Shown here in pieces: positions 1 to 64,000 of a stretch of DNA of 64,000 nucleotides. The notes under the pieces are model-generated. The model saw only the letters and a program-made list of their open reading frames with translations, did not search any database and was not told where the DNA came from. Position numbers and translations under genes: made by a program. Origin of the DNA: Caecitellus pseudoparvulus. Taxonomy: Eukaryota > Protista > Bigyra: Bicosoecida. Position 1 is the first letter of the stretch. Each line of letters begins with the position of its first letter. The stretch covers positions 248,001-312,000 of the forward strand of contig CBFFRQ010000040.1 in the NCBI GenBank assembly GCA_965644315.1, in the 5' to 3' direction.

Positions 1-603
1 GAACACGCCAACAGGCAGGCTGGTGAGAGCGTTGAAGCTCAGGTCCAGGCGTGTGAGGCTTGTAAGGTTGGCAAACACGCCAGAAGGCAGGCTCGACAGC
101 GCATCGTTGCTGAACATGTTCAGCTGTAGCAAGCTCGTAAGGCTGGAAAACACAGATGAGGAAATGCTGGCCAGGGCGTTGTTTTTCGCAACCCGCAGGT
201 AGGTGAGGCTCGCCAGGTCGTCAAACACGCCAACAGGCAGGCTCGCCAGATCATTGCTGTACAGACTCAGATGTGTAAGGCTTGTCAGGTTGGCAAACAC
301 ATCTGACGGCAAGCTGCTCAACGCATTATTGCTGTCAATCCAAAGCTCTTTGAGACTGGTTAGGTCGGCAAACACGCCTGAAGGCAGGCTCGCCAAAGCA
401 TCGTTGTTCCTCAGGACCAGTGCTGTGAGACTGTGCAGCCCCCCAAATGCGCTGGCATTTATGCTCGTGATGCTGCTGTCAGAAATGACAAGGCTATCAG
501 TCCCCGTGCACCCGCTGCAGCTCACCAGCAAGTCACCAGCAACAGCGCAGCATGCTGGAACGCCACCCACCACGCTGCCCCACATGCATGCCATACACGC
601 CAT
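1..603 (-). CDS. Extracellular-type leucine-rich repeat protein, 5' part (runs off the window start)
   Basis: Manual translation of the minus strand, absent from the ORF track because it has no stop: MACMACMWGSVVGGVPACCAVAGDLLVSCSGC...ITSINASAFGGLHSLTALVLRNNDALASLPSGVFADLTSLKELWIDSNNALSSLPSDVFANLTSLTHLSLYSNDLASLPVGVF... This gives at least 6 typical 24-25 aa LRRs after a Cys cap. The frame stays open upstream, so the start codon is uncertain. Confidence 0.88.
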   Translation of the reverse strand, partial: MACMACMWGSVVGGVPACCAVAGDLLVSCSGCTGTDSLVISDSSITSINASAFGGLHSLTALVLRNNDALASLPSGVFADLTSLKELWIDSNNALSSLPSDVFANLTSLTHLSLYSNDLASLPVGVFDDLASLTYLRVAKNNALASISSSVFSSLTSLLQLNMFSNDALSSLPSGVFANLTSLTRLDLSFNALTSLPVGVF

Positions 604-1450
604 GCTCAGTATCTTTGCCAACACTGCACTTGACGCCTGCTTGACTGTGCCCCGCCCCAGCCTTGTTGAGCTGGCCCAGCACGTGCGTCGCTGGGCGTTT
701 CCTGCCGGCTTTGACGCTGGTACGGACTGAACGCACGCTGCGCCGTCACTGCACCCCGAGCAGCACTGCAGATCTGACCATGTCTCACATCGTGCCTTCT
801 TGCTCTCAGTGACTCGAGCACCACACGCCGCGCCATGTTGTGTACTGCGCATGCCTGCCGATGGCGTGTGAGCCTTCCACGAGCCTCCGCAGCACAACTC
901 CATGCAGCGATACCGCAGCACTGCCCCCCCGTGCAGCACGCACTGCATGCACACGATAGCACGTGGGCCGGGCACGTGCTGCCGGCTTCCCCAGGCGGGG
1001 TCCTGCAGTGCCAAACAAGCGCCTGGCGCAGGAAAGGCAACTGGGGCCTGCCTCAGACCGTGTCCACAGCGTCCTTCCAAGCCTCCAAGACCCACACCAC
1101 TTGTGAGGCTTCCATTTCATGTGTTCTTCGCGTGCAGTTTGATTTGAATAGCGCTGTCGGGCCGACTGATTTGCAGCCCACACATGCACCCCCCTCCACC
1201 TCACCGCCCCCACCACACTGCCCACGCCACACCTTGCACCGTGCACATGCTCAGCAATGCCACGTGTGGTGCCCTGCGTACCTTCACTGCGTGCCACGCA
1301 TCTCACACGGGACGCCCGACACGCGTGACTGGCGGCGGCCGTGCAGAGCCAGTTCACAGCCATTTCACTGCAGGCGAGCGTACTCCCTGCTTGTCCCACC
1401 CTGACACCCGGCAGTCACTGCACGCCGCATGAGGCATCGGGCCTAGAGCC

Positions 1451-4400
1451 ATGGGCAGTGGGTCGTGGGTGAAACCTGAGCCTGGCCAGTCAACATCGGA
1501 CGACATGTCCCGACCAGCCGTCAGCGCACCCAGTCCACTGGCTGCAAGCCCCAGCGAGGAGCCGTCCTCGCCAGAGCAGCGCACAGTGTACGCGGGTGAC
1601 GCCTCCAAGAACGACTTTTGTGATAACCGGGTCATCACCTCCAAGTACACGTGGTGGAACTTCTTGTTCCTGTTTCTGTGGGCAAAGTTTCGCGTGCGTG
1701 CGCGCCAGCCATGAAACGCCTGTGCAACGCCTGCCATACACGCTGACTCGCCCCTTCCGCGGCCCTGCGCACGTTCTTCGACTCGCCCTCGCGCAGTATG
1801 AGTTCGCCAATGTGGGTTACTTGATGCTTGCGCTGCCCTGTGCGCGATGTGCCCCTCACGCCGTGCTTCACGTGCGCCCCACAGCGTTACTTTTTGGTCA
1901 TCTGCATCCTGCAAGCCATTCCGCAAGTGAGCATTACCAACGGCGTGCCGACGACGGCGGCCCCCCTGGCCTTCGTCCTGGCTGTGGATGGTCTCTTCAC
2001 TGCGATCCAGGACTACAACCGCCACGTCTCGGACCGCAAGGTCAACGTGCACTCGAAGGTGCGGAAGCCGGCTCCCGCCGTAACTCCACTGTAGAGCGGC
2101 AAGCCCGCTGTGTGCGGCGCGCCAGACGCAGCCCTGGCCACCTTGCTGCACTGCGCTCCATGCCACAGGTCGCTGTCTCCCGGGATGGCCTGCCTTTCTC
2201 CATGACGTCTTGGGAGGACGTGGCAGTCGGGGACATCGTGAAGGTATGGCTGGTGACCAGTGCCGTCGTTGCCCTTGGGCAGTCCACGCCACGCCACCTT
2301 CGCCGCAGGTGGACCACGACGGCCGCTTCCCTTGTGACATGGTGCTTCTGTCTGCAGGTGCGTCACAACCCCTGCGCCTGCCCGGCTCTGGCACCCAGTC
2401 GTGCCTGCCCCAACTGCGGCCGTTTCTCTGCCTGCCACGCCGCCTCACCCCGGCACCAGCAGCCGCTCAGCCACCCAAACGCACCGCCCGCTGTCCACAG
2501 TGCACTCTGCTGACGACAAGACCAACAAACACCGCCGCTGCCACGTGAACACCAAGGACCTGGACGGTGCGTGGTGTGGTGCGCTGACTCACCGATCTCC
2601 CACTGGCACTCCTCCACCCCCCGCCCCCGCACAACCTCAGGTGAGAACAACTTGAAGATGCGCAAGGCGCTGGTGGAGACGGCTGATCTGATCTGCAACA
2701 ACTCCGGCGAGGAGGACGGCGAGGGACACCCCGTGCTCATGATCAAGCCGACCGAGGCCGAGCGAGACGAAGTGTGGCGCGCCTGGCGAGGGCACGTCGT
2801 GTGTGACCCGCCCGACGGCGACCTGGACAAGTTCTTCGGGCGCATCGTGTTCACAGAGGGCCCCCTTGCCCGGCGCAAGGACCTGTTCGTGGAGAAGGAC
2901 AACCTGCTGCTGCGCGGCACGCAGCTGCGGAATTGCGCGGCCCTGTACGGCATCGCCGTGTACACAGGGTACGAGTGCAAGATCAACTTCGGCTCGTCTG
3001 CTGACAGCAAGGAGAAGATCCCCAGCCTGTCTGGGCAGATTGACACCTTCGTCGTGTGCATGTTCCTGTACCAGGTGCTGCTGTGCCTCATCGGCGCGTC
3101 GGGGGCTCTGATCTGGAACAACTTGGAGACCACCACCGGCATCAACCTGTGGTACATCCCGGGGCTGGAGGCCAACTTCCTTGCCTGGCTGCTGTCCTTC
3201 TTCACCTACTTCCTGCTCACCTCCAACCTCGTGCCCATCTCCCTGTACGTGTCCATCAAGATCTCCCGCCAGGCGCAGAAGTTCATGATGGACCGGGACC
3301 GGGACATGGCCCTCGTGCCACGTGGCGCCAGCTTCCGCTCCCGAGCCCTCTGCTGCTCCTGCTCCAAGCAGGCAGGGGACGAGGAGGAGGAGGAGGCGGC
3401 GGGCAAGCCCGAGGTGCTCACGACGGAGGTGCGCACCATGGAGCTGAACGACGAGCTGGGGCAGATCACGCACATCTTCTCCGACAAGACCGGCACCATG
3501 ACCTGCAACGACTTCAAGTTCCGGCAGATCTCCGTGGACGGCGTCATCTTTGGCGAGGCCACGACGCAGATCGGCGTCATCGCCGCCCGTGCCAAGGCCG
3601 TGTCCCCCGCAGAGAAGGAGGAGGTGGCCCGCCTGCAGCGCCTGCTGGACCGCGGCAACTCCGTGGAGAACGGCGTGGATAAGGTGCGCTTCCTGGACAA
3701 CCCGCAGCGGTCCCTGTGGTCTGCGCTGGTGGACCCCGCCTCGGCTGAACGCCTCAAGTACTTCATGTACAACCTGGCCCTGAACCACACCGTGGAGCTG
3801 GAGCCTCTCGCAGGGGGTGACTTGAAGTACTCCTCTGCGTCCCCTGACGAGGAGGCCTTCGCGTACGCCGCCAAGTACTTCGGCTTCTGGTACAACAGCG
3901 CCAACGGCAATTTCCGCAACGTGTCTGTGTCCACGTCGCCCGGCACGCCGTCCCTGAACTCCAAGGGGCAGGCCGTGTGGGGAGGTGGGCAGGACCACCA
4001 GTTCCGCCTGGTGGCCCTGCTGCCCTACTCCTCTGCCCGTGGCATGATGTCCGTCATTGTGGAGGACTTGAACGTGAGCCCTGACAGCCCGAAGCGCTTC
4101 ATGCTGCTGGCCAAGGGCGCCGACAACGCCATCGACGAGAAGCTGCGCCCGCTGCCCGAGTCCGAGGGCGCGCGCAGCCCTGATGAGCAGGCCGAGTACC
4201 GAGTGCGCCTGGCCACGGCGGAGCACATCAAGGAGTTCGGCTCAGCGGGCCTGCGTGCCATGGCGTTCGCCATTCGGTTCGTCAGCGCGGGCGAGGTGGA
4301 GGGCTTCCTGAACGCGTGGGGGCAGGCACGCAGTGCGCCTGAGGGGCAGAAGCGCGCAGCCATGGCCGCCGCCATGAACGGCATGGAGGTGAACATGACG

Positions 4401-6575
4401 CTGCAGGGCGCGACGGCCATCGAGGACCAGCTGCAGGACAAGGTAGCGGACACCATCGCCACGCTGTCTCGTGCCGGCATCCGCGTGTACATGCTGACGG
4501 GGGACAAGGAGGAGACCGCCATCAACATCGGCTTCGGCGTGAACATGCTGACGAAGGAGTTCACGCAGCACATCATCACGCTGGGGCAGTTCCAGCGGGA
4601 CGGCCTGGTGCCTGAGGACATCGGGCAGCTGAAGGACTTCGCCGAGCCGGGCGGTGGCGTGACGGGGGTGCAGCTGGTCACAGACCGCCTGCAGATGCTG
4701 CGCCTGCGCCTGCAGCGGTCGGTGGACCCCGTCCCCCAGGCCCTCATCGTGGACAAGGACGCCCTGGCCATCATGCTGGGCAACGAGGAAACCCGCGCCA
4801 ACCTGCTCTTCGTCGCGGAGCGCTGCACCTCCGTCATCTGCTGCCGCTGCCGGCCCCTGCAGAAGCGCGCCATGCTGGAGCTGATCAAGGACGGCGTGCC
4901 GGGATCCAAGTGCCTGGCGGTGGGGGACGGCGCCAACGACGTGGAGATGATCAAGGCCGCCAACGTGGGCGTGGGCATCCTGGGCGCTGAGGGCGCCGGC
5001 GCCGCCAACGCCTCCGACTTCAAGGTGCCCCAGTTCAAGGTGCTGCAGAAGCTGCTGCTGGTGCACGGGCGGTGGAACTACATCCGCATGGCGCTCCTGG
5101 TGTGCTACATGTTCTACAAGAACTGCCTGTTCGCGCAGTCCCAGTGGTGGTACGTCATCTTCGCGGGGTGGTCGGGGCAGAAGTTCTTCATCGAGCTGGC
5201 CACGCAGACGTACAACCTGTTCTACACCGGCATCCCCATCCTCCTCATCGCCGTGCTGGACCAGGACGTCGACGCAGACTCCGCCCAGCGCTTCCCCCGC
5301 CTGTTCAAGGTGGGCCAGCGCGGCGAGCGCCTGAGCGTCGCCATCTTCGGCGCCTGGATCGCCTCTGCCGTCTGGGAGTCCCTCGTCCTCTTCTTCGGCA
5401 CCCTGGAGACGTACCGCGGCAACGGCGTGGCCACCATGCAGGGCGCCTCCCCCTCCGTCTTCATGGTGGGCACCCTGCTCTTCACCCTCGTCGTCATCGT
5501 CGTCTCCATCCGCATCGCCATGCACACGGCGTCCCACAACTGGCTGTACCAGCTCCTCCTCGCCGCCTGCGCGCTGTTCTGGATCCCCTCCGCCTACGTG
5601 TACGGCGCCCTGAACACGGACGGCTTCCTGGGCGGCGTGCGCCTGACCTTCCAAGACGGCAACTGGATCGCCTCCCTGCCCGTGCTCACCACCATCGCCC
5701 TGCTGCCCACCATGCTCTTCCTCCTCTACCGGCGCTACGGCGCGCCCACCTACCAGCACATGGTGCGGTACACGCAGATCGTCCTGCGGGCTGGGCGCCA
5801 CGGCGGCTTCGAGTCCGTGCCGCGTGTGCAGGACGCCAGCAACAAGTGCATGGAGCCTCGGCGGGGTGGCGAGTGGAAGAGCATCGAGGACCAGCTCCTC
5901 ATCACCGGCCTGCAGCATGACGTGGCAGAGACGCTGGCGGAGGCCAAGGAGGGCGTCGCGCACTACAACACCGAGCTGCTCCCCGCGCTCAAGGCGCGTG
6001 AGGCGGCGTTCAAGAAGCAGGCCTCCGCCGCGGGGGGCGACCCGCACTTCCTGCTGCAGAAGGCCACCCTGGATGAGGCCGAGGCCCGCAGCTTAGCCAG
6101 CGAACTCCTGCGCAACCACAAGAACACCATGGTGCAGTTCGGCAAGCTGTCAGACCGGCACCGGGCCGAACCACCCGCCCGGCTGGCGCTCACTGGCTCC
6201 AGCGGCGGCGCGGCGGATGCCGTGGTGCAGGTATCACCTGCCTCCCCCACCGCCGAGGCAGCTGACATGCCGCTCACGCGGGACAGGCCCCGAGCTGTGT
6301 ACAACCAGCGCCACGCCCGCACCACGGGGGACTTGCCCAGCACGGCCTTCTTCGCGCGCGCCGGCGGGACGGACTTTGCGCACGACGACGAGACCAGCCT
6401 CCTGGCGGCTGACGCGGTGGCTCGCGAGAGCTCCCGGTGGAAGCGGTATGGCAGAGTCATCCCCACGCTCATGCGCGTCAAGAGCCTCGCGTCCCCCAAT
6501 GGGCGCCCGACTTCTGGGCGTGCCGGGACATTTTCCGTGACAAGCGGCGCTGCCAGCTCGCCCCACCGCCCATGA
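1451..6575 (+). CDS. P4-type ATPase (phospholipid flippase), 7 exons
   Basis: Motifs DNRVITSKYT, WEDVAVGDIVKV, FPCD, DLDGENNLK, LLLRG, VPISLYVS, ELGQITHIFSDKTGT, SPDEEA, MLTGDKEETA, GDGANDVEMI, LLLVHGRWNY. Six GT-AG introns at about 1694-1796, 1812-1884, 2059-2168, 2244-2308, 2358-2500 and 2567-2640. Confidence 0.96.
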
Positions 6576-6690
6576 GCACGCCAGCATAGCAGGCGACGGC
6601 CCGCCAGCACCACCCTCGCGCAATGCAATCCCGCCCGTGCAGGAAAGCACGCCACCCCGCACAAATTCCAAGGCTCACTTTCATTTGCAC

Positions 6691-9600
6691 ATGTGCGAGC
6701 TCAATGGCCTCCTGCAGAAAGTGCGCCGCAGCGAGCTCCCAGCGCTGCCTCAAATGGCGGCGGCAGCCAACGGAGCGGAAATTGGCGCAAGTGCCGGCCG
6801 CCAAGCCCCTCGAGGGGTCAAGCGCCCCTACGCATCTCCCCATGGCATTGATGGAATGCAGTTGTTTGGGAGGCCTGGAAGAGGTTCTGGCAAGCGCGCT
6901 GACCGCAAGGCTGCGCCGAGGGGCCGTGCCGAGGCGGCTGCGCTGGCAGAAGTCATGAGCAACGCAGCGACAGGGTACACGCCGGAATCCAAGCAGCTTC
7001 CCGACGGGCGCATCATCACCAGTCCGCCCAGCGAACGGTGGAGTTTGGCTCTAGATGACACCCTGCGCGACACTGTCGCCGCCATGGGCACTCATTCCTG
7101 GAAAGCCGTCAGTGTTTCGGAGACTGACTCAGACTGCCCCCTGCCGTGCCAAGCACGGGGCGCCTGCGCACTCTCTCCCCGCAGGTTGCCGCGCACATCG
7201 GCGTGGGGCACACGGCAGATGAAGTAAAAGGGCGTTGGCAGCTGCTGCTGCGGGTGCGTGATGGGACAGGGACACCCGGCGGCCGCCACCGCCAGTGCGG
7301 TTTCTGGCAGCCTCCCACTGCCAAAGTCCGCCGTGGGAAGCACCCTCCACTTTGCGCCGCAGGTAAACCGCAATCGCGGGAATTGGACCGACGCCGAGGA
7401 CGCGAAACTCGTCAGAGTCGTCACTGCCATTCTCCGCGGCGGTGACAAGCGGCATGCCAAGCACATTCAATGGGCAGACGTTGCAGCAGCCATGTACTGG
7501 CGTGACGGCAAGCAGTGCCGCGACCGCTGGTACAACCAGCTGGACCCCGCCATCAACCGAGGTGAGACGTGTTGCGTGCTAGCGTCTGGCGGCCGCCCTC
7601 GTCCCTTGTGCCGTCTCGCAGCTCCACCCGCTCGCCCCCCACAGGCCCCTGGACGGCGGAGGAGGAGGCAGTCGTGTTCGAAGCGCAGAAGTGCATCGGG
7701 AACAAGTGGTGCGAGATCGCCAAGCTGCTGCCGGGGCGCACCGAGAACTCCGTCAAGAACCTGTGGAACTCCCACAAGCGCCGCCTGGGCCGGCAGGGCA
7801 AAGTGACGGGGCCCAACCCAGAAGTTCCCGAACGCTCCTCCACTGGCGCGGCCATCACCATGGCAGCCCGGCGCGCGGCGGCGGAGCTGGTGCGCCGGGA
7901 GGTGGAGGCGGCAGAGGCGGGGGAGGACAGTCTCCTGGCGCCCCACACCGGCAACGTCGGCTCCAAAGTCACACCCATGCACGCCGCGCCCCGCATGCCC
8001 ACCAGCCGCATGGCGCCGCCGCCACCACCCACCTACCAGGCTGTGGCCGCCGCTGCGGCCGCAGGCGCAGCAGCTGCCACCATCACCTCCTCCGCAGCAG
8101 GAACTGCAGCCGTCCACGGCACTTTTGGCAGCGCAGGCGGCGTCCCCGTCACTGGTGCCACCGCCCCCCTCCCGCCCTCAGCAACCGGCGGAATGATGGC
8201 CATGCGGGGAGGGGGCCTGGCGCCGGGGACGGCTGGTGCCGCTCAGCATGTGGGCACTTTCGGACAGCTGCCAGCCGTCGCCTGCAGTGCCGGTATGAGC
8301 CAGGCCTCCACCTCTGCGCTCATTGCCGCTGCACGGGCCGTGGGGCGGCGCCCAGCACCCCACCAGCCCCTGCCTCGCAGTGTCGCAGAGGACGCAGACG
8401 CCTTCAGCGACGCAGACGCGACGCCAGACAGCACTGCGCCTGTGTCCTTCTTTGCACCTGGTGGTGGGGGTGGTGGCAGCCGCGGCGGCGGTGGTGGCGG
8501 TGGCGGGCACTTGGAAGGGGGGCTGGGGGGCGTCGACACTGGCCACGGCAGTGGTGGGGGGCGAGGCAGGCTGCAGCAGCCGAGTGGCACCTCCCCCACC
8601 CCCGGCTTGCCGCACAGGTCAGCGCTGGAGGAGGCTGCCGTGCCCCTGCTGCACCTGCCGTCGTTCGGGCTGGGCGAGGGCGGGGAGGGCGACGACGTCA
8701 TCCTGCCGCCCCCCACCCGCATGCCCCCCCGCCTATCCCCGGGTGATGTGGAATCCCCCCACCACCCACCCCCCGGCCCCACAGACCGGGCCCCCCTCAG
8801 CATCTCCTCAGTCGGCAGCGGCGACGGCGGCAGCCCCGCCAACTCAGACGCCAGCGGGCGGTGCCTGGGCGCAGGGGACCTCGTGGCCATGTTCAGCGGC
8901 GCCGTGGCGTCTGCCTCGCCGGACATGCCTACGCCCCGCAGGCACAGCCTCGTCACGGCAGCGGCAGCCGTCGGAGCCGCCATCGCCCAGCAGCAGGCCC
9001 CCCCGCCCCTGCCCACCTCCGACACACGCTCCGTCTTCAACGACGCCCAGGCCGCTCGGGGTCTCGTGGCTGCAGCGTGGGCGGCGGGCTTCGCTGCGGG
9101 GCGCACAGAAGTCGCGCCACGTGACGCCGTCGCCATGCCACTGCAGCTCGCCGGCGTGCTCTGCGAACTGTTCACGTCCGCGCAGCTGTCAGCGGCGGGG
9201 TGGAGCGCCGGCGCCATCCACACCGCCTCCCTGCGGCAGGGGGCTGCACGGCGTGCGGCGGAGCGGGGCGACAGTGCGTCGCCCAAGTCTGCGCCGCACT
9301 CTGGCGCCTCCCCCTGCACCTCCAGACGCAGTGTGGATGTGCCGCAGGAGCCGCCCCACCACCTGCACGCGGCACCCCCCGCCAAGGGCCCTGCCCCCAC
9401 CTCAGGCAGCGCCGTGACGGAGGGCGACGCGGCAGAGGCGGCAACAGCAGGGGGCGACACCAGCACACCCCGCACAGGACCCAGCGCCGTGGGGGGTGGG
9501 GGGCGGGAAGCGTGTGGCAGCAGCAGCAGCGCGGGGCAAGACGCGGCAGAGCATAGGATGTACCACGTGCCCCTGCTGCCAGGCACCAGGGGGGGTGGCG

Positions 9601-10031
9601 GTGGGGAGGGGCGGTCTCTGGGTGGATTCGGTGCTGGGGGTGTCGGCGTTCTCCGAGGGCCCCTCAGCCTCGGTCCCTCCCCAGGCCACCCGACGCCCCC
9701 CCACATGCCCTCCTCGCACGCCTTCTCAGGTGCCTTGGCAGGCTTTGCAGCCACCACCCCCCCCGGCACCACTGTCGGCGGCAGCTCTGCGTTGCGCACC
9801 AGCACCAGCGGAGGGCTGGGATCCCCCTCCAACCCGTTCCTGCGGCAGCACCCCCTGGCCACCTCTCGCAGCGGCTCGGTGAGGGAGGGGCAGGGGGACG
9901 AGGACAGTGGCTCAGTCGGGCTGGGCAGCCACCCGGGGCAGGGCGCCTCTGCCTTGCTGCCCAGCGCCGACGGCCTCTTCGCCTTCCACGCCTCGCCGGG
10001 CAAGGCGCCAGGGGACGCCCAGAGTTTGTGA
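6691..10031 (+). CDS. Three-repeat MYB transcription factor with long low-complexity C-terminus
   Basis: Spliced repeats: WSLALDDTLRDTVAAMGTHSWKA|VAAHIG..EVKGRW; GNWTDAEDAKL..WADVAAAMYWRDGKQCRDRWYNQLDPAINR; GPWTAEEEAVVFEAQKCIGNKWCEIAKLLPGRTENSVKNLWNS. Introns at about 7108-7184, 7254-7362 and 7562-7644. Start could be 6691 or 6754. Confidence 0.92.
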
Positions 10032-10234
10032 ACACAGTGACACGGTGACGCACAATGCAATCCACGTAATGCACCCGTACAACGCCTCAGCATGGCTGCT
10101 CAGCTCCCTGCTACTGTTGCAAGTTGTCACACGCGGTAGCCTGCTCGCTGCGGTAATTGCTTCCAACACCACACTTGCCTTTGCCGGCACCAGCGGCCAG
10201 CACAGCCTCTGGGCACTGCTTCATTCGCAACGTC

Positions 10235-11229
10235 ATGGACCGTCTTAGGCAACTATACTGTAAGGCTCTGCCTTTCAAAGCTGGCAGGGCCTGGGCGAGC
10301 AGCGGTCCAAGTACGGGCACGCTGTGGATTGTGGGTACGCCCATCGGCCACCCGGATGACCTGACAGTGCGCGCAGTGAGCGTGTTGCGCAACGTGCGCC
10401 TGTTGGCAGGTGTGTGCATTGCTTGTCAATGAGTCGGCGCTGCTGTGCTGCCACTCACCCCGCTGCGCACACAGCTGAGGACACCCGAGTGACTCTCAAG
10501 CTGCTGCGGCACCACGCCATCCCCGTTGAACACAAACACCTCCTGTCCTTCCATGAACACAACAAGGACGCCCGCACGCCTGTCATCCTGCAGGCCCTCG
10601 CGGCAGGGCACGACACTGCCCTGCTCAGTGACGCCGGCACGCCAGGAGTCAACGACCCAGGGCAAGAGCTCGTGCAGGCTGCAACGCAGCACGGCCTGCG
10701 TGTGGAGCCCCTGCCGGGTCCCTCCGCATACACCACTGCATTGAGTGTGGCGGGCTTCCCCCAGGCAGGCCACGGCGGGTGGGTTGCCGAGGGGTGGGTG
10801 CCCGTTGACCCGCAGCCCCGGTCCCAGTTCATGCGCCGTGTCAGCGGGGGCTTCCCTGGCACCATGGTAGCACTGGAGGCGCCTTCACGCATGGCAGGCA
10901 CGCTGGCTGACGTCGCAGCGGCGGCAGCGCGTGCTGGGGCCCTAGGGCGGCCCATGGTGCTGGCACGGGAGATGACCAAGCCCCACGCGGAATTCGTCCG
11001 CGGCAGCATTGACGAGGTCGTCGCCCGCGTCACTGGCCCGGGAGCGCATGCACACGCGCTGAGAGGCGAGTTCACGATGTTGTTTGGTCCGTGGGGTGGT
11101 CCTCCTCAGCCGTGCCCTGCGGCGAATCCAGCTGCCGCTGCACGAGGTCAAAGTAGTGCCCTCGCTTCGCTAGCAACGCCTCGTGCGAGCCGGACTCCAC
11201 GACACGCCCATCCAGCACCACACAGATGA
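10235..11229 (+). CDS. rsmI: RsmI-family rRNA cytidine 2'-O-methyltransferase (tetrapyrrole methylase fold), probably organellar
   Basis: GTLWIVGTPIGHPDDLTVRA, LA|AEDTR (intron 10410-10474), SFHEHN, LSDAGTPGVNDPG, PLPGPSA, EAPSR, AREMTK..EFVRG, RGEF. Confidence 0.93.
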
Positions 11230-14131
11230 CGTCGCAGGAACGCACTGTGCTCAGGCGGTGTGCAATGATCAGCACCGTCCGGGAGCGGTCTGCCATGAGA
11301 TTGTTCACGGCCTGCTGCACGGCGTGCTCTGAGGCGGCGTCCAGGGCCGACGTGGCTTCGTCCAGAGCCAGCACCACTGGGTTCCGCAGAATGGCCCGTG
11401 CCAGGGCAATGCGTTGCTTCTGGCCACCGGAGAGAGAGGTGCCGCGCTCGCCGCACAGTGTGTCGTACCCATGTGGCAGCTTCTGCACAAACGCATGCGC
11501 GTCGGCCAGGCGTGCGGCGGCCTCCACGGCACTCTGCTTCACGCGGCCGTGAGTGTCGTAAATGTCACGCAGCTGCGCCGTGGCCTCCTGCTGCCACGTC
11601 GTCGCCGCATCGCCTGTGTGTGGGTGTGCAGTCTGTGACCCCACGCTGCCATCCCCACCTGGCGGCGCGAACAGACGCTGGTACCGCTGCAAGTCCGCCT
11701 CGCGCTTCTGCATGTCGGCGAGGAACGCCGCCTCCGTCGCCCACCCAGGCGCCTTGAACCGCTTCACCTCCCCAGACGCCTCCTTCGCCCTGCGCCGCTT
11801 GATGGCCTTGTGCATGGCGCGTTGCTCTGCACGCTGCTTCCGTGACAGTGTCTGCCCAGCGCCCCCTGCCTGCGCCCCCCCCAGCAAGGGGCGGTACCCC
11901 CCCTCCACATCCACACCACCCTGCACTGGCCCGCGCCTGGCCACACCCCCCTCCTCACCATCATCATCATCATCATCCGAGGAGTCCTCCCCCCAGATGG
12001 CCTGCTCCTCCCCCGCCTCCACCTCCTCCCCGCTGTCCTCGGAGGAGTCCCCCTCCTCCTCCACCTCGTCGCCCCACCGCAAACTCTCGCTCTCCAGCCC
12101 CAGCACGATGTTGTCACGCACACTGCGGGCCAGCAGCACTGGCTCCTGCTGCACCAGGCCAATCACCCGCCGTCGCCAGGTGACGTCGTACTGGCCCAGG
12201 GGCCTGCCGTCCAGGCAAATGCTGCCTGCCGTGGGGTCGTAGAACCGCTGCAGCAGTCGGATGACGGAGGACTTGCCGTTGCCTGAGCCGCCCACGAGCG
12301 CCACGGACTGCCCTGCCTGGATGTCCAGCGTGAACCCTCGCAGAACAGCCGCCTGGGGCCGCGTGGGGTAGGCGAAGTGCACGTCGGTGAAGGAGAGGCG
12401 CCCCTGCACTTGCCTGCGGGGCAGAGTCAGGCGCCCCGTCTCGCGCACGGTGGGCGCCGAGTCCATGATGCGGAACACTTTGTCAGCTGCGCCCACCGCC
12501 TGCATGAGCCCCGAGAACACGTTGGCGATGGAGGACAGGGCGTCTGTGAGGGTGACTTGGTACAGCAGGAAGGAGATGAGGGCGCCTGGTGACACGCGGC
12601 CGTGGAAAATCAACCACCCACCGGCGTACAGCAGGGCAGCGGTGATGGCTGAGGGCATGAACGTAAAAATGCCCACATACAAGAAGTATGCCAGCGCCTG
12701 CATCACTGACAAGTGCAGGAAGGTGCCCAGCTTGCTGGCGTGGTGCTGCTGCACGGCGCCCTCTGCACCCAGCGTCTTGACTGTCGCGATGGCGCCCAGC
12801 GTCTCCTGCGCCACGGCGTTGGCCACCGCGATGGAGCTCTGGATGCGCTTGTACAGCTTGCGGACGTACTCGCCGTACACCTTCGTCAGCAGCGTGAGGG
12901 GTGGCACCATCATGAACACGACGATGGTGAGCTGCCACGACAGCGACAGCATGAACCCCAACGTGCCCAGTGCCTGGATGGAGCTGCGCAGGAAAATGTT
13001 CAGCTGCAGAGAGATGCTGTCCCCCACTTTCGTCACGTCAGCAGCCATGCGAGACACCAGCTCCCCTGTGCGCACCGTGTCGTAGTACGCCATGTCCTGC
13101 ATCACCAACGCGTCAAACAGGCGCTGCCGCAAGCGCACCTTGAGCCGGGAGAACGCCACAGTCATCATGCTGCCCCGTACGCCGGCAAAGACTCCTGCAG
13201 CCAGCGCCACACATACCAAGATGATGATGCCTTCATGGAAAGCTGCCTTGTCCCCCTTGATGGCCACCGCGTCCACCACCTTGCCAGTGTACAGCGGCAG
13301 CGCCGTTTGAGCAGCGGCAGCAATGCACAGGCCCCCGAAGCCCAGAGCCAGGAACAGACCATCCGCACCAGCCAGCGCAAGCAGGCGTGAAATGTTGGCA
13401 CCAGTGGAGCTCTTTGCCTCCTCCGCCTCAGAGGACGGCGGGTACGCCTGCACGCCCTCCGCACCTCCCCCTGCGTTTCCACTGCTGCCTGCAACGCCAC
13501 GTCGGCCTACCCTCGGCGACAGCTGCACGGCAACACCCCCATCTGACGGCTGCACCTCCGCAGACGACATGCTCCGCTCAAACACCTCGCCCTTCATGTC
13601 TGCCAGACGCTGCCGCCGTGCCGTGGACAGTGCCTGCGTCACCGCTGCATGCAGCGCCAAGGCTGTCGCGCCGGAGCACAGCGTCAGTGCAGCAGACACC
13701 GTCCAGAAAGCAGGGTCATGCGTGTCATGCACGGCAGCAAACATGACCTTGCTCAGAGCGTACACAGATGCCAGGAAGGCGGTGCCTGTCAGCCACCGTG
13801 CGCCTGTACGGATCTTCGCGGCAGCAGCCTTCGCAACACGCCGACTGCTGAGCACATAGGCACGCGCCATGGCCGGTAGGCCCGCTGCGAACACCAACGC
13901 CGGCAGCCCTGTCGCGATGCTCAGAATGGCGACATCCAGGATGTTCGTCCAGAACAGGTACGCGCCCCACAGCTCACGCGTGCCGCCAGTGTGAGGTAGC
14001 CGAACCTGCACCACGATCGCCACTGCACTCGCGAGCAGTTGGATTGCCGCGCATGACACGGTCAGGGCGATGAGATTGCAACATGGTGCTTTACGTTCCT
14101 TGGGCCCCTTGGTCTCAGAGGGTGCAGCCAT
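11072..14131 (-). CDS. ABCB-family half transporter (TAP/ABCB9/ABCB10-like), intronless
   Basis: Extra N-terminal TM region, ABC membrane domain, Walker A GGSGNGKS, Q-loop VQQEPVL, signature LSGGQKQRIALARA, Walker B/D-loop LALDEATSALD, switch IAHRLST. Confidence 0.95.
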   Translation of the reverse strand: MAAPSETKGPKERKAPCCNLIALTVSCAAIQLLASAVAIVVQVRLPHTGGTRELWGAYLFWTNILDVAILSIATGLPALVFAAGLPAMARAYVLSSRRVAKAAAAKIRTGARWLTGTAFLASVYALSKVMFAAVHDTHDPAFWTVSAALTLCSGATALALHAAVTQALSTARRQRLADMKGEVFERSMSSAEVQPSDGGVAVQLSPRVGRRGVAGSSGNAGGGAEGVQAYPPSSEAEEAKSSTGANISRLLALAGADGLFLALGFGGLCIAAAAQTALPLYTGKVVDAVAIKGDKAAFHEGIIILVCVALAAGVFAGVRGSMMTVAFSRLKVRLRQRLFDALVMQDMAYYDTVRTGELVSRMAADVTKVGDSISLQLNIFLRSSIQALGTLGFMLSLSWQLTIVVFMMVPPLTLLTKVYGEYVRKLYKRIQSSIAVANAVAQETLGAIATVKTLGAEGAVQQHHASKLGTFLHLSVMQALAYFLYVGIFTFMPSAITAALLYAGGWLIFHGRVSPGALISFLLYQVTLTDALSSIANVFSGLMQAVGAADKVFRIMDSAPTVRETGRLTLPRRQVQGRLSFTDVHFAYPTRPQAAVLRGFTLDIQAGQSVALVGGSGNGKSSVIRLLQRFYDPTAGSICLDGRPLGQYDVTWRRRVIGLVQQEPVLLARSVRDNIVLGLESESLRWGDEVEEEGDSSEDSGEEVEAGEEQAIWGEDSSDDDDDDGEEGGVARRGPVQGGVDVEGGYRPLLGGAQAGGAGQTLSRKQRAEQRAMHKAIKRRRAKEASGEVKRFKAPGWATEAAFLADMQKREADLQRYQRLFAPPGGDGSVGSQTAHPHTGDAATTWQQEATAQLRDIYDTHGRVKQSAVEAAARLADAHAFVQKLPHGYDTLCGERGTSLSGGQKQRIALARAILRNPVVLALDEATSALDAASEHAVQQAVNNLMADRSRTVLIIAHRLSTVRSCDVICVVLDGRVVESGSHEALLAKRGHYFDLVQRQLDSPQGTAEEDHPTDQTTS

Positions 14132-14533
14132 TGTGTTCGGGGCGAAAGCGTGCTCTGACGTTGCAAGTTCCGCACTCCTGCTCTGGCGGTATTCCTCGTG
14201 GACACAGCCGACGATCGGAAGCTCAAGAAAGTAAACTTAGGACCCCCTGGGTTCCAACCTAAGGTAGTGGTGAGCTGCCGAGTCGAAAGACTTTGGGCAG
14301 TGCTTCCTCCACGGCAACTGGAAGGCGCTGGTCCGGCCACAAAACACCCGAACTGTTGCACAGACCCCCCCCCACACACACCTAGACAAGGCATGCCCAG
14401 CCTCAAGCGCAATGGAAAGTAGTTCGTCAAGCCATTCAGACCACGCTCTGATGCCACGCTGCTCCACCCCAGTGTCACCCACTGCCAACCGTCGCAAGCT
14501 GCCACCTCCCTCCCCTTGCGGTAATTGCTTCAC

Positions 14534-15213
14534 ATGGCGTCCCCCGCACCCCAGGCTGTGCAGCAAACAGTCAGACGGTGGCTGGCGGATTACATCGTAG
14601 GGCTCCGACTGTGCCCGTACGCCGCCCCTGTCCTGCAGCAGACCCTCATCCTCCAGGCCAGACCCCAGCAAAGCCCTGCGGAGGCAGTCACTGCAGCCAG
14701 CACAGTGCTCTCCAACGACCCCACCACCACCGCAGCCCCCGTGACGGCCCTGGTGGTGCTGCCACAGCGCAGGTACAGGCGCCTGTCCCCCTTTGTCCGT
14801 GCCGCAGAGGCCGCTGACCAGGCCCTGGCGACAGCCGCCCCTCAAACCAAGCTGGCCTTCTTCCACCCACGCATGCAGCACACGGCAGGCAGCGAGGCGG
14901 AGCAGCCGGAGGACTTTGCAGGGCGTGGTCCCTTCCCCATGCTGCATGTGCTGCGTGTGTGTGACTTGGTCCGTGTGGAGAGCCAGGGGCTGCCGCATGG
15001 CCAGCAAGGTGCGCCACGAGCCATGACCCAACTGCCCTGTGCCACAACAACACACCACCCTGGCCGCCACCCGCCCCCCCCCCCGTCGCAGTGTCCGATG
15101 CAAACAACAAGCGCCTGCGCAGGCTGGGCCTGCCGCGCCTGCAGCAGCTCCTGGCAGAAGTGAGCGCTGGTGAAGCACCCCCTGCGCACCACCACCACGC
15201 CGCCCGTCGCTGA
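14534..15213 (+). CDS. DUF1415-family protein, 2 exons
   Basis: TVRRWLADYIVGLRLCPYA, LAFFHP and FAGRGPFPMLHVLR match DUF1415 hallmarks. An intron at about 15009-15091 restores the typical tail VSDANNKRLRRLG, with stop at 15211-15213. Confidence 0.82.
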
Positions 15214-15303
15214 CGCCGACGCCGCTCGTGGAGCCACTCTCGACCAGGCCCTCGCGCAAGGCATGCATTATTGATGTTACTTCCACTTGCTCCACGCTCT
15301 GGG

Positions 15304-16108
15304 TCACTGCGGCCTGCCACCTGTGGGGCCCACGCCTGAGACCTTCACTAGATCCCGCTGGTGCGTTGCTAGCAGGACTGGCTCGTCATGGGCGTGTGGC
15401 TTGAAGTCATAGCTGGGGCAAGGGAGGATGTGTGCAGAGATCACGTGGAGGCACCGTCTCTGCGTGGCCCTTGTGGCACCCTGCGCGGCGGGGGGGGCTT
15501 ACATAATGGTGGCGGTGGCTTCTGGTGCGCCGGCTGGTGCGCCGTCAATGCCAATCTCCTGCAACGTCCACTTGTCATTCGTGATGGCGTTGCTCTTCGC
15601 ATCAATGCTCTTGTACAGTGTTAACTCTGCCATGCGACCGTGCTTCTCTACGAGCTTGCGCTGCGAGCAGGCAGGCCGTGAGGCAGGCGTGGCACACAAA
15701 CACCGCCCGCTGGCGGTCAGGGCTCCCCGCACCTTGATCGAATACATGGGCGTGTCGACCCGCAGCTTGAACCGGTGCTGAATGAACTCCCACCCTCGCA
15801 GCTCAAGCGTGACGGTGACAAAGCGCTCCCCCGTGCTCTCCTGCAGCGCCTGCAGCTGCGGCATCATCTGCGAGAAGCAGAAACGCCAGTGCCACGTGAG
15901 CCAGCCCTTAGCTGCGTGGTGGCATGACAGCGCCTGCTGGCGCACAACCACGTCATAGTTGGGTGTCTGTCTGTTTGCGCGGTGGGACGTATGCAAAGCA
16001 CGCTTCACACCCAAGCCACGCCTGGGCACGACAACAGATCAGCCAAAGCGTCGCCGCGACACACACCTGGGCGGCCGACACCGCAGTGCTGGAGGCTGCA
16101 GAAGCCAT
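15304..16108 (-). CDS. Small multi-exon protein with possible ubiquitin-like fold
   Basis: Spliced reading MASAASSTAVSAAQ|...ERFVTVTLELRGWEFIQHRFKLRVDTPMYSIK|RKLVEKHGRMAELTLYK...KWTLQEIGIDG...I|YDFKPHAHDEPVLLA with canonical GT-AG sites. The TLQEIGI segment resembles the ubiquitin-like TLxDxGI motif. 5' exons are uncertain. Confidence 0.6.
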
Positions 16109-16425
16109 TGAAGACCGTGATTAAGCTCAACACTAAACCTTTAAGTGATGTTGTTGTATGTGGTTGCTTCTTCAGCATTCATCATGGTTTGCAGGGCTTG
16201 TTTTTTGGGTGGCACCGCACGACTGCATTGCTCAGTTGCTTGGCTTACCGAAGACATGGCGTGCAGATGCCACGGCCTCCCTGCGCAGGCATCTGAAAGG
16301 CTGGCATGGAAAGAAAACACTGTATTCACAAGCCGAGCTTGGTGATCCGCCCATCGCGAGAGATTTTACTCTCCCTCAAGGCCAAGCGAGGCACAGCGAC
16401 GTCAAGCGCATGAGTAGGACCAGAC

Positions 16426-19400
16426 TCAAACGCGCCGAGGGCCCGCTTGGGCCTGCCTCTGGGCCATGAGCGGGTTATTGCGGACAAACCCGTCCCCCGT
16501 CGAAGCAGAGGGGGGCTGTGGAGCGTAAGCCACTGCATGGCGCTGGGGGGCGGAGTTTCCCGCTGCCTGCTGGGAACGCTCTGCACGGGAGAGCGCACGG
16601 GTGCGCTGCTGGGAAGGCGGGGGTGCCTCCGTCTCGCTAGGTGGTGCCGAGGCTTGCACAGGCTTAGATTCTCCTCCCGCTGGTGGACCCGACTTGGCGG
16701 TGGTCTTGAGGGAGGGTGGGGTGTTCTGGCCTCGAACCTTGAACCACCACACAGCGGCCAGTGCTGCCCCGATGACTAGCACCGCAGCGATGCTGGCGCC
16801 TGCGATCACCCCTGCACCACCGCCGTCCTCCTTGGCCACCTTGTCAGAACTCGCAGCAGCCGATGTCCCGGCGCCGCCACCGCCACCAGACGTTGCTCCG
16901 TCGTTGCCAGCCGAGCCTCCGCCACCTGCAGCACCTTCCCCTCCGCCCTGGCTCCCAACCCCCCCTGTTCGGGGCAAGGCTGATGGAGAGCTGCTTGGTC
17001 CTTCAATCCCTTCCACAATGGCTTGATCTGAGGGAGTGGGCTGTGGGGTGCGGGCGCCTGTTGAACTGGGACTGGGTGGGGGAGGAGTTTGAGACGGTGT
17101 GGGGGCCGCTGAGGGGGATCGCGAAGGGAAGGGACTGGCGTGCGCGTTGTAGTACCATGGCCCTTGAAGCTCCTCGCTGATTGGCTCGCATTGAAACCAC
17201 CCGCTCGGGCAGTAGAAGTTGCACAAACCATTCTCACGCTTCACCAATACGGACCCATCTGAGCAGCCGAAGTCGTCACTTGCCCATCCATTGCAGGCGA
17301 CTGACCCTGAATCCAGAACGTTGAACTCATCAACATTGCCTGCAATGAGTTGGGCATTCGGTGGGCAGAGGGGTGGAGGGGTTGCCGCTGCTGAGGAGGA
17401 GGGCGCTGGTGCTGAGGACGTTGTGGGGGATGGTGTCGGGTGGAGCGCGCACAAGTGTGTGGAATACCGTGTGGGAACCGGCAGATTCAAACCAATGTCC
17501 AGCACTGAGAATGCACCCAGAAGCGTGGTATCTCCGAAGTACGGGAAGTCAACGATCACATCAGCAATGCCAATGTCCATCCCAGCCCTGCCGACCCGCA
17601 GCCCTGCAGTTCCTGTACTGTAGCTGTCTGCACAAGCTCCGGATACCTGCCGCTGCAGAGCTGTGCCTGGAGACTGCTCCAAGTTCTGAAGCTGGCGTCG
17701 AGCGGGGTCAAAGTCGAGCTCCGTCTCAAGGTAAGGGATAATCGACAGCGGGACGGTGTCGTAAAGAGTCAGCAGAATCTGAGTTCCAAGTTGGTACTTC
17801 GCCAGGCCTGATCGTACCGTGACGCCATTAGACGTAACTGAGGGCCCGATCTTCGTCAAGGACTGCCTGAGAGATGCAATTGTGTCCCATCCAGAGTTCT
17901 GCCTGACGAAGCTGCCACACTTCGCCCACTTGAATCCACTTGATCTGCTGGACTCCACAACGCTTGACGTACAGCCTTCATTTACATAGCACCAAAGGTA
18001 CCAAAAACCCCCATACGTGCAGCCACTTACACAGTAGCAGCTTGAAGAAGCACTTGGCTTCAGTTTGTTTGAGTACTTCACGCCAAGGCTTGCGTCAGTC
18101 AGTGTGTACCTCGCACCCACTTCTGCACGAAGGCCACTTAGCGTCGAGAATGGTTTGCGTGAGGCAAGGCTGACGTCTACATCAATGTGAACTGGAAGTG
18201 AGCCAATGTACACAGTCAGCTCTTGTACCTTTTTCAGTTGTGTCATCCGCCCCCAAATCGATGAAGTTGCCGTCGATTCAGTTGCGACGATGAGAGCTCT
18301 TGCAGAGCCGGAAAACGTGACCTTTGCGACCAAGTGGGGGACTCCAAATCCGGCCGAGCCAGCAAATGCCGAGAGCTCCACAATGACGCGAGCATCAAAG
18401 CTGAAGTAGGTGTTCTCAAACCATATGTTTCTGATTGTGGAGAACGGGTACAGCTTCTCGCGGATAACATTCCCTGAGCTGTCCACGTTCCAGCGCCAAG
18501 TGTACACTGTCGCCGAACAGTCAAACAAGGCGTACCCATTTGTGGTTACCGTGGTAAAGTCGCTGTTGACGCACGAAATGCTTGCGCGGCGCTTCGCGTC
18601 TGCTGCAGTCTCATTGGAGGCAGGACCTGGCAGCAGGGCGGTGTCGTTCTGTGGCTTGCCTGGGGACACGTCAATCACGGACTCAATCACGGCCGCACCA
18701 GCCAAAGGAGACAGTTTTTTCACGTGCATGTTGTACTGCAACAGGCCAGACTCCAGCAACGTGTCAGCCACATCCAGCACGCGCACCAGGAAGCCGTTGT
18801 CCACGTGGGAGTCATCCAAGTTGCAGCCCCACTGTGTGTCCCCTTCCAGCGCTGTGACGTTGGCTTCGATGGGCAGTGGGTGCGCAGATGTGATGGTGAT
18901 CACTGGGGCCGCGGTGCAGTCCACCTCCAGCACCTCTGCCCGATCATCCAGAGACAGCACCTCGGGGCGCACCAGCACATCGTACCCGATGCTAATGTTT
19001 CCCATTGTCTCGCTGGAGGCGCTGGCCAGCATGCGGTGGCGGCGGGATCCGTCGGGGAGGGTGTAAAGGGGCTTCGTTCGCAGAGTGATCAGATGCAGGG
19101 GGCTCTTCAGCACAGGTGGTGACAGTGCACGGCGGTGCACTGATGCAGAGGGGTGCTGGGCTTCCAGAAGCGCACGGGCCCCAGTGTGGTCGAAGGAGTG
19201 GGTCGCAGTTGGGTATGCGAAGTTCAGCAACGGCTTGGGGGCAGAGGCGTCTGCAGCAGCTGCCCTCCGGCGCTGAGTGCACCATGCAGCTTTGAAGCCT
19301 GAGCTGTCAGCGGCTCTCGCGACACGCTGCATGTACTTGTCTGCAAGAGAACCAGACCTCAAGCTGCTGGCATCGGGGCAGTCTTGCACAAAGGCGTGCA

Positions 19401-19845
19401 CGGCGGTGAGGACGTGGCGTTGCACTTCGGCGTGGTCGGCGGAGTGCAGCCCGGAATCAAGTGTGACGAACACCCGTTCTTGGGCAAGTGCCACGCGAGC
19501 CTCGGCGTGCTCCTTTGCTGTCTCGGGCATGGCAGTGTCAACCATGAGCTTGGCAGCGTCCATGAGGGCAGTGGCGTCGCCATGGGCGTGCAGTGGAATG
19601 CTGACGTGCAGGGCGGCCCGCGCAAAGTATTCGTCATCGAACTCGCTCAGTCCCAGTGCGTCCGAGGACTGGCTGACCAGTCTGGAGAAGACGTCTGGCA
19701 TGCCATGCTTGGTGTCTGGGCTGTAGATCTGGATGTCAACGGGGTGGGCGTTCTTGGGCGCTGTCGGGTTGGCACCAGCGCGTGCGAGAACGCAAATACA
19801 AGTTGCCGCCCCAAACAGGAGCAACCTGCTGAGAGGCCGCACCAT
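16426..19845 (-). CDS. Type I membrane/surface protein of unknown function (1139 aa)
   Basis: Signal peptide (LLLFGAATCICVLARA), beta-rich body, small Cys modules, Pro/Ser/Thr and Gly stalks, single TM (VIAGASIAAVLVIGAALAAVWWF) and a tail ending with NPL. Confidence 0.85.
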   Translation of the reverse strand: MVRPLSRLLLFGAATCICVLARAGANPTAPKNAHPVDIQIYSPDTKHGMPDVFSRLVSQSSDALGLSEFDDEYFARAALHVSIPLHAHGDATALMDAAKLMVDTAMPETAKEHAEARVALAQERVFVTLDSGLHSADHAEVQRHVLTAVHAFVQDCPDASSLRSGSLADKYMQRVARAADSSGFKAAWCTQRRRAAAADASAPKPLLNFAYPTATHSFDHTGARALLEAQHPSASVHRRALSPPVLKSPLHLITLRTKPLYTLPDGSRRHRMLASASSETMGNISIGYDVLVRPEVLSLDDRAEVLEVDCTAAPVITITSAHPLPIEANVTALEGDTQWGCNLDDSHVDNGFLVRVLDVADTLLESGLLQYNMHVKKLSPLAGAAVIESVIDVSPGKPQNDTALLPGPASNETAADAKRRASISCVNSDFTTVTTNGYALFDCSATVYTWRWNVDSSGNVIREKLYPFSTIRNIWFENTYFSFDARVIVELSAFAGSAGFGVPHLVAKVTFSGSARALIVATESTATSSIWGRMTQLKKVQELTVYIGSLPVHIDVDVSLASRKPFSTLSGLRAEVGARYTLTDASLGVKYSNKLKPSASSSCYCVSGCTYGGFWYLWCYVNEGCTSSVVESSRSSGFKWAKCGSFVRQNSGWDTIASLRQSLTKIGPSVTSNGVTVRSGLAKYQLGTQILLTLYDTVPLSIIPYLETELDFDPARRQLQNLEQSPGTALQRQVSGACADSYSTGTAGLRVGRAGMDIGIADVIVDFPYFGDTTLLGAFSVLDIGLNLPVPTRYSTHLCALHPTPSPTTSSAPAPSSSAAATPPPLCPPNAQLIAGNVDEFNVLDSGSVACNGWASDDFGCSDGSVLVKRENGLCNFYCPSGWFQCEPISEELQGPWYYNAHASPFPSRSPSAAPTPSQTPPPPSPSSTGARTPQPTPSDQAIVEGIEGPSSSPSALPRTGGVGSQGGGEGAAGGGGSAGNDGATSGGGGGAGTSAAASSDKVAKEDGGGAGVIAGASIAAVLVIGAALAAVWWFKVRGQNTPPSLKTTAKSGPPAGGESKPVQASAPPSETEAPPPSQQRTRALSRAERSQQAAGNSAPQRHAVAYAPQPPSASTGDGFVRNNPLMAQRQAQAGPRRV

Positions 19846-20477
19846 GGGGGTAAATTGTATGGCAAGGAGTAAAAGGTAGGGGTCTCAGGAGCTGGACGGG
19901 ATGTTCCTGGCAGTCGGGGGTGAGGAGGATTTGCCCATTGTGGTAGACTTCCAAGGGAGGCTTCCTTCAATGATGGCAGTTCCCACCTCCGCACCGACCG
20001 TGGTGGCGCTTCGGTGATGCCATCGCAGGCACTCGTACGCGGCATGTTGTTTGAAGCTGGGCATCATGCACTGCTACACCATGAGTAGACAGGGATGCCG
20101 CGCACACTCGCCGTTCGTGAGAATGGAGAGGGTGCCGCTGCCTGACTGCGGACGAACGATGTGGACAGGCTTCGATGGTGCCCCAGGCTCAATAGGGTAG
20201 TTTCAAGCCCGTGCTGTCTCTTTCCTTGGCGTGTATTTCGGTGCTGCATGCATCCTACTGCCTGCTCAGTATACTTGTTTGGCCTTGAAGCAGCGACAAA
20301 ACTTAGATGCTCCTAATTTTCATTACCTTTCACTAGGAAGGCCCCAAATGATATCAGCTGTAGTCCCACTAGGACACTTCTTTCGCTTTTACGCACATCG
20401 CAGTCTTGCTTCATTCATTTTTCACAACGAGGGAAACAAGAACAATAGTACCTACTTCTACGCACAGCCTTACCACC

Positions 20478-22199
20478 ATGGCTCTTCTGCGAGGTGTCAC
20501 AAGCCGATTGAGGAGGGTGGCCGTCCAGGTCAGCACACGCCATGCGAAGTGGAGCCAGCGAATGTGGGGTAGCACTAGCGCAGTTCCTGACGGCAGTCAA
20601 GAGTTGTCGCGCCTACGAGAAGCAGCAGAGGCAGGTAGTGTAGATGCTCTGCGCCGCCTAGGCCACGCTCACGTGCATGGGCTGCTGGGAGCGCCGCGCA
20701 ACCTGGACGCTGCTCTGCGGAATTTGTACCCTGCCGCCGTGGCTGGCGACGCCGAAGCCGCGTACTGGTTGGGCCACGCTCTGTGGCACGCGGACGAGAT
20801 CGATTCCGACGCAGCAGCTCCAGAGTCCAGTGAATCTGCCCAGCGAGCCTCTCTTCGAGAAGAGCTCGAGGCTGGGCGGGCGGTACTTGCCGAGGTGCGA
20901 GCGCTGCGCAAAGCTGCCAAGAAAGCGAAAGCTCGACGGGACGCCGGCTTGCCGACCAAGCCTGACCACGCACAGTTCGACGTCGTGGCAGCTGCGGCAG
21001 AGCAGCAAGTGCCGCTGACTCCGCCTCCCCTCCCAGCCCCTGACTTGCACCAGCGCCCCGCCTCCACCACGTCAGTGGCTGGCGTGACTGTGTCCCACAT
21101 CACCTCTGCACCACCCGCTCCCAGCCACACCCCAGCCAGCGCCAGTGCCGGTGCTGGGGAGCAGGCATGCCCCCCTCTGCCCTTGCCTCGCAAGAGTCTG
21201 TCCCAGGCGCACTACTGGCTCATGCGTGCAGCTCAGCGGGGACATGCCGACGCGCCTGTGGCCCTGGGCAACCTGTACCTAGCCACGGGGGGGGATGAGG
21301 CTGCTCGCTTGGCGCTGCAGTGGTACACTCTGGCTGTGTGGGGCTCAGACGCCCTGCCGCCTGCCGCGGAGGTGGCAGCGGTGGTACACAGGCATGCTGA
21401 CGTGCCTGTGTGGGGTGCGGGGCAGGTGGCTGACGTGGCGGCGTTCCCACCTCTCCTCCCAGCTCCGACTCCGGCGTCCGCTCCCCTGCACCCCGACGCC
21501 GCGTACAACATCGCCACGTTGCTATGGGAGGGTGATGCGGCATCGGCGTGGCAGCACTTGCGTCTGGCGGCAGTGCGTGGCGACAGTGCCGCCGCCTTCA
21601 CTGCTGGAGTGCAGTGGGCTTCAAGCGGGCCGCTTGCCTCCGGAAGCGAGTCACCTTCGGCCGCTCATGGTCCGACGGCGGTGCGGTTCTTGGAAGTGGC
21701 AGTGCAGGGCGGCAGCGGTGCGGCAGCTTTATTCCTGAGCCGACTGTACCGCAACGGGGGCGTGGAGGGTTCGCAATGCGACCTGCTGCCTGTGGACATC
21801 GACCGTGCACGTTTCTTTCTGCGGCAGGCAGTGCAGCTGGGGGACGCAGAGGCGATGTTTGAAGCCGCCGATGCAGCGTACCAAGGCACTGATGGCCAAG
21901 AAAAAGACTTGCAGCGCGCCCTGCAGTTGTTCAAAGCTGCTGGGGCGGCGGGACATGGCAAGGCGCTGTACAACGCTGGCGTTATGACGTACACTGGGCA
22001 GGGCACACCTGCTGACGCGACTGAAGCATTTGCGTTGTATCAAGCAGCAGGCGAGGCGGGGGAAGTGCAGGCTTGGGCCACCGTCGCGGCGATGTACGCT
22101 GCCGGTGACGGAGTGCCACGGAACGAGTCAGCGGCGGAGTACATTCGCAAGGCCATGCTGACGATGATGCAGAGCGCAGACGCCGAGCCTGGTCAATGA
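20478..22199 (+). CDS. Sel1-like repeat protein, probably mitochondrial
   Basis: Repeats such as AAEAGSVDALRRLG, AAQRGHADAPVALGNLY, AVQLGDAEAMFEAA, AGAAGHGKALYNAGVMTYTGQG and AMYAAGDGVPRN. Arg-rich acid-free presequence MALLRGVTSRLRRVAVQ. Confidence 0.88.
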   Translation: MALLRGVTSRLRRVAVQVSTRHAKWSQRMWGSTSAVPDGSQELSRLREAAEAGSVDALRRLGHAHVHGLLGAPRNLDAALRNLYPAAVAGDAEAAYWLGHALWHADEIDSDAAAPESSESAQRASLREELEAGRAVLAEVRALRKAAKKAKARRDAGLPTKPDHAQFDVVAAAAEQQVPLTPPPLPAPDLHQRPASTTSVAGVTVSHITSAPPAPSHTPASASAGAGEQACPPLPLPRKSLSQAHYWLMRAAQRGHADAPVALGNLYLATGGDEAARLALQWYTLAVWGSDALPPAAEVAAVVHRHADVPVWGAGQVADVAAFPPLLPAPTPASAPLHPDAAYNIATLLWEGDAASAWQHLRLAAVRGDSAAAFTAGVQWASSGPLASGSESPSAAHGPTAVRFLEVAVQGGSGAAALFLSRLYRNGGVEGSQCDLLPVDIDRARFFLRQAVQLGDAEAMFEAADAAYQGTDGQEKDLQRALQLFKAAGAAGHGKALYNAGVMTYTGQGTPADATEAFALYQAAGEAGEVQAWATVAAMYAAGDGVPRNESAAEYIRKAMLTMMQSADAEPGQ

Positions 22200-22315
22200 G
22201 AGCAGGCAAGGCATATTCCGAAGGACCTCCTTTCAGTGTGTGAAAGCGCCTGTCTCCGCAGGTGTGCAAGTTCTTGCCGTCGCGCTCTTGCGGCTCTTGT
22301 CTTAGCTTGCCCGGC

Positions 22316-23956
22316 ATGGCGGGGGAGGAGCAGTACGTTGACCTTCGCACAAGTGTTGCTCTCAGCGAAGAGACTGAGGCCCAGCGCCGTAAACTGCAGC
22401 AGCAGCGAGAGACAACAAAGGCTGAGGAACGAGCGCGGGAAGCTGCTCGAAATGCAGACTATGCCGCTCGGTTAGCGTCTGTGAGTGGTGACGTTTCTGC
22501 GTCGCACAGCGACAGCACCACAAGTTTCCACAGAGCGTCCGCTGCCCGTTGGTGGAGGCAGACCTACCTTCAGCAACGAATTCTTTACCTTACGTGATCT
22601 CTACCCTTGCAGACCTCAGGCCGTGATGCGAAGGCACTGGATGCCGATGTGGAGGCGGCACGTGCGAAGCTGGCAGAGGAGAGTGCGGCCCAGAAGGCGG
22701 CGGCAGCGGAGGCTGAGCGCAAGCGCAACGCTGCACTGCGTGCGAAGCTGGAGGCGCAGTCAGGCCGTGATGCGAAGGCGCTGGATGCCGACGTGGAGGC
22801 GGCACGTGCGAAGCTGGCAGAGGAGAGTGCGGCCCAGAAGGCGGCGGCAGCGGAGGCTGAGCGCAAGCGCAACGCTGCACTGCGTGCGAAGCTGGAGGCG
22901 CAGTCAGGCCGTGATGCGAAGGCGCTGGATGCCGACGTAGAGGCGGCACGTGCGAAGCTGGCAGAGGAGAGTGCGGCCCAGAAGGCGGCGGCAGCGGAGG
23001 CGGCGGCGGCAGCGGAGGCTGAGCGCAAGCGCAACGCTGCACTGCGTGCGAAGCTGGAGGCGCAGTCAGGCCGTGACGCGAAGGCACTGGATGCCGACGT
23101 GGAGGCGGCACGTGCGAAGCTGGCAGAGGAGAGTGCGGCCCAGAAGGCGGCGGCAGCGGAGGCTGAGCGCAAGCGCAACGCTGCACTGCGTGCGAAGCTG
23201 GAGGCGCAGTCAGGCCGTGACGCGAAGGCACTGGATGCCGACGTGGAGGCGGCACGTGCGAAGCTGGCAGAGGAGAGTGCGGCCCAGAAGGCGGCGGCAG
23301 CGGAGGCTGAGCGCAAGCGCAACGCTGCACTGCGTGCGAAGCTGGAGGCGCAGTCAGGCCGTGATGCGAAGGCGCTGGATGCCGATGTGGAGGCGGCACG
23401 TGCGAAGCTGGCTGCTGAACGTAGGAAGGCAAAGGAGGCGGAGGCAGAGGCAACTCGAAAACGTAACGCGCAAATGCGGCGTCGTCTCGCACAGCAGTCA
23501 GGCCGCGATGCGAAGGCGCTGACGGAAGAGCAGAAGGCAGCACGTCGAAAGTTAGCTGAAGAAAGGCGTGCAGCGAAGGACGCAGAGGCAGCTGCGCACA
23601 GAAAGCGCAACGCCGCCATGCGGGCCAAGCTGGGCGCGCAAGCAGGTCGCGATGCGAAGGCGCTTGCAAGCGACGTGCAAGAGAAGCGGCGGCAGCTGGC
23701 TGAGGAGCGGGCTGCGCGAAAGGCTGCAGAGAAGGAGGAAGAGGCAGCTCGCAAGCGTGAAATGCGCAGGCGTTTCAAGGCAGCCCAGGAAGGGAAGACC
23801 CTGGTGCGCACGACTTCCGGCGCATCCAAGGCTTCGTCGGCTGCGTCACCCAGGGGAGGCGGGCCACGCAGCCCGCACTCTTCGCCACGCAGCGCCCTTA
23901 GCCCAGGTGGGCGAAGCAGACTAGGAGCAGCAGGCGCGTCTATTTTCCGCTCCTGA
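22316..23956 (+). CDS. Ala/Glu/Lys/Arg-rich helical tandem-repeat protein, 2 exons
   Basis: Exon 1 MAGEEQYVDL...RNADYAARLAS, phase-0 intron 22481-22612 (GTGAGT...TGCAG), then 48-aa repeats and a Ser/Pro/Arg tail. Confidence 0.82.
22617..23790 (+). repeat. Coding tandem repeat, 144-bp unit; about 5.4 near-perfect plus 2-3 degenerate copies
   Basis: Unit starts (caggccgtga) at 22617, 22761, 22905, 23067 (after an 18-bp insertion), 23211 and 23355, with degenerate units near 23499 and 23643. Confidence 0.97.
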
Positions 23957-24195
23957 ACTGTCGCTGACGGTCGAGCCACGAGCGTGAGCGTTCGGTGCGT
24001 GTACCCCGGCTCCGGCTTGACTGCGAGGCATTGGCAATGCAAAGAAAGTGTCACCTCAACATACAGGCGTCAAAGAGTCTTGTGAACCCTATCTACCGCA
24101 GCATGATCCCTGTGAAGGCCCCATCTAGGGCTGGCACTGGGTGTGCTGGTTGAGCGACACTGGCGTTTCACCAGGGTTTCCTGCCCTCAAGCAAC

Positions 24196-25155
24196 ATGGC
24201 TGCGCCGGCGCGGACAGGCAAGGTAACGACTGGCGAGGATGACGAAGAAGACAGCTCTGACGGAGGTGTGTTTGCTGGCTGACGCACTTGAGCACCACTG
24301 CAACGTTAGCGACCCTGGCACCGACTCGCAGGTAGCTCAGTGCGCTCTGCCGGCACATCATCCACAGAGCAGAGCTCACACCACTCTAGCGAAGGGGAGC
24401 ATACCGATGAGGGCAGCGTGTCATCACAGGCTGAGGATGCTGTAGAAGAGGGCCGTGCTTCAGTTCGCAGTGCTGGCGGTACCCCAGAGCATGTGGGCGA
24501 TATTGCAGCGCGGTTGGGGTGCATGGTGGCCACACCGCTCCGGCACCTGTCTGACAAGTGCAGCGAGGTGGAGGAGTCACAGGACGAGGTGGCCAAGTCG
24601 CTTGCTGCAGCACTGGCTGTGCACGCACCTGCGAGTGGCGTTGCCTTGACTCGGGTTGGGGACGTGCCGCGGCAGGCGGCAGCGTCGTCTGGCCCCCCGG
24701 ACAGAACGTCGCAGGCTGAGCCAAGCGGAGCTAAGGCGCTCCTCAGCCGCCTGGACGCTTTTTTCTCGCGCCAGAGCAGCGCATCTGCGGACGCCCCTCC
24801 TCAAGAGCCCTCCTCTCCAGGCCCACACCCTGACGCCCAGCAGGCTGAAGAGGAAGAGCAGTCACAACAGTCAGCCCGTGGGCCGCCAGCCCCGTTCAAT
24901 GCTGCGAGCAGCACAGTGGGCGATGCGGCGGCCTTCCTACTGTCTCAGCGGGCCAGCATTGAAGACATTCTGCGACGCGCAAGTGCAGTGCACGAACGCC
25001 ACGCTGCGTTGACGGCGCAGTCAGCGAGGCTGGCTGCAGGCTCGGCAGCACTCCGAGCAGTGTGTGCAGAGTATGTGGCAGAGAAACAAGCCGCTGCGGC
25101 GGCTGAGGCGGCTGCTGATGAGCGGCTGCAGGCTTCGCTGGTGCGGGTGGGCTAG
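24196..25155 (+). CDS. Coiled-coil protein, Snapin/Pallidin (BLOC-1 subunit)-like, 2 exons
   Basis: Exon 1 MAAPARTGKVTTGEDDEEDSSDG, intron about 24266-24331. IAARLGCMVATPLRHLSDKCSEVEESQDEVAKSL and IEDILRRASAVHERHAALTAQSARL resemble the two pallidin helices from memory. The family call is tentative. Confidence 0.55.
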
Positions 25156-25359
25156 CGTTGGAGTGTCGCCTCATGCGGTGCAGGCCATCATTTGGCGGGG
25201 GCGACCTAATTCAAACCTCTGGATCGTTTGCACAGCAAGGACTTCCAAGGCCCGCACCACCGTGCGCTCTCGTTTCCGGCTGTCGTCGCGACCTTGCCTC
25301 TTCCCCCACTCAGGAAAACAGGGCTGACCACCGCACCACCACGCCAAACCGCCGTGCGA

Positions 25360-27795
25360 ATGGCCCATGCGCCCAGCGAGCTCAGCACGCTGCTGAAAGA
25401 CGTGTACAACTTCGTATGGCCGAGTGAAGTCGTGTCTTCTGAATCTCTTGGGCGCATCCACCGTGTTTGGCTGCAGCAGCAGTTTTCGTTCCCAAGGCAG
25501 CGGACGTGCCGAAACCCCGCAGCGGCACCCTTGCCTCCGTGGGGCTTGGTGCAGCTCGAAAACGGGGCGTGCGGCGTGCTCGCAGCAGTTCAAGCATGGC
25601 TCATTCGTCGCTTGCTTGCTGCTGAAGCGGGGGGTGGCACGCACGGCACCTCGGAGGCAGGGGAAGCACCGAGTGGCGCGTCTGCTGACTTGTCCTGGAT
25701 GCAGCACCTGGCGCCCGAAGTGCTGCGAGTGGAGCTCGCAGAAGCCCTGGCCGACATGCTGTGGCACATCGCTCATGTGCGCACGGAGTACTCTCGCGAG
25801 CGGAGCCGTGTGGGCAAGGAGGGGGTGGTGCCCCAACGGGTGTTGCTGGTTCTGCCGTCCAGTTGCGTTGACTCGCTCCCGGCGCACCTCCAGGCCCTGC
25901 AGGTGACGTCAGACCCAGACCCCCCTCTGGACAGCCTGCCAGCCGCCACTGCCAACCCTGCCCCACCTCCTGCCCTTGTGACAGCGACCACTGCGGTAGC
26001 AGACGCTCCCTCTCCTCCCCCCATCTCTGCTGCTGAGTGGGCATGTCCACGGTGCACTGCTCTGAATAAGGCGGAGTGGGTCATGTGCAATGCCTGCCTG
26101 GCTTGCCGCCCAGATGCTCCCGAGGGCGGCAGCAGTACACCAGAGCCAGCAGCTGCGCCAGCTCCTGGCCCCGCTCCAGACACTGCAGGTGGCCTGGGCA
26201 CCATGACGCCCTGGACTTGCTCAGTCTGCACGCTGTACAACGAGGCTGGCACGACTGTTTGCGGCGCCTGTGGCAGCTCGCGGCCCGAGGCAGAAGGGTC
26301 CTCCACCGACAGTGACGCCGCTCTCGCAGCTGCGATGGCAGGGGGGGCGCCTAGCACTGGCCTGGATGCACAGTCGGCTGCAGTGCGAGATGCACTGCAG
26401 CACATCCACCCGCCCCCTGGCAGGGTCGTGGCAGACCCGTACTGGAGCCCGGACACTGGCCTGTTCCCAGCACTGCGCATGCTGCACGTGACTGATCGGG
26501 CTGTGCTGGGGGAGGTGCTGGCGGCTGTCGTGGACATCTTCGAAACCCCCAACACGATTGGAGCTGCCACGGCTGCAGCCGCTGATGCAGACGTGTCTGC
26601 TGGGTACAGGGCCTCGGTTGAGGCGACATACGGTTCAACTGCAGCAGAGGCGCTGTTGCGAGCGGCCAGTCCGGCCGAGGTCGATGCTGCGGTGAAAAGC
26701 GCATCCGCTTGCAGCCACTCAGGGCTATCCCTCCTCGTGTACAGTGCTGTGCTGACGCGTGGCCTGGCTAACTGCCGGCATGACACCAGTCGTGACAGCA
26801 TGTTCATGAGCCTGATTTTCGCGGACGCGACATCGGAGCAAGCGTTGTTGAATTTGCTCCTGGCGGGCGTGGCACGCAATGACGTGAACGATGCGACGTG
26901 GTGCGACGTGCGCCTGGACGTGCCTATTGGCTTCCTCACCGCTGCCGACGGGTATGCCGTGTGTGACATGTGGAAGCGGCCTCTGGCCCCCGTGTGGGTA
27001 ACCCACGGTGGAAACCACTACACCACCGTGTGGAGCCGTCAGCATGAAGTGTGCACTGTCAGTGACACGCCCGTTCAGGCTCAGCGAGAGGCGGCAGCCA
27101 GTGCCCAGGCAGAGAGCGCAGCGACAGAGGGCGAAGAGCAAGGGCAAGCCCCTCCTGCCGCCGCCGCCGGAGGTGGAGCTGGCCCTGCAGCAAAGCTACA
27201 AGATCCTGCCCCCGTGCACGTGTTGCACCTGTTCAATGGACTGCACCCGCCGCGTGCAGGCGGCGCGGCGACACGGCATGCCTGCTTTCGAGCCGCCATG
27301 TGGGGCAGGTGGGGGGAGGAGGAGGGCAGCCCCAACCCCGAGCAGGAGGCAGCGCGCGCAGCTGCCAAGGAGGCTGCCGAAGCGCGCAAGGTGAAGAAAA
27401 TCATCTCATCCCGTGTCCTGCCGGGGGGAGACAAGGAGACGGGGCCGTGGGAGTTCCTGGTCGTGTGCAAGAAGAGCGGCTCCTTGGAAAACCCTGCGGC
27501 AACCGCGCCGCCGTATGGTGGGAAATGGTACTGCCGAGACTGCATGTTATCCAAAGTGCCGAACTGGGCGGGGTACAACGAGGAAGGGGCGCCAGCTTGC
27601 AAGGGGTGTGGCAAGCTCGTGTCAGAGTGTGGATTTGCGCACTGGCTGTCGGCGGAGGAGCTGCCAGTGGGAAAGCGGCGCGACTGGGAGCGTGGACACG
27701 CACCCCAACTGCTGCAAGTGCTGCGGGTGCGCTGGCCAGCGTTGGCTGCCGACTGGTCCATGGCCGGCTCCGTCGCGCCATCTATGTTTGGCTGA
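25360..27795 (+). CDS. MINDY-3/4-family deubiquitinase (DUF4205) with RanBP2/NZF zinc fingers
   Basis: Catalytic Cys motif WGLVQLENGACGVLAAVQAW, LLVYSAVLTRG, QALLNLLLAGVA, IGFLT, and His motif PVWVTHGGNHYT. Fingers WACPRCTALN..CNAC and WTCSVCTLYN..CGAC. Confidence 0.9.
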   Translation: MAHAPSELSTLLKDVYNFVWPSEVVSSESLGRIHRVWLQQQFSFPRQRTCRNPAAAPLPPWGLVQLENGACGVLAAVQAWLIRRLLAAEAGGGTHGTSEAGEAPSGASADLSWMQHLAPEVLRVELAEALADMLWHIAHVRTEYSRERSRVGKEGVVPQRVLLVLPSSCVDSLPAHLQALQVTSDPDPPLDSLPAATANPAPPPALVTATTAVADAPSPPPISAAEWACPRCTALNKAEWVMCNACLACRPDAPEGGSSTPEPAAAPAPGPAPDTAGGLGTMTPWTCSVCTLYNEAGTTVCGACGSSRPEAEGSSTDSDAALAAAMAGGAPSTGLDAQSAAVRDALQHIHPPPGRVVADPYWSPDTGLFPALRMLHVTDRAVLGEVLAAVVDIFETPNTIGAATAAAADADVSAGYRASVEATYGSTAAEALLRAASPAEVDAAVKSASACSHSGLSLLVYSAVLTRGLANCRHDTSRDSMFMSLIFADATSEQALLNLLLAGVARNDVNDATWCDVRLDVPIGFLTAADGYAVCDMWKRPLAPVWVTHGGNHYTTVWSRQHEVCTVSDTPVQAQREAAASAQAESAATEGEEQGQAPPAAAAGGGAGPAAKLQDPAPVHVLHLFNGLHPPRAGGAATRHACFRAAMWGRWGEEEGSPNPEQEAARAAAKEAAEARKVKKIISSRVLPGGDKETGPWEFLVVCKKSGSLENPAATAPPYGGKWYCRDCMLSKVPNWAGYNEEGAPACKGCGKLVSECGFAHWLSAEELPVGKRRDWERGHAPQLLQVLRVRWPALAADWSMAGSVAPSMFG

Positions 27796-27819
27796 GGTGC
27801 AGGCGGCGTGACCCGCTCT

Positions 27820-28951
27820 TTAAACAGTGCCAGTGATGGTGTTCCACAACAGCGTGCGGTGCAAGCCGAGCAAGGGCAAGGGGGCATGCACAGCTGGGTC
27901 GAAAATGTCAAAGTTCGCTGCTTCCAGGCGCTTGAGCCAGGCGTGCACCGGCACTAGCGGCGTCAAGGCTGACTGACACGCACTGGGCACGGCCAGCCCC
28001 CTCGCGTCCTCCACATACGCGTTGGCGACGGTGGCGACGTCAAACACCGCATCTGTCAGCGCAGTGCGAGTCGCTTGCTGCTGTGGACTGAGGCTAGGAG
28101 AATCAGCGGACGCGTTTCCGCCTTGCGCGGCGGGTCGCATGGCAGCGACCAAGCCGAACAACGCCTGCGGCGCCAGGCCGTGCTTGGTGAGGAGGTCAGA
28201 GGTGAAGTACACCTCCTGGGCAGCGCAATGAAAGAGGAACCCTCGCAGGGCGGTCGTCAGCCCCAGGGCCCGACCCGCATACGTCACAGCGGTCTCCGAG
28301 GCGGCGTCGTGTGTGGCTGTCGCCTCCAGCGTCGCTGTGAGCAGCGCCCCCTGCGTGTCGTCGGCAAAGGCTTCCAGGTCTTGCATGGTCGCGCGTGGAC
28401 GTGTGCCGGGCTGCATATCCTCCTCTCTCGCGTCCACCATGCGCAGCAGCCACGCGGGGTCCACAGTGCCCAGCGAGGCCAGCTCCTGCAGCGCTGGCGC
28501 AAGCGGGTGCGGCGCCGAAGGCTCGCCTTCAAAGCTGGACGTGATCAGGTCGCGCCAGAACTGAAAGCGCAAGGCAGCAGTGGACACATTTCCTCTTGCC
28601 GCCTCTGGGATGCTCGCCACTTCGGCGTTCAGGGCCCTCTGCAGCAAGCAAGCGGGTGTGGTACGTGGTTAGCAGACAACAATTTCCGCGAGTGCCTCAC
28701 AAGTGCTAGGAACGCCAAGCGCGGGTTTGGGGACATGTAGCTCGAGGCAACGAACATGTCCGGATCTTTTTGTCTGCGCATAGTTCAGGGAGCGTGTCGG
28801 AACTCGTTCAAAGCCGCGCTGGCAGCGTCAGGCAGGGCGCTACACACCTGACGACGGCGGCCAGCTGGCCCAAATCGAAGCTTTGGCCCGTGGCAAAGCC
28901 ACGACGCACAGGCTTCGCCCCCTGCAGGCATTTCGAAGCTCTATGGAACAT
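27820..28951 (-). CDS. NDUFAF6: Complex I assembly factor 6 (squalene/phytoene synthase fold), 3 exons
   Basis: Spliced MFHRASKCLQGAKPVRRGFATG...AAVVR|QKDPDMFVASSY..RLAFLAL|RALNAEVASI..LRFQFWRDLI..MVDAREED..LEAFADDTQG..WLKRLEAANFDIF, with a mitochondrial-type presequence. Confidence 0.88.
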
Positions 28952-29068
28952 GCTGCTTTACAAAGGGTGCACTTTGGAGGCCGACTGTCAAGCGTCAACG
29001 GCCCTGGCCGGGGAGTGCGTTGAATTTGAGCTGCGTCCGACAATGCCTGGCTGTGCCTTGGTACGTGG

Positions 29069-30650
29069 TCACCCGAACAACTCCACAGGCTCCTCCCCCA
29101 CTACGCCCTCCAGGAGAAGGCGCTTCCCGTCAATGGCAAAGCCCTCTGGCAGCCGGTCAGGCGCATCCTCTGCCTCCACAGCCGCTTGCACCTCGGCCAC
29201 GGCGTCAGCGACGCTTGGCAGAGGCAGCAAGCCTGCGATGCCAGTCGACAGCGTCTCCTCAACGTGCGCATCCACGGCAGAGGCAGTGGAAGGGGACACG
29301 CAAAAGTGGCCATACACTTCATCCAGGTACTCTGGGGTGGCCTTCTCAAACATGGCCGCTGTTGTGGCCACAGGCAGCCCGATGGACTCGGCAATGGCGA
29401 TGTTGAGCTGGGAGTCGTTGAGGTTTTGCTGCACCCGCCGGGGAATGACGTACACCGTGCGCCCTTTATCTGCCACCAGGACATTGTGCGGCACTCCATG
29501 CAGCAAGCACCAGCGCACCAGAGACCCGGCAGCAGCGCTGAGGCGGTCCATTCCCGCCACCGTTTCCGCAGGCATTTCCGTGGCGCCTTCCGTGCTTGCG
29601 AAACCCCGCAAGCCACCCGACGCCCCGGGAAGCAGCGGACACAAGTGATCCTCAAGATTGGCTGCCTTCACTTCTGATTGCTTTGGCGGCTTTGCATGCA
29701 AGACGGCACCGGCCAGGCGTGCAGCTGGGTGCTCCGCCAAATTACTGGTCCAGCTTGGGCCAGGCCCCTCCCCCGATACCGACTCGTGCAGGGCGTGCGA
29801 TGGACTGCCCGGCATGAGGGTGAACGCCCAACTTGTCAGGGGGTAGTCCACAGTGCGCCAGGCTGTCACGCCATCGGACGCCTCCCCCACCTGCTCCATG
29901 CGTGCGTTCTGCACTGGGCACACGCCGCCCGCAAACATGTCTGCCCCCGCGAAGAACACGTGCATGTGCAGGTGGTTCACGCTGGCCCACGCCCCCAGGG
30001 AATTGAAACCTACGCACAGATCTGGCCGGGAGCCTGCCAGAGTCAGCAGGCGCGCAGCGTATGCGATGGCGGGCGCTGTGAGCACTTGTGGGTGCTTCTC
30101 CTCTGCCTCCAGCACCAGAAGGCAGTGCGAGCGGTACAGGGGGGACGAGTTCACCACCAAGCGGTGCAAAACCGTCCCGTCCACTGTGGCTGTAGCCCCG
30201 GCCAGTCCGCCTGGCAGTGCTGCCGCCTCGCCAGCGTCACTTGCGTGCTTGTCTGCCACGGCGGCCACACGGCAGTCTGACGGGCTCAGTGCCACCTTGG
30301 CGACGATTTCGCGGGGGTGAATCTTGAGGAAGTTGAAGAAGTCACTGTTAAAGCTGCGGACGATCGCGATCTTCTCATTCTTCATGGAGCTCTTCCGCTT
30401 CTGTGCAGGGAGAGGCGGTGGCGCCCTGCGCGGAAATTGACCAACCACGTCACAACGCTTCTCGCACGTTTTTCTCATGTTCAGGGTTGAACTGGAGCAC
30501 GAAAGGGGACGAGACATCCAGGCGCTTCCGTTTGGTCACGGTAACGTCGCCGCGCAGTGCCCCGGGGCGCGACGCGACGTCATACCAAGCAGTGTCCAGC
30601 ACGCTGGACAGGCTGGTTTGGGGTGCAGGTGCCACCTCGGCTGCAGCCAT
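29069..30650 (-). CDS. GDPGP1: GDP-D-glucose phosphorylase (GDPGP1/VTC2 family), 2 exons
   Basis: FVLQFNPE, FNSDFFNFLKI, VVNSSPLYRSHCLLV, GFNSLGAWASVNHLHMH (HIT-like motif), GVPHNV, VYVIPR, NIAIAESIG. Confidence 0.9.
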
Positions 30651-30864
30651 GGCTGTGATGAGTTGCTTCACTGTGCACAGTAAATTCCATGAACACATTG
30701 GACTATGAGGGATTTGTTATCAGAGCGTTTGTAGTTAAATCGCCGCGTCCTGTTGTGCCCATTGGCCGGTGGATGTGTCTGGCTGGGCTGCAGGCAATTT
30801 CCGCACACGGTCTCGGTGTAGTCTCTGGCCCACACCCACGCAGGGACAGGAAGAAACCGGCAGC

Positions 30865-32128
30865 ATGGCTGCCGAAGCAACATCGCAATCGGAGCTCCCG
30901 ACTCTTGACTGCCTTGACACACCCTCCTTCATCGTGTGGGAGGACAGAGTGCGGCAGAATTGCCGCGACATGGTGGCCAAGGCAAAGGCGCTTGGCGTGG
31001 CCTTGCGCCCGCATGTCAAGACGCACAAAGTTCCAGAGGTGCAGGCGATTCTGCAAGCCGAAGCCGACCTGCAGGGTGTGTCCATCACGGGCATCGTCGC
31101 AAGCACTCTTGCCGTAGGTGCCGCCGGCACGCCGCTCCTGCGCGTGCATGCCGCGCTTCACGCTGCTCATGCCCGAAGCACAGGAAGTGGAGGCGTTTGC
31201 GGACGCTGGCCACACGGACATAACATACGCCGTGCCTTGTATTCCTGCACGCCTGCCTCGCCTGCAGGCCGTGCGAGACAAGCACCCCTCTCTCACGCTG
31301 CGGCTGCTCTTGGACAGCAGCGAGGGTGTGGCAAAGTGCGGAGAGCATGTGGAGGACGGGGCTGCGCCCTGGCCTGTCTTCTTAAAGGTGGACTGTGGCT
31401 ACTCCCGGGCAGGCGTGAGCCCCATTACGACGCCCACCAAAGCCCTGCAGGTGGCCCGGGACATCCACAAGTCCCCACAGTTCACGTTGTTTGGCCTGTA
31501 CGCTCACAGCGGCAACGCGTACAACTGCAAAGGGGGGAAACCAGAGGCAGCACAGGTGGCGCATTCAGAAGCCGAGGTGATTTCTGACTTTGCCCAGGCC
31601 CTGGCTTCCGAGGGCATCTCTGTGGATGCAGTGGGTGTGGGCAGCACCCCATCAGCTGCAGCTTGCACTGCGCTGCCCAGCTCCATCACTGAGATGCACC
31701 CAGGAAACTTTCTCTTCTATGACCTGCAGCAAGTGGATAGCGGCTCATGTAGCCTAGGGGACATTGCTTGTGGAGTTCTCACCAGCATCATTGGCGTGTA
31801 CCCAGAGCGCAACGAGGTGCTCATTGATGCTGGCGGCACTGCCATGCATAAAGACCCAGGGGGCGTGGAAGGTTGGGGTCGTGTCCACGGCCACGCAGAC
31901 TTGTCTTTGCTGCGCATGAGCCAGGAGTGCACGGTAGTGGGCGTGCAGCCCGCCCTGAAGGCCAGCCCTGGCAAGCCTCTGGCAGAGCGTTTCCGCCTGG
32001 GAGACAAACTCTTCGTGTTGCCAAATCACTCCTGCATGACAGCCTGCCAGCACGAGGTGTACCACGTCACAAAACAGCCCACCGACGCCCAGGTGCTGAC
32101 ACAGTGGAAACCTTGCAAGTTTTGGTGA
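30865..32128 (+). CDS. Fold-type III PLP enzyme, D-serine dehydratase/D-threonine aldolase family, 2 exons
   Basis: LDTPS, LRPHVKTHK (PLP Lys), STLA|EVE (intron about 31114-31183), KVDCGYSRAG, LYAHSG, VGSTP, EMHPGNFLFYD, IDAG, SQE, PNHSC. Confidence 0.92.
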
Positions 32129-32213
32129 GGAGCGGCGGCGTTCTGGCTTATAGTGTTGCGAGAGCGGGGTGTCCTGCAACGCCACGGCAGCGCAGCACAA
32201 CACACCCCACACC

Positions 32214-35200
32214 ATGGCGCACGACTTTGACGAGGCGCTGTTTGACGAAGTGCGTGGGCGAAGCAATGCATGCATTATGTGATTCTGCCCTGTCTGCGGT
32301 GGCACGTGCAAGCGGTGCCAGGCATGGCGTCCCGCACGTGCTGCGTTTCTGCACTGCACATGGCGTTGCTGGTTTGCAGCTCTTTGACCTGCAGCCGAAG
32401 AAGCCAGAGGACACAAAGCAGGCCTGTCCACAAGGCACATACCATGTGGTGAACCCCCCCGCCATTGCTGCTGCACGAGCTTCAGGCAGTTCGAGTCGGG
32501 TGGAAGCCAGGGCTGTGACCCAGCAACCTGCTTGCCAGAGCGCTGGGCTGGACGACGTTTCTGACTCTGCCCTGCTGCGTCTCGCCCGTACAGTAGACGG
32601 GGGGATGAACCACCTTGGCGTTGACATGCAGGAGCGACAGGCATCCCTACCGGGCCGTTCAAGCTTGGGTCAGTATGCTCGCGGGCTAAACGTGTCCGCC
32701 GTCGTGCCTCAAACAGTCAGGTGCGTGTCTGTGCAGCGAGTCGCTCCAAGCGGTGCTGAAAAGCGCAGCATTTGCGCTGCACACCCCATTACCACAGGGC
32801 TGCCTTCGCGTTCGATTCCTTCAACGAAGTGCAGAGCAGGAGCTTCGACGCCGTCTTCAACACGCACGACAACGTGGTTCTTGCAGCCCCCACCTCATCT
32901 GGAAAGACGGCTGTATTGGAGTTGGCCATCCTGCGGAACCTTTTGCTCCACCAAGAGTCTGGGGAGTCAGCCGGACTCAGGGGCAAGGCCGTTTACCTTG
33001 CGCCACTGCGCTCAATCGTGAGTGAGGTTGGTGCCGATTGGACGCGACGATTGGGACGGGTGGGACTCAATGTCACTGTGCTGCTCAGCGATGGGCGATC
33101 CACATCTAGGCAATCTGACATGGAAGCCTTACGGCAAGCTGACGTCGTTTGCACGACGCCAGAGAAGTTCGATGCGATGACGCGCGTTTGGGAGTCCAAC
33201 GCAGCCCTCATGGGCCAGATCGACCTGCTGCTCATTGACGAAGTGCACTTTGTCGGAGAGCAGCGCGGCAGCATCCTAGAAGCAATTGTTGCGCGCTTGA
33301 TGTTGGCAGCTCGTCGGCCCCAGGTCGTCCAAGCTTCCTGGCCTGCCAGGCGCCTGCGCTGCGTCGCGTTGAGTGCGACTCTCCCCAACACCAAGGCACT
33401 TGCAAGGTGGCTAAGAGCGCCGCAAGTGCTTCATTTCGGAGATGAACACAGGCCAGTTCCCTTGCGGGTTGTCGTTCAGGCTTGTGGAACTTGTCGGCCC
33501 GGGAAAGAGTTCCTATTTGAACAGCGCCTCAACTCGCGGTTGCCAGGCCTCATTGACAAGTACAGCGACGGGCGGCCTTGTCTTGTGTTTTGCCCAACAC
33601 GAAAAGGAACCGTGCAGGCGGCTAAAGCACTGGCAGCTTCATTCACGACTGGCACCCGCTCTGGACGAAGTCAGCGACTCAGTGCGGAAAGCCAGCAGGT
33701 GCTCCGCAGCATAGCAGCTCAAGTTGAAGATGCTGCTCTCAAGGAGTGCCTCCTTGGGGGCGCGGGGTTTCACTCAGCTGGCCTCGGGGCTTCTGACCGC
33801 AGTCTTGTTGAGCATGCCTTTCGCAGCGGGCATTTGCCTGCCTTGACTACAACGTCAACGCTGTCCCAAGGCGTCAACCTCCCAGCGCACCTGGTCATCA
33901 TCAAGTCAACCAGCCAGTGGCGAGGGAGCCGAGCAGGGGGATACCAGGAGTACCCCACCAGCAGCATCCTTCAAATGATGGGCCGCGCAGGCAGGCCACA
34001 GTTTGACACGTGTGTGCTTTGCATGCTTCGCCCCATTCATGCGCTTCCACCTGACCATTCCGCGGCGCAGGTACGGAGTCGCTGTCATCCTGACTGTGGA
34101 GCAGCATCGGGAGAAGTATTTGCGTATTGGCAGCGGGAGCCTATCTGCCTCTTCTTCGCTGACTGAGAGCTTGCTGGAGTACTTGAACTCCGAAATTGCC
34201 CTCGTACGTGACAATGGGGTTCTTGCTGCATCGCCGATCCTCACTCCTGCTTTCCCGTCAATATGCAGGGTTTCGTGCAGAGTGAGGCGTCTGCTTTGCA
34301 GTGGATCCAGTTCACATTCTGGTGGTCAACCATAGCTGAGGACCAGGGGGAGACGCAGGCGAATCACCGTGCAAAGGCAGTCATTTCGGCAGCCCTTGAA
34401 CGACTCGCGGCGAAACACTTCGTCGACCGGCAAGGCGGTGCCATGTCTCCTCGGCTGCCGTGCACAGTCGCATCCAGGCATACGCTGTCCATCTCCACTG
34501 TTGAGCACCTCATGCGAGCTTTTGTCCCACACCTTGTACAGGCAGGCAGCCGGGTGGACGCCGCCCCCCCGCTGGACGAAGAGGCGTTCCTGTACATTGT
34601 CTGCGGGTGCCAGGAGTTCAGCAAGGCCATCCGCATGCGCCAAGGGGACAAGAAAGTGCTGAACCTGGCCATGCGCAGCGGCAAAACGCGCTGGCGCAGA
34701 CCACACAACAGGGTGAAAGACCTCTGTGACAAAGTCTTCGTGCTCGTGCAGCTCCTGCAGAGCGGACACAAGCTGGAGCAGCGGGACCTGGCTCTGGACG
34801 CGAAGCTGTGCATGGATGTACTCCACCGTGTCTGCAAGGCGCTCATGCTGATGCTCGCGAGCGACCTCGTGCAGAGCTCCTTGGTGCGTCAAGCTCACAC
34901 TTTGTGCAGGTGCGCTCAGATGGAGCAGTGGCCAGAGGACGCCAGCCCGCTCAAGCAGTGTAGCGGTGTGACCAAGCGGACGCTAGAGAAGCTGAGAGAA
35001 GCAGGGGTGCACAGTTTTCCCCAACTCCTGGAACACTCTGCATCGAGCCTTGCCGCAGCTACCGGGCTGACGACGCAAGCGTGTGCGGGAATCCTGCGCC
35101 CTCTCGGTGACCTGCGTCCTTTGTCGGTGACTGCTGTTGCTCGTAAGCATGACCAAGGCAGGGGTTGGGATGTCGTCGTCCAGCTCCATGGAAAGGTTCC

Positions 35201-35795
35201 TGCGCTTTGTGCAGCAGCAGAATCTACAGCCCCGGCTTGGCAACGGGGGTGGCATCTTTGGCTGTGTTCCGCAACAGGCAGACTTGTGGCCCACGAGCGC
35301 ATTCAGCGCAGTTTCAGTGCAGAGCTGACACTGACAGTGAGCGAGGAGGACGTCATGGATGACCTCTTTGTCTCTCTGCAGCACGTGTGGTTCCTGTCCA
35401 TGGACGAACAGACAGCCGTGTCCATGAGTGCTACTGTAGCAGGTCCGCAGTCCTCGTCCGCGAAGTCTGCGAGTCAAGGCGAGGCGCCTCCTGATCTCTT
35501 CTGTGATCCAAAAAGCTCAGGTGTTCCCCGTCGTAGGGGGGAGAAGCGTCGGCAGACCACCATTTCTGCCTTCACTGAAGGAGTCCAACGGCAGGCTGCG
35601 GTGGTGCCCGCCAAGCACCCGCGGAGGAGCGCTGCAGCACACTCCCCGCCGCAAAGCCCGCGACGTAATCATCCTCCTGGGCAAGGAGGTGCTACTTGCG
35701 CACCAGATATCGCCATGGGGCTCCAGCAGTACTCCTACCGAGCTTCCGCGCCAGCGCCGACAGCGCTGGACGTGTGGGATGACCTGCTTCACTGA
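32214..35795 (+). CDS. MER3: MER3/HFM1 meiotic Ski2-like DNA helicase with Sec63 region, about 5 exons
   Basis: FNEVQS, APTSSGKTAVLELAI, TTPEKFD, DEVH, SATLPN, FGDEHRPVPL, EFLFEQRLN..IDKYSDGRPCLVFCPTRK, TSTLSQGVNLPAHLVIIKST, QMMGRAGRPQFDT, LLEYLNSEI. A single helicase cassette with MER3-type motifs. Confidence 0.88.
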
Positions 35796-35814
35796 GGCCT
35801 CAACGGGGCGCACC

Positions 35815-38800
35815 CTACACGACCACGGGGACGGACCAATCCGACTTGGCATCATCCATGCAGTATGTACAATGGTCCGCACTGAGTCTGCCGTTGCCGT
35901 CCCATGGGATGGCGCTGTAGTTGCCCCACGCCGAGCAGGTGGGTGGCAGTACAATGCAGATAGGCAATGCGAGAGGCTGCCTTTGAGCGTCAGGCTGTTC
36001 TTGAACTGGGGGGAGCTTTGAAAGATAAGCGCCGGCGAGTGAAAGCTGGCGGAGCTCAGACTCGTCCTTCGTCGCAGTGCAGCCCCCAGAATTCAAGGTG
36101 AGTGAGGCCGCATCAGCAGCAAGGCGCAGGATTCGGTCACGGCAAGCATGTGCTGCTGAGGCCGACGAAAGCTCAGAGACCACAGACAGATATCGAAGAA
36201 GTTGTTCATCAGGTTGATGCTTCCATGATGCTGCACTGAAGATGCTCGCATCATGCGGCGCTGGTCTGAGCTCTTTCAGGCCGCGCGAAACCATCCAGGC
36301 AGTGGGTCCCATGAACGGCATGCCAGCCACCCACAGTCGAGAGGGCAGCGCGGAAAAGGCATCATGGGTTGGATCAGGCATGATGCGAAGCGTAGTGGGG
36401 GTTGGTGCAGGCTGAGGCCAGTCCAAGGTCAATGGTGTGTGAGCGGGCCAGGGTGCGGTCAGCGGCCAGGTGGTGCTGTGACACAGGGCTGGCTTTGAGT
36501 GGTGGCGGTGCCCACTCGGAAGGCGCTGAAGGTCACAGACGCTCACATCACTATGGTGAGAAGAGGCGCTTCTCCGCACAGCTAGCACCGTCAGTGGAGT
36601 GAGCACCGGTGCCCCCGCCACCCACACTGCGTACTTGGCAACCCAGCTGGCAGTTCTCACACACTCCTTTGCTGTCCAATGCTTGCCACACGCCTGCTCC
36701 AAACGAAGCTCTGTGTCACTCCTCATGCCCACATCGGCCGAGTCTGGGCCTTCAAGGCTTTGGATGGTGGCAAGCAGTGTGAGTGCTTCGTTTGCGCAGA
36801 GGTGCAGAGGGAGCCCTGGTTTGAGGGAGAAGGACTCAAGGCACTTGATGACCTGTGTGAGCCCAGTTCGCATTGCAGCTGGTGTCCGTGCACTGGATGC
36901 AGTAGCTGTGCGTGCCCAGTGCATGACACGTTCTGTGCGGCTGCGAGCAGCAGAAGAGCTCCATTCCGAGTCGACTACAGTTGGGCTGTGCTGCGATAGC
37001 AACAGGCCAAGGGCTTCGGTGGCGCTGAAGATGGGGATGCTGCCAGTTTCCCCCGGGTGCAGTCTTTCAGGCAGACTGTTGGGTGGTTGCTTGCTCTCCA
37101 AGCCGGTCTGTGCGCACAAGAAGCGCTCCTTCAGGTTGTCATGCCGTGCGTTTGCTCGTCGGGGCAGGAGTTCCAGCCCCACGCCGCCGACAAATCGAGG
37201 GAGGAGCCTCCAATCGTGCGATTCAAGGCAGAAGTCAACAAAGTGTGACAGCACATGCGCAGCTCCGGCTAAGATCCCGTGGAGTTGCGGAGCGGCTTCG
37301 CTAAATGTGTGCAGAGCATGCCGCAGTCGCTTTCGCTTGGCCATCCTGAACTGCACGCTGACGATGCGCGAGTACACATCACGTGGACATGGCGGCAAAG
37401 GAGCAACCTGGCAACGTTGCAAGGCTTGCATGGCCTTTTCGTCTTGCTGCTCTGATGTTCCGAGGCGAGCTACAGAAGCCGTCAAGCTGCTTGCCAGGGC
37501 AGTGGCCCCAGGTCGACTGAGGAGGCTAGGCAAGGCAGAGTAGGTCAAGTTGGGGTATGCTGCTGCCAGGCACAGCATGGCTGTATGATGCAGCGGCCAT
37601 GAATGTTGGATGGACACCTGGCCTTGCAGAACGGCTGCTAAATGCTTTGTGTGTGGGCCGGGAGCGGCAGTGAGCAGCGTCCGCATGGCGTTGACCTGGT
37701 GCTGCACAGCCTGCGCACAGTGAACCAGTTCCTCACCAGTCATGGCACTGATGGACACTGCAAGAGCTGCGGGCAGTGGTAGGCGTGATTCAACTCCAAT
37801 GCAGAACTTCTTGGGCGCTTTGCTGAGGGAGAAGAGTCCCGACAGCTGCGACAGAACTCGGGACATGTTTGGCTTGCTTGGGTGCTGCTCTGTGGAGGAG
37901 AACGTTCCCGGTACCAACGTGTTTTCGCAGAGAAAGTGAGACATTTCCACGGGCGGGCTCTCGCCGTTCTTCACCAGGAAGTGCAGGGGTCTGGAGGCTT
38001 GACGAGGTCGTGTGATGGGGTCGCCCGCTGCGAGCGGCAGCCCAGCTCGGAGCACGAGCTCTTCTTTTGGCACCACTAAGGAGCCCCCACTGGGGCTAAG
38101 ATCATTGGCATGCTCAATCTGACCCTGCCGCGTGTACTCCAGGGTGTGCACCGTCCAGTCCCGGCCGAGGACACGGTGCACACCTCGCACTCGCGGTGGC
38201 AGGTCGTCCAGGAATGGAACGAGGACGTCTCCTCCTCGTGTCTGCAAGGCCGCACGCTCAACAAAGGAATACACACGAGTGAATGCCTCGAAAGACTGGA
38301 CTTCCACGGCTGCCTCGGGGTCCACATCGGCTGAGTCCATGAGGCGCAGGAGGATGCTGTGCAGCTTGCGGTGCAGCTTTCGAAGGACGTGGTTCCTGGC
38401 CACGAAGGCCGCTTGGGCATCGCTATCATGCAAGTATGCTGCTTCAAAATCGCTCCCTGAGTACCGGTGTCCCAGTGGAAGGCACGCCATGTACGTGCTC
38501 CATGGGCTGGCGTCAAGCAGCGCGAGCTGGTGCAAGATAAACACAGTGATGAGCTGCTTGTCAGAGCTCAGCCGCTGCACAGCAGACCTCTGGTGCTGGT
38601 CGTAGAGCTCCATGATACTTTCCCGCCAGCTGCACGAAGAAAAGGGGTGATGGGTGCCTTGCAGCGCCCCGCAAGCTTGAGCAAAGCTGGTGTGGTTGCT
38701 GCTCACATTGCTGCGCTCAAATTCACTCGCAGCAGTTCTCCGCCCACTGGCACATCAGCAGCAGCCTTTAGGAAACCTGATCAAGACAAGGGAGAAGCTA

Positions 38801-39065
38801 AGTGAGAGAGGTGCCCTCTTGGCCCAGCATGTGGGGACGGGTCTTTGCAAGAAGGGCTCGGCGCACCGTTTCGCTTGCCCTGCAGAGATACGTCAATTTC
38901 CGCAGCTGTCAGATCCAAGCCTCCAGCACGGCGCATCCACTCCTGCAGTCGCGCAGCACAATCCAAAGATCGGTGGACGCGCGCACGCAATGACGGCACC
39001 ATAGTTAGCAGGAGAATCAGTGGGAGCCCCAGCCACACCAGGCTGGGCCAGGTCAGCCGTCGCAT
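35815..39065 (-). CDS. Rubisco-LSMT/SETD3-like SET-domain protein, degenerate, with N-terminal hydrophobic leader
   Basis: Exon 1 MRRLTWPSLVWLGLPLILLLTMV..RLQEWMRRAGG, exon 2 GFLKAAADVPVGGELLRVNLSAA, then LITVFILHQ..SPWSTYMACLP, FEAFTRVYSFVERAA, VLVPFLD and LGTSEQQD. Confidence 0.7.
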
Positions 39066-39229
39066 GGTTGTCTGGGCCTTGCTGCAGCCTGCTTGCGGAA
39101 ATCGAGAGCAACCACGCCGCAGCGAGCGTGGTTCAGGGCTGCGTTGCCTTACAGCTGAGGGGCTGCACTGTTGCAGGGATCGCTACTTGCATAGTAGCGC
39201 ACGGCACTTTGTGCTTCACGGAAGTGGCC

Positions 39230-39754
39230 ATGCGCGTTGGGCGGGGTACTTTTGCAGGGTGGTGGGGGTTCGCAGCCGCGCTGGCGCTGGTCACCTGCGC
39301 TAGGAGGCAGTCGCTGGTCGCCGCAAGTGAAGCTGCATCGCAGTGTGTGGAACTCGAAGAAGCCGCAGCTCACATGGATTTCTGTGCGCCTCACGTGTCA
39401 TGGGACACGTCTTCGGCTGCCAACAGCAGTGCGCTGGATTTGGACGATGCCGCCGCATCTGCGTACCAGGCTGCTGCGTACATGTGGGGGAACTCCAGCC
39501 TCAGTGCCGAGTGCCTGTCATTTGTTCCCATATACCAGTGTGCTGTGGCATTTCCAGCATGCAAGGGCACCCAGGTGGGGGGTGTGTGCCACTTTGTGTG
39601 CAAGGAGTTCACTCGTCGCTGCCAGGGCTTCCTTGGGCCGGAGGAGTGCACAGACCCGGGCCCGGTGTGCTCTGCAGGGGGAGCGGCCAACCCCCACTGG
39701 CCCGTCTGGGTGATGCTTGGGCTGCTGGTGTCTGCCCGGTCGCTGGTATCCTGA
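39230..39754 (+). CDS. Small secreted, probably GPI-anchored Frizzled-type cysteine-rich-domain protein
   Basis: Signal peptide; 10 Cys in the mature part, including ECLSFVPIYQCAVAFPAC...VCHFVCKEFTRRC (Fz-CRD spacing); small-residue site SAGG followed by a hydrophobic C-terminus. Confidence 0.8.
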   Translation: MRVGRGTFAGWWGFAAALALVTCARRQSLVAASEAASQCVELEEAAAHMDFCAPHVSWDTSSAANSSALDLDDAAASAYQAAAYMWGNSSLSAECLSFVPIYQCAVAFPACKGTQVGGVCHFVCKEFTRRCQGFLGPEECTDPGPVCSAGGAANPHWPVWVMLGLLVSARSLVS

Positions 39755-42700
39755 TCATCGGCGCTTCTTGCTGCCTGACCGCGAAGACTTCTTGCTCTTG
39801 GAGGTTTTGCTGGACTTGGAGGACTTGTTTGTTCCGCCCGTCCGCGCGGAGCTCTTGCTGCGACTGCTTGCTCGTGTTTTCTTGGAGCCCCGTGTCGCCA
39901 CGGAGGCAGTGTCGCCGCCTGCCGTTGCGGAGCCGGAAGCCCTGCTGCTCGCACTCTTTGCCCGCTTCGGAGTGCTGCTGCGGCGGGACGACTTGCTGTC
40001 CTTCTCAGAGGCGGGTGCTTTCTTCTTCTTTGACTTTTTGGTTTTCTCGTTGACTTTATCAGAGAAGTTGGCGATGTCTCCCTTCGCAATGCCCCGCATC
40101 TTCCGCTCCATGCGCTTGCGGGCATGCTTCCGCATGAGGCGAAGCTTCTTGCGGCGGCGGTAGTATACAGTCCAGGCCCCGAGCAGGATGAGCAATGCTG
40201 CTGCACCCATTATAACCCACAGCCACGGAAACTCTGGCACATGCTCCCACGTGTGAATGTGCTGCTTCGCCTTCAGCTCCATGTCCCGATTCCCGGCGGC
40301 GTCCACTGACCGCACTTCAAAGCGCCAGTACCCGGCCGTGAGGGCATCGGCCAGGTCAAGGGGAGGGGTGCGCCACGTCCAGTCGCGAACCAGGGTGGCG
40401 TCCTCGGTGCCTGACTCCTTCGTTGGCTTCCTGGGCAGTTTCCACAGGCGGTACTGTGATCGACTGGCTGCCTCGCTCACTGTCCAGTCCACTATGCTTT
40501 GGTATGTACCAGAAGTCGGCGTGCTCTGTAGAGTGGTGACGGGCGGTGTTTCATCGCGAAACCACACATCAGAGCGACCTCCCCGGTCAGACAGGCTGTA
40601 CCCCGAGCCGAAGATGAGTTTATCGCGGAGTTTCCCGACGAATGGCGAGTGTCGCTCGTGCGTTGCTGTTCGGCAAACTACGTCTGTGCTGTCGGGGGGG
40701 ATGCTGATGTCAGCGCCCGCACAAGGGTCAGTTGTTTCATCTCTTCCAGTCTCGCTCGTCGAAATGGCATCGCGCACGTCCCTCGCGTTGTTCAGGCCTT
40801 CTTCAATTACGAGATACCGCATGATCTCGCCATCGTACGGCCGCAGTGTCACTTCGCACGATTTGAGGGCCTGTCGCGCCCATGCCTTCAAACTGCAGAG
40901 CTGAGGAACGTAGCTCTGGTCCATGAGTGGGTCAGACAGGGCAGCAAGGGTTTCACTCGTCAGTTCAAGCACGTCTGAGATGGTGTTGAGCCCGGCAGAG
41001 GTAAGTGCCGCCCGCTGAGTTGCCGACAAGTTGAAGACCGCAACTGGGGTCGTGGAGGTCAGCGGCGTGTCCTCATCAATGTACGCATCTGCAACCGTTC
41101 CTGTCGCAAACTTTGGGCTCCAGCCTTTCGTTGGGGCTGCAATGTCAAACTGCCACACATCATCCAGCGACACGAAGCGGTCCCCAAGCAGCGTCTCCCC
41201 AGGGCGGGGGTCCACAAATGGGGAAGGCGAGGGTTGCTGCCGAATGGTCAGCTTGGGCGCCTTGGCTTCAGCTCTGTCAACCAGGGCAGGTCCGACGACT
41301 GGCGACGGAGACGGGATTGGCGGCAGCATAGCTTGCCCCCCCACGATAAAGAGCTGGTTGCCGTGGGAAGCAAAGCCCATGTTCATGCGAGGCCCCCACA
41401 GAGCGTCCGATTGATTCTTCTCCCAAAGTTCGCCATCAGCGCTGAACCACACGTCATTCAGCACAGCGTTGCTCGCGTATACGTCAGAGTCACCAGTCAA
41501 GCCTCCCATGATGTACACCGTGCCACTCACCGTGAACGTTGCAAAGGAGCGGCGAGGCTTCCATCGTGATGAGGACCGCACTTGTATCCACGTCGTCCCA
41601 CCATCGGGGCTGCTCCACACATCGTTCAAATACTTTCTGAAGCCTCCACCGCAAGCAAACTTGCCGCATCGCTGCTTCGTGACGTACGTCGATCCACCAA
41701 TGACGAAGAGAGAGCCGTCGAAAGATGCAACCCCCATGCCTTCACGAGGTGCCCAGATATTGCACACACAAGCCTGGCTCTCACAGCGCGTGTTTCCATA
41801 TCGTCGTTGCTCGCAACCGGCCGTGGTGCGGCATTGTTGGTCCTGCCTGCCTGGTGCATCCAGGAGGTCGCTCTGCGTGACCCAGCATCCAGGGTTGACG
41901 AGCTCCCACTCAGCACCATCTGCAGAAGCCCAAACATCGCTCATGAGGTGTGTTGACTCTCGCTGGCCGTCATCCTGCCCGCTGATGCCGCCAACAAGCT
42001 CCGTGCCTGCGTTCATGCTTTCGAACGACCTCGCCCGGCCACCCAGCACGAAGAGCCGGCCATCGTGCACAACTACACCATGGTCCCGTCGAGGTGCGAA
42101 TCGACGAGTTCCTTCAAAGGGATCCACCGGCACGCAGCTCACATCCTCGCATTCCCAGTTGGCGGTGGACAGGCAGCACAGGTACTCCCGGTAGTCCATG
42201 CCTGCTGGCGGTTCTCTCTGCGGCCCAGCAAGCTGCCACTGCGCCGTTGACACAATGACAGGTAGCTTGGACATGTACTCTGTGCGCTCATTGATCTTTG
42301 TCACCCCGCGCACTCCTGTGATGCTGGCGACGCCAGTGGTGTGGGCAGCTGGTCAGCGGAGCACAGAGGCCTGGCACTCCCTCACCTGCAGATTGAAGGA
42401 ACCAAACATCGTTCCGAAAACCCCCTGAGCCTGAATCAAAGTTGTAGTCATCCCCTCCGATGACGAAAAACTTTACACGTTGGGACTCGGGGATGAGGTC
42501 GCCTGAAGCTGTGAAGTTCTTCATCATCACGGCGTACCCTGCACCAAAGCGTGGTGACATCTCCGTGTGAAGTGGGGTCACCTCGTCTTGCTCAGGAGGG
42601 CCATTGATTTGCACCCAGTTATCTGCGGTTTCATTGGGGGCGCGTGGTTTGGGCAACACTTGGGTGCTGCGTTTCTTGCGCGTTTCCATCGTACAAGCAG

Positions 42701-42776
42701 CAGCCAAGTCAGCGAGCACAAGGAAGGTGCAGGCCGTGGCATACATCCATGCCTGATTCCCACGTCTTGAGCGCAT
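39755..42776 (-). CDS. Type I membrane protein with extracellular Kelch-like repeats and Lys/Ser/Arg-rich tail, 2 exons
   Basis: Signal peptide; repeats PRFG..FFVIGG..NDVW, PRRDHGVVVHDGRLFVLGG..SDVW, PREGMGVASFDGSLFVIGG..NDVW, PRRSF..VYIMGG..NDVW, PRMNMG..LFIVGG..DDVW; Ig-like FEVRSVDAAGN; TM WLWVIMGAAALLILLGAWTVYY. Intron donor at about 42385. Confidence 0.85.
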
Positions 42777-43145
42777 CTTGACTGCTTGTGTCTCTGATTC
42801 TTCCAGCGGTTTGTCAGTGTGTTGGTGCGCTGCCCTGGTCTGAACTAAGGGAGCTGGCGAGAAGCAGAGTAGACCTGGCTTTGTGCATGGCTGACCACCC
42901 CATTGGCGTCGTGGGCACAGAAACTTTACTAGGTGAACGAGAGGCTGGGGTGTCTCTTTTGAGTATACCATGATTCTTCCCTTGTACATTGAGCTCCTTC
43001 AGATTAGGTGACCCCCCACGACTTCAGTGCTACCACTTGGGCAAACCTGCAAGGGCGAAGATCTCAGTCACTGGGTCGATCATCGAAGCTGTGCATGTTC
43101 GCCTCTCTCTGTCTGCTCCGGTCTTTTGTTCCTTCTTTGGGTGCC

Positions 43146-44373
43146 ATGAGTTATTCCTTCCGCGCAAGTGCCAGCTTTCGCTGCCATGCCCGCTGTCAAC
43201 GACACCTCCCTCGTTGGCTCACCCTTCACAGGGAGTTGGCGTGGAGCAAGACCACCGCTACTCGAACAAGCAGCTCAAGCTGCAGCGGGGCATCAAGGCG
43301 CCTGCAGTGTACAAGATCAAGGTATGGCGCCTGGTGCGGAATTTGCAACGGCCCTGACACTTTGCTCGCCTCGCTCACCCCAGGTGGACACACGCAAAGT
43401 GCACAAAGGCGTGATTGGCAAGTGGGTGGCTGAACGCCTTACTGGTATGCTTGGCTTCGAAGATGAAGTCGTGATTGGCTTGGTGAACAACACGCTGGAC
43501 AGCGACACCAACCCCAATCCCCGTGAGCTGCAGGTGAACTTGACTGGCTTCCTTGAGAAGAAGGCGCAAGAGTTCGTCACTGAGCTCTGGGAGCTCCTCA
43601 CCACGGCCCAAGAGACTCCCAGTGGCATCCCTGCCAAGCTTCTCGAACAGCGCAAGGCCGCCATCTCGGCACGCCAAGCTGCTGACTCTGCATCCATCAC
43701 CGCAGCCGCGGCTGGCGCCATGTCACAAGGCCCTGGTGCAGTAGCGGCCGCGTTGCAACGCCATGCAGCAACCGCTCAACAAGGTCCTGGCACGCACTCC
43801 GCAGATGCACGCCGGAGCCGGCATCACCAAGTCGCCGGAGGGGGTCCGCGCGACACTGTGGGACGGCAAGGTGTTGACGATGGGTGTGCCTCACGCCCAC
43901 CGCGGCGCTGGGAGGAGCAGCACAGATGGCAAGGCCGGGGCAGAGGGTTCGAAAGGAGAGGACGTTCGCCACCTCGGCACCGTGATCGCTCCCCACCCCG
44001 GCACCGTGATCGCTCGCCACCCCGGCACCGTGATCGCTCGCCACCTCGGCACCGTGATCGCTCGCCACCTCGGCACCGTGATCGCTCGCCACCCCGGCAC
44101 CGTGATCGCTCGCCACCCCGGCACCGTGATCGCTCGCCACCCCGGCACCGTGATCGCTCGCCACCTCGGCACCGTGATCGCTCGCCACCCCGGCACCGTG
44201 ATCGCTCGCCCCAAGCACACGTTGACGAGTTTGGGCGTGCATTGCCACAGGCAGCAAGGAGGTCAGTGTCCCCCGCAGCTGCAGCCGCTGGAAGTGGGGG
44301 CGGGGACGAAAGTGTGTCGCGGCTAGACGAGCTGCGCCAAGAGCTGCGCCAGCGGCAAGGCGCGAAACGCTAG
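43146..44373 (+). CDS. SRRM1: PWI-domain SR-related splicing factor (SRRM1/SRm160-like), 3 exons
   Basis: MSYSFR|GVGVEQDHRYSNKQLKL..K|VDTRKV..IGKWVAERLTGMLGFEDEVVI..PNPRELQVNLTGFLEKKAQEFVTELWELL..AQ..SGIP, followed by RS-type repeats. Confidence 0.9.
43975..44214 (+). repeat. Coding tandem repeat, 24-bp unit x10 (RHRDRSPP)
   Basis: cggcaccgtgatcgctcgccacc(c/t) repeated every 24 bp with no spacers. Confidence 0.97.
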
Positions 44374-44401
44374 AGTGTGCATTGCAGATTGACACGCAGC
44401 T

Positions 44402-44817
44402 TCAGCACTTGAAGAGCAGCACGTTGGTCTTTCCAGCTTGAACGAAGAGGCTGGTGCGCTTCTCGTGGGTGAACTGAGCCTTGAACTCGCTGCCTACAAT
44501 GCAATGCCACTGAGAGAAAGGAGGGGCAAGGTGCGTGGCTGCAAATCCCTCGCACGAGGCAGGTGGGGGAGCTTACTGTCGGCCCGTAGTCCTCGTCGAA
44601 CTTCTTTTTAATGAATGCAGCGATGTCCTTTTCTTCAGTTTTCTCGGAAGCCGCAAGAGCCTCCTGAATCTTGCTCTTTGCATCCGCCTGCACACGGCGT
44701 GCGCCAGCGTTTCTGCTCCAGGTTCAGCAGCAGAGCGTGAGCGGCGCCAGCTCATACCAGCATCTTCCCATGCTCATCCATATCTGTATCGATGCCGTGA
44801 ATTCCTCGGGCACTCAT
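44402..44817 (-). CDS. Dynein light chain type 1 (LC8-family paralog), 3 exons
   Basis: MSARGIHGIDTDMDEHGKML|ADAKSKIQEALAASEKTEEKDIAAFIKKKFDEDYGPT|WHCIVGSEFKAQFTHEKRTSLFVQAGKTNVLLFKC. Confidence 0.92.
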
Positions 44818-45092
44818 GTTGTCGTCTCAGTGAGGGCGTAGCGCACGGCGTTCACTTCGCCGCCTGCACGCTCAAGAAAAGTCGTTTGCGTGGCGGCAGT
44901 GTCCCGGAGCACCCAATGCTCGGTGGGCGCCAAAAGATAGCCCGCCCCAGTCAACCCAAACGAGCAATGGGAGGTTTGAGTAGAGCCTGAGGATATTGGA
45001 TTATGTTGGTGTGTTGATTTTGGAGAGACGACATAAAACATCCTGCGTGGCGTGGAGTTGTTTCGCAGCTTCCCTCGTCTCAGCCGTTGGTG

Positions 45093-46363
45093 ATGATGGA
45101 GGGGGGTACGCACTCCCTTCTTGAAAGACAAGACATGCTCGACTTTGCTTTCTTCTGTTCAGGACTGCTGGAGCAAGGGGCATCCAGTGCGCTTGCCACT
45201 CCAACGCATGTGCGTTTCATGAACGTTTCACTCGCAACGGGCGTCACTTTGCAGTCAGCATTCTACTGCAGGAGGTTGCTTGCGCTGCGCTGGCGCGAGG
45301 GAGACTGCTTCGATGTGCATTCAGAGCCTTTCAAGACTTTGTGGAGCGCAGGAAGTCAAGCAAGGCACGCGTAGTGAGGCTACTTTCATTGATGGAGCTG
45401 CTGGCAAATCCCCTAGCTGTGGCGTTTCGGCGTTGGCGAGAACTTGTGATGCGCCAACGGTGAGCATGGTGCTGATCGCAAACCATCCACTATGTGGACC
45501 ACATGTTCTGCCGCTATTTTTCAGGCTTCTGCTCAGGCGAGCTTTTTCTACTCTGCGCAAGCGGACCTTTGAGCTGTCCCTCATGCGGCGAGTGGTCGAG
45601 AAAGCCGCACAAAGGCACGTGGGCGTCGCGCTTCGCCTTGCATGGGACAAGTGGAGCGCTTTTGTGCGGCACACAAATCTGACCATTATGTGCCCTGTTC
45701 TTGGTGCTCAAGCAGTGCAGCGGAGGCGCTTCCAAGCATGGCGGACTTGGGTCCGACACCGAATGGCATGTCGCCGACTGCATAACTTGGTGCGTAGTGC
45801 AACATCTATAGCTCACAGCTGAGGCCGAGCATGCACCGCAACATATCAACGCGTTGCATTTCCAGATATGCGAGCGCATGCTGCGCGCTTCTCTTCGACA
45901 CTGGCACAGACAGTCTTGTGTGTACTCTCAATTCGGTGTTGTTTGCAGGCCAGTGCTGCCGCGCGCCACACTTGGGCCAGATGAGCATTTGCAGCACACC
46001 ATGCACACGTTCGCCTCACTCCCAGCCCCCGCCTTTGAGTTCCCGTGGGAGCGGTCAGCCCGACTGAGCGGCCAGCAGCTCCCCACACCTTTTGTGCGGC
46101 ACGAAGCACCATCAAACTCCCTGCCAGAACGCCTGCAGTACACTCTCCACACCAAGATTGACAAGGGTGCCGAGTGTGACTATGGCACTGCATGCTCAGC
46201 TGCTTCTAAGCAGCACAGAAGCTTTGTCGGAACCAGCTTGCACCGCTGCGTGGCACGGTGGGTGCTGCGGGAGGTGTGGTGGGGCTGGCGAAGGTGGAAT
46301 GCCAGCCTGCGGATGCAGGAGGAAGCTGACGCACTACGGATAGCGTTGCGCCCCCGTGGGTGA
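45093..46363 (+). CDS. Hypothetical multi-exon protein with Sfi1-like Trp-spaced helical repeats
   Basis: Segments LRRAFSTLR, LRLAWDKW, QRRRFQAWRTW, LRASLRHW and VWWGWRRW lie across ORFs joinable by GT-AG introns. Exon structure and start are uncertain. Confidence 0.45.
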
Positions 46364-49300
46364 GGCAGATGCCGCCATGCCATGGCCAGCTGCCAAGGGG
46401 TTGCCTGAGGCCAACACGCCCGTTTCCACCTCCCAGCCATCCGGCTCGGAGAAGAACTCCTGCACCAGGCGCTCATCACGCTCGTCTGCCGAATCCATTG
46501 GTATGTTTGGCTTGGGTGCAGACTTGGGCTCGACGGGCCCCTCTTCAAGTGCAGGAGAGGCCGCAGCAGCTTCGGAACAGGCCTCATCCAGACCTTTTAC
46601 AGACACCTCCACTACACCTGATTCAGACGAAGCCAGCACGTCAGCCGAAGCAATAGCGCGGCCCTCCGCATCATCGTCAGGCACGCTGGGGGCAGCCTTC
46701 ACCGTGTCGCCGGCTGCAGGCGGGAAGAACATCTCCATCACCGTCGCATGCCCCAGTCCCACGGCCAGCCCCAGCAGCAGCACCGCATTCACCAACACAA
46801 TGCACATGGTCACAACGACACGTGCGCCCCCCGACACCTCATCCTGCTCCAGGAACAAACCGCCAAGCATGGTCAGCAAGGACACGAAGATGCTGGCACG
46901 CTCCAGAGCGTTCATGGCGCCCCGAGCAAAAGGCTGGGCCGAGTCGTGCGCCGCCAAAGCAGCCAACCCCACCAGCATCGTGCAGTACACTTGCATGCGC
47001 AGCCCCAGCGGCTGCACAAACACGGCCACAAACGCCAGCATGGCTTTGCGCGTCATGATTATGGTCTCCCAGAAGTACCACTTGCGGGTGTAGCCGCCGT
47101 ACAGGAACCCAAACGTCCCCAGCACCTCGGGCGAGTCCAGGCGCTTCCGACGCAGCCACAGGATGATGCTGGCTGACAGGGGGATGCCGACGCCATACAC
47201 GAAGAAGGCGGGCAGCCCCACCCCCCACATCCACACTTGGTTCGACGCACTGCTGCACTCCACATTGGGGTCAGCCACCAGGAAAGCACGCCCCGTGTCA
47301 TCCAGCTCCTCACACGTGAACAGCCGCAGAGTGGTCTGGGCCAGGCTCATGTGCAGCATGAATGCCGTCACCACTGCGCTGACGATCCAGCCGTCCACGT
47401 TGGCCCGCACCCACTGCGCACCGTGCAGGGATGCGGGGTCAACTCGGAAGGAGCCGCACAGGGCCGTGGGCAGGAGCGCGAAGATGCGCTGCCCGATGCG
47501 GGTGAAGTAGTTCACCACCCAGTACACTGTCAGGATGAGCAGCAGGGCGACAGGCGTGACCAGGGACAGGATGACACTGGAGCGGTACGCCGACAAGCCC
47601 CCGCCCAGCAAGCACTCCACTGAGATGACGCTGTCCGACACTGAGCTGACGGTGTTGAAGGCGTCCAGCATGCGCTGGATGGCGGTGGGCCACTGCAGCC
47701 TGAACAGCAGCGCCACAGACGTGATCTGCACGTGGTTCAGCAGGATCTTGTTCAGCGCAGTGCTGTTGGCGTCACCCGTGTCCTGCAGACTGATGTTGGT
47801 GAGGTACGCCAAGATACACAGTGCCAGCAGCAGCGTGCCAGCCAGAGCCAGCACGACCAGGCCTGCATCTTCGCACCGGGCGCACCCTGCAGCGCCACTG
47901 CGGGCGTAGCCAGGCGAGCACCGCAGGCACAGTCGGCCTGAGTAGCCCTCCGCACATGCCTGCTGTTGGTCACCGCTGGCTGCAAAGGCGGCGGCCAGGG
48001 TGCTGGCGTTCATGCCAGCGTGTTGGGCGGGGTCGTAGCCACGGCAGGCCTCCTCCTGCTCACAGGGCACGAACGTGAGGCCGTTGGCAGATCCGTCCAT
48101 ACGGTAGAAGCCTCGCCGAGGAACGATGTCGGCAGTGCTGCCACCGCCACAGTGGGCCCCCGTGGGGCACTGTCTGCAGACACGGTTGGCGACGGTGGGC
48201 TCGTGCAGGGCGAGGAACTGCTGCGGGCCACATGCCTCGTACACTGCGCTGGAGGGGGGGGACACCGGGCCTGTCCCACCAGGGTTCGCAGGTGTTACTT
48301 TAAACCAGTACGGCTGAGCTTGAAGCCCATCAAGCTCAACTGAATACTCGCTTTGGAACATGCCCACTTGCCCACCAATTTCTCGCTCTTCTTCCAGGAC
48401 GATTCCCGTCGGCCCAACAAGCCTAGAGTCTACCGTGACTGCTGCGGCAACGAAGTTCTCAGCAGTTGAAATGCTCAAGGAGAACTGATTTGGCGCTGTT
48501 TCGTTTTCACTGCGCGAGTGTGTCCACCGGAGCAGGACAACTTCAGACCTTCCTACAACTCGCGAGCCTGTTGGCGAAGCGGGCGCAAGCTGGGGAGGCT
48601 GCACCTGTGCTGCTTCTGGCAGGACAAATTCGAGGCACGGGGCACGTGCAACAAAGGAGCTCGTGGGTTCAGCGTACGCCGAACCTTCAAAGAAGCCACA
48701 CTGCCCAAAATGCTCGGCAGCTGCACCGTTTCGTAAGTGCACACTGAGCTTTACAAACCCTGTGAGTGAATCTGGGGTCTCGCACTGCAAAGTGGTTCTT
48801 GAAATCCATCGAAAGGTTGGGCAGGGCTCCCCATCCAACTGAACGCTTTGCAAGTCGCGGGGCTCGAAGCCGAAGTCCCGTCCGATGATGGTCAGTGTGC
48901 TTCCAGGCACGACTTGGGCTGGCGTCGCATCACCATCGATGGAGGGCTCCAAGATCAAATCAAGTGCATCAGTGAGCTCCAGCTCTTGAACTGAGGGCGA
49001 GCCGAAAAGGCTTGTCCGAACCAAAACGCGAAGCTCAACTCGTTTACTGTCTGCATCGACTGCGAATCTCGCGATTTCATCCGCTGGCACACCCTCACAC
49101 CGCACCTCAGTGGGGCTCACCCACACCAATGTGCGCGGAACACTTCCCGCCTGGCACGCAACAGAGCCTATACTGAGCATGGCAATGTCATCCGTAGAGA
49201 TGCCAAGGTTCGCGCCCTGAAGGGTGAACGAAAACATTTCAACTGGAGCGGTGAAGTCTGGGTTGAACCGCTCACGCAGCAGGAGCTGTGGCTTCGGTGA

Positions 49301-52300
49301 CCCTGCAGCTTGCCCGTCAACCACAATGCGAGTGAGCCTGGGCGGGAACATGAGGAATATGCCGCTTGATGCGCTTGAGAATCCGCCTGCGGTCTGCACC
49401 CGCACAATTCCAGGCTCGACAGTGGGCACCCTGCAGGTCAGGCTCTGGGGGCTTTGCCAAACCACCTCGAGGCACCCTTCGCCACTGACAGTGACGGATG
49501 TCACTTCCTCAGCTGACCTGCCAAAGCCTGAACCAGAAATTGTGATGACATCGCCATAGTCAACTGACGTCGGCGTGATGCTGCTCACGACCGGGTGTAG
49601 CAATACAGGAAGCGACTGCTCCATAGTCGTTTCTCCAATGGAAAGCGAGAAGACAACACTTGCCGTCTCAGGAAACCCATCCCGAGCGTACCCCAAGCTG
49701 CTGAACAAAAGGCCTTCGCAGGTGACCAAAGACTCAGAGAACGTGGCGTCACTCCGCGGACATGGCACTGCACCAGATGACACGACTCCACTGCCTTCCA
49801 GCCTCGCTGTGAGAGTGTACAGGGTCCCGTCAGAGCCGAAGTTCTCCCCTGATATCGTAACACGCTCGATCGTAAGGTTTGCAGCGTCCGTGCTTCCCAA
49901 CACTACGCTCGCATCGGTCTCGAAAGACCCAAGCCGGACAGAAGACAAGGTTGGGGCAATGTACGTTACGCGCATGACAGAGCTCGCAAGGTTGCCTGCG
50001 GCGGGATACGTCTGATCTGCAACAGATACTGAAACTGGCAATGTACCATGCCCTGCTGGGATGACACAGCGCAGCAGCGTGTGACTGATGTGCAGCGTGG
50101 TAACGCAAGGGGTAGAGCCAACGAAAGCCTGTGCCCGTACTGCAGGTGAGCCGAATTCACGTCCATGAATGTCCACCAAGGCCCCTCCACTTGGCTGCAA
50201 GTCCTCGACACTCTGGTGGTACTGCAGAGTAGGGGTGTTGTAGTGAAAGCGTCCCTCGCCGCCGAGGCAGGACTGGCCGGCGATTTCGCACTCTATATCC
50301 AAGTCTCGCCCAGCACCCTCTGGCCAATGGCATTGAATGTAATGACCATAGTCATCGACAAAGTGGGTGTCCCGAAGCACACACTCCCTCCTCTCGAAGC
50401 CAAAAGCCTCACCCAGGCGAACCCAAAACTTGCGCTCGGCAAGGCCGTCGAAGGGTGTGTCGCTGCCGATGAAGTTGCGGCCCTTAATCCTGACGTAGTT
50501 CTCCTGCTGGGAGAAGGCTGCCAGCCCCCCAGTCGTTCCAAACGTCCACTCGTCTTTTTGGATGCCGATTGCAGCCAGCTGTAGCCCTGTGATGACAGGT
50601 GGTGCATACGACACGGCGTTCTCCAGGGAGATCTCGTCATGGGAACCCACGACAAGTGTGACGGTCAAGTTGGTGCCCCAACCCCGCGGAGGCAAGCACG
50701 TCAGGGCTGTCGAGTTCACAATAGTGACACTAGAGCATTCATAAGATGGCGGCAGGGCGTAATCTAAAAATGAAAACACAAATGTAACAGTCGCAGTGCC
50801 GATGAACCCGGAGCCGATGATCATCACCCGGTCTCCCGAGCCAAAGGGTCGCTCTGGGATGCCGGCGGAATCAGCAGGGATAACCTTCGAAATAGTGGGG
50901 ACTGGCTGAGCGTACGAGAAGGACAAGGCACCAGGCCCTTGCGCCACCCCAATCGCTCCACCAGAGCTGACCACCACTGGTAGGTTTGCACCCAACGCAC
51001 TCGGGATGGTGCACGTGACCTCAAATGGTCCAGTTCCCGTTGCGGACAGTGATGCAGGAGTCCACTGTGCCCCGGTGCACACGGCGTCCCCAAGACTGAC
51101 TTCAGGGGTGGTGTCTGTGACCAGAACTTCGGCTGCGGTCGTGAAGCCCGTTAGAGTCACTGTGAGTGTGTCGCCTGCAGAGCCGACAGTCGGCGTCAAG
51201 CCAGACACGAATGCAGCGGCAACGCAAAAGTAGTAGCTGCTTGCACCAGTGTAGGCACGCTGCTGATTCACTGGACAGCCAGAATTGAAGACATTCAAGG
51301 ACGCGCCTGGGTTGCCCGCACCCCGTACGATCTCACCGCTGGCGAAGTTGCTCGCGGAAAGAAAACCCTCCGGCCAATACTGCACGTTGTTGTCTTCCAA
51401 AGACAATGTCGTCATGGACGCCACGGCACTGAAAGCTGTGGGGGAGACTTCAGACAAGACGCCGCGCGGTATTCGCTCAGCTGAAATGTCAAGAAGGCCT
51501 GCTTGATCGGCACAGGAAGACAGCCGCAGTTGGCTTTCCGTGATGTACTCCATGGAGCACTGGTGAGCGTGCGCTGGGTGAGAAGCGGGGGCAGAGCTGC
51601 CCCAGCACAGGATGCGCTGCGAGTCAGTCAGGCCGCACGTGTGGCTCTCAGTGCCAGAGACCCAGACATACTGCTCGCCTGGGTTCAATGCAGCCACGCT
51701 CGTGCGTCCAGCCGTGGTCGAGCCCCAGCAAACGACGTCTCCGCTGCTCTTCAACCCGCACGTGTGGTACAGGCCTGCAGAGACTGAGGTCCAAGACTCA
51801 CCTGGCCCCAGAGCAGGGGGTGAATCAATGCCTGGCTCCATGCTGGTTGACCCGAAGCACTTGAGCTCGCCCGTGTTCAGGGTTGCACAGGTGTAGTAAA
51901 AGTGCGCAGACAAGACTTCAGCCCAGCTCTCTCCTGGGCCCAGAGCCGGTGCGTCAAGCAGAGAATTCGCGCTGCTGCCCCAACAGCGCAAGTTGGCAGC
52001 AGACGTAACGCCGCAGCAGTGCAGGGAGCCACACGCGACCGACGCCCACACTTCGCCGCCAAGCAGCCCAGGCGGAGACAGCTGCCCGTCATCATCTTCG
52101 CCCCAGCACCGCATGTCGCTCCCGTGCTGGTTCGTCACCCCACATGACACACTCCGGCCGATACCAAGCATGACCCAGTGCTCCTCGTCGTTCAAAATGA
52201 ATGGGGAGTAGACCGAGCCTGAGGCAAACGGGTCGCCTCTACACGACACCTGCCCATCATCTGTTGTCGCGCAGAAGTAGTCGAAACCAACTTGCAGGTT

Positions 52301-52612
52301 GGACCAGTAGCCGCCCTCAGGTGGGTTTGAAAAGGCAAACGTAACCGACGTGTCCTCCGCGCCCGTGGAGTCCCAGCACACAACAGCACCATCAGTTTGC
52401 AAGCCACAAGTCCGGGTGGAGCCAGCTGCCACCTGTGCCCACTGGGGAGCTGGGACCACATCACCAGGTGAAGGTGTAAGCCGACGATGCTTTGAGTCTT
52501 GAAGCATGCCCAGGCACACGCCCGCATGCACAAAGACGAGGAGCAGGGCGCCTCGAGCTGCCAGCGTCGCTGGCAACGCCGAGCCCAGCCGATTGCTTTG
52601 CTTGCCCGGCAT
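46334..52612 (-). CDS. Large surface receptor-like protein A: signal peptide, RCC1/BLIP-II-like repeats, short LRR, 8 IPT/TIG, FN3, Cys-rich region, about 9 TM
   Basis: Repeats such as VSAGLYHTCGLKSSGDVVCWG; LSLEDNNVQYWPEG; IPT units such as PVVSSITPTSVDYGDVITISGSGFG; FN3 YWFKVTPANPGGTGP; CAEGYSGRLCLRCSPGY; FGFLYGGY..YFWE..RK and QPF..NALE, resembling the TRP/PF06011-like protist membrane domain. Start taken at the Met before the signal peptide. Confidence 0.9.
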   Translation of the reverse strand: MPGKQSNRLGSALPATLAARGALLLVFVHAGVCLGMLQDSKHRRLTPSPGDVVPAPQWAQVAAGSTRTCGLQTDGAVVCWDSTGAEDTSVTFAFSNPPEGGYWSNLQVGFDYFCATTDDGQVSCRGDPFASGSVYSPFILNDEEHWVMLGIGRSVSCGVTNQHGSDMRCWGEDDDGQLSPPGLLGGEVWASVACGSLHCCGVTSAANLRCWGSSANSLLDAPALGPGESWAEVLSAHFYYTCATLNTGELKCFGSTSMEPGIDSPPALGPGESWTSVSAGLYHTCGLKSSGDVVCWGSTTAGRTSVAALNPGEQYVWVSGTESHTCGLTDSQRILCWGSSAPASHPAHAHQCSMEYITESQLRLSSCADQAGLLDISAERIPRGVLSEVSPTAFSAVASMTTLSLEDNNVQYWPEGFLSASNFASGEIVRGAGNPGASLNVFNSGCPVNQQRAYTGASSYYFCVAAAFVSGLTPTVGSAGDTLTVTLTGFTTAAEVLVTDTTPEVSLGDAVCTGAQWTPASLSATGTGPFEVTCTIPSALGANLPVVVSSGGAIGVAQGPGALSFSYAQPVPTISKVIPADSAGIPERPFGSGDRVMIIGSGFIGTATVTFVFSFLDYALPPSYECSSVTIVNSTALTCLPPRGWGTNLTVTLVVGSHDEISLENAVSYAPPVITGLQLAAIGIQKDEWTFGTTGGLAAFSQQENYVRIKGRNFIGSDTPFDGLAERKFWVRLGEAFGFERRECVLRDTHFVDDYGHYIQCHWPEGAGRDLDIECEIAGQSCLGGEGRFHYNTPTLQYHQSVEDLQPSGGALVDIHGREFGSPAVRAQAFVGSTPCVTTLHISHTLLRCVIPAGHGTLPVSVSVADQTYPAAGNLASSVMRVTYIAPTLSSVRLGSFETDASVVLGSTDAANLTIERVTISGENFGSDGTLYTLTARLEGSGVVSSGAVPCPRSDATFSESLVTCEGLLFSSLGYARDGFPETASVVFSLSIGETTMEQSLPVLLHPVVSSITPTSVDYGDVITISGSGFGRSAEEVTSVTVSGEGCLEVVWQSPQSLTCRVPTVEPGIVRVQTAGGFSSASSGIFLMFPPRLTRIVVDGQAAGSPKPQLLLRERFNPDFTAPVEMFSFTLQGANLGISTDDIAMLSIGSVACQAGSVPRTLVWVSPTEVRCEGVPADEIARFAVDADSKRVELRVLVRTSLFGSPSVQELELTDALDLILEPSIDGDATPAQVVPGSTLTIIGRDFGFEPRDLQSVQLDGEPCPTFRWISRTTLQCETPDSLTGFVKLSVHLRNGAAAEHFGQCGFFEGSAYAEPTSSFVARAPCLEFVLPEAAQVQPPQLAPASPTGSRVVGRSEVVLLRWTHSRSENETAPNQFSLSISTAENFVAAAVTVDSRLVGPTGIVLEEEREIGGQVGMFQSEYSVELDGLQAQPYWFKVTPANPGGTGPVSPPSSAVYEACGPQQFLALHEPTVANRVCRQCPTGAHCGGGSTADIVPRRGFYRMDGSANGLTFVPCEQEEACRGYDPAQHAGMNASTLAAAFAASGDQQQACAEGYSGRLCLRCSPGYARSGAAGCARCEDAGLVVLALAGTLLLALCILAYLTNISLQDTGDANSTALNKILLNHVQITSVALLFRLQWPTAIQRMLDAFNTVSSVSDSVISVECLLGGGLSAYRSSVILSLVTPVALLLILTVYWVVNYFTRIGQRIFALLPTALCGSFRVDPASLHGAQWVRANVDGWIVSAVVTAFMLHMSLAQTTLRLFTCEELDDTGRAFLVADPNVECSSASNQVWMWGVGLPAFFVYGVGIPLSASIILWLRRKRLDSPEVLGTFGFLYGGYTRKWYFWETIIMTRKAMLAFVAVFVQPLGLRMQVYCTMLVGLAALAAHDSAQPFARGAMNALERASIFVSLLTMLGGLFLEQDEVSGGARVVVTMCIVLVNAVLLLGLAVGLGHATVMEMFFPPAAGDTVKAAPSVPDDDAEGRAIASADVLASSESGVVEVSVKGLDEACSEAAAASPALEEGPVEPKSAPKPNIPMDSADERDERLVQEFFSEPDGWEVETGVLASGNPLAAGHGMAASASPTGAQRYP
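46633..48278 (-). repeat. Left arm of a 1646-bp inverted repeat (constant cassette of receptor A)
   Basis: The reverse complement matches 57670-59315 without indels; about 24 substitutions by manual comparison. Confidence 0.97.
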
Positions 52613-53548
52613 TCCGAGCCTGGTAAGCGGGCAATTTGAATGCATCCTCATCTGCATACCCTGTGGAAGGAACGATTGGGCGATGGGTGGAGTGCAGGTT
52701 CGCCTAAGTGCCGTGCAGGCTTGCTTGCACGGGTGAAGGGGACAGGAATGCCAACTTCCGCAGCAGCTGCCAGACACCCCGCATCCACCCTCAACGCACC
52801 AGCAAGGTCAAGCCACCACAGCAGATGGGGTGCAAAGGGACACAACAGAGTGCCAGCTGAGAAGTTCAGCCGTGTGTGGTGTGGGCGCTGCTCGAAGGTG
52901 AATCTGTGGATGTGTTGGACGTCGCACGCTCGATCGCAGCTTGCCGCGAAACGCAAGCTCGGCTTGTAGCGGGGACCCTGGCATGAGCGCAGCCAAAGAG
53001 GGAATGGGGGCCATGCTTCTTATTTTGGGCAAGCGTATTTCATTTTGCCACGATTCCAGACACTCAGGCTTGCGGCTGCTTGGGGCGCTGACGATCAGCC
53101 CCCCTCAAGCCAGGAGTTTCTGTGCTGACGTTGCAGTTTCCGAAGCACAGCTGCTCGAGACAAAATACGCGCGCTCGAAGAACAAGCACAGGGTTCCAGT
53201 ACACATGTTTGATTGGGGGAGTTTGTACCAGGCTTCAGCCCGGGCAAACTGCGCACTTCTTTGCGACCGTGCGGGTGCTCTGCCTTCGCAAGTGATCACT
53301 TTCTATACCGCTCGCCTTTCCCTCGACGTGAAGCTGCCGAAGCCCACACACGGGGTAGACTATTCACAACTTGCTTTTTGTCCGCCTCAGGTGCGCTTTG
53401 TGTCGCCGCTGCATACTGCAAGGCGCAGAGTTGCCAGCGCGTCGAGGTGCTGAGCGAAACTCTCGCCTGGCGAAACGCGCACAAGCGCTGGCCATCTTTA
53501 CATGCGCACGCACTCACCTTCATCTCCGTGCCACAAGCAGGATTAAAT

Positions 53549-56500
53549 ATGAAGCAAAGGAACCAATTGAACCGATTTCGTGGACTCTCTCAGCGGCGTG
53601 GAGCCTTGCTTGGCGTAGCCTTCATGGTGCTGGCGCTGCGCGTCGCACAGGCGGCTGTGCTGCAGCCGGGCGACGCCCTACCTCCCCCAACATGGAAGCA
53701 AGTGAGCCTGGGGAATCGCCATGCCTGTGCTCTGACGACCAGCGGTACGATTCTGTGCTGGGGTTCGAACGATAACGGCCAGTGCGACGTGCCAGCCCTC
53801 CCTGCCGGCGTGGAGTGGACTTCACTCTCCTGCGGCGGCGATGCCGAATTCTCGTGGGACGGCACGGACGTGGAGCACTGCTGTGCACTGCGATCCGACG
53901 CAGGCATCTCCTGCTGGGGTGCAGCGGCAGAACCGTCCCAGCTGGAGGTTCCTGACCCCCCCCAAGGCCGCACGTGGACGTCAGTCACGGCTGGCGGCGG
54001 GTACACCTGTGCCTTAGACAGCGATGGCCAAGTGCTGTGCTGGGGCGCCGGGGCAGCGTCCAGCGTGAACAGCGCATCTGACAGGAGTTGGGTTGCGTTC
54101 GCGGCTGGAGATCGGACAGCGTGCGGGTGCAGAACAGACGGAGTGGCGCAGTGTTTCGGCAACAGCCCTGGAACGTTGAGCGGCCATTCAGCGTCCGTGT
54201 ACCGCTGTGGAGCAGTGGACACGGGTAGAACCTCAGTGTGTGTCTTGTACAACTTGCCTGGTAATGCTGGCAATGGACCAGCATACACATCGCAGTGCTC
54301 TGAGCCGACTGGTTTCAAGTACGGCATCGATCGTGGTACGTTTGCCACGAGGAACTACGCCTCTGTCGCTGTGGGGCGTGCATCTGCGTGTGCCATCAAA
54401 GTCGACGGCAGTGCTGAGTGCTGGGGCTTCACCACCAGCGGCTGGGGCCAGACGACGCCTCCAGTCTTGGCCTTGGGCGTGACCTGGCTCACAATTGACG
54501 TGCGGGGCGCGTTCGCATGCGGCATTGACTCTGAATCCCAGCTGCATTGCTGGGGAGATGCCAGCTTCGGGCGCCTCTCGCCACCAGACTTACCCCACAA
54601 GTGCAGCGGGGTGGTGCAGGAGGACGACACAGCACGCATCACCGCTTGCGTTCCTGGCGCCTCCATGAACCTCAGCGCTGGGGCATTCCACGGACGCCTT
54701 GCGGTGTCGAGCATCGCGTCAGGGGCATTTGATGGCGCGAGTGGCATTGCCGAGCTGGACCTGTCACTTCAGCGCCTCCACTTCCTGCCCGCTGACTTGT
54801 TCACGAGCGGCATGTTTACGGCAGGGGACAGCGTGATCGTCGGCGGCAATCCCGGCGCATCTTCAGGAGCGTGCTTCAACGGTGCCGGCTTCCGGGCCAT
54901 ATATCCCGGGGCCAGCGCGCAGTTCTGCATGTCTGATGGCACCGTCTTGTCCATCGCGCCTGCCGCCGTTGCCACAGACGGAAGCGGCACGCTGACGGTT
55001 GAAGTGCTGGGGTATGATGCTGTGTCATTTGTGACAATTGGAACGCTGTACGTTGAAGTTGGGAACGAAGAGTGCACAGGTGCGGCATGGACTGCGGCAG
55101 CTTCGAGTGCGTCTGGCGTCGGCCCGTATGCCTTGTCCTGCACCGCTCCCGCTGGGACGGGTGCTGGGTTCGCAGTCTCTGTCTCGGCTTTCAACGGGAA
55201 CGTGGCGTTTGTCGAGCAAGTAGAAGGCGTAAATGTGTCCTACGCGAGCCCTGTCATCTCGTCCGTCGAAGATGGGCCTGGAGGGTACATCGTTGGGAGT
55301 GTTGCTCCTGTGAAGTTGCATGGCGCCAACTTTGGGCCCGCTCTCCAGGCAACCCCAGTTGTGTTGATCCAGCTCCCTGACGCCCATGAAGAACCGTGTG
55401 TGAGTGCTCAAGTCGTCTCAGATACGCTTATTTCATGCACACTTGTGGCAGGCTGGGGACAGGATCTGCGCCTGTCCCTTGCTTTGAGCGGTGCATCTGT
55501 CGTGCTGCCAGGCGCCTTCTCTTTCGCCTTGCCACGCATTTCAAGCATTGAGAGCAGCTCAAATGGAGCGCCGGGCCCATTTTCAACCCTTGGAGCAGCT
55601 GCTGAAGACGACAGGCTCATTGTGCGAGGAACGAATTTTGTGGTGCCCAGACCTGGTGCAGAGGGAAGCCTCGCATTTGCCACAGTGCACCTGGTAAATG
55701 GAACAGGCAACAACACAGACACTGAGTGCGGTGATGTCATTGTATCCAGCACTGAGGAGCTGTCTTGTCTTTGGCCAGCGGGCATCGGGGCCAACTTCTC
55801 TGTGGTGTACCGCTACAACGGCACTGCATCCACAGGCGGGGAGGGCTTGTTTTCGTATGCTGCACCAGTTGTCACGAGTTTATCAGCACGCCAGCTGTCT
55901 CAAGCAGGCGGGGACAATCTTCTCGTCCAAGGGCATGGCTTCGGACCTCCAGGGTCTGAAGTGACTGCGTATGTGGGAACGGCGCCTTGCTCCACCACAA
56001 CCCAGGCGGGGGATGACACCCTCGTGTGCGTCCTTCCGGCTGGTGCGGGGACTCAGTTCGCAGTGTGGGTTGATGCTGGCCGTCAGAATTCGAGCCAGAT
56101 TCCCGGCGCTAACAACAGCGTGAGTTTCGCCACTCCCGTCCTCACTTCTGCGCAAGTTGGGACCTTCACTGGCGTCAGCAATGTCCTTCTCGCTGCAGCG
56201 TCGGGCAGTTTGCGCATTTCACCAAATGTGACGGTGCGGGGCTTGTCACTTGGAGCGGCTCACCAGGCAGTCGTGTCAATGTCCGTAGCAGGCCAGCCCT
56301 GCCCATCCGGATCCTTGTTCTTCACCTCCGGTGGTGGCTCCGGAACAGAGACTGTCACGTGCGCATCCCTCAGGGAAGCCAGCTTCAACGCGTCAAGTCC
56401 ACAGGTTGTGCTGACAGTCGCGAACTCGCAAGCCACCTTTCCCATCGCTGTCATGGGCAGGCCCCAAATCGACCAGCTGTCTTCCTCTGCCGGGGTTGCT

Positions 56501-59500
56501 GGCCAGACACTGACCGTACTTGGGTCAAACTTCGGACGAGGCCCAGTCGATGCCCCCGTCGTCCGCATCGGAGGCTGGCAATGCGACACAACGTCTTGGG
56601 CGGATGCAGGGACTGTTTCGTGTCTCGTTCCAGACGGGTGGGGTTCGAACCACACCGTCAGCGTCGAGACAGCAGGGGGGCTGCAATCTGAGGAGCAGAT
56701 TCCATTCTCATTCACGCTTACCTTGGACGAAGTGAGGGTGACCCAGGATCCCCTGGGATTCGTGCACCCCTCAGCAACCCCCCACCTTCTTGTGCAAGCT
56801 GCTCCCACCAGTGCTGTCGCGTACAACCTGTCTGTGGGGGGAGTTGCAATGGGCCAAGCCGCAGTGGATGTTGCTTCGCTGTTCATCGGAGGAGCTCGCT
56901 GTGCCTCGGTCAGGGTGCTGTCAAGTAGCAGCCTAGAGTGCATTGGGCTGCCAGCTCGGCAGCTTGTGGAGGGATTGGGGCGTGCATCCATCCGGTTATT
57001 CGACGGAACGGAAGCTGGGCTTGACGCTGCGGTCCAAGTCCAGGCTGCCCCGTTCGTGACCGATGACACAGCCAGGTCAGCGTTCCCGGGGGAGTCAATC
57101 TCAATCCTTGGCCGAGGGTTCGGCCGCAGTGCTGACGAGGCCCCTGATGTGCGCATTGGACAGTTTCAATGCCTGAACCAAGGCCAGCGCAGCTTCTGGA
57201 CGTCTGACACAGCTTTGTCTTGCAGCCTTCCTCAGTCTGCGACTGGGCTTGAACTACCTATCACAGTCACGACACCCACAGGCTTGACTTCCAACAGCAA
57301 CGTGACGTTCAGTTTCAGGTTCGCAGCAGGCGAAGAGCCCATTGATCCCCCAACTCAGGCGCCGACAGGGCTCACCGCGACCCGCACGGAAGGCCTGCTC
57401 CCCATCACTCTGACCTGGCTACACGAAGCAGATTCGGACGAGGCAGAGCCTACTCAGTTCATTCTCTATCAAAGTACACTGCCCCTGGGTGTTCAGAACA
57501 TCAGCTCAGCCGCTGCGACATCCCGCCCTGTTGCTGACGGGGGCATTCTGCGGAGACCTGGTTCTGCAGTCACAATGCCCAGTGGCCGCATTCGCTATAC
57601 GTTCGAGGTAACCCTGCCTAATGTGGCCGCGCAGCCATACTGGTTTGCGGTGGCGGCATCCAACCGAAATGGGACAGGCCCGGTGTCCCCCCCCTCCAGC
57701 GCAGTGTACGAGGCATGTGGCCCGCAGCAGTTCCTCGCCCTGCACGAGCCCACCGTCGCCAACCGTGTCTGCAGACAGTGCCCCACAGGGGCCCACTGTG
57801 GCGGTGGCAGCACTGCCGACATCGTTCCTCGGCGAGGCTTCTACCGCATGGACGGATCTGCCAACGGCCTCACGTTCGTGCCCTGTGAGCAGGAGGAGGC
57901 CTGCCGTGGCTACGACCCCGCCCAACACGCTGGCATGAACGCCAGCACCCTGGCAGCCGCCTTTGCAGCCAGCGGTGACCAACAGCAGGCATGTGCGGAG
58001 GGCTACTCAGGCCGACTGTGCCTGCGGTGCTCGCCTGGCTACGCCCGCAGTGGCGCTGCAGGGTGCGCCAGGTGTGAAGATGCAGGCCTGGTCGTGCTGG
58101 CCCTGGCTGGCACGCTGCTGCTGGCACTGTGTATCTTGGCGTACCTCACCAACATCAGTCTGCAGGACACGGGTGACGCCAACAGCACTGCGCTGAACAA
58201 GATCCTGCTGAACCACGTGCAGATCACGTCTGTGGCGCTGCTGTTCAGGTTGCAGTGGCCCACCGCCATCCAGCGCATGCTGGACGCCTTCAACACCGTC
58301 AGCTCAGTGTCAGACAGCGTCATCTCAGTGGAGTGCTTGCTGGGCGGGGGCTTGTCGGCGTACCGCTCCAGTGTCATCCTGTCCCTGGTCACGCCTGTCG
58401 CCCTGCTGCTCATCCTGACAGTGTACTGGGTGGTGAACTACTTCACCCGCATCGGGCAGCGCATCTTCGCGCTCCTGCCCACGGCCCTGTGCGGCTCCTT
58501 CCGAGTGGACCCCGCGTCCCTGCACGGTGCGCAGTGGGTGCGGGCCAACGTGGACGGCTGGATCGTCAGCGCAGTGGTGACGGCATTCATGCTGCACATG
58601 AGCCTGGCCCAGACCACTCTGCGCCTGTTCACGTGTGAGGAGCTGGATGACACGGGGCGTGCTTTCCTGGTGGCTGACCCCAATGTGGAGTGCAGCAGTG
58701 CGTCGAACCAAGTGTGGATGTGGGGGGTGGGGCTGCCCGCCTTCTTCGTGTATGGCGTCGGTATCCCCCTGTCAGCCAGCATCATCCTGTGGCTGCGTCG
58801 GAAGCGCCTGGACTCGCCCGAGGTGCTGGGGACGTTTGGGTTCCTGTACGGCGGCTACACCCGCAAGTGGTACTTCTGGGAGACCATCATCATGACGCGC
58901 AAGGCCATGCTGGCGTTTGTGGCCGTGTTTGTGCAGCCGCTGGGGCTGCGCATGCAAGTGTACTGCACGATGCTGGTGGGGTTGGCTGCTTTGGCGGCGC
59001 ACGACTCGGCCCAGCCCTTTGCTCGGGGCGCCATGAACGCTCTGGAGCGTGCCAGCATCTTTGTGTCCTTGCTGACCATGCTTGGCGGGTTATTCCTGGA
59101 GCAGGATGAGGTGTCGGGGGGCGCACGTGTCGTTGTGACCATGTGCATTGTGTTGGTGAATGCGGTGCTGCTGCTGGGGCTGGCCGTGGGACTGGGGCAT
59201 GCGACGGTGATGGAGATGTTCTTCCCGCCTGCAGCCGGCGACACGGCGAAGGCTGCCCCCAGCGTGCCTGATGACGATTCGGGGGGCCGCGATATTGCTT
59301 CGGCTGACGTGCTGGACGATGCTGTGGAGCCAGTCGCCCCGGACGCAGCCAGCGCTGATTCTGGCTTGCCCCATGACGAGGCAGCTGGAAGTGAGACCAG
59401 TGCATTGTCACACAGCGCACGGGGTGGCGAGTCTGCCAGAGGCTCCGTCGCCCCCGAGACGCTGGATGCCGCCACAGCTGTTGACGATAGCGAGGCGGTG

Positions 59501-59557
59501 CAAGGCATCCCTCCTTCCAGCGCATTGAGGGGGGATTCTGGCGAAGTCAGTTCGTGA
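53549..59557 (+). CDS. Large surface receptor-like protein B, paralog of A with the same domain order
   Basis: Signal peptide ALLGVAFMVLALRVAQA; VSLGNRHACALTTSGTILCWGSNDNGQ repeats; LRR LDLSLQRLHFLPADLF; 8 IPT units; FN3 YWFAVAASNRNGTGP; C-terminal membrane module identical to A for about 525 aa. Confidence 0.9.
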   Translation: MKQRNQLNRFRGLSQRRGALLGVAFMVLALRVAQAAVLQPGDALPPPTWKQVSLGNRHACALTTSGTILCWGSNDNGQCDVPALPAGVEWTSLSCGGDAEFSWDGTDVEHCCALRSDAGISCWGAAAEPSQLEVPDPPQGRTWTSVTAGGGYTCALDSDGQVLCWGAGAASSVNSASDRSWVAFAAGDRTACGCRTDGVAQCFGNSPGTLSGHSASVYRCGAVDTGRTSVCVLYNLPGNAGNGPAYTSQCSEPTGFKYGIDRGTFATRNYASVAVGRASACAIKVDGSAECWGFTTSGWGQTTPPVLALGVTWLTIDVRGAFACGIDSESQLHCWGDASFGRLSPPDLPHKCSGVVQEDDTARITACVPGASMNLSAGAFHGRLAVSSIASGAFDGASGIAELDLSLQRLHFLPADLFTSGMFTAGDSVIVGGNPGASSGACFNGAGFRAIYPGASAQFCMSDGTVLSIAPAAVATDGSGTLTVEVLGYDAVSFVTIGTLYVEVGNEECTGAAWTAAASSASGVGPYALSCTAPAGTGAGFAVSVSAFNGNVAFVEQVEGVNVSYASPVISSVEDGPGGYIVGSVAPVKLHGANFGPALQATPVVLIQLPDAHEEPCVSAQVVSDTLISCTLVAGWGQDLRLSLALSGASVVLPGAFSFALPRISSIESSSNGAPGPFSTLGAAAEDDRLIVRGTNFVVPRPGAEGSLAFATVHLVNGTGNNTDTECGDVIVSSTEELSCLWPAGIGANFSVVYRYNGTASTGGEGLFSYAAPVVTSLSARQLSQAGGDNLLVQGHGFGPPGSEVTAYVGTAPCSTTTQAGDDTLVCVLPAGAGTQFAVWVDAGRQNSSQIPGANNSVSFATPVLTSAQVGTFTGVSNVLLAAASGSLRISPNVTVRGLSLGAAHQAVVSMSVAGQPCPSGSLFFTSGGGSGTETVTCASLREASFNASSPQVVLTVANSQATFPIAVMGRPQIDQLSSSAGVAGQTLTVLGSNFGRGPVDAPVVRIGGWQCDTTSWADAGTVSCLVPDGWGSNHTVSVETAGGLQSEEQIPFSFTLTLDEVRVTQDPLGFVHPSATPHLLVQAAPTSAVAYNLSVGGVAMGQAAVDVASLFIGGARCASVRVLSSSSLECIGLPARQLVEGLGRASIRLFDGTEAGLDAAVQVQAAPFVTDDTARSAFPGESISILGRGFGRSADEAPDVRIGQFQCLNQGQRSFWTSDTALSCSLPQSATGLELPITVTTPTGLTSNSNVTFSFRFAAGEEPIDPPTQAPTGLTATRTEGLLPITLTWLHEADSDEAEPTQFILYQSTLPLGVQNISSAAATSRPVADGGILRRPGSAVTMPSGRIRYTFEVTLPNVAAQPYWFAVAASNRNGTGPVSPPSSAVYEACGPQQFLALHEPTVANRVCRQCPTGAHCGGGSTADIVPRRGFYRMDGSANGLTFVPCEQEEACRGYDPAQHAGMNASTLAAAFAASGDQQQACAEGYSGRLCLRCSPGYARSGAAGCARCEDAGLVVLALAGTLLLALCILAYLTNISLQDTGDANSTALNKILLNHVQITSVALLFRLQWPTAIQRMLDAFNTVSSVSDSVISVECLLGGGLSAYRSSVILSLVTPVALLLILTVYWVVNYFTRIGQRIFALLPTALCGSFRVDPASLHGAQWVRANVDGWIVSAVVTAFMLHMSLAQTTLRLFTCEELDDTGRAFLVADPNVECSSASNQVWMWGVGLPAFFVYGVGIPLSASIILWLRRKRLDSPEVLGTFGFLYGGYTRKWYFWETIIMTRKAMLAFVAVFVQPLGLRMQVYCTMLVGLAALAAHDSAQPFARGAMNALERASIFVSLLTMLGGLFLEQDEVSGGARVVVTMCIVLVNAVLLLGLAVGLGHATVMEMFFPPAAGDTAKAAPSVPDDDSGGRDIASADVLDDAVEPVAPDAASADSGLPHDEAAGSETSALSHSARGGESARGSVAPETLDAATAVDDSEAVQGIPPSSALRGDSGEVSS
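57670..59315 (+). repeat. Right arm of the 1646-bp inverted repeat (constant cassette of receptor B)
   Basis: Begins tgggacaggcccggtgtc and ends ggctgacgtgctgg; matches the reverse complement of 46633-48278. Confidence 0.97.
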
Positions 59558-59560
59558 TGT

Positions 59561-61871
59561 CTATTCGCTGTCTGCGGCGGCTGCTGCTGCGGGGGTCAGT
59601 CTCCTTGCAAGCACAGACCTTTTGGGCTGAAATGCAACTTTGTCTGCGGAGGACATGGAGCGTGGGCGAGTCAGGGGCGGGGTGCACGGCACGTCCGTTA
59701 GTGCATCTCGCGACTTGGCCCGCACTCTCGGGCTCGGCGCGCCTGGGACGGACATCAAGGCCGGAGATGTGATGCTGCGGCGTAATCGGGTCTGGTGTCC
59801 AGGAGTGGGAGGGAGGGCGCGCGTGGGGCTGCCGGGAACGAGCACTGCGTGCACGTCGCTTGGCGTGCAGCCCTTGGGCACGCTGCCTGGGTCTGTGGTC
59901 AGCACTGGGGCAGAGGAGCCCCTCCTAAACGGCTGGCTCCCCGAGAAAGACCTCATGACACTCCCTAGGATGCCCCTCTGTGCAGGAGGTGCCCCTCCTG
60001 CTGTGCTAGCCGCGATCGTCGTCGCCGCACGTCCGCGTTGTCGTGCGGCTGGTGCCGCCTCCGAGCTCTGCGGCAGCGACCTCACAGGTGCCCGAGCGAG
60101 GGTGACGTCTTGAGAATCTGATTTTTCCCATGACAGCTGCTTCTCCAGCGTCACCTGTCCACCCGACATGACCATGACCGGCGTGGAGGGCGGGTGCGCC
60201 TTGGCGGCTTCTGCAGCCGCCGCGGCAGGAGTCCACAGCGCAGGGTCCTGCGCTGCAGGCCCAGGGGACACCGCTTTGGCCTTGGCAGGGAGGAGAGGCG
60301 TCGGAGACTGCTCTGCGACGGCCTGTGCTACTGCAGCTGTGCGGTGCTCGAAGGTGGTCATGCGCTGCACAGGGCTCGTGACTGGCCCATGCTCAGCCTC
60401 AAACGCAGCCCGCAGTGCTCGCAGCTGCCTCCTGCGGAATGAAAACTTGAATGCTGCCGCGAGGAGCGCATCGCCGTCCAAGTCTTCGTGCATGTGGGGA
60501 AAGTACATGAGCATGCCTTCCATGTCCAGGGCGAGCAGAGCCGCTTCGTGGTGCTGCAGAACAGCCAGGCCCACTCGGAAGACGACCTTCCATCCCTCGA
60601 GCAGGAACGAGTCCCACACCCGGCATGTGACAGAGAAGGGGAAGGAGTATGTGAAGATCGTGAGCATCCACTGCGCGGCGTACATGGTGGGGTGGATGCC
60701 GTGTTTGTCAAAGTGGGCCGCCAGCTTCGGCAGGTACTGGCGCACGAGTCCTTGCAGCTGGTACTGCAGCAAGTTCACGAGGGGCAGGCCGGGGGCAAAG
60801 ATGTCTGCGAGACGGTGCGGCTCGTACTCGCACAGCGTCAGCAGCATCCAGAATGCGTCCTCCTCGCTCAAGTACGACAGAAAGAATGCCGTGAGGAAGC
60901 CTGCGGTGCCGGCGCGAAGCGGGGCAGTGCAGGGCGCGACACAGCGAGCACTGCATCGCACGCCCTTCACGTACTCATGCCTTGGCAGTACCCCACTTGC
61001 GGGTTGAACAGTGCGTACGCACGCAGAACACGAAGGAGGGATGCCTGGCCCAGTCCTCCACGCTGCCGGAACAGCTGCATGCGGGGAAAGGTCCGGGTGA
61101 TGTCTCTGTCGATTTCCCCCATCACCCGCTGCTGCGGCTCGGGTATCGGGGCATCCAGCAACTGTGCGTATAGGTCTGTGAATGGCAGGAAGCAGGGAAA
61201 TAATGCTGAGGGACTTGGCATGGTTCTGCGTCGCGACGGCTGCAGGCTCACCTGGGTTGGCCGCCTTGCGCCGAGAACTGTGCACCAGAAGAGGCCAGAC
61301 GACAGCTCTGAATGCGTCAGGAATGCCTTTGCGGCACCGGGTCTTCAAGTGGTTCGCCTTGCGGCCTGTCCAGCTGTGTGGCAAAGCAGCAGCAGCGGAG
61401 TGTGGGGGTATGCGTGAGGCTCGTGCACGTGCTCGGCCACGGGCGGCAGTCCATGCGCACGCACGTTTCCCAATTCGCCAGCATGTCTCGCCACTTCTGC
61501 AGGCGCATGTTCTCCAGCACCAGCCTCTTCTTCCGCTTGTCTTCGTCCACCCCCGACACGCCAGCTGCGCCGGGCAGTGCAGCTTCGGCCTTTGGCACTG
61601 CCGAGACACTGTGGGCTGTCAGCTGAGAGGCAGCGTGATCACCCCCACTACTAGCAGCTGCTGCGCCAGCTGAAGTGGCAGGCTGCTGGGTTGACGGCGG
61701 CGGCGTTGTTGGCGGCCCGGCTTTGTCTGCTGCATTCTGCGCCATCGAATGCTCGCGTTGCGGGGTGCCACCTCCAACTTCAGCAGGAGCGGTACCAGAG
61801 GGCCCTACTTCATGCACAGACACACCCACCTCAGTGGGTAACACATCCCTTGCGTGGTCCTCTGCTGCCAT
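59561..61871 (-). CDS. TBC-domain Rab GTPase-activating protein (TBC1D10/EVI5-like), about 4 exons
   Basis: RLQKWRDML, LKTRCRKGIPDAFRAVVW, EIDRDITRTFP (Arg finger), VGYCQGM (Gln finger), EEDAFW, YAAQWMLTIF, RVWDSFLLEG. Confidence 0.93.
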
Positions 61872-62112
61872 GGCTGTGGGGTGATGCAGGGGCCAGGCGT
61901 GGTTGCCTGCGGAATTTGCACAGCGGCACGACACCCGCGAAGCCACAAGCAACCAGCACGGACAAACGAAAGGGGGCCCTCACATCCGGGGCAGGGCGGA
62001 AGCATCGCTAAGTTTAGCAGAGCTGGTTGGTATTTGTAGTGTGGCTGGCTCGTGCCGTTGCTTCGAACCTCCAAGCTCCGTTCGCGTGCTGGTAGCTTGC
62101 ATTTGACATGAC

Positions 62113-63321
62113 TCAGTCCACCTGCTGGGCCTGCCCTGCCAGGACAAGCAGCAACTCCTCCGTGCTGGCGGAGGCAATGTCTGGGTCATCCTCTGCCTCC
62201 TGCATCTGCTCCTCTGCCAGTTCAGCGGGGGGCAGCCCGTCAGTGGCCACGGCAGGCCCCGCCAGCTGTGCTGGCAACACCACTCGCAGGCAGGAAACTG
62301 GCATCGTCACGTGCCTGCGCTCCAGCATCGCCACATCTACCCTGGACAGGGCCTGGGCGAGCTGTTCGCCCCCCGCCGCCGCGCCAGCGTTGCCAGTGTG
62401 TGGCTGTGGCGCAGAGGGGGGTGGAGGGGGGGGCAGCACCCCCCCCTCATCTTCGAACTCGTCGTCACTGCCAAAGAGGTCGCCGCAGTACTCCGCAACG
62501 AAACTCTCTTCCGATGACTCAGAGGCAGCGCGAGCCAGGGTCTGCGGTGCAGTGGCGTCCACCGCCCCCCGCACACGCCCCAGCACCTGAGGCAGCAGCC
62601 GCAGCACCAACGCACCATCCCTGCGCCGGCGAATGACGTGTGCCAGCGCACCTTCCACTGCGGCGAACTTGACGCGTTGAAAGAGGGCGAACAGGCGCAC
62701 CTTGCGTGTCTCGCCCCTGGGGGCAGGGGGGGCAGCACGGCCCTCAGCTCGGTCCACCGCCTCACTCGCCAGCTGCAGCACCCCTGCCGCCCACCCACGC
62801 AGCGAGCCAGGGGTCAGCATGACCAGCTGGCCCGGCGCTCCAGCACAAGGTGCCCCTGCTGCACTGTGGGCGGATCCTTGGCTGTGTGTCGTGGTGGGGA
62901 GGGGGGGCTGGGGTGTCCGCTGACGCCGCTGGGTCAGCTCCATGCTGGTGCGCCAGAGCTCGCAGCCTTCCTGCTCCAGCATCTGCTTGAAGGTCTCCAG
63001 GCACTGGAAGTGCGTGAAGGTGCTGCGGAGCTGCCCAGACACCTTGCCGGCCACCACAGTGGCGCTGGTGTCGTCGTCGTGTGCCACGTCAGCGGCAGAC
63101 ACACGTGCTGCGTTCTGCACCTGCATTTGCAGGGCCGTCACGACGCGCTCGGCTTCAGCGCTGCTGGTCCGCATCTCGCGCATGTACGTCTGCACGGCCT
63201 CGGCACGGCCCTCGGCCACGACAGCGCGCAGCCTCTCCTGCCGCTGCACCAGCTCCTGTGTGGGCACGGAATCCAGGCTTCGCTGAGCCTGGGAGTCAGC
63301 GTGGGCGGCGAGGTTGGCCAT
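62113..63321 (-). CDS. Hypothetical protein (N-terminal coiled coil, acidic C-terminus)
   Basis: About 400-codon ORF with a gene-like start context (accatggcc), filling the gap between the TBC gene and the next divergent gene. No family recognised. Confidence 0.6.
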   Translation of the reverse strand: MANLAAHADSQAQRSLDSVPTQELVQRQERLRAVVAEGRAEAVQTYMREMRTSSAEAERVVTALQMQVQNAARVSAADVAHDDDTSATVVAGKVSGQLRSTFTHFQCLETFKQMLEQEGCELWRTSMELTQRRQRTPQPPLPTTTHSQGSAHSAAGAPCAGAPGQLVMLTPGSLRGWAAGVLQLASEAVDRAEGRAAPPAPRGETRKVRLFALFQRVKFAAVEGALAHVIRRRRDGALVLRLLPQVLGRVRGAVDATAPQTLARAASESSEESFVAEYCGDLFGSDDEFEDEGGVLPPPPPPSAPQPHTGNAGAAAGGEQLAQALSRVDVAMLERRHVTMPVSCLRVVLPAQLAGPAVATDGLPPAELAEEQMQEAEDDPDIASASTEELLLVLAGQAQQVD

Positions 63322-63736
63322 GGTATGCGTTCTACGTTGCAGGGGCTGTGCTCGCAGCAGGCGTGCAGCAGCACGCGCAACAGGTGCAGAACGTGCGGAA
63401 ACTGATTTGGCGTGGTGTGCCGAGGGTGGAGTTTGGAAGGGGGTCCCCGTCAGAGAGCAGGGAATGCCAACAGCAGGGGAGCTGGAAGTCAATGCGTAAT
63501 CATTCCGTTAACGTTCGGTTTCTCACTTTTGTACGCGCCCAGTTTGTTGCACTTTGACGAGGGAGCGGTGGGAAGTCTGCTTGTGGAAGCGGCGCGTCAT
63601 CCCGAACCACGCGACTTCCAAATGCCACTTACAGTGCCGAAAAATATCGACTCCCCTGAACGCGGACCACGCCATATTTTCGTTTCTGCATCAGTGGATC
63701 ACTGTACCGAGCCGCCATTGTGGGGTGCTGACCAGG

Positions 63737-64000
63737 ATGTTGGCGTTGAGGCAAGCTGCCGCCAGGCTTCGCCTGGGCGGGCAGCGCTCCTTTCTGGCTG
63801 CGGCTACTGCAGCACGGCGGCTACCAAGAATGACCTCGTGCGTGAGAGTGTGCATGGCGAGTTTGCCGTGCTTGTGCTCTCAGCCTTTCGCTCACCTGAT
63901 CGCCGCAGTGAAATGGCGTTTCAGTGGCGAAACTCTCCCTCCGCCGCCACTCCGTTCCGGCGCGGCATCAGCAGCATGCATGGCATTGATGTGACAAGCG
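63737..64000 (+). CDS. 5' end of a probable mitochondrial protein (runs off the window end)
   Basis: Presequence MLALRQAAARLRLGGQRSFLAAATAARRL, likely intron about 63838-63908, then SEMAFQWRNSPSAATPFRRGISSMHGIDVTS. Product not identifiable. Confidence 0.55.

Follow-up and report, generated by a model that had tools for sequence, protein, structure and literature searches.

The locus described here raises the question of how two neighbouring genes can carry ectodomains that no longer resemble each other in DNA sequence and, directly adjoining them, a membrane-spanning block that is nearly identical in both. The genes, here named A and B, lie in a window of 64,000 nucleotides from Caecitellus pseudoparvulus, which is the whole stretch of DNA that was analysed. 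They are very probably old inverted duplicates whose last 1.65 kb have been homogenised by regional interlocus gene conversion, a process that was probably recurrent and GC-biased. The features of the locus, in coordinates of the window, are as follows:

46334..52612, minus strand: gene A; likely coding sequence of 2092 aa and a stop codon (ORF 46334-52777)
46334..46632, minus strand: tail A plus stop, acidic, predicted cytoplasmic, unrelated to tail B; GC3 0.61
46633..48278, minus strand: converted tract, arm A, containing the Cys-rich stalk, the TM module and the first ~24 tail codons; 98.54% identical to arm B
48279..52612, minus strand: ectodomain A, unconverted, 22-34% aa identity to B; GC3 0.62
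52613..53548, no strand: divergent intergenic region, 936 bp between the start codons, GC 0.58; presumed shared promoter region
53549..59557, plus strand: gene B; likely coding sequence of 2002 aa and a stop codon (ORF 53213-59557)
53549..57669, plus strand: ectodomain B, unconverted; GC3 0.63
57670..59315, plus strand: converted tract, arm B, same content as arm A; contigs break at both ends in four runs
57671..58072, plus strand: Cys-rich extracellular stalk, copy in B (ephrin-receptor-like / DUF7630-DUF7631-like); DUF7630 at 23.5 bits, with cysteines that are invariant in the family alignment
58073..59242, plus strand: multi-pass membrane module, copy in B, ~9 TM helices according to the AF2 model and hydropathy peaks
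59316..59557, plus strand: tail B plus stop, acidic, predicted cytoplasmic, unrelated to tail A; GC3 0.61

Genes A and B are physically linked and arranged head to head, with their start codons 936 bp apart. The ORFs comprise 2147 codons for gene A and 2114 codons for gene B, and the likely starts are a Met at ORF residue 56 and at ORF residue 113, respectively, each followed by a hydrophobic stretch that resembles a signal peptide. Gene A encodes, in this order, a signal peptide, an RCC1-repeat propeller, IPT/TIG repeats, an FN3-like end, the Cys-rich stalk, the module of ~9 TM helices and the acidic tail; gene B has the same architecture and is colinear with gene A. Pfam matches were found to TIG (1.2e-45 in gene A, 5.4e-37 in gene B) and to RCC1_2 (4.9e-19 and 2.5e-18), and their order is the same in both genes. 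An earlier reading of this DNA, made from its letters alone (the sequence-only reading), had described two divergent genes of ~2000 aa with one domain order, and this description holds.

The two ectodomains are colinear, with many indels between them and 22-34% aa identity per 100-aa bin. Identity at third codon positions is 0.18-0.41, where 0.27 is expected by chance, and no DNA similarity between the ectodomains was detected by blastn (word size 11, E<=1e-3), consistent with the previous description of the first ~1400 aa as similar at the level of motifs only. In searches of the organism's own genome, the best match of ectodomain A was ectodomain B (29% identity, E 6e-66) and the best match of ectodomain B was ectodomain A (29% identity, E 4e-64), each being the other's only strong match. 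As the ectodomains are mutually closest, A and B represent an old inverted duplicate. The tails had been called unrelated and acidic; they share 17% aa identity, the alignment collapses past 46633/59315, and both tails show an excess of acidic residues, with 19 D+E vs 6 K+R in the 104 aa of tail A and 17 D+E vs 3 K+R in the 85 aa of tail B.

Between ectodomain and tail, the arms are identical at 98.54% of 1646 bp, with 24 mismatches and no indels. A repeat search returned one inverted repeat, with arms at 46633-48319 and 57629-59315, of which 46633-48278 and 57670-59315 form the sharp-edged core. Just outside this block the identity between A and B immediately falls to 17-43% in stretches of 30 bp, and junction alignments place the borders at single bases, so that the abrupt start at the FN3 end was correctly seen in the sequence-only reading. 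The cassette is 100% identical between the two proteins in each 100-aa bin. Within a core of 1572 bp (524 codons), 18 synonymous and 0 non-synonymous differences were found (S=408.5, dS 0.045, dN 0); under neutrality, the probability that all 18 differences would be synonymous is 3e-11. In the ectodomains, by comparison, synonymous divergence is saturated. Identity and dS along the two genes, which the sequence-only reading had singled out as a check, therefore show a sharp step and not a uniform course, which agrees with its argument that old ectodomains joined to a young block need localised gene conversion or replacement. Along one mRNA, GC3 rises from 0.62/0.63 in the ectodomains to 0.83 in the block and falls to 0.61 in the tails. 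This rise, which is confined to the tract, suggests that GC-biased conversion may have occurred repeatedly and not as a single event; the 18 differences are evenly spaced along the core (KS p=0.97), a distribution that would fit a single event equally well. A search of the 30.6-Mb genome yielded exactly two copies of the block. The proposal of a shared, constant cassette thus applies to two near-identical arms and does not extend to a third copy, the next paralogue being 36-41% identical.

Independent evidence for the block came from Logan contigs of four public runs, which carry four organism labels; these contigs cannot bridge the 1.65-kb arm, phase the arms or reveal an inversion of the middle segment. 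In all four runs, positions 57670 and 59315 are precisely where contigs end, and word depth doubles within the block (75.5>139.1>68.5 and 40.2>81.3>23.4). Loose contig ends read into the FN3 end of gene A and into the tail of gene A, and the flanks of both genes are present. Since the same junctions and the doubled depth were seen across four runs, the block is not an assembly artefact and is older than the split of the strains, which contradicts a mis-assembly of the arms, an outcome that would have spoken against the sequence-only reading. Comparison of ectodomain B between one run and the window showed 36 differences in 3700 bp (~1%), a level equal to that of the flank. Among the 24 differences listed, 17 were synonymous and 7 non-synonymous, a pattern that appears to be one of purifying selection and not the hypervariability of recognition loci. 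Within strains, one run carries both alleles at three sites that distinguish the arms, which points to an absence of further conversion since the strains split.

The same mosaic was found in two more inverted pairs, on contigs C89 and C50, with other tract ends and the same rise in GC3. In the C89 pair, tracts of 98-100% identity at ~aa 89-389 and 1830-2830 are separated by a middle of ~50% identity; the second tract begins ~530 aa before the cassette and breaks off within the TM domain, leaving the last ~250 aa ~44% identical. In the C50 pair, tracts of 97-99% identity cover ~aa 240-340 and everything from ~aa 1450 onwards, with 42-48% identity in the middle; the C-terminal tract begins ~1000 aa upstream of the cassette, and a 550-bp island is held in common with a third gene. 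Both pairs thus also carry N-terminal tracts within their ectodomains, and, as the tract ends vary among pairs, there is no fixed cassette boundary. Over the three pairs, GC3 was 0.79-0.84 in converted and 0.59-0.63 in unconverted windows (Mann-Whitney p 5e-6, 5e-6 and 2e-4), and it was also raised in the N-terminal tracts of the C89 and C50 pairs. A prediction that a cassette with high GC3 has a near-identical partner failed for one locus (C62a, at C62:207757-217251), a singleton with a cassette GC3 of 0.86 and a best match of 71-72% at the nucleotide level. High GC3 may therefore arise in the absence of a current partner and can serve as supportive evidence only; the case for recurrence and GC bias appears to be weaker than that for the conversion event itself.

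What was observed directly, namely the abrupt change in identity and dS, the 18:0 pattern, the step in GC3, the two copies, the junctions in independent runs and the recurrence in two other pairs, is very probably explained by the following course of events. An old head-to-head duplication gave rise to A and B, and the ectodomains then drifted apart until 22-34% aa identity was left and synonymous sites were saturated. The final 1.65 kb of one copy was subsequently overwritten by that of the other, presumably through non-reciprocal homologous repair between the inverted copies. The latest such conversion lies ~dS 0.045 back, before the divergence of the sampled strains. Of the 18 core differences, 17 are G/C vs A/T, 9 of one kind and 8 of the other when the arms are compared, which is the picture to be expected from independent decay of the two copies after homogenisation. 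Both arms have gained only synonymous changes after the conversion, from which it follows that both genes are functional and the module under strong purifying selection. That the membrane module continues to be converted is probably due to purifying selection, which would keep the copies similar enough to pair; the ectodomains may escape conversion either because their divergence has become too great for pairing or because selection favours their difference. The inverted orientation makes such exchange tolerable, as the outcome of a crossover in the arms would be an inversion of the 9.4-kb middle with swapped tails, and no gene would be deleted.

Other explanations of this locus differ in how much of it they could account for. 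That the pattern reflects an artefact or a trivial history, be it mis-assembly, haplotype collapse or a recent whole-gene duplication followed by extremely fast ectodomain divergence, is scarcely credible. Nothing more than the general risk that comes with repeats speaks for an artefact, whereas both types of junction lie at identical positions in the four independent runs, where the depth of the block is doubled, and the arms differ at 24 sites. Recent duplication with fast divergence was ruled out by the chance-level third positions, the many indels and the lack of any DNA match at word size 11, since protein-level selection cannot give third positions at chance level beside a block with a dS of 0.045. 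The 9.4-kb middle (48279-57669) could also be an invertible element between the 1.65-kb arms, the flipping of which would exchange acidic tails and 3' ends and act as a regulatory switch. Long in-frame inverted repeats would indeed let a crossover exchange the tails with both ORFs intact. However, no site-specific recombinase was found among the larger ORFs of the window, and rare inversion is the expected by-product of any inverted repeat, with no need for a switch; we therefore consider such an element highly unlikely.

The sequence-only reading had itself favoured a system of variable sensors and a constant transducer in the service of prey, pathogen or self recognition; in a dedicated system of this kind, different ectodomains would share the cassette on purpose and swap it at a fixed junction. 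In keeping with such a system, the middle of the ectodomain is diverged and the membrane module homogenised in all three inverted pairs examined, and very different N-terminal parts are found above the same C-terminal module across eukaryotes. By contrast, the cassette is common to two genes only, with the remaining 60-70 loci at most 41% identical; the tract ends vary by pair and ignore domain borders, as seen in the C89 and C50 pairs with their N-terminal tracts; ectodomain B, at ~1% between strains and with 17 synonymous to 7 non-synonymous differences, is not hypervariable; and neither a recombinase nor a defined exchange site was found among the larger ORFs of the window. With a block that occurs only twice, no fixed boundary and an ectodomain that seems to be under purifying selection, the proposed recognition system found no support and must be seen as quite improbable. 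A somewhat better, though still unlikely, possibility is that selection keeps the membrane modules identical because A and B co-assemble through them into one oligomer with two different ectodomains, so that conversions restoring identity would be favoured. The 0 non-synonymous vs 18 synonymous differences in 524 codons would be expected in this case, but purifying selection on each copy alone explains this ratio equally well. Co-expression from the common divergent intergenic region is plausible, and relatives of the module match PF06011, the family of a putative fungal Pkd2 channel (PMC9727806). In addition, self-pairing of the module is predicted, with an ipSAE of 0.40 vs 0.00 for the best control, agreement among runs in at least 95% of contacts and a partner pLDDT of at least 71. 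Among proteins of solved structure, 21 of 30 one-chain pairs and none of 23 single chains came up to this ipSAE mark (for eukaryotes, 17 of 29 and none of 30). The model supports binding but does not show it; moreover, a predicted homodimer is not specific to A with B. The C89 tract further stops inside the TM domain, with the last ~250 aa at ~44%, which means that this pair can do without a fully identical module. If co-assembly did occur, the pair would form a hard-wired unit of two sensors and one transducer, with a module similar to TRP/Pkd2, repeated at several loci, and selection would hold the sensing parts distinct.

The A/B pair, with regional gene conversion as its preferred explanation, can be compared with several known systems of linked genes. 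The allorecognition pair tgrB1/tgrC1 of Dictyostelium is also head to head, with ectodomains rich in IPT/TIG and a common intergenic region; its products are single-pass proteins that are extremely polymorphic between strains. The A/B pair shares the head-to-head orientation, the IPT/TIG ectodomains and the common intergenic region, and differs in its ~9 TM helices and in an ectodomain B with ~1% divergence between strains, most of it synonymous. In the Pcdh2 alpha and gamma subclusters of fugu, a 3' region of >99% identity adjoins a divergent 5' ectodomain region and shows significantly raised GC3; the identity holds at synonymous sites, and repeated gene conversion was inferred by the authors (PMC1852091). 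As in these teleost protocadherins, A and B are linked receptor paralogues in which the membrane-proximal part of the ectodomain, the TM region and the cytoplasmic part are homogenised, here with GC3 of 0.62 vs 0.83. Unlike the vertebrate tandem arrays of many single-pass cadherins, the protist genes form inverted pairs that encode multi-pass proteins of 2000-3300 aa, and the A/B tract is common to two genes only, with one dated event (dS 0.045). Adjacent avian paralogues, TLR1A/TLR1B and TLR2A/TLR2B, are likewise homogenised by conversion, with escape of the ligand-binding region of the ectodomain (PMC6107061). Conversion spares part of the ectodomain in A/B too, although the avian receptors differ in their LRR-TIR fold, in taxon and in scale, and the escaping region contains positively selected sites there, whereas ectodomain B seems to be under purifying selection. 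In the human Y-chromosome palindromes, inverted repeats are kept near-identical by intrachromosomal GC-biased conversion (PMC8600007); these palindromes span tens to hundreds of kb and whole genes are homogenised, as compared with an arm of 1.65 kb inside two otherwise diverged genes. The A/B mosaic is very probably an instance of regional gene conversion as known from animal receptor clusters, and no new receptor principle is established by it.

As a natural example of regional gene conversion the pair is nevertheless very clean, with single-base borders, a datable last event, an 18:0 record of changes and a step in GC3 within one mRNA. It comes from a marine protist, and there is little documentation of recombination and GC-biased conversion in such organisms. 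Trees or orthology calls that are based on the C-terminal half of genes of the A/B type will be misleading.

The analysis also draws attention to the family to which A and B belong, in which a conserved Cys-rich stalk and a module of ~9 TM helices are found under very different giant ectodomains. The stalk matched DUF7630 at 23.5 bits (E 6e-5), below the gathering cut-off of 27 bits, and 21 of 22 family members matched DUF7630 at E<=0.1; its likeness to DUF7630 thus appears clear, with formal membership below the threshold. In the AF2 model the stalk consists of small beta-hairpins. No mention of DUF7630 was found in a literature search, and a search for ephrin-receptor-like/TRP proteins in protists gave no relevant result. 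The membrane module was modelled by AF2 with a pLDDT of 81 and a pTM of 0.79 and shows long helices in the span from cassette residue 138 to 517; a large extracellular part followed by a C-terminal bundle of ~9-10 TM helices, the layout of PF06011, is present according to the model and hydropathy. PF06011 (TRP) was matched by 7 of 22 aligned relatives of the cassette (best E 4e-6), and a homologue from Nannochloropsis reached 30 bits, above the gathering cut-off of 28.5 bits, with another foreign homologue at 16 bits. The A/B cassette itself had no match to PF06011 at E<=0.1. Atlas structures matched the membrane module with TM of 0.7-0.79, and Atlas neighbours carry PF06011 together with Ephrin_rec_like. 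No solved counterpart of the module was found by Foldseek against the PDB at E<=0.001 (best E 0.04, TM 0.14), and a wide search with VIA-align gave Z of at most 7.6, not above the background for helical bundles. The module, with its large N-terminal extracellular part, resembles the PF06011 family, which includes fungal Flc and S. pombe Pkd2 (PMC6727746, PMC9727806), and may be related to it; no solved structure resembles the model, and channel activity is putative.

With regard to the distribution of the family, no relative of the cassette was found in metagenome contigs by a scan with the cassette protein, and no partner gene was found beside the two closest foreign homologues on their contigs, one of which lies 456 bp from the contig end. 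A word-index protein search with the cassette gave 7 relatives, none of them from the organism's own genome. For comparison, an ABC transporter encoded next to the pair has its nearest relatives at 54-55% identity. The genome contains some 60-70 paralogous loci, the closest of which are 36-41% identical to the A/B module at the protein level, and A and B belong to a large family, expanded in this lineage, whose members are giant multi-pass membrane proteins and putative receptors. Across eukaryotes, the same C-terminal module is combined with N-terminal parts that differ widely. A comparison with public protein data yielded 31,581 clusters that match the module at a threshold of E<=1e-3, a number that falls to 3,758 with E<=1e-30.

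An ORF search of the GC-rich window (0.58-0.74 per 2 kb; C40:248001-312000 of the 30.6-Mb assembly) found two very long divergent ORFs. In each, the likely CDS starts at the first methionine that is followed by a hydrophobic, signal-like stretch.

46334-52777, minus strand: long ORF, gene A
46334-52612, minus strand: likely CDS of gene A, 2092 aa
53213-59557, plus strand: long ORF, gene B
53549-59557, plus strand: likely CDS of gene B, 2002 aa

The likely CDSs are separated by 936 bp. The two proteins align colinearly over their full length and have the same domain matches, i.e., RCC1 repeats, several IPT/TIG domains and, weakly, DUF7630. The stop codon of gene B was found 3 bp from that of a convergent RabGAP-TBC gene (ORF 59561-61609, minus strand; site 59555-59563); the 3' ends of these two genes must therefore overlap or be extremely short.

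A repeat search found a single inverted repeat in the window, 46633-48319/57629-59315. Base-by-base comparison of its sharp-edged core (46633-48278 and 57670-59315) confirmed the coordinates and figures of the sequence-only reading, i.e., 1646 bp at 98.54% identity, with 24 mismatches and without indels. Upstream of the core, a short motif at the FN3 end is conserved (16 of 18 bases), after which come 23 diverged bases, and identity outside both core ends is 17-43% per 30 bp. Protein identity between the ectodomains is 22-34% per 100-aa bin, their third codon positions agree at 0.18-0.41, where base composition predicts 0.27, and blastn with 11-base words found no match between them at E<=1e-3. 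The abrupt step from diverged ectodomains to a near-identical block, as originally described, is thus confirmed by all of these comparisons, and chance similarity is ruled out for the block.

Within a 1572-bp core of 524 codons, all 18 differences between the arms are synonymous (Nei-Gojobori S=408.5, dS=0.045, dN=0), which under neutrality has a probability of 3e-11. These differences are evenly spaced (KS p=0.97), and 17 of them set G/C against A/T, with the A/T allele nine times in one arm and eight times in the other. This is what two functional copies decaying independently after one homogenisation would show. Where the cytoplasmic tail begins, the final 72 bp of the tract carry six differences, four of them non-synonymous. 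As this excess over the neutral expectation is not significant (Poisson p=0.11), the tract probably reaches 46633/59315, with constraint probably relaxed in the tail.

An assembly artefact was considered using Logan contigs of four public sequencing runs with four different organism labels, compared over 54000-59900. Contigs in these runs end exactly at 57670 and 59315, and word depth doubles within the block (before, within and after: 75.5, 139.1 and 68.5 in run X1; 40.2, 81.3 and 23.4 in run X8). The loose contig ends lead into the FN3 end of gene A before 57670 and into the gene A tail after 59315. The contigs of all four runs behave like a two-copy repeat; both junction types are therefore present at the same bases in independent data, which rules out an artefact. 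The homogenisation event predates the ~1% divergence among the sampled strains, and the presence of both arm alleles at 57955, 58507 and 58516 in the low-depth run X7 hints that no further homogenisation followed the strain split. At 54232-54346, run X1 has two alternative 115-bp contigs (depths 52.6 and 32), which points to heterozygosity or to two culture variants.

The block DNA is present in exactly two copies in the assembly. At the protein level, a search with the module matched 114 stretches, which lie in some 60-70 giant open frames (roughly 2000-8000 aa) spread over many contigs; the closest paralogue has 36% identity across the entire module, and others reach up to 41% over parts. 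The block is thus not a constant cassette shared across the family. Each ectodomain has the other as its sole strong genomic match (29% identity, E 6e-66 and 4e-64). Together with the two-copy block, this identifies A and B as an old inverted duplicate in which the C-terminal module alone is young.

Other clusters of the family were examined by self-comparison and codon-aligned sliding windows, and two further inverted pairs were analyzed for nucleotide identity.

Contig C89: inverted pair, tail-to-tail, 3082 and 3067 aa
Contig C50: inverted pair, head-to-head, 3162 and 3326 aa

In the C89 pair, identity is 98-99% at ~aa 89-389, decays gradually to ~50% in the middle of the ectodomain, jumps to 100% over ~aa 1830-2830 and is 48% in the last ~250 aa, which places the end of this second tract within the transmembrane domain. 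In the C50 pair, a tract of 97% identity at ~aa 240-340 and another of 98-99%, starting at ~aa 1450 and running to the end, flank a middle part of 42-48%. An island of 550 bp (~98%) is also common to a third neighbouring gene (C50:70118-70671, 82019-82564 and 90551-91104) where the genes are otherwise 42-48% identical, and resembles a small, isolated patch of conversion. Unlike the mosaics of these inverted pairs, a tandem triplet of ~3000-aa members (C8:61284-95480), ~95% identical across the entire 12-kb unit, is a plain tandem duplication. Four copies on four contigs (C140, L008; C12, L009; C14, L010; C53, L017), 82-96% identical in patches and two of them in short open frames close to contig ends, could represent haplotigs or recent dispersed copies. 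In this genome, linked and mostly inverted members of the family habitually undergo mosaic homogenisation. The tract ends of the pairs follow no fixed domain junction, which argues for ordinary homologous repair and against a cassette mechanism.

The tracts also stand out in GC3. Along the same mRNA, values of 0.62/0.63 for the ectodomains rise to 0.83 in the block and return to 0.61 in the tails. For the three pairs, 100-codon windows had a mean GC3 of 0.79-0.84 where converted (>=95% identity) and of 0.59-0.63 where unconverted (<70%) (Mann-Whitney p=2e-4, 5e-6 and 5e-6). Since GC3 is also raised in the N-terminal tracts within the C89 and C50 ectodomains, this is not a codon property of membrane domains. 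The step is mostly absent in members without a near-identical partner (C80, +0.04; third C50 gene, 0.00; C62b, +0.06). The exception, C62:207757-217251 (L011, L047, L048), has a GC3 of 0.86 in the module, 0.73 in the ectodomain and 0.65 in the tail, and no near-identical partner was found in the genome (best match 71-72% nt); loss of a partner, or GC-biased conversion between alleles, is possible. Because of this exception, GC-biased, repeated conversion at these tracts is regarded as likely.

Similar patterns have been reported elsewhere. Like A and B, fugu protocadherin subclusters combine a divergent 5' ectodomain with a homogenised 3' region (>99% identical) and raised GC3 (from ~40% to 55-69%), which was attributed to repeated regional gene conversion (PMC1852091). 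Homogenisation of the avian TLR1 and TLR2 paralogues leaves out the ligand-binding region (PMC6107061), and Y-chromosome palindromes are inverted repeats with GC-biased arm-to-arm conversion (PMC8600007). The A/B locus adds a very clean case to these known ones, from a protist and from a protein family with a putative function.

The module consists of a Cys-rich stalk with invariant cysteines and about nine transmembrane helices. DUF7630 scores 23.5 bits (cut-off 27) and is present in 21 of 22 relatives. A profile search gave 31,581 clusters at E<=1e-3 (3,758 at E<=1e-30), and among the best 150 matches listed, which are proteins of 450-5900 aa, the module is mostly found at the C-terminal end or close to it. 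Structure searches with the AF2 model (pLDDT 81, pTM 0.79) found no solved structure resembling it. Among predicted structures, ESM-Atlas clusters from Chlorophyta, Haptophyta, Cnidaria, Porifera and others gave TM values of 0.7-0.79; Ephrin_rec_like and DUF7630 occur in these clusters, and 11-15% of their members have PF06011 ('TRP'). PF06011 matches 7 of the 22 relatives (best E 4e-6) and not the A/B copy. Fungal Flc proteins belong to this family, as does S. pombe Pkd2, which is a putative stretch-activated calcium-permeable channel (PMC6727746, PMC9727806). A reasonable guess for the module is therefore a channel-like or transducing role.

Structure prediction supports possible pairing of the membrane module with itself (ipSAE 0.40; best control 0.00), with at least 95% contact agreement between runs and partner pLDDT of at least 71. 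Of proteins with solved structures, 21 of 30 one-chain pairs and 0 of 23 single chains reach this mark (eukaryotes: 17/29 and 0/30). That the inverted pairs might be co-assembling partners, whose shared module would be kept identical by selection, seems rather improbable. The localized gene conversion proposed in the sequence-only reading is well supported. Its further proposal, a special receptor system with variable sensors for recognition, is not, given the lack of a family-wide cassette, the variable tract ends and the ordinary diversity of ectodomain B. Relative to the window sequence, run X8 has 36 differences over 3700 bases of ectodomain B (~1%) and 7 over 615 bases of the downstream flank, and 17 of 24 listed ectodomain differences are synonymous. 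Judged from contigs and a partial site list for this one gene, ectodomain B appears to be under purifying selection with an ordinary level of diversity, unlike the Dictyostelium tgr genes.

Elsewhere in the window, a 24-bp tandem repeat at 43966-44210 (10.2 copies, 96% match) encodes an 8-residue peptide repeat within a plus-strand ORF (43168-44373) with a PWI domain (E 1e-23). At 8001-10000, GC rises locally to 0.74 (window average ~0.62), over a plus-strand Myb-domain ORF (7569-10031).
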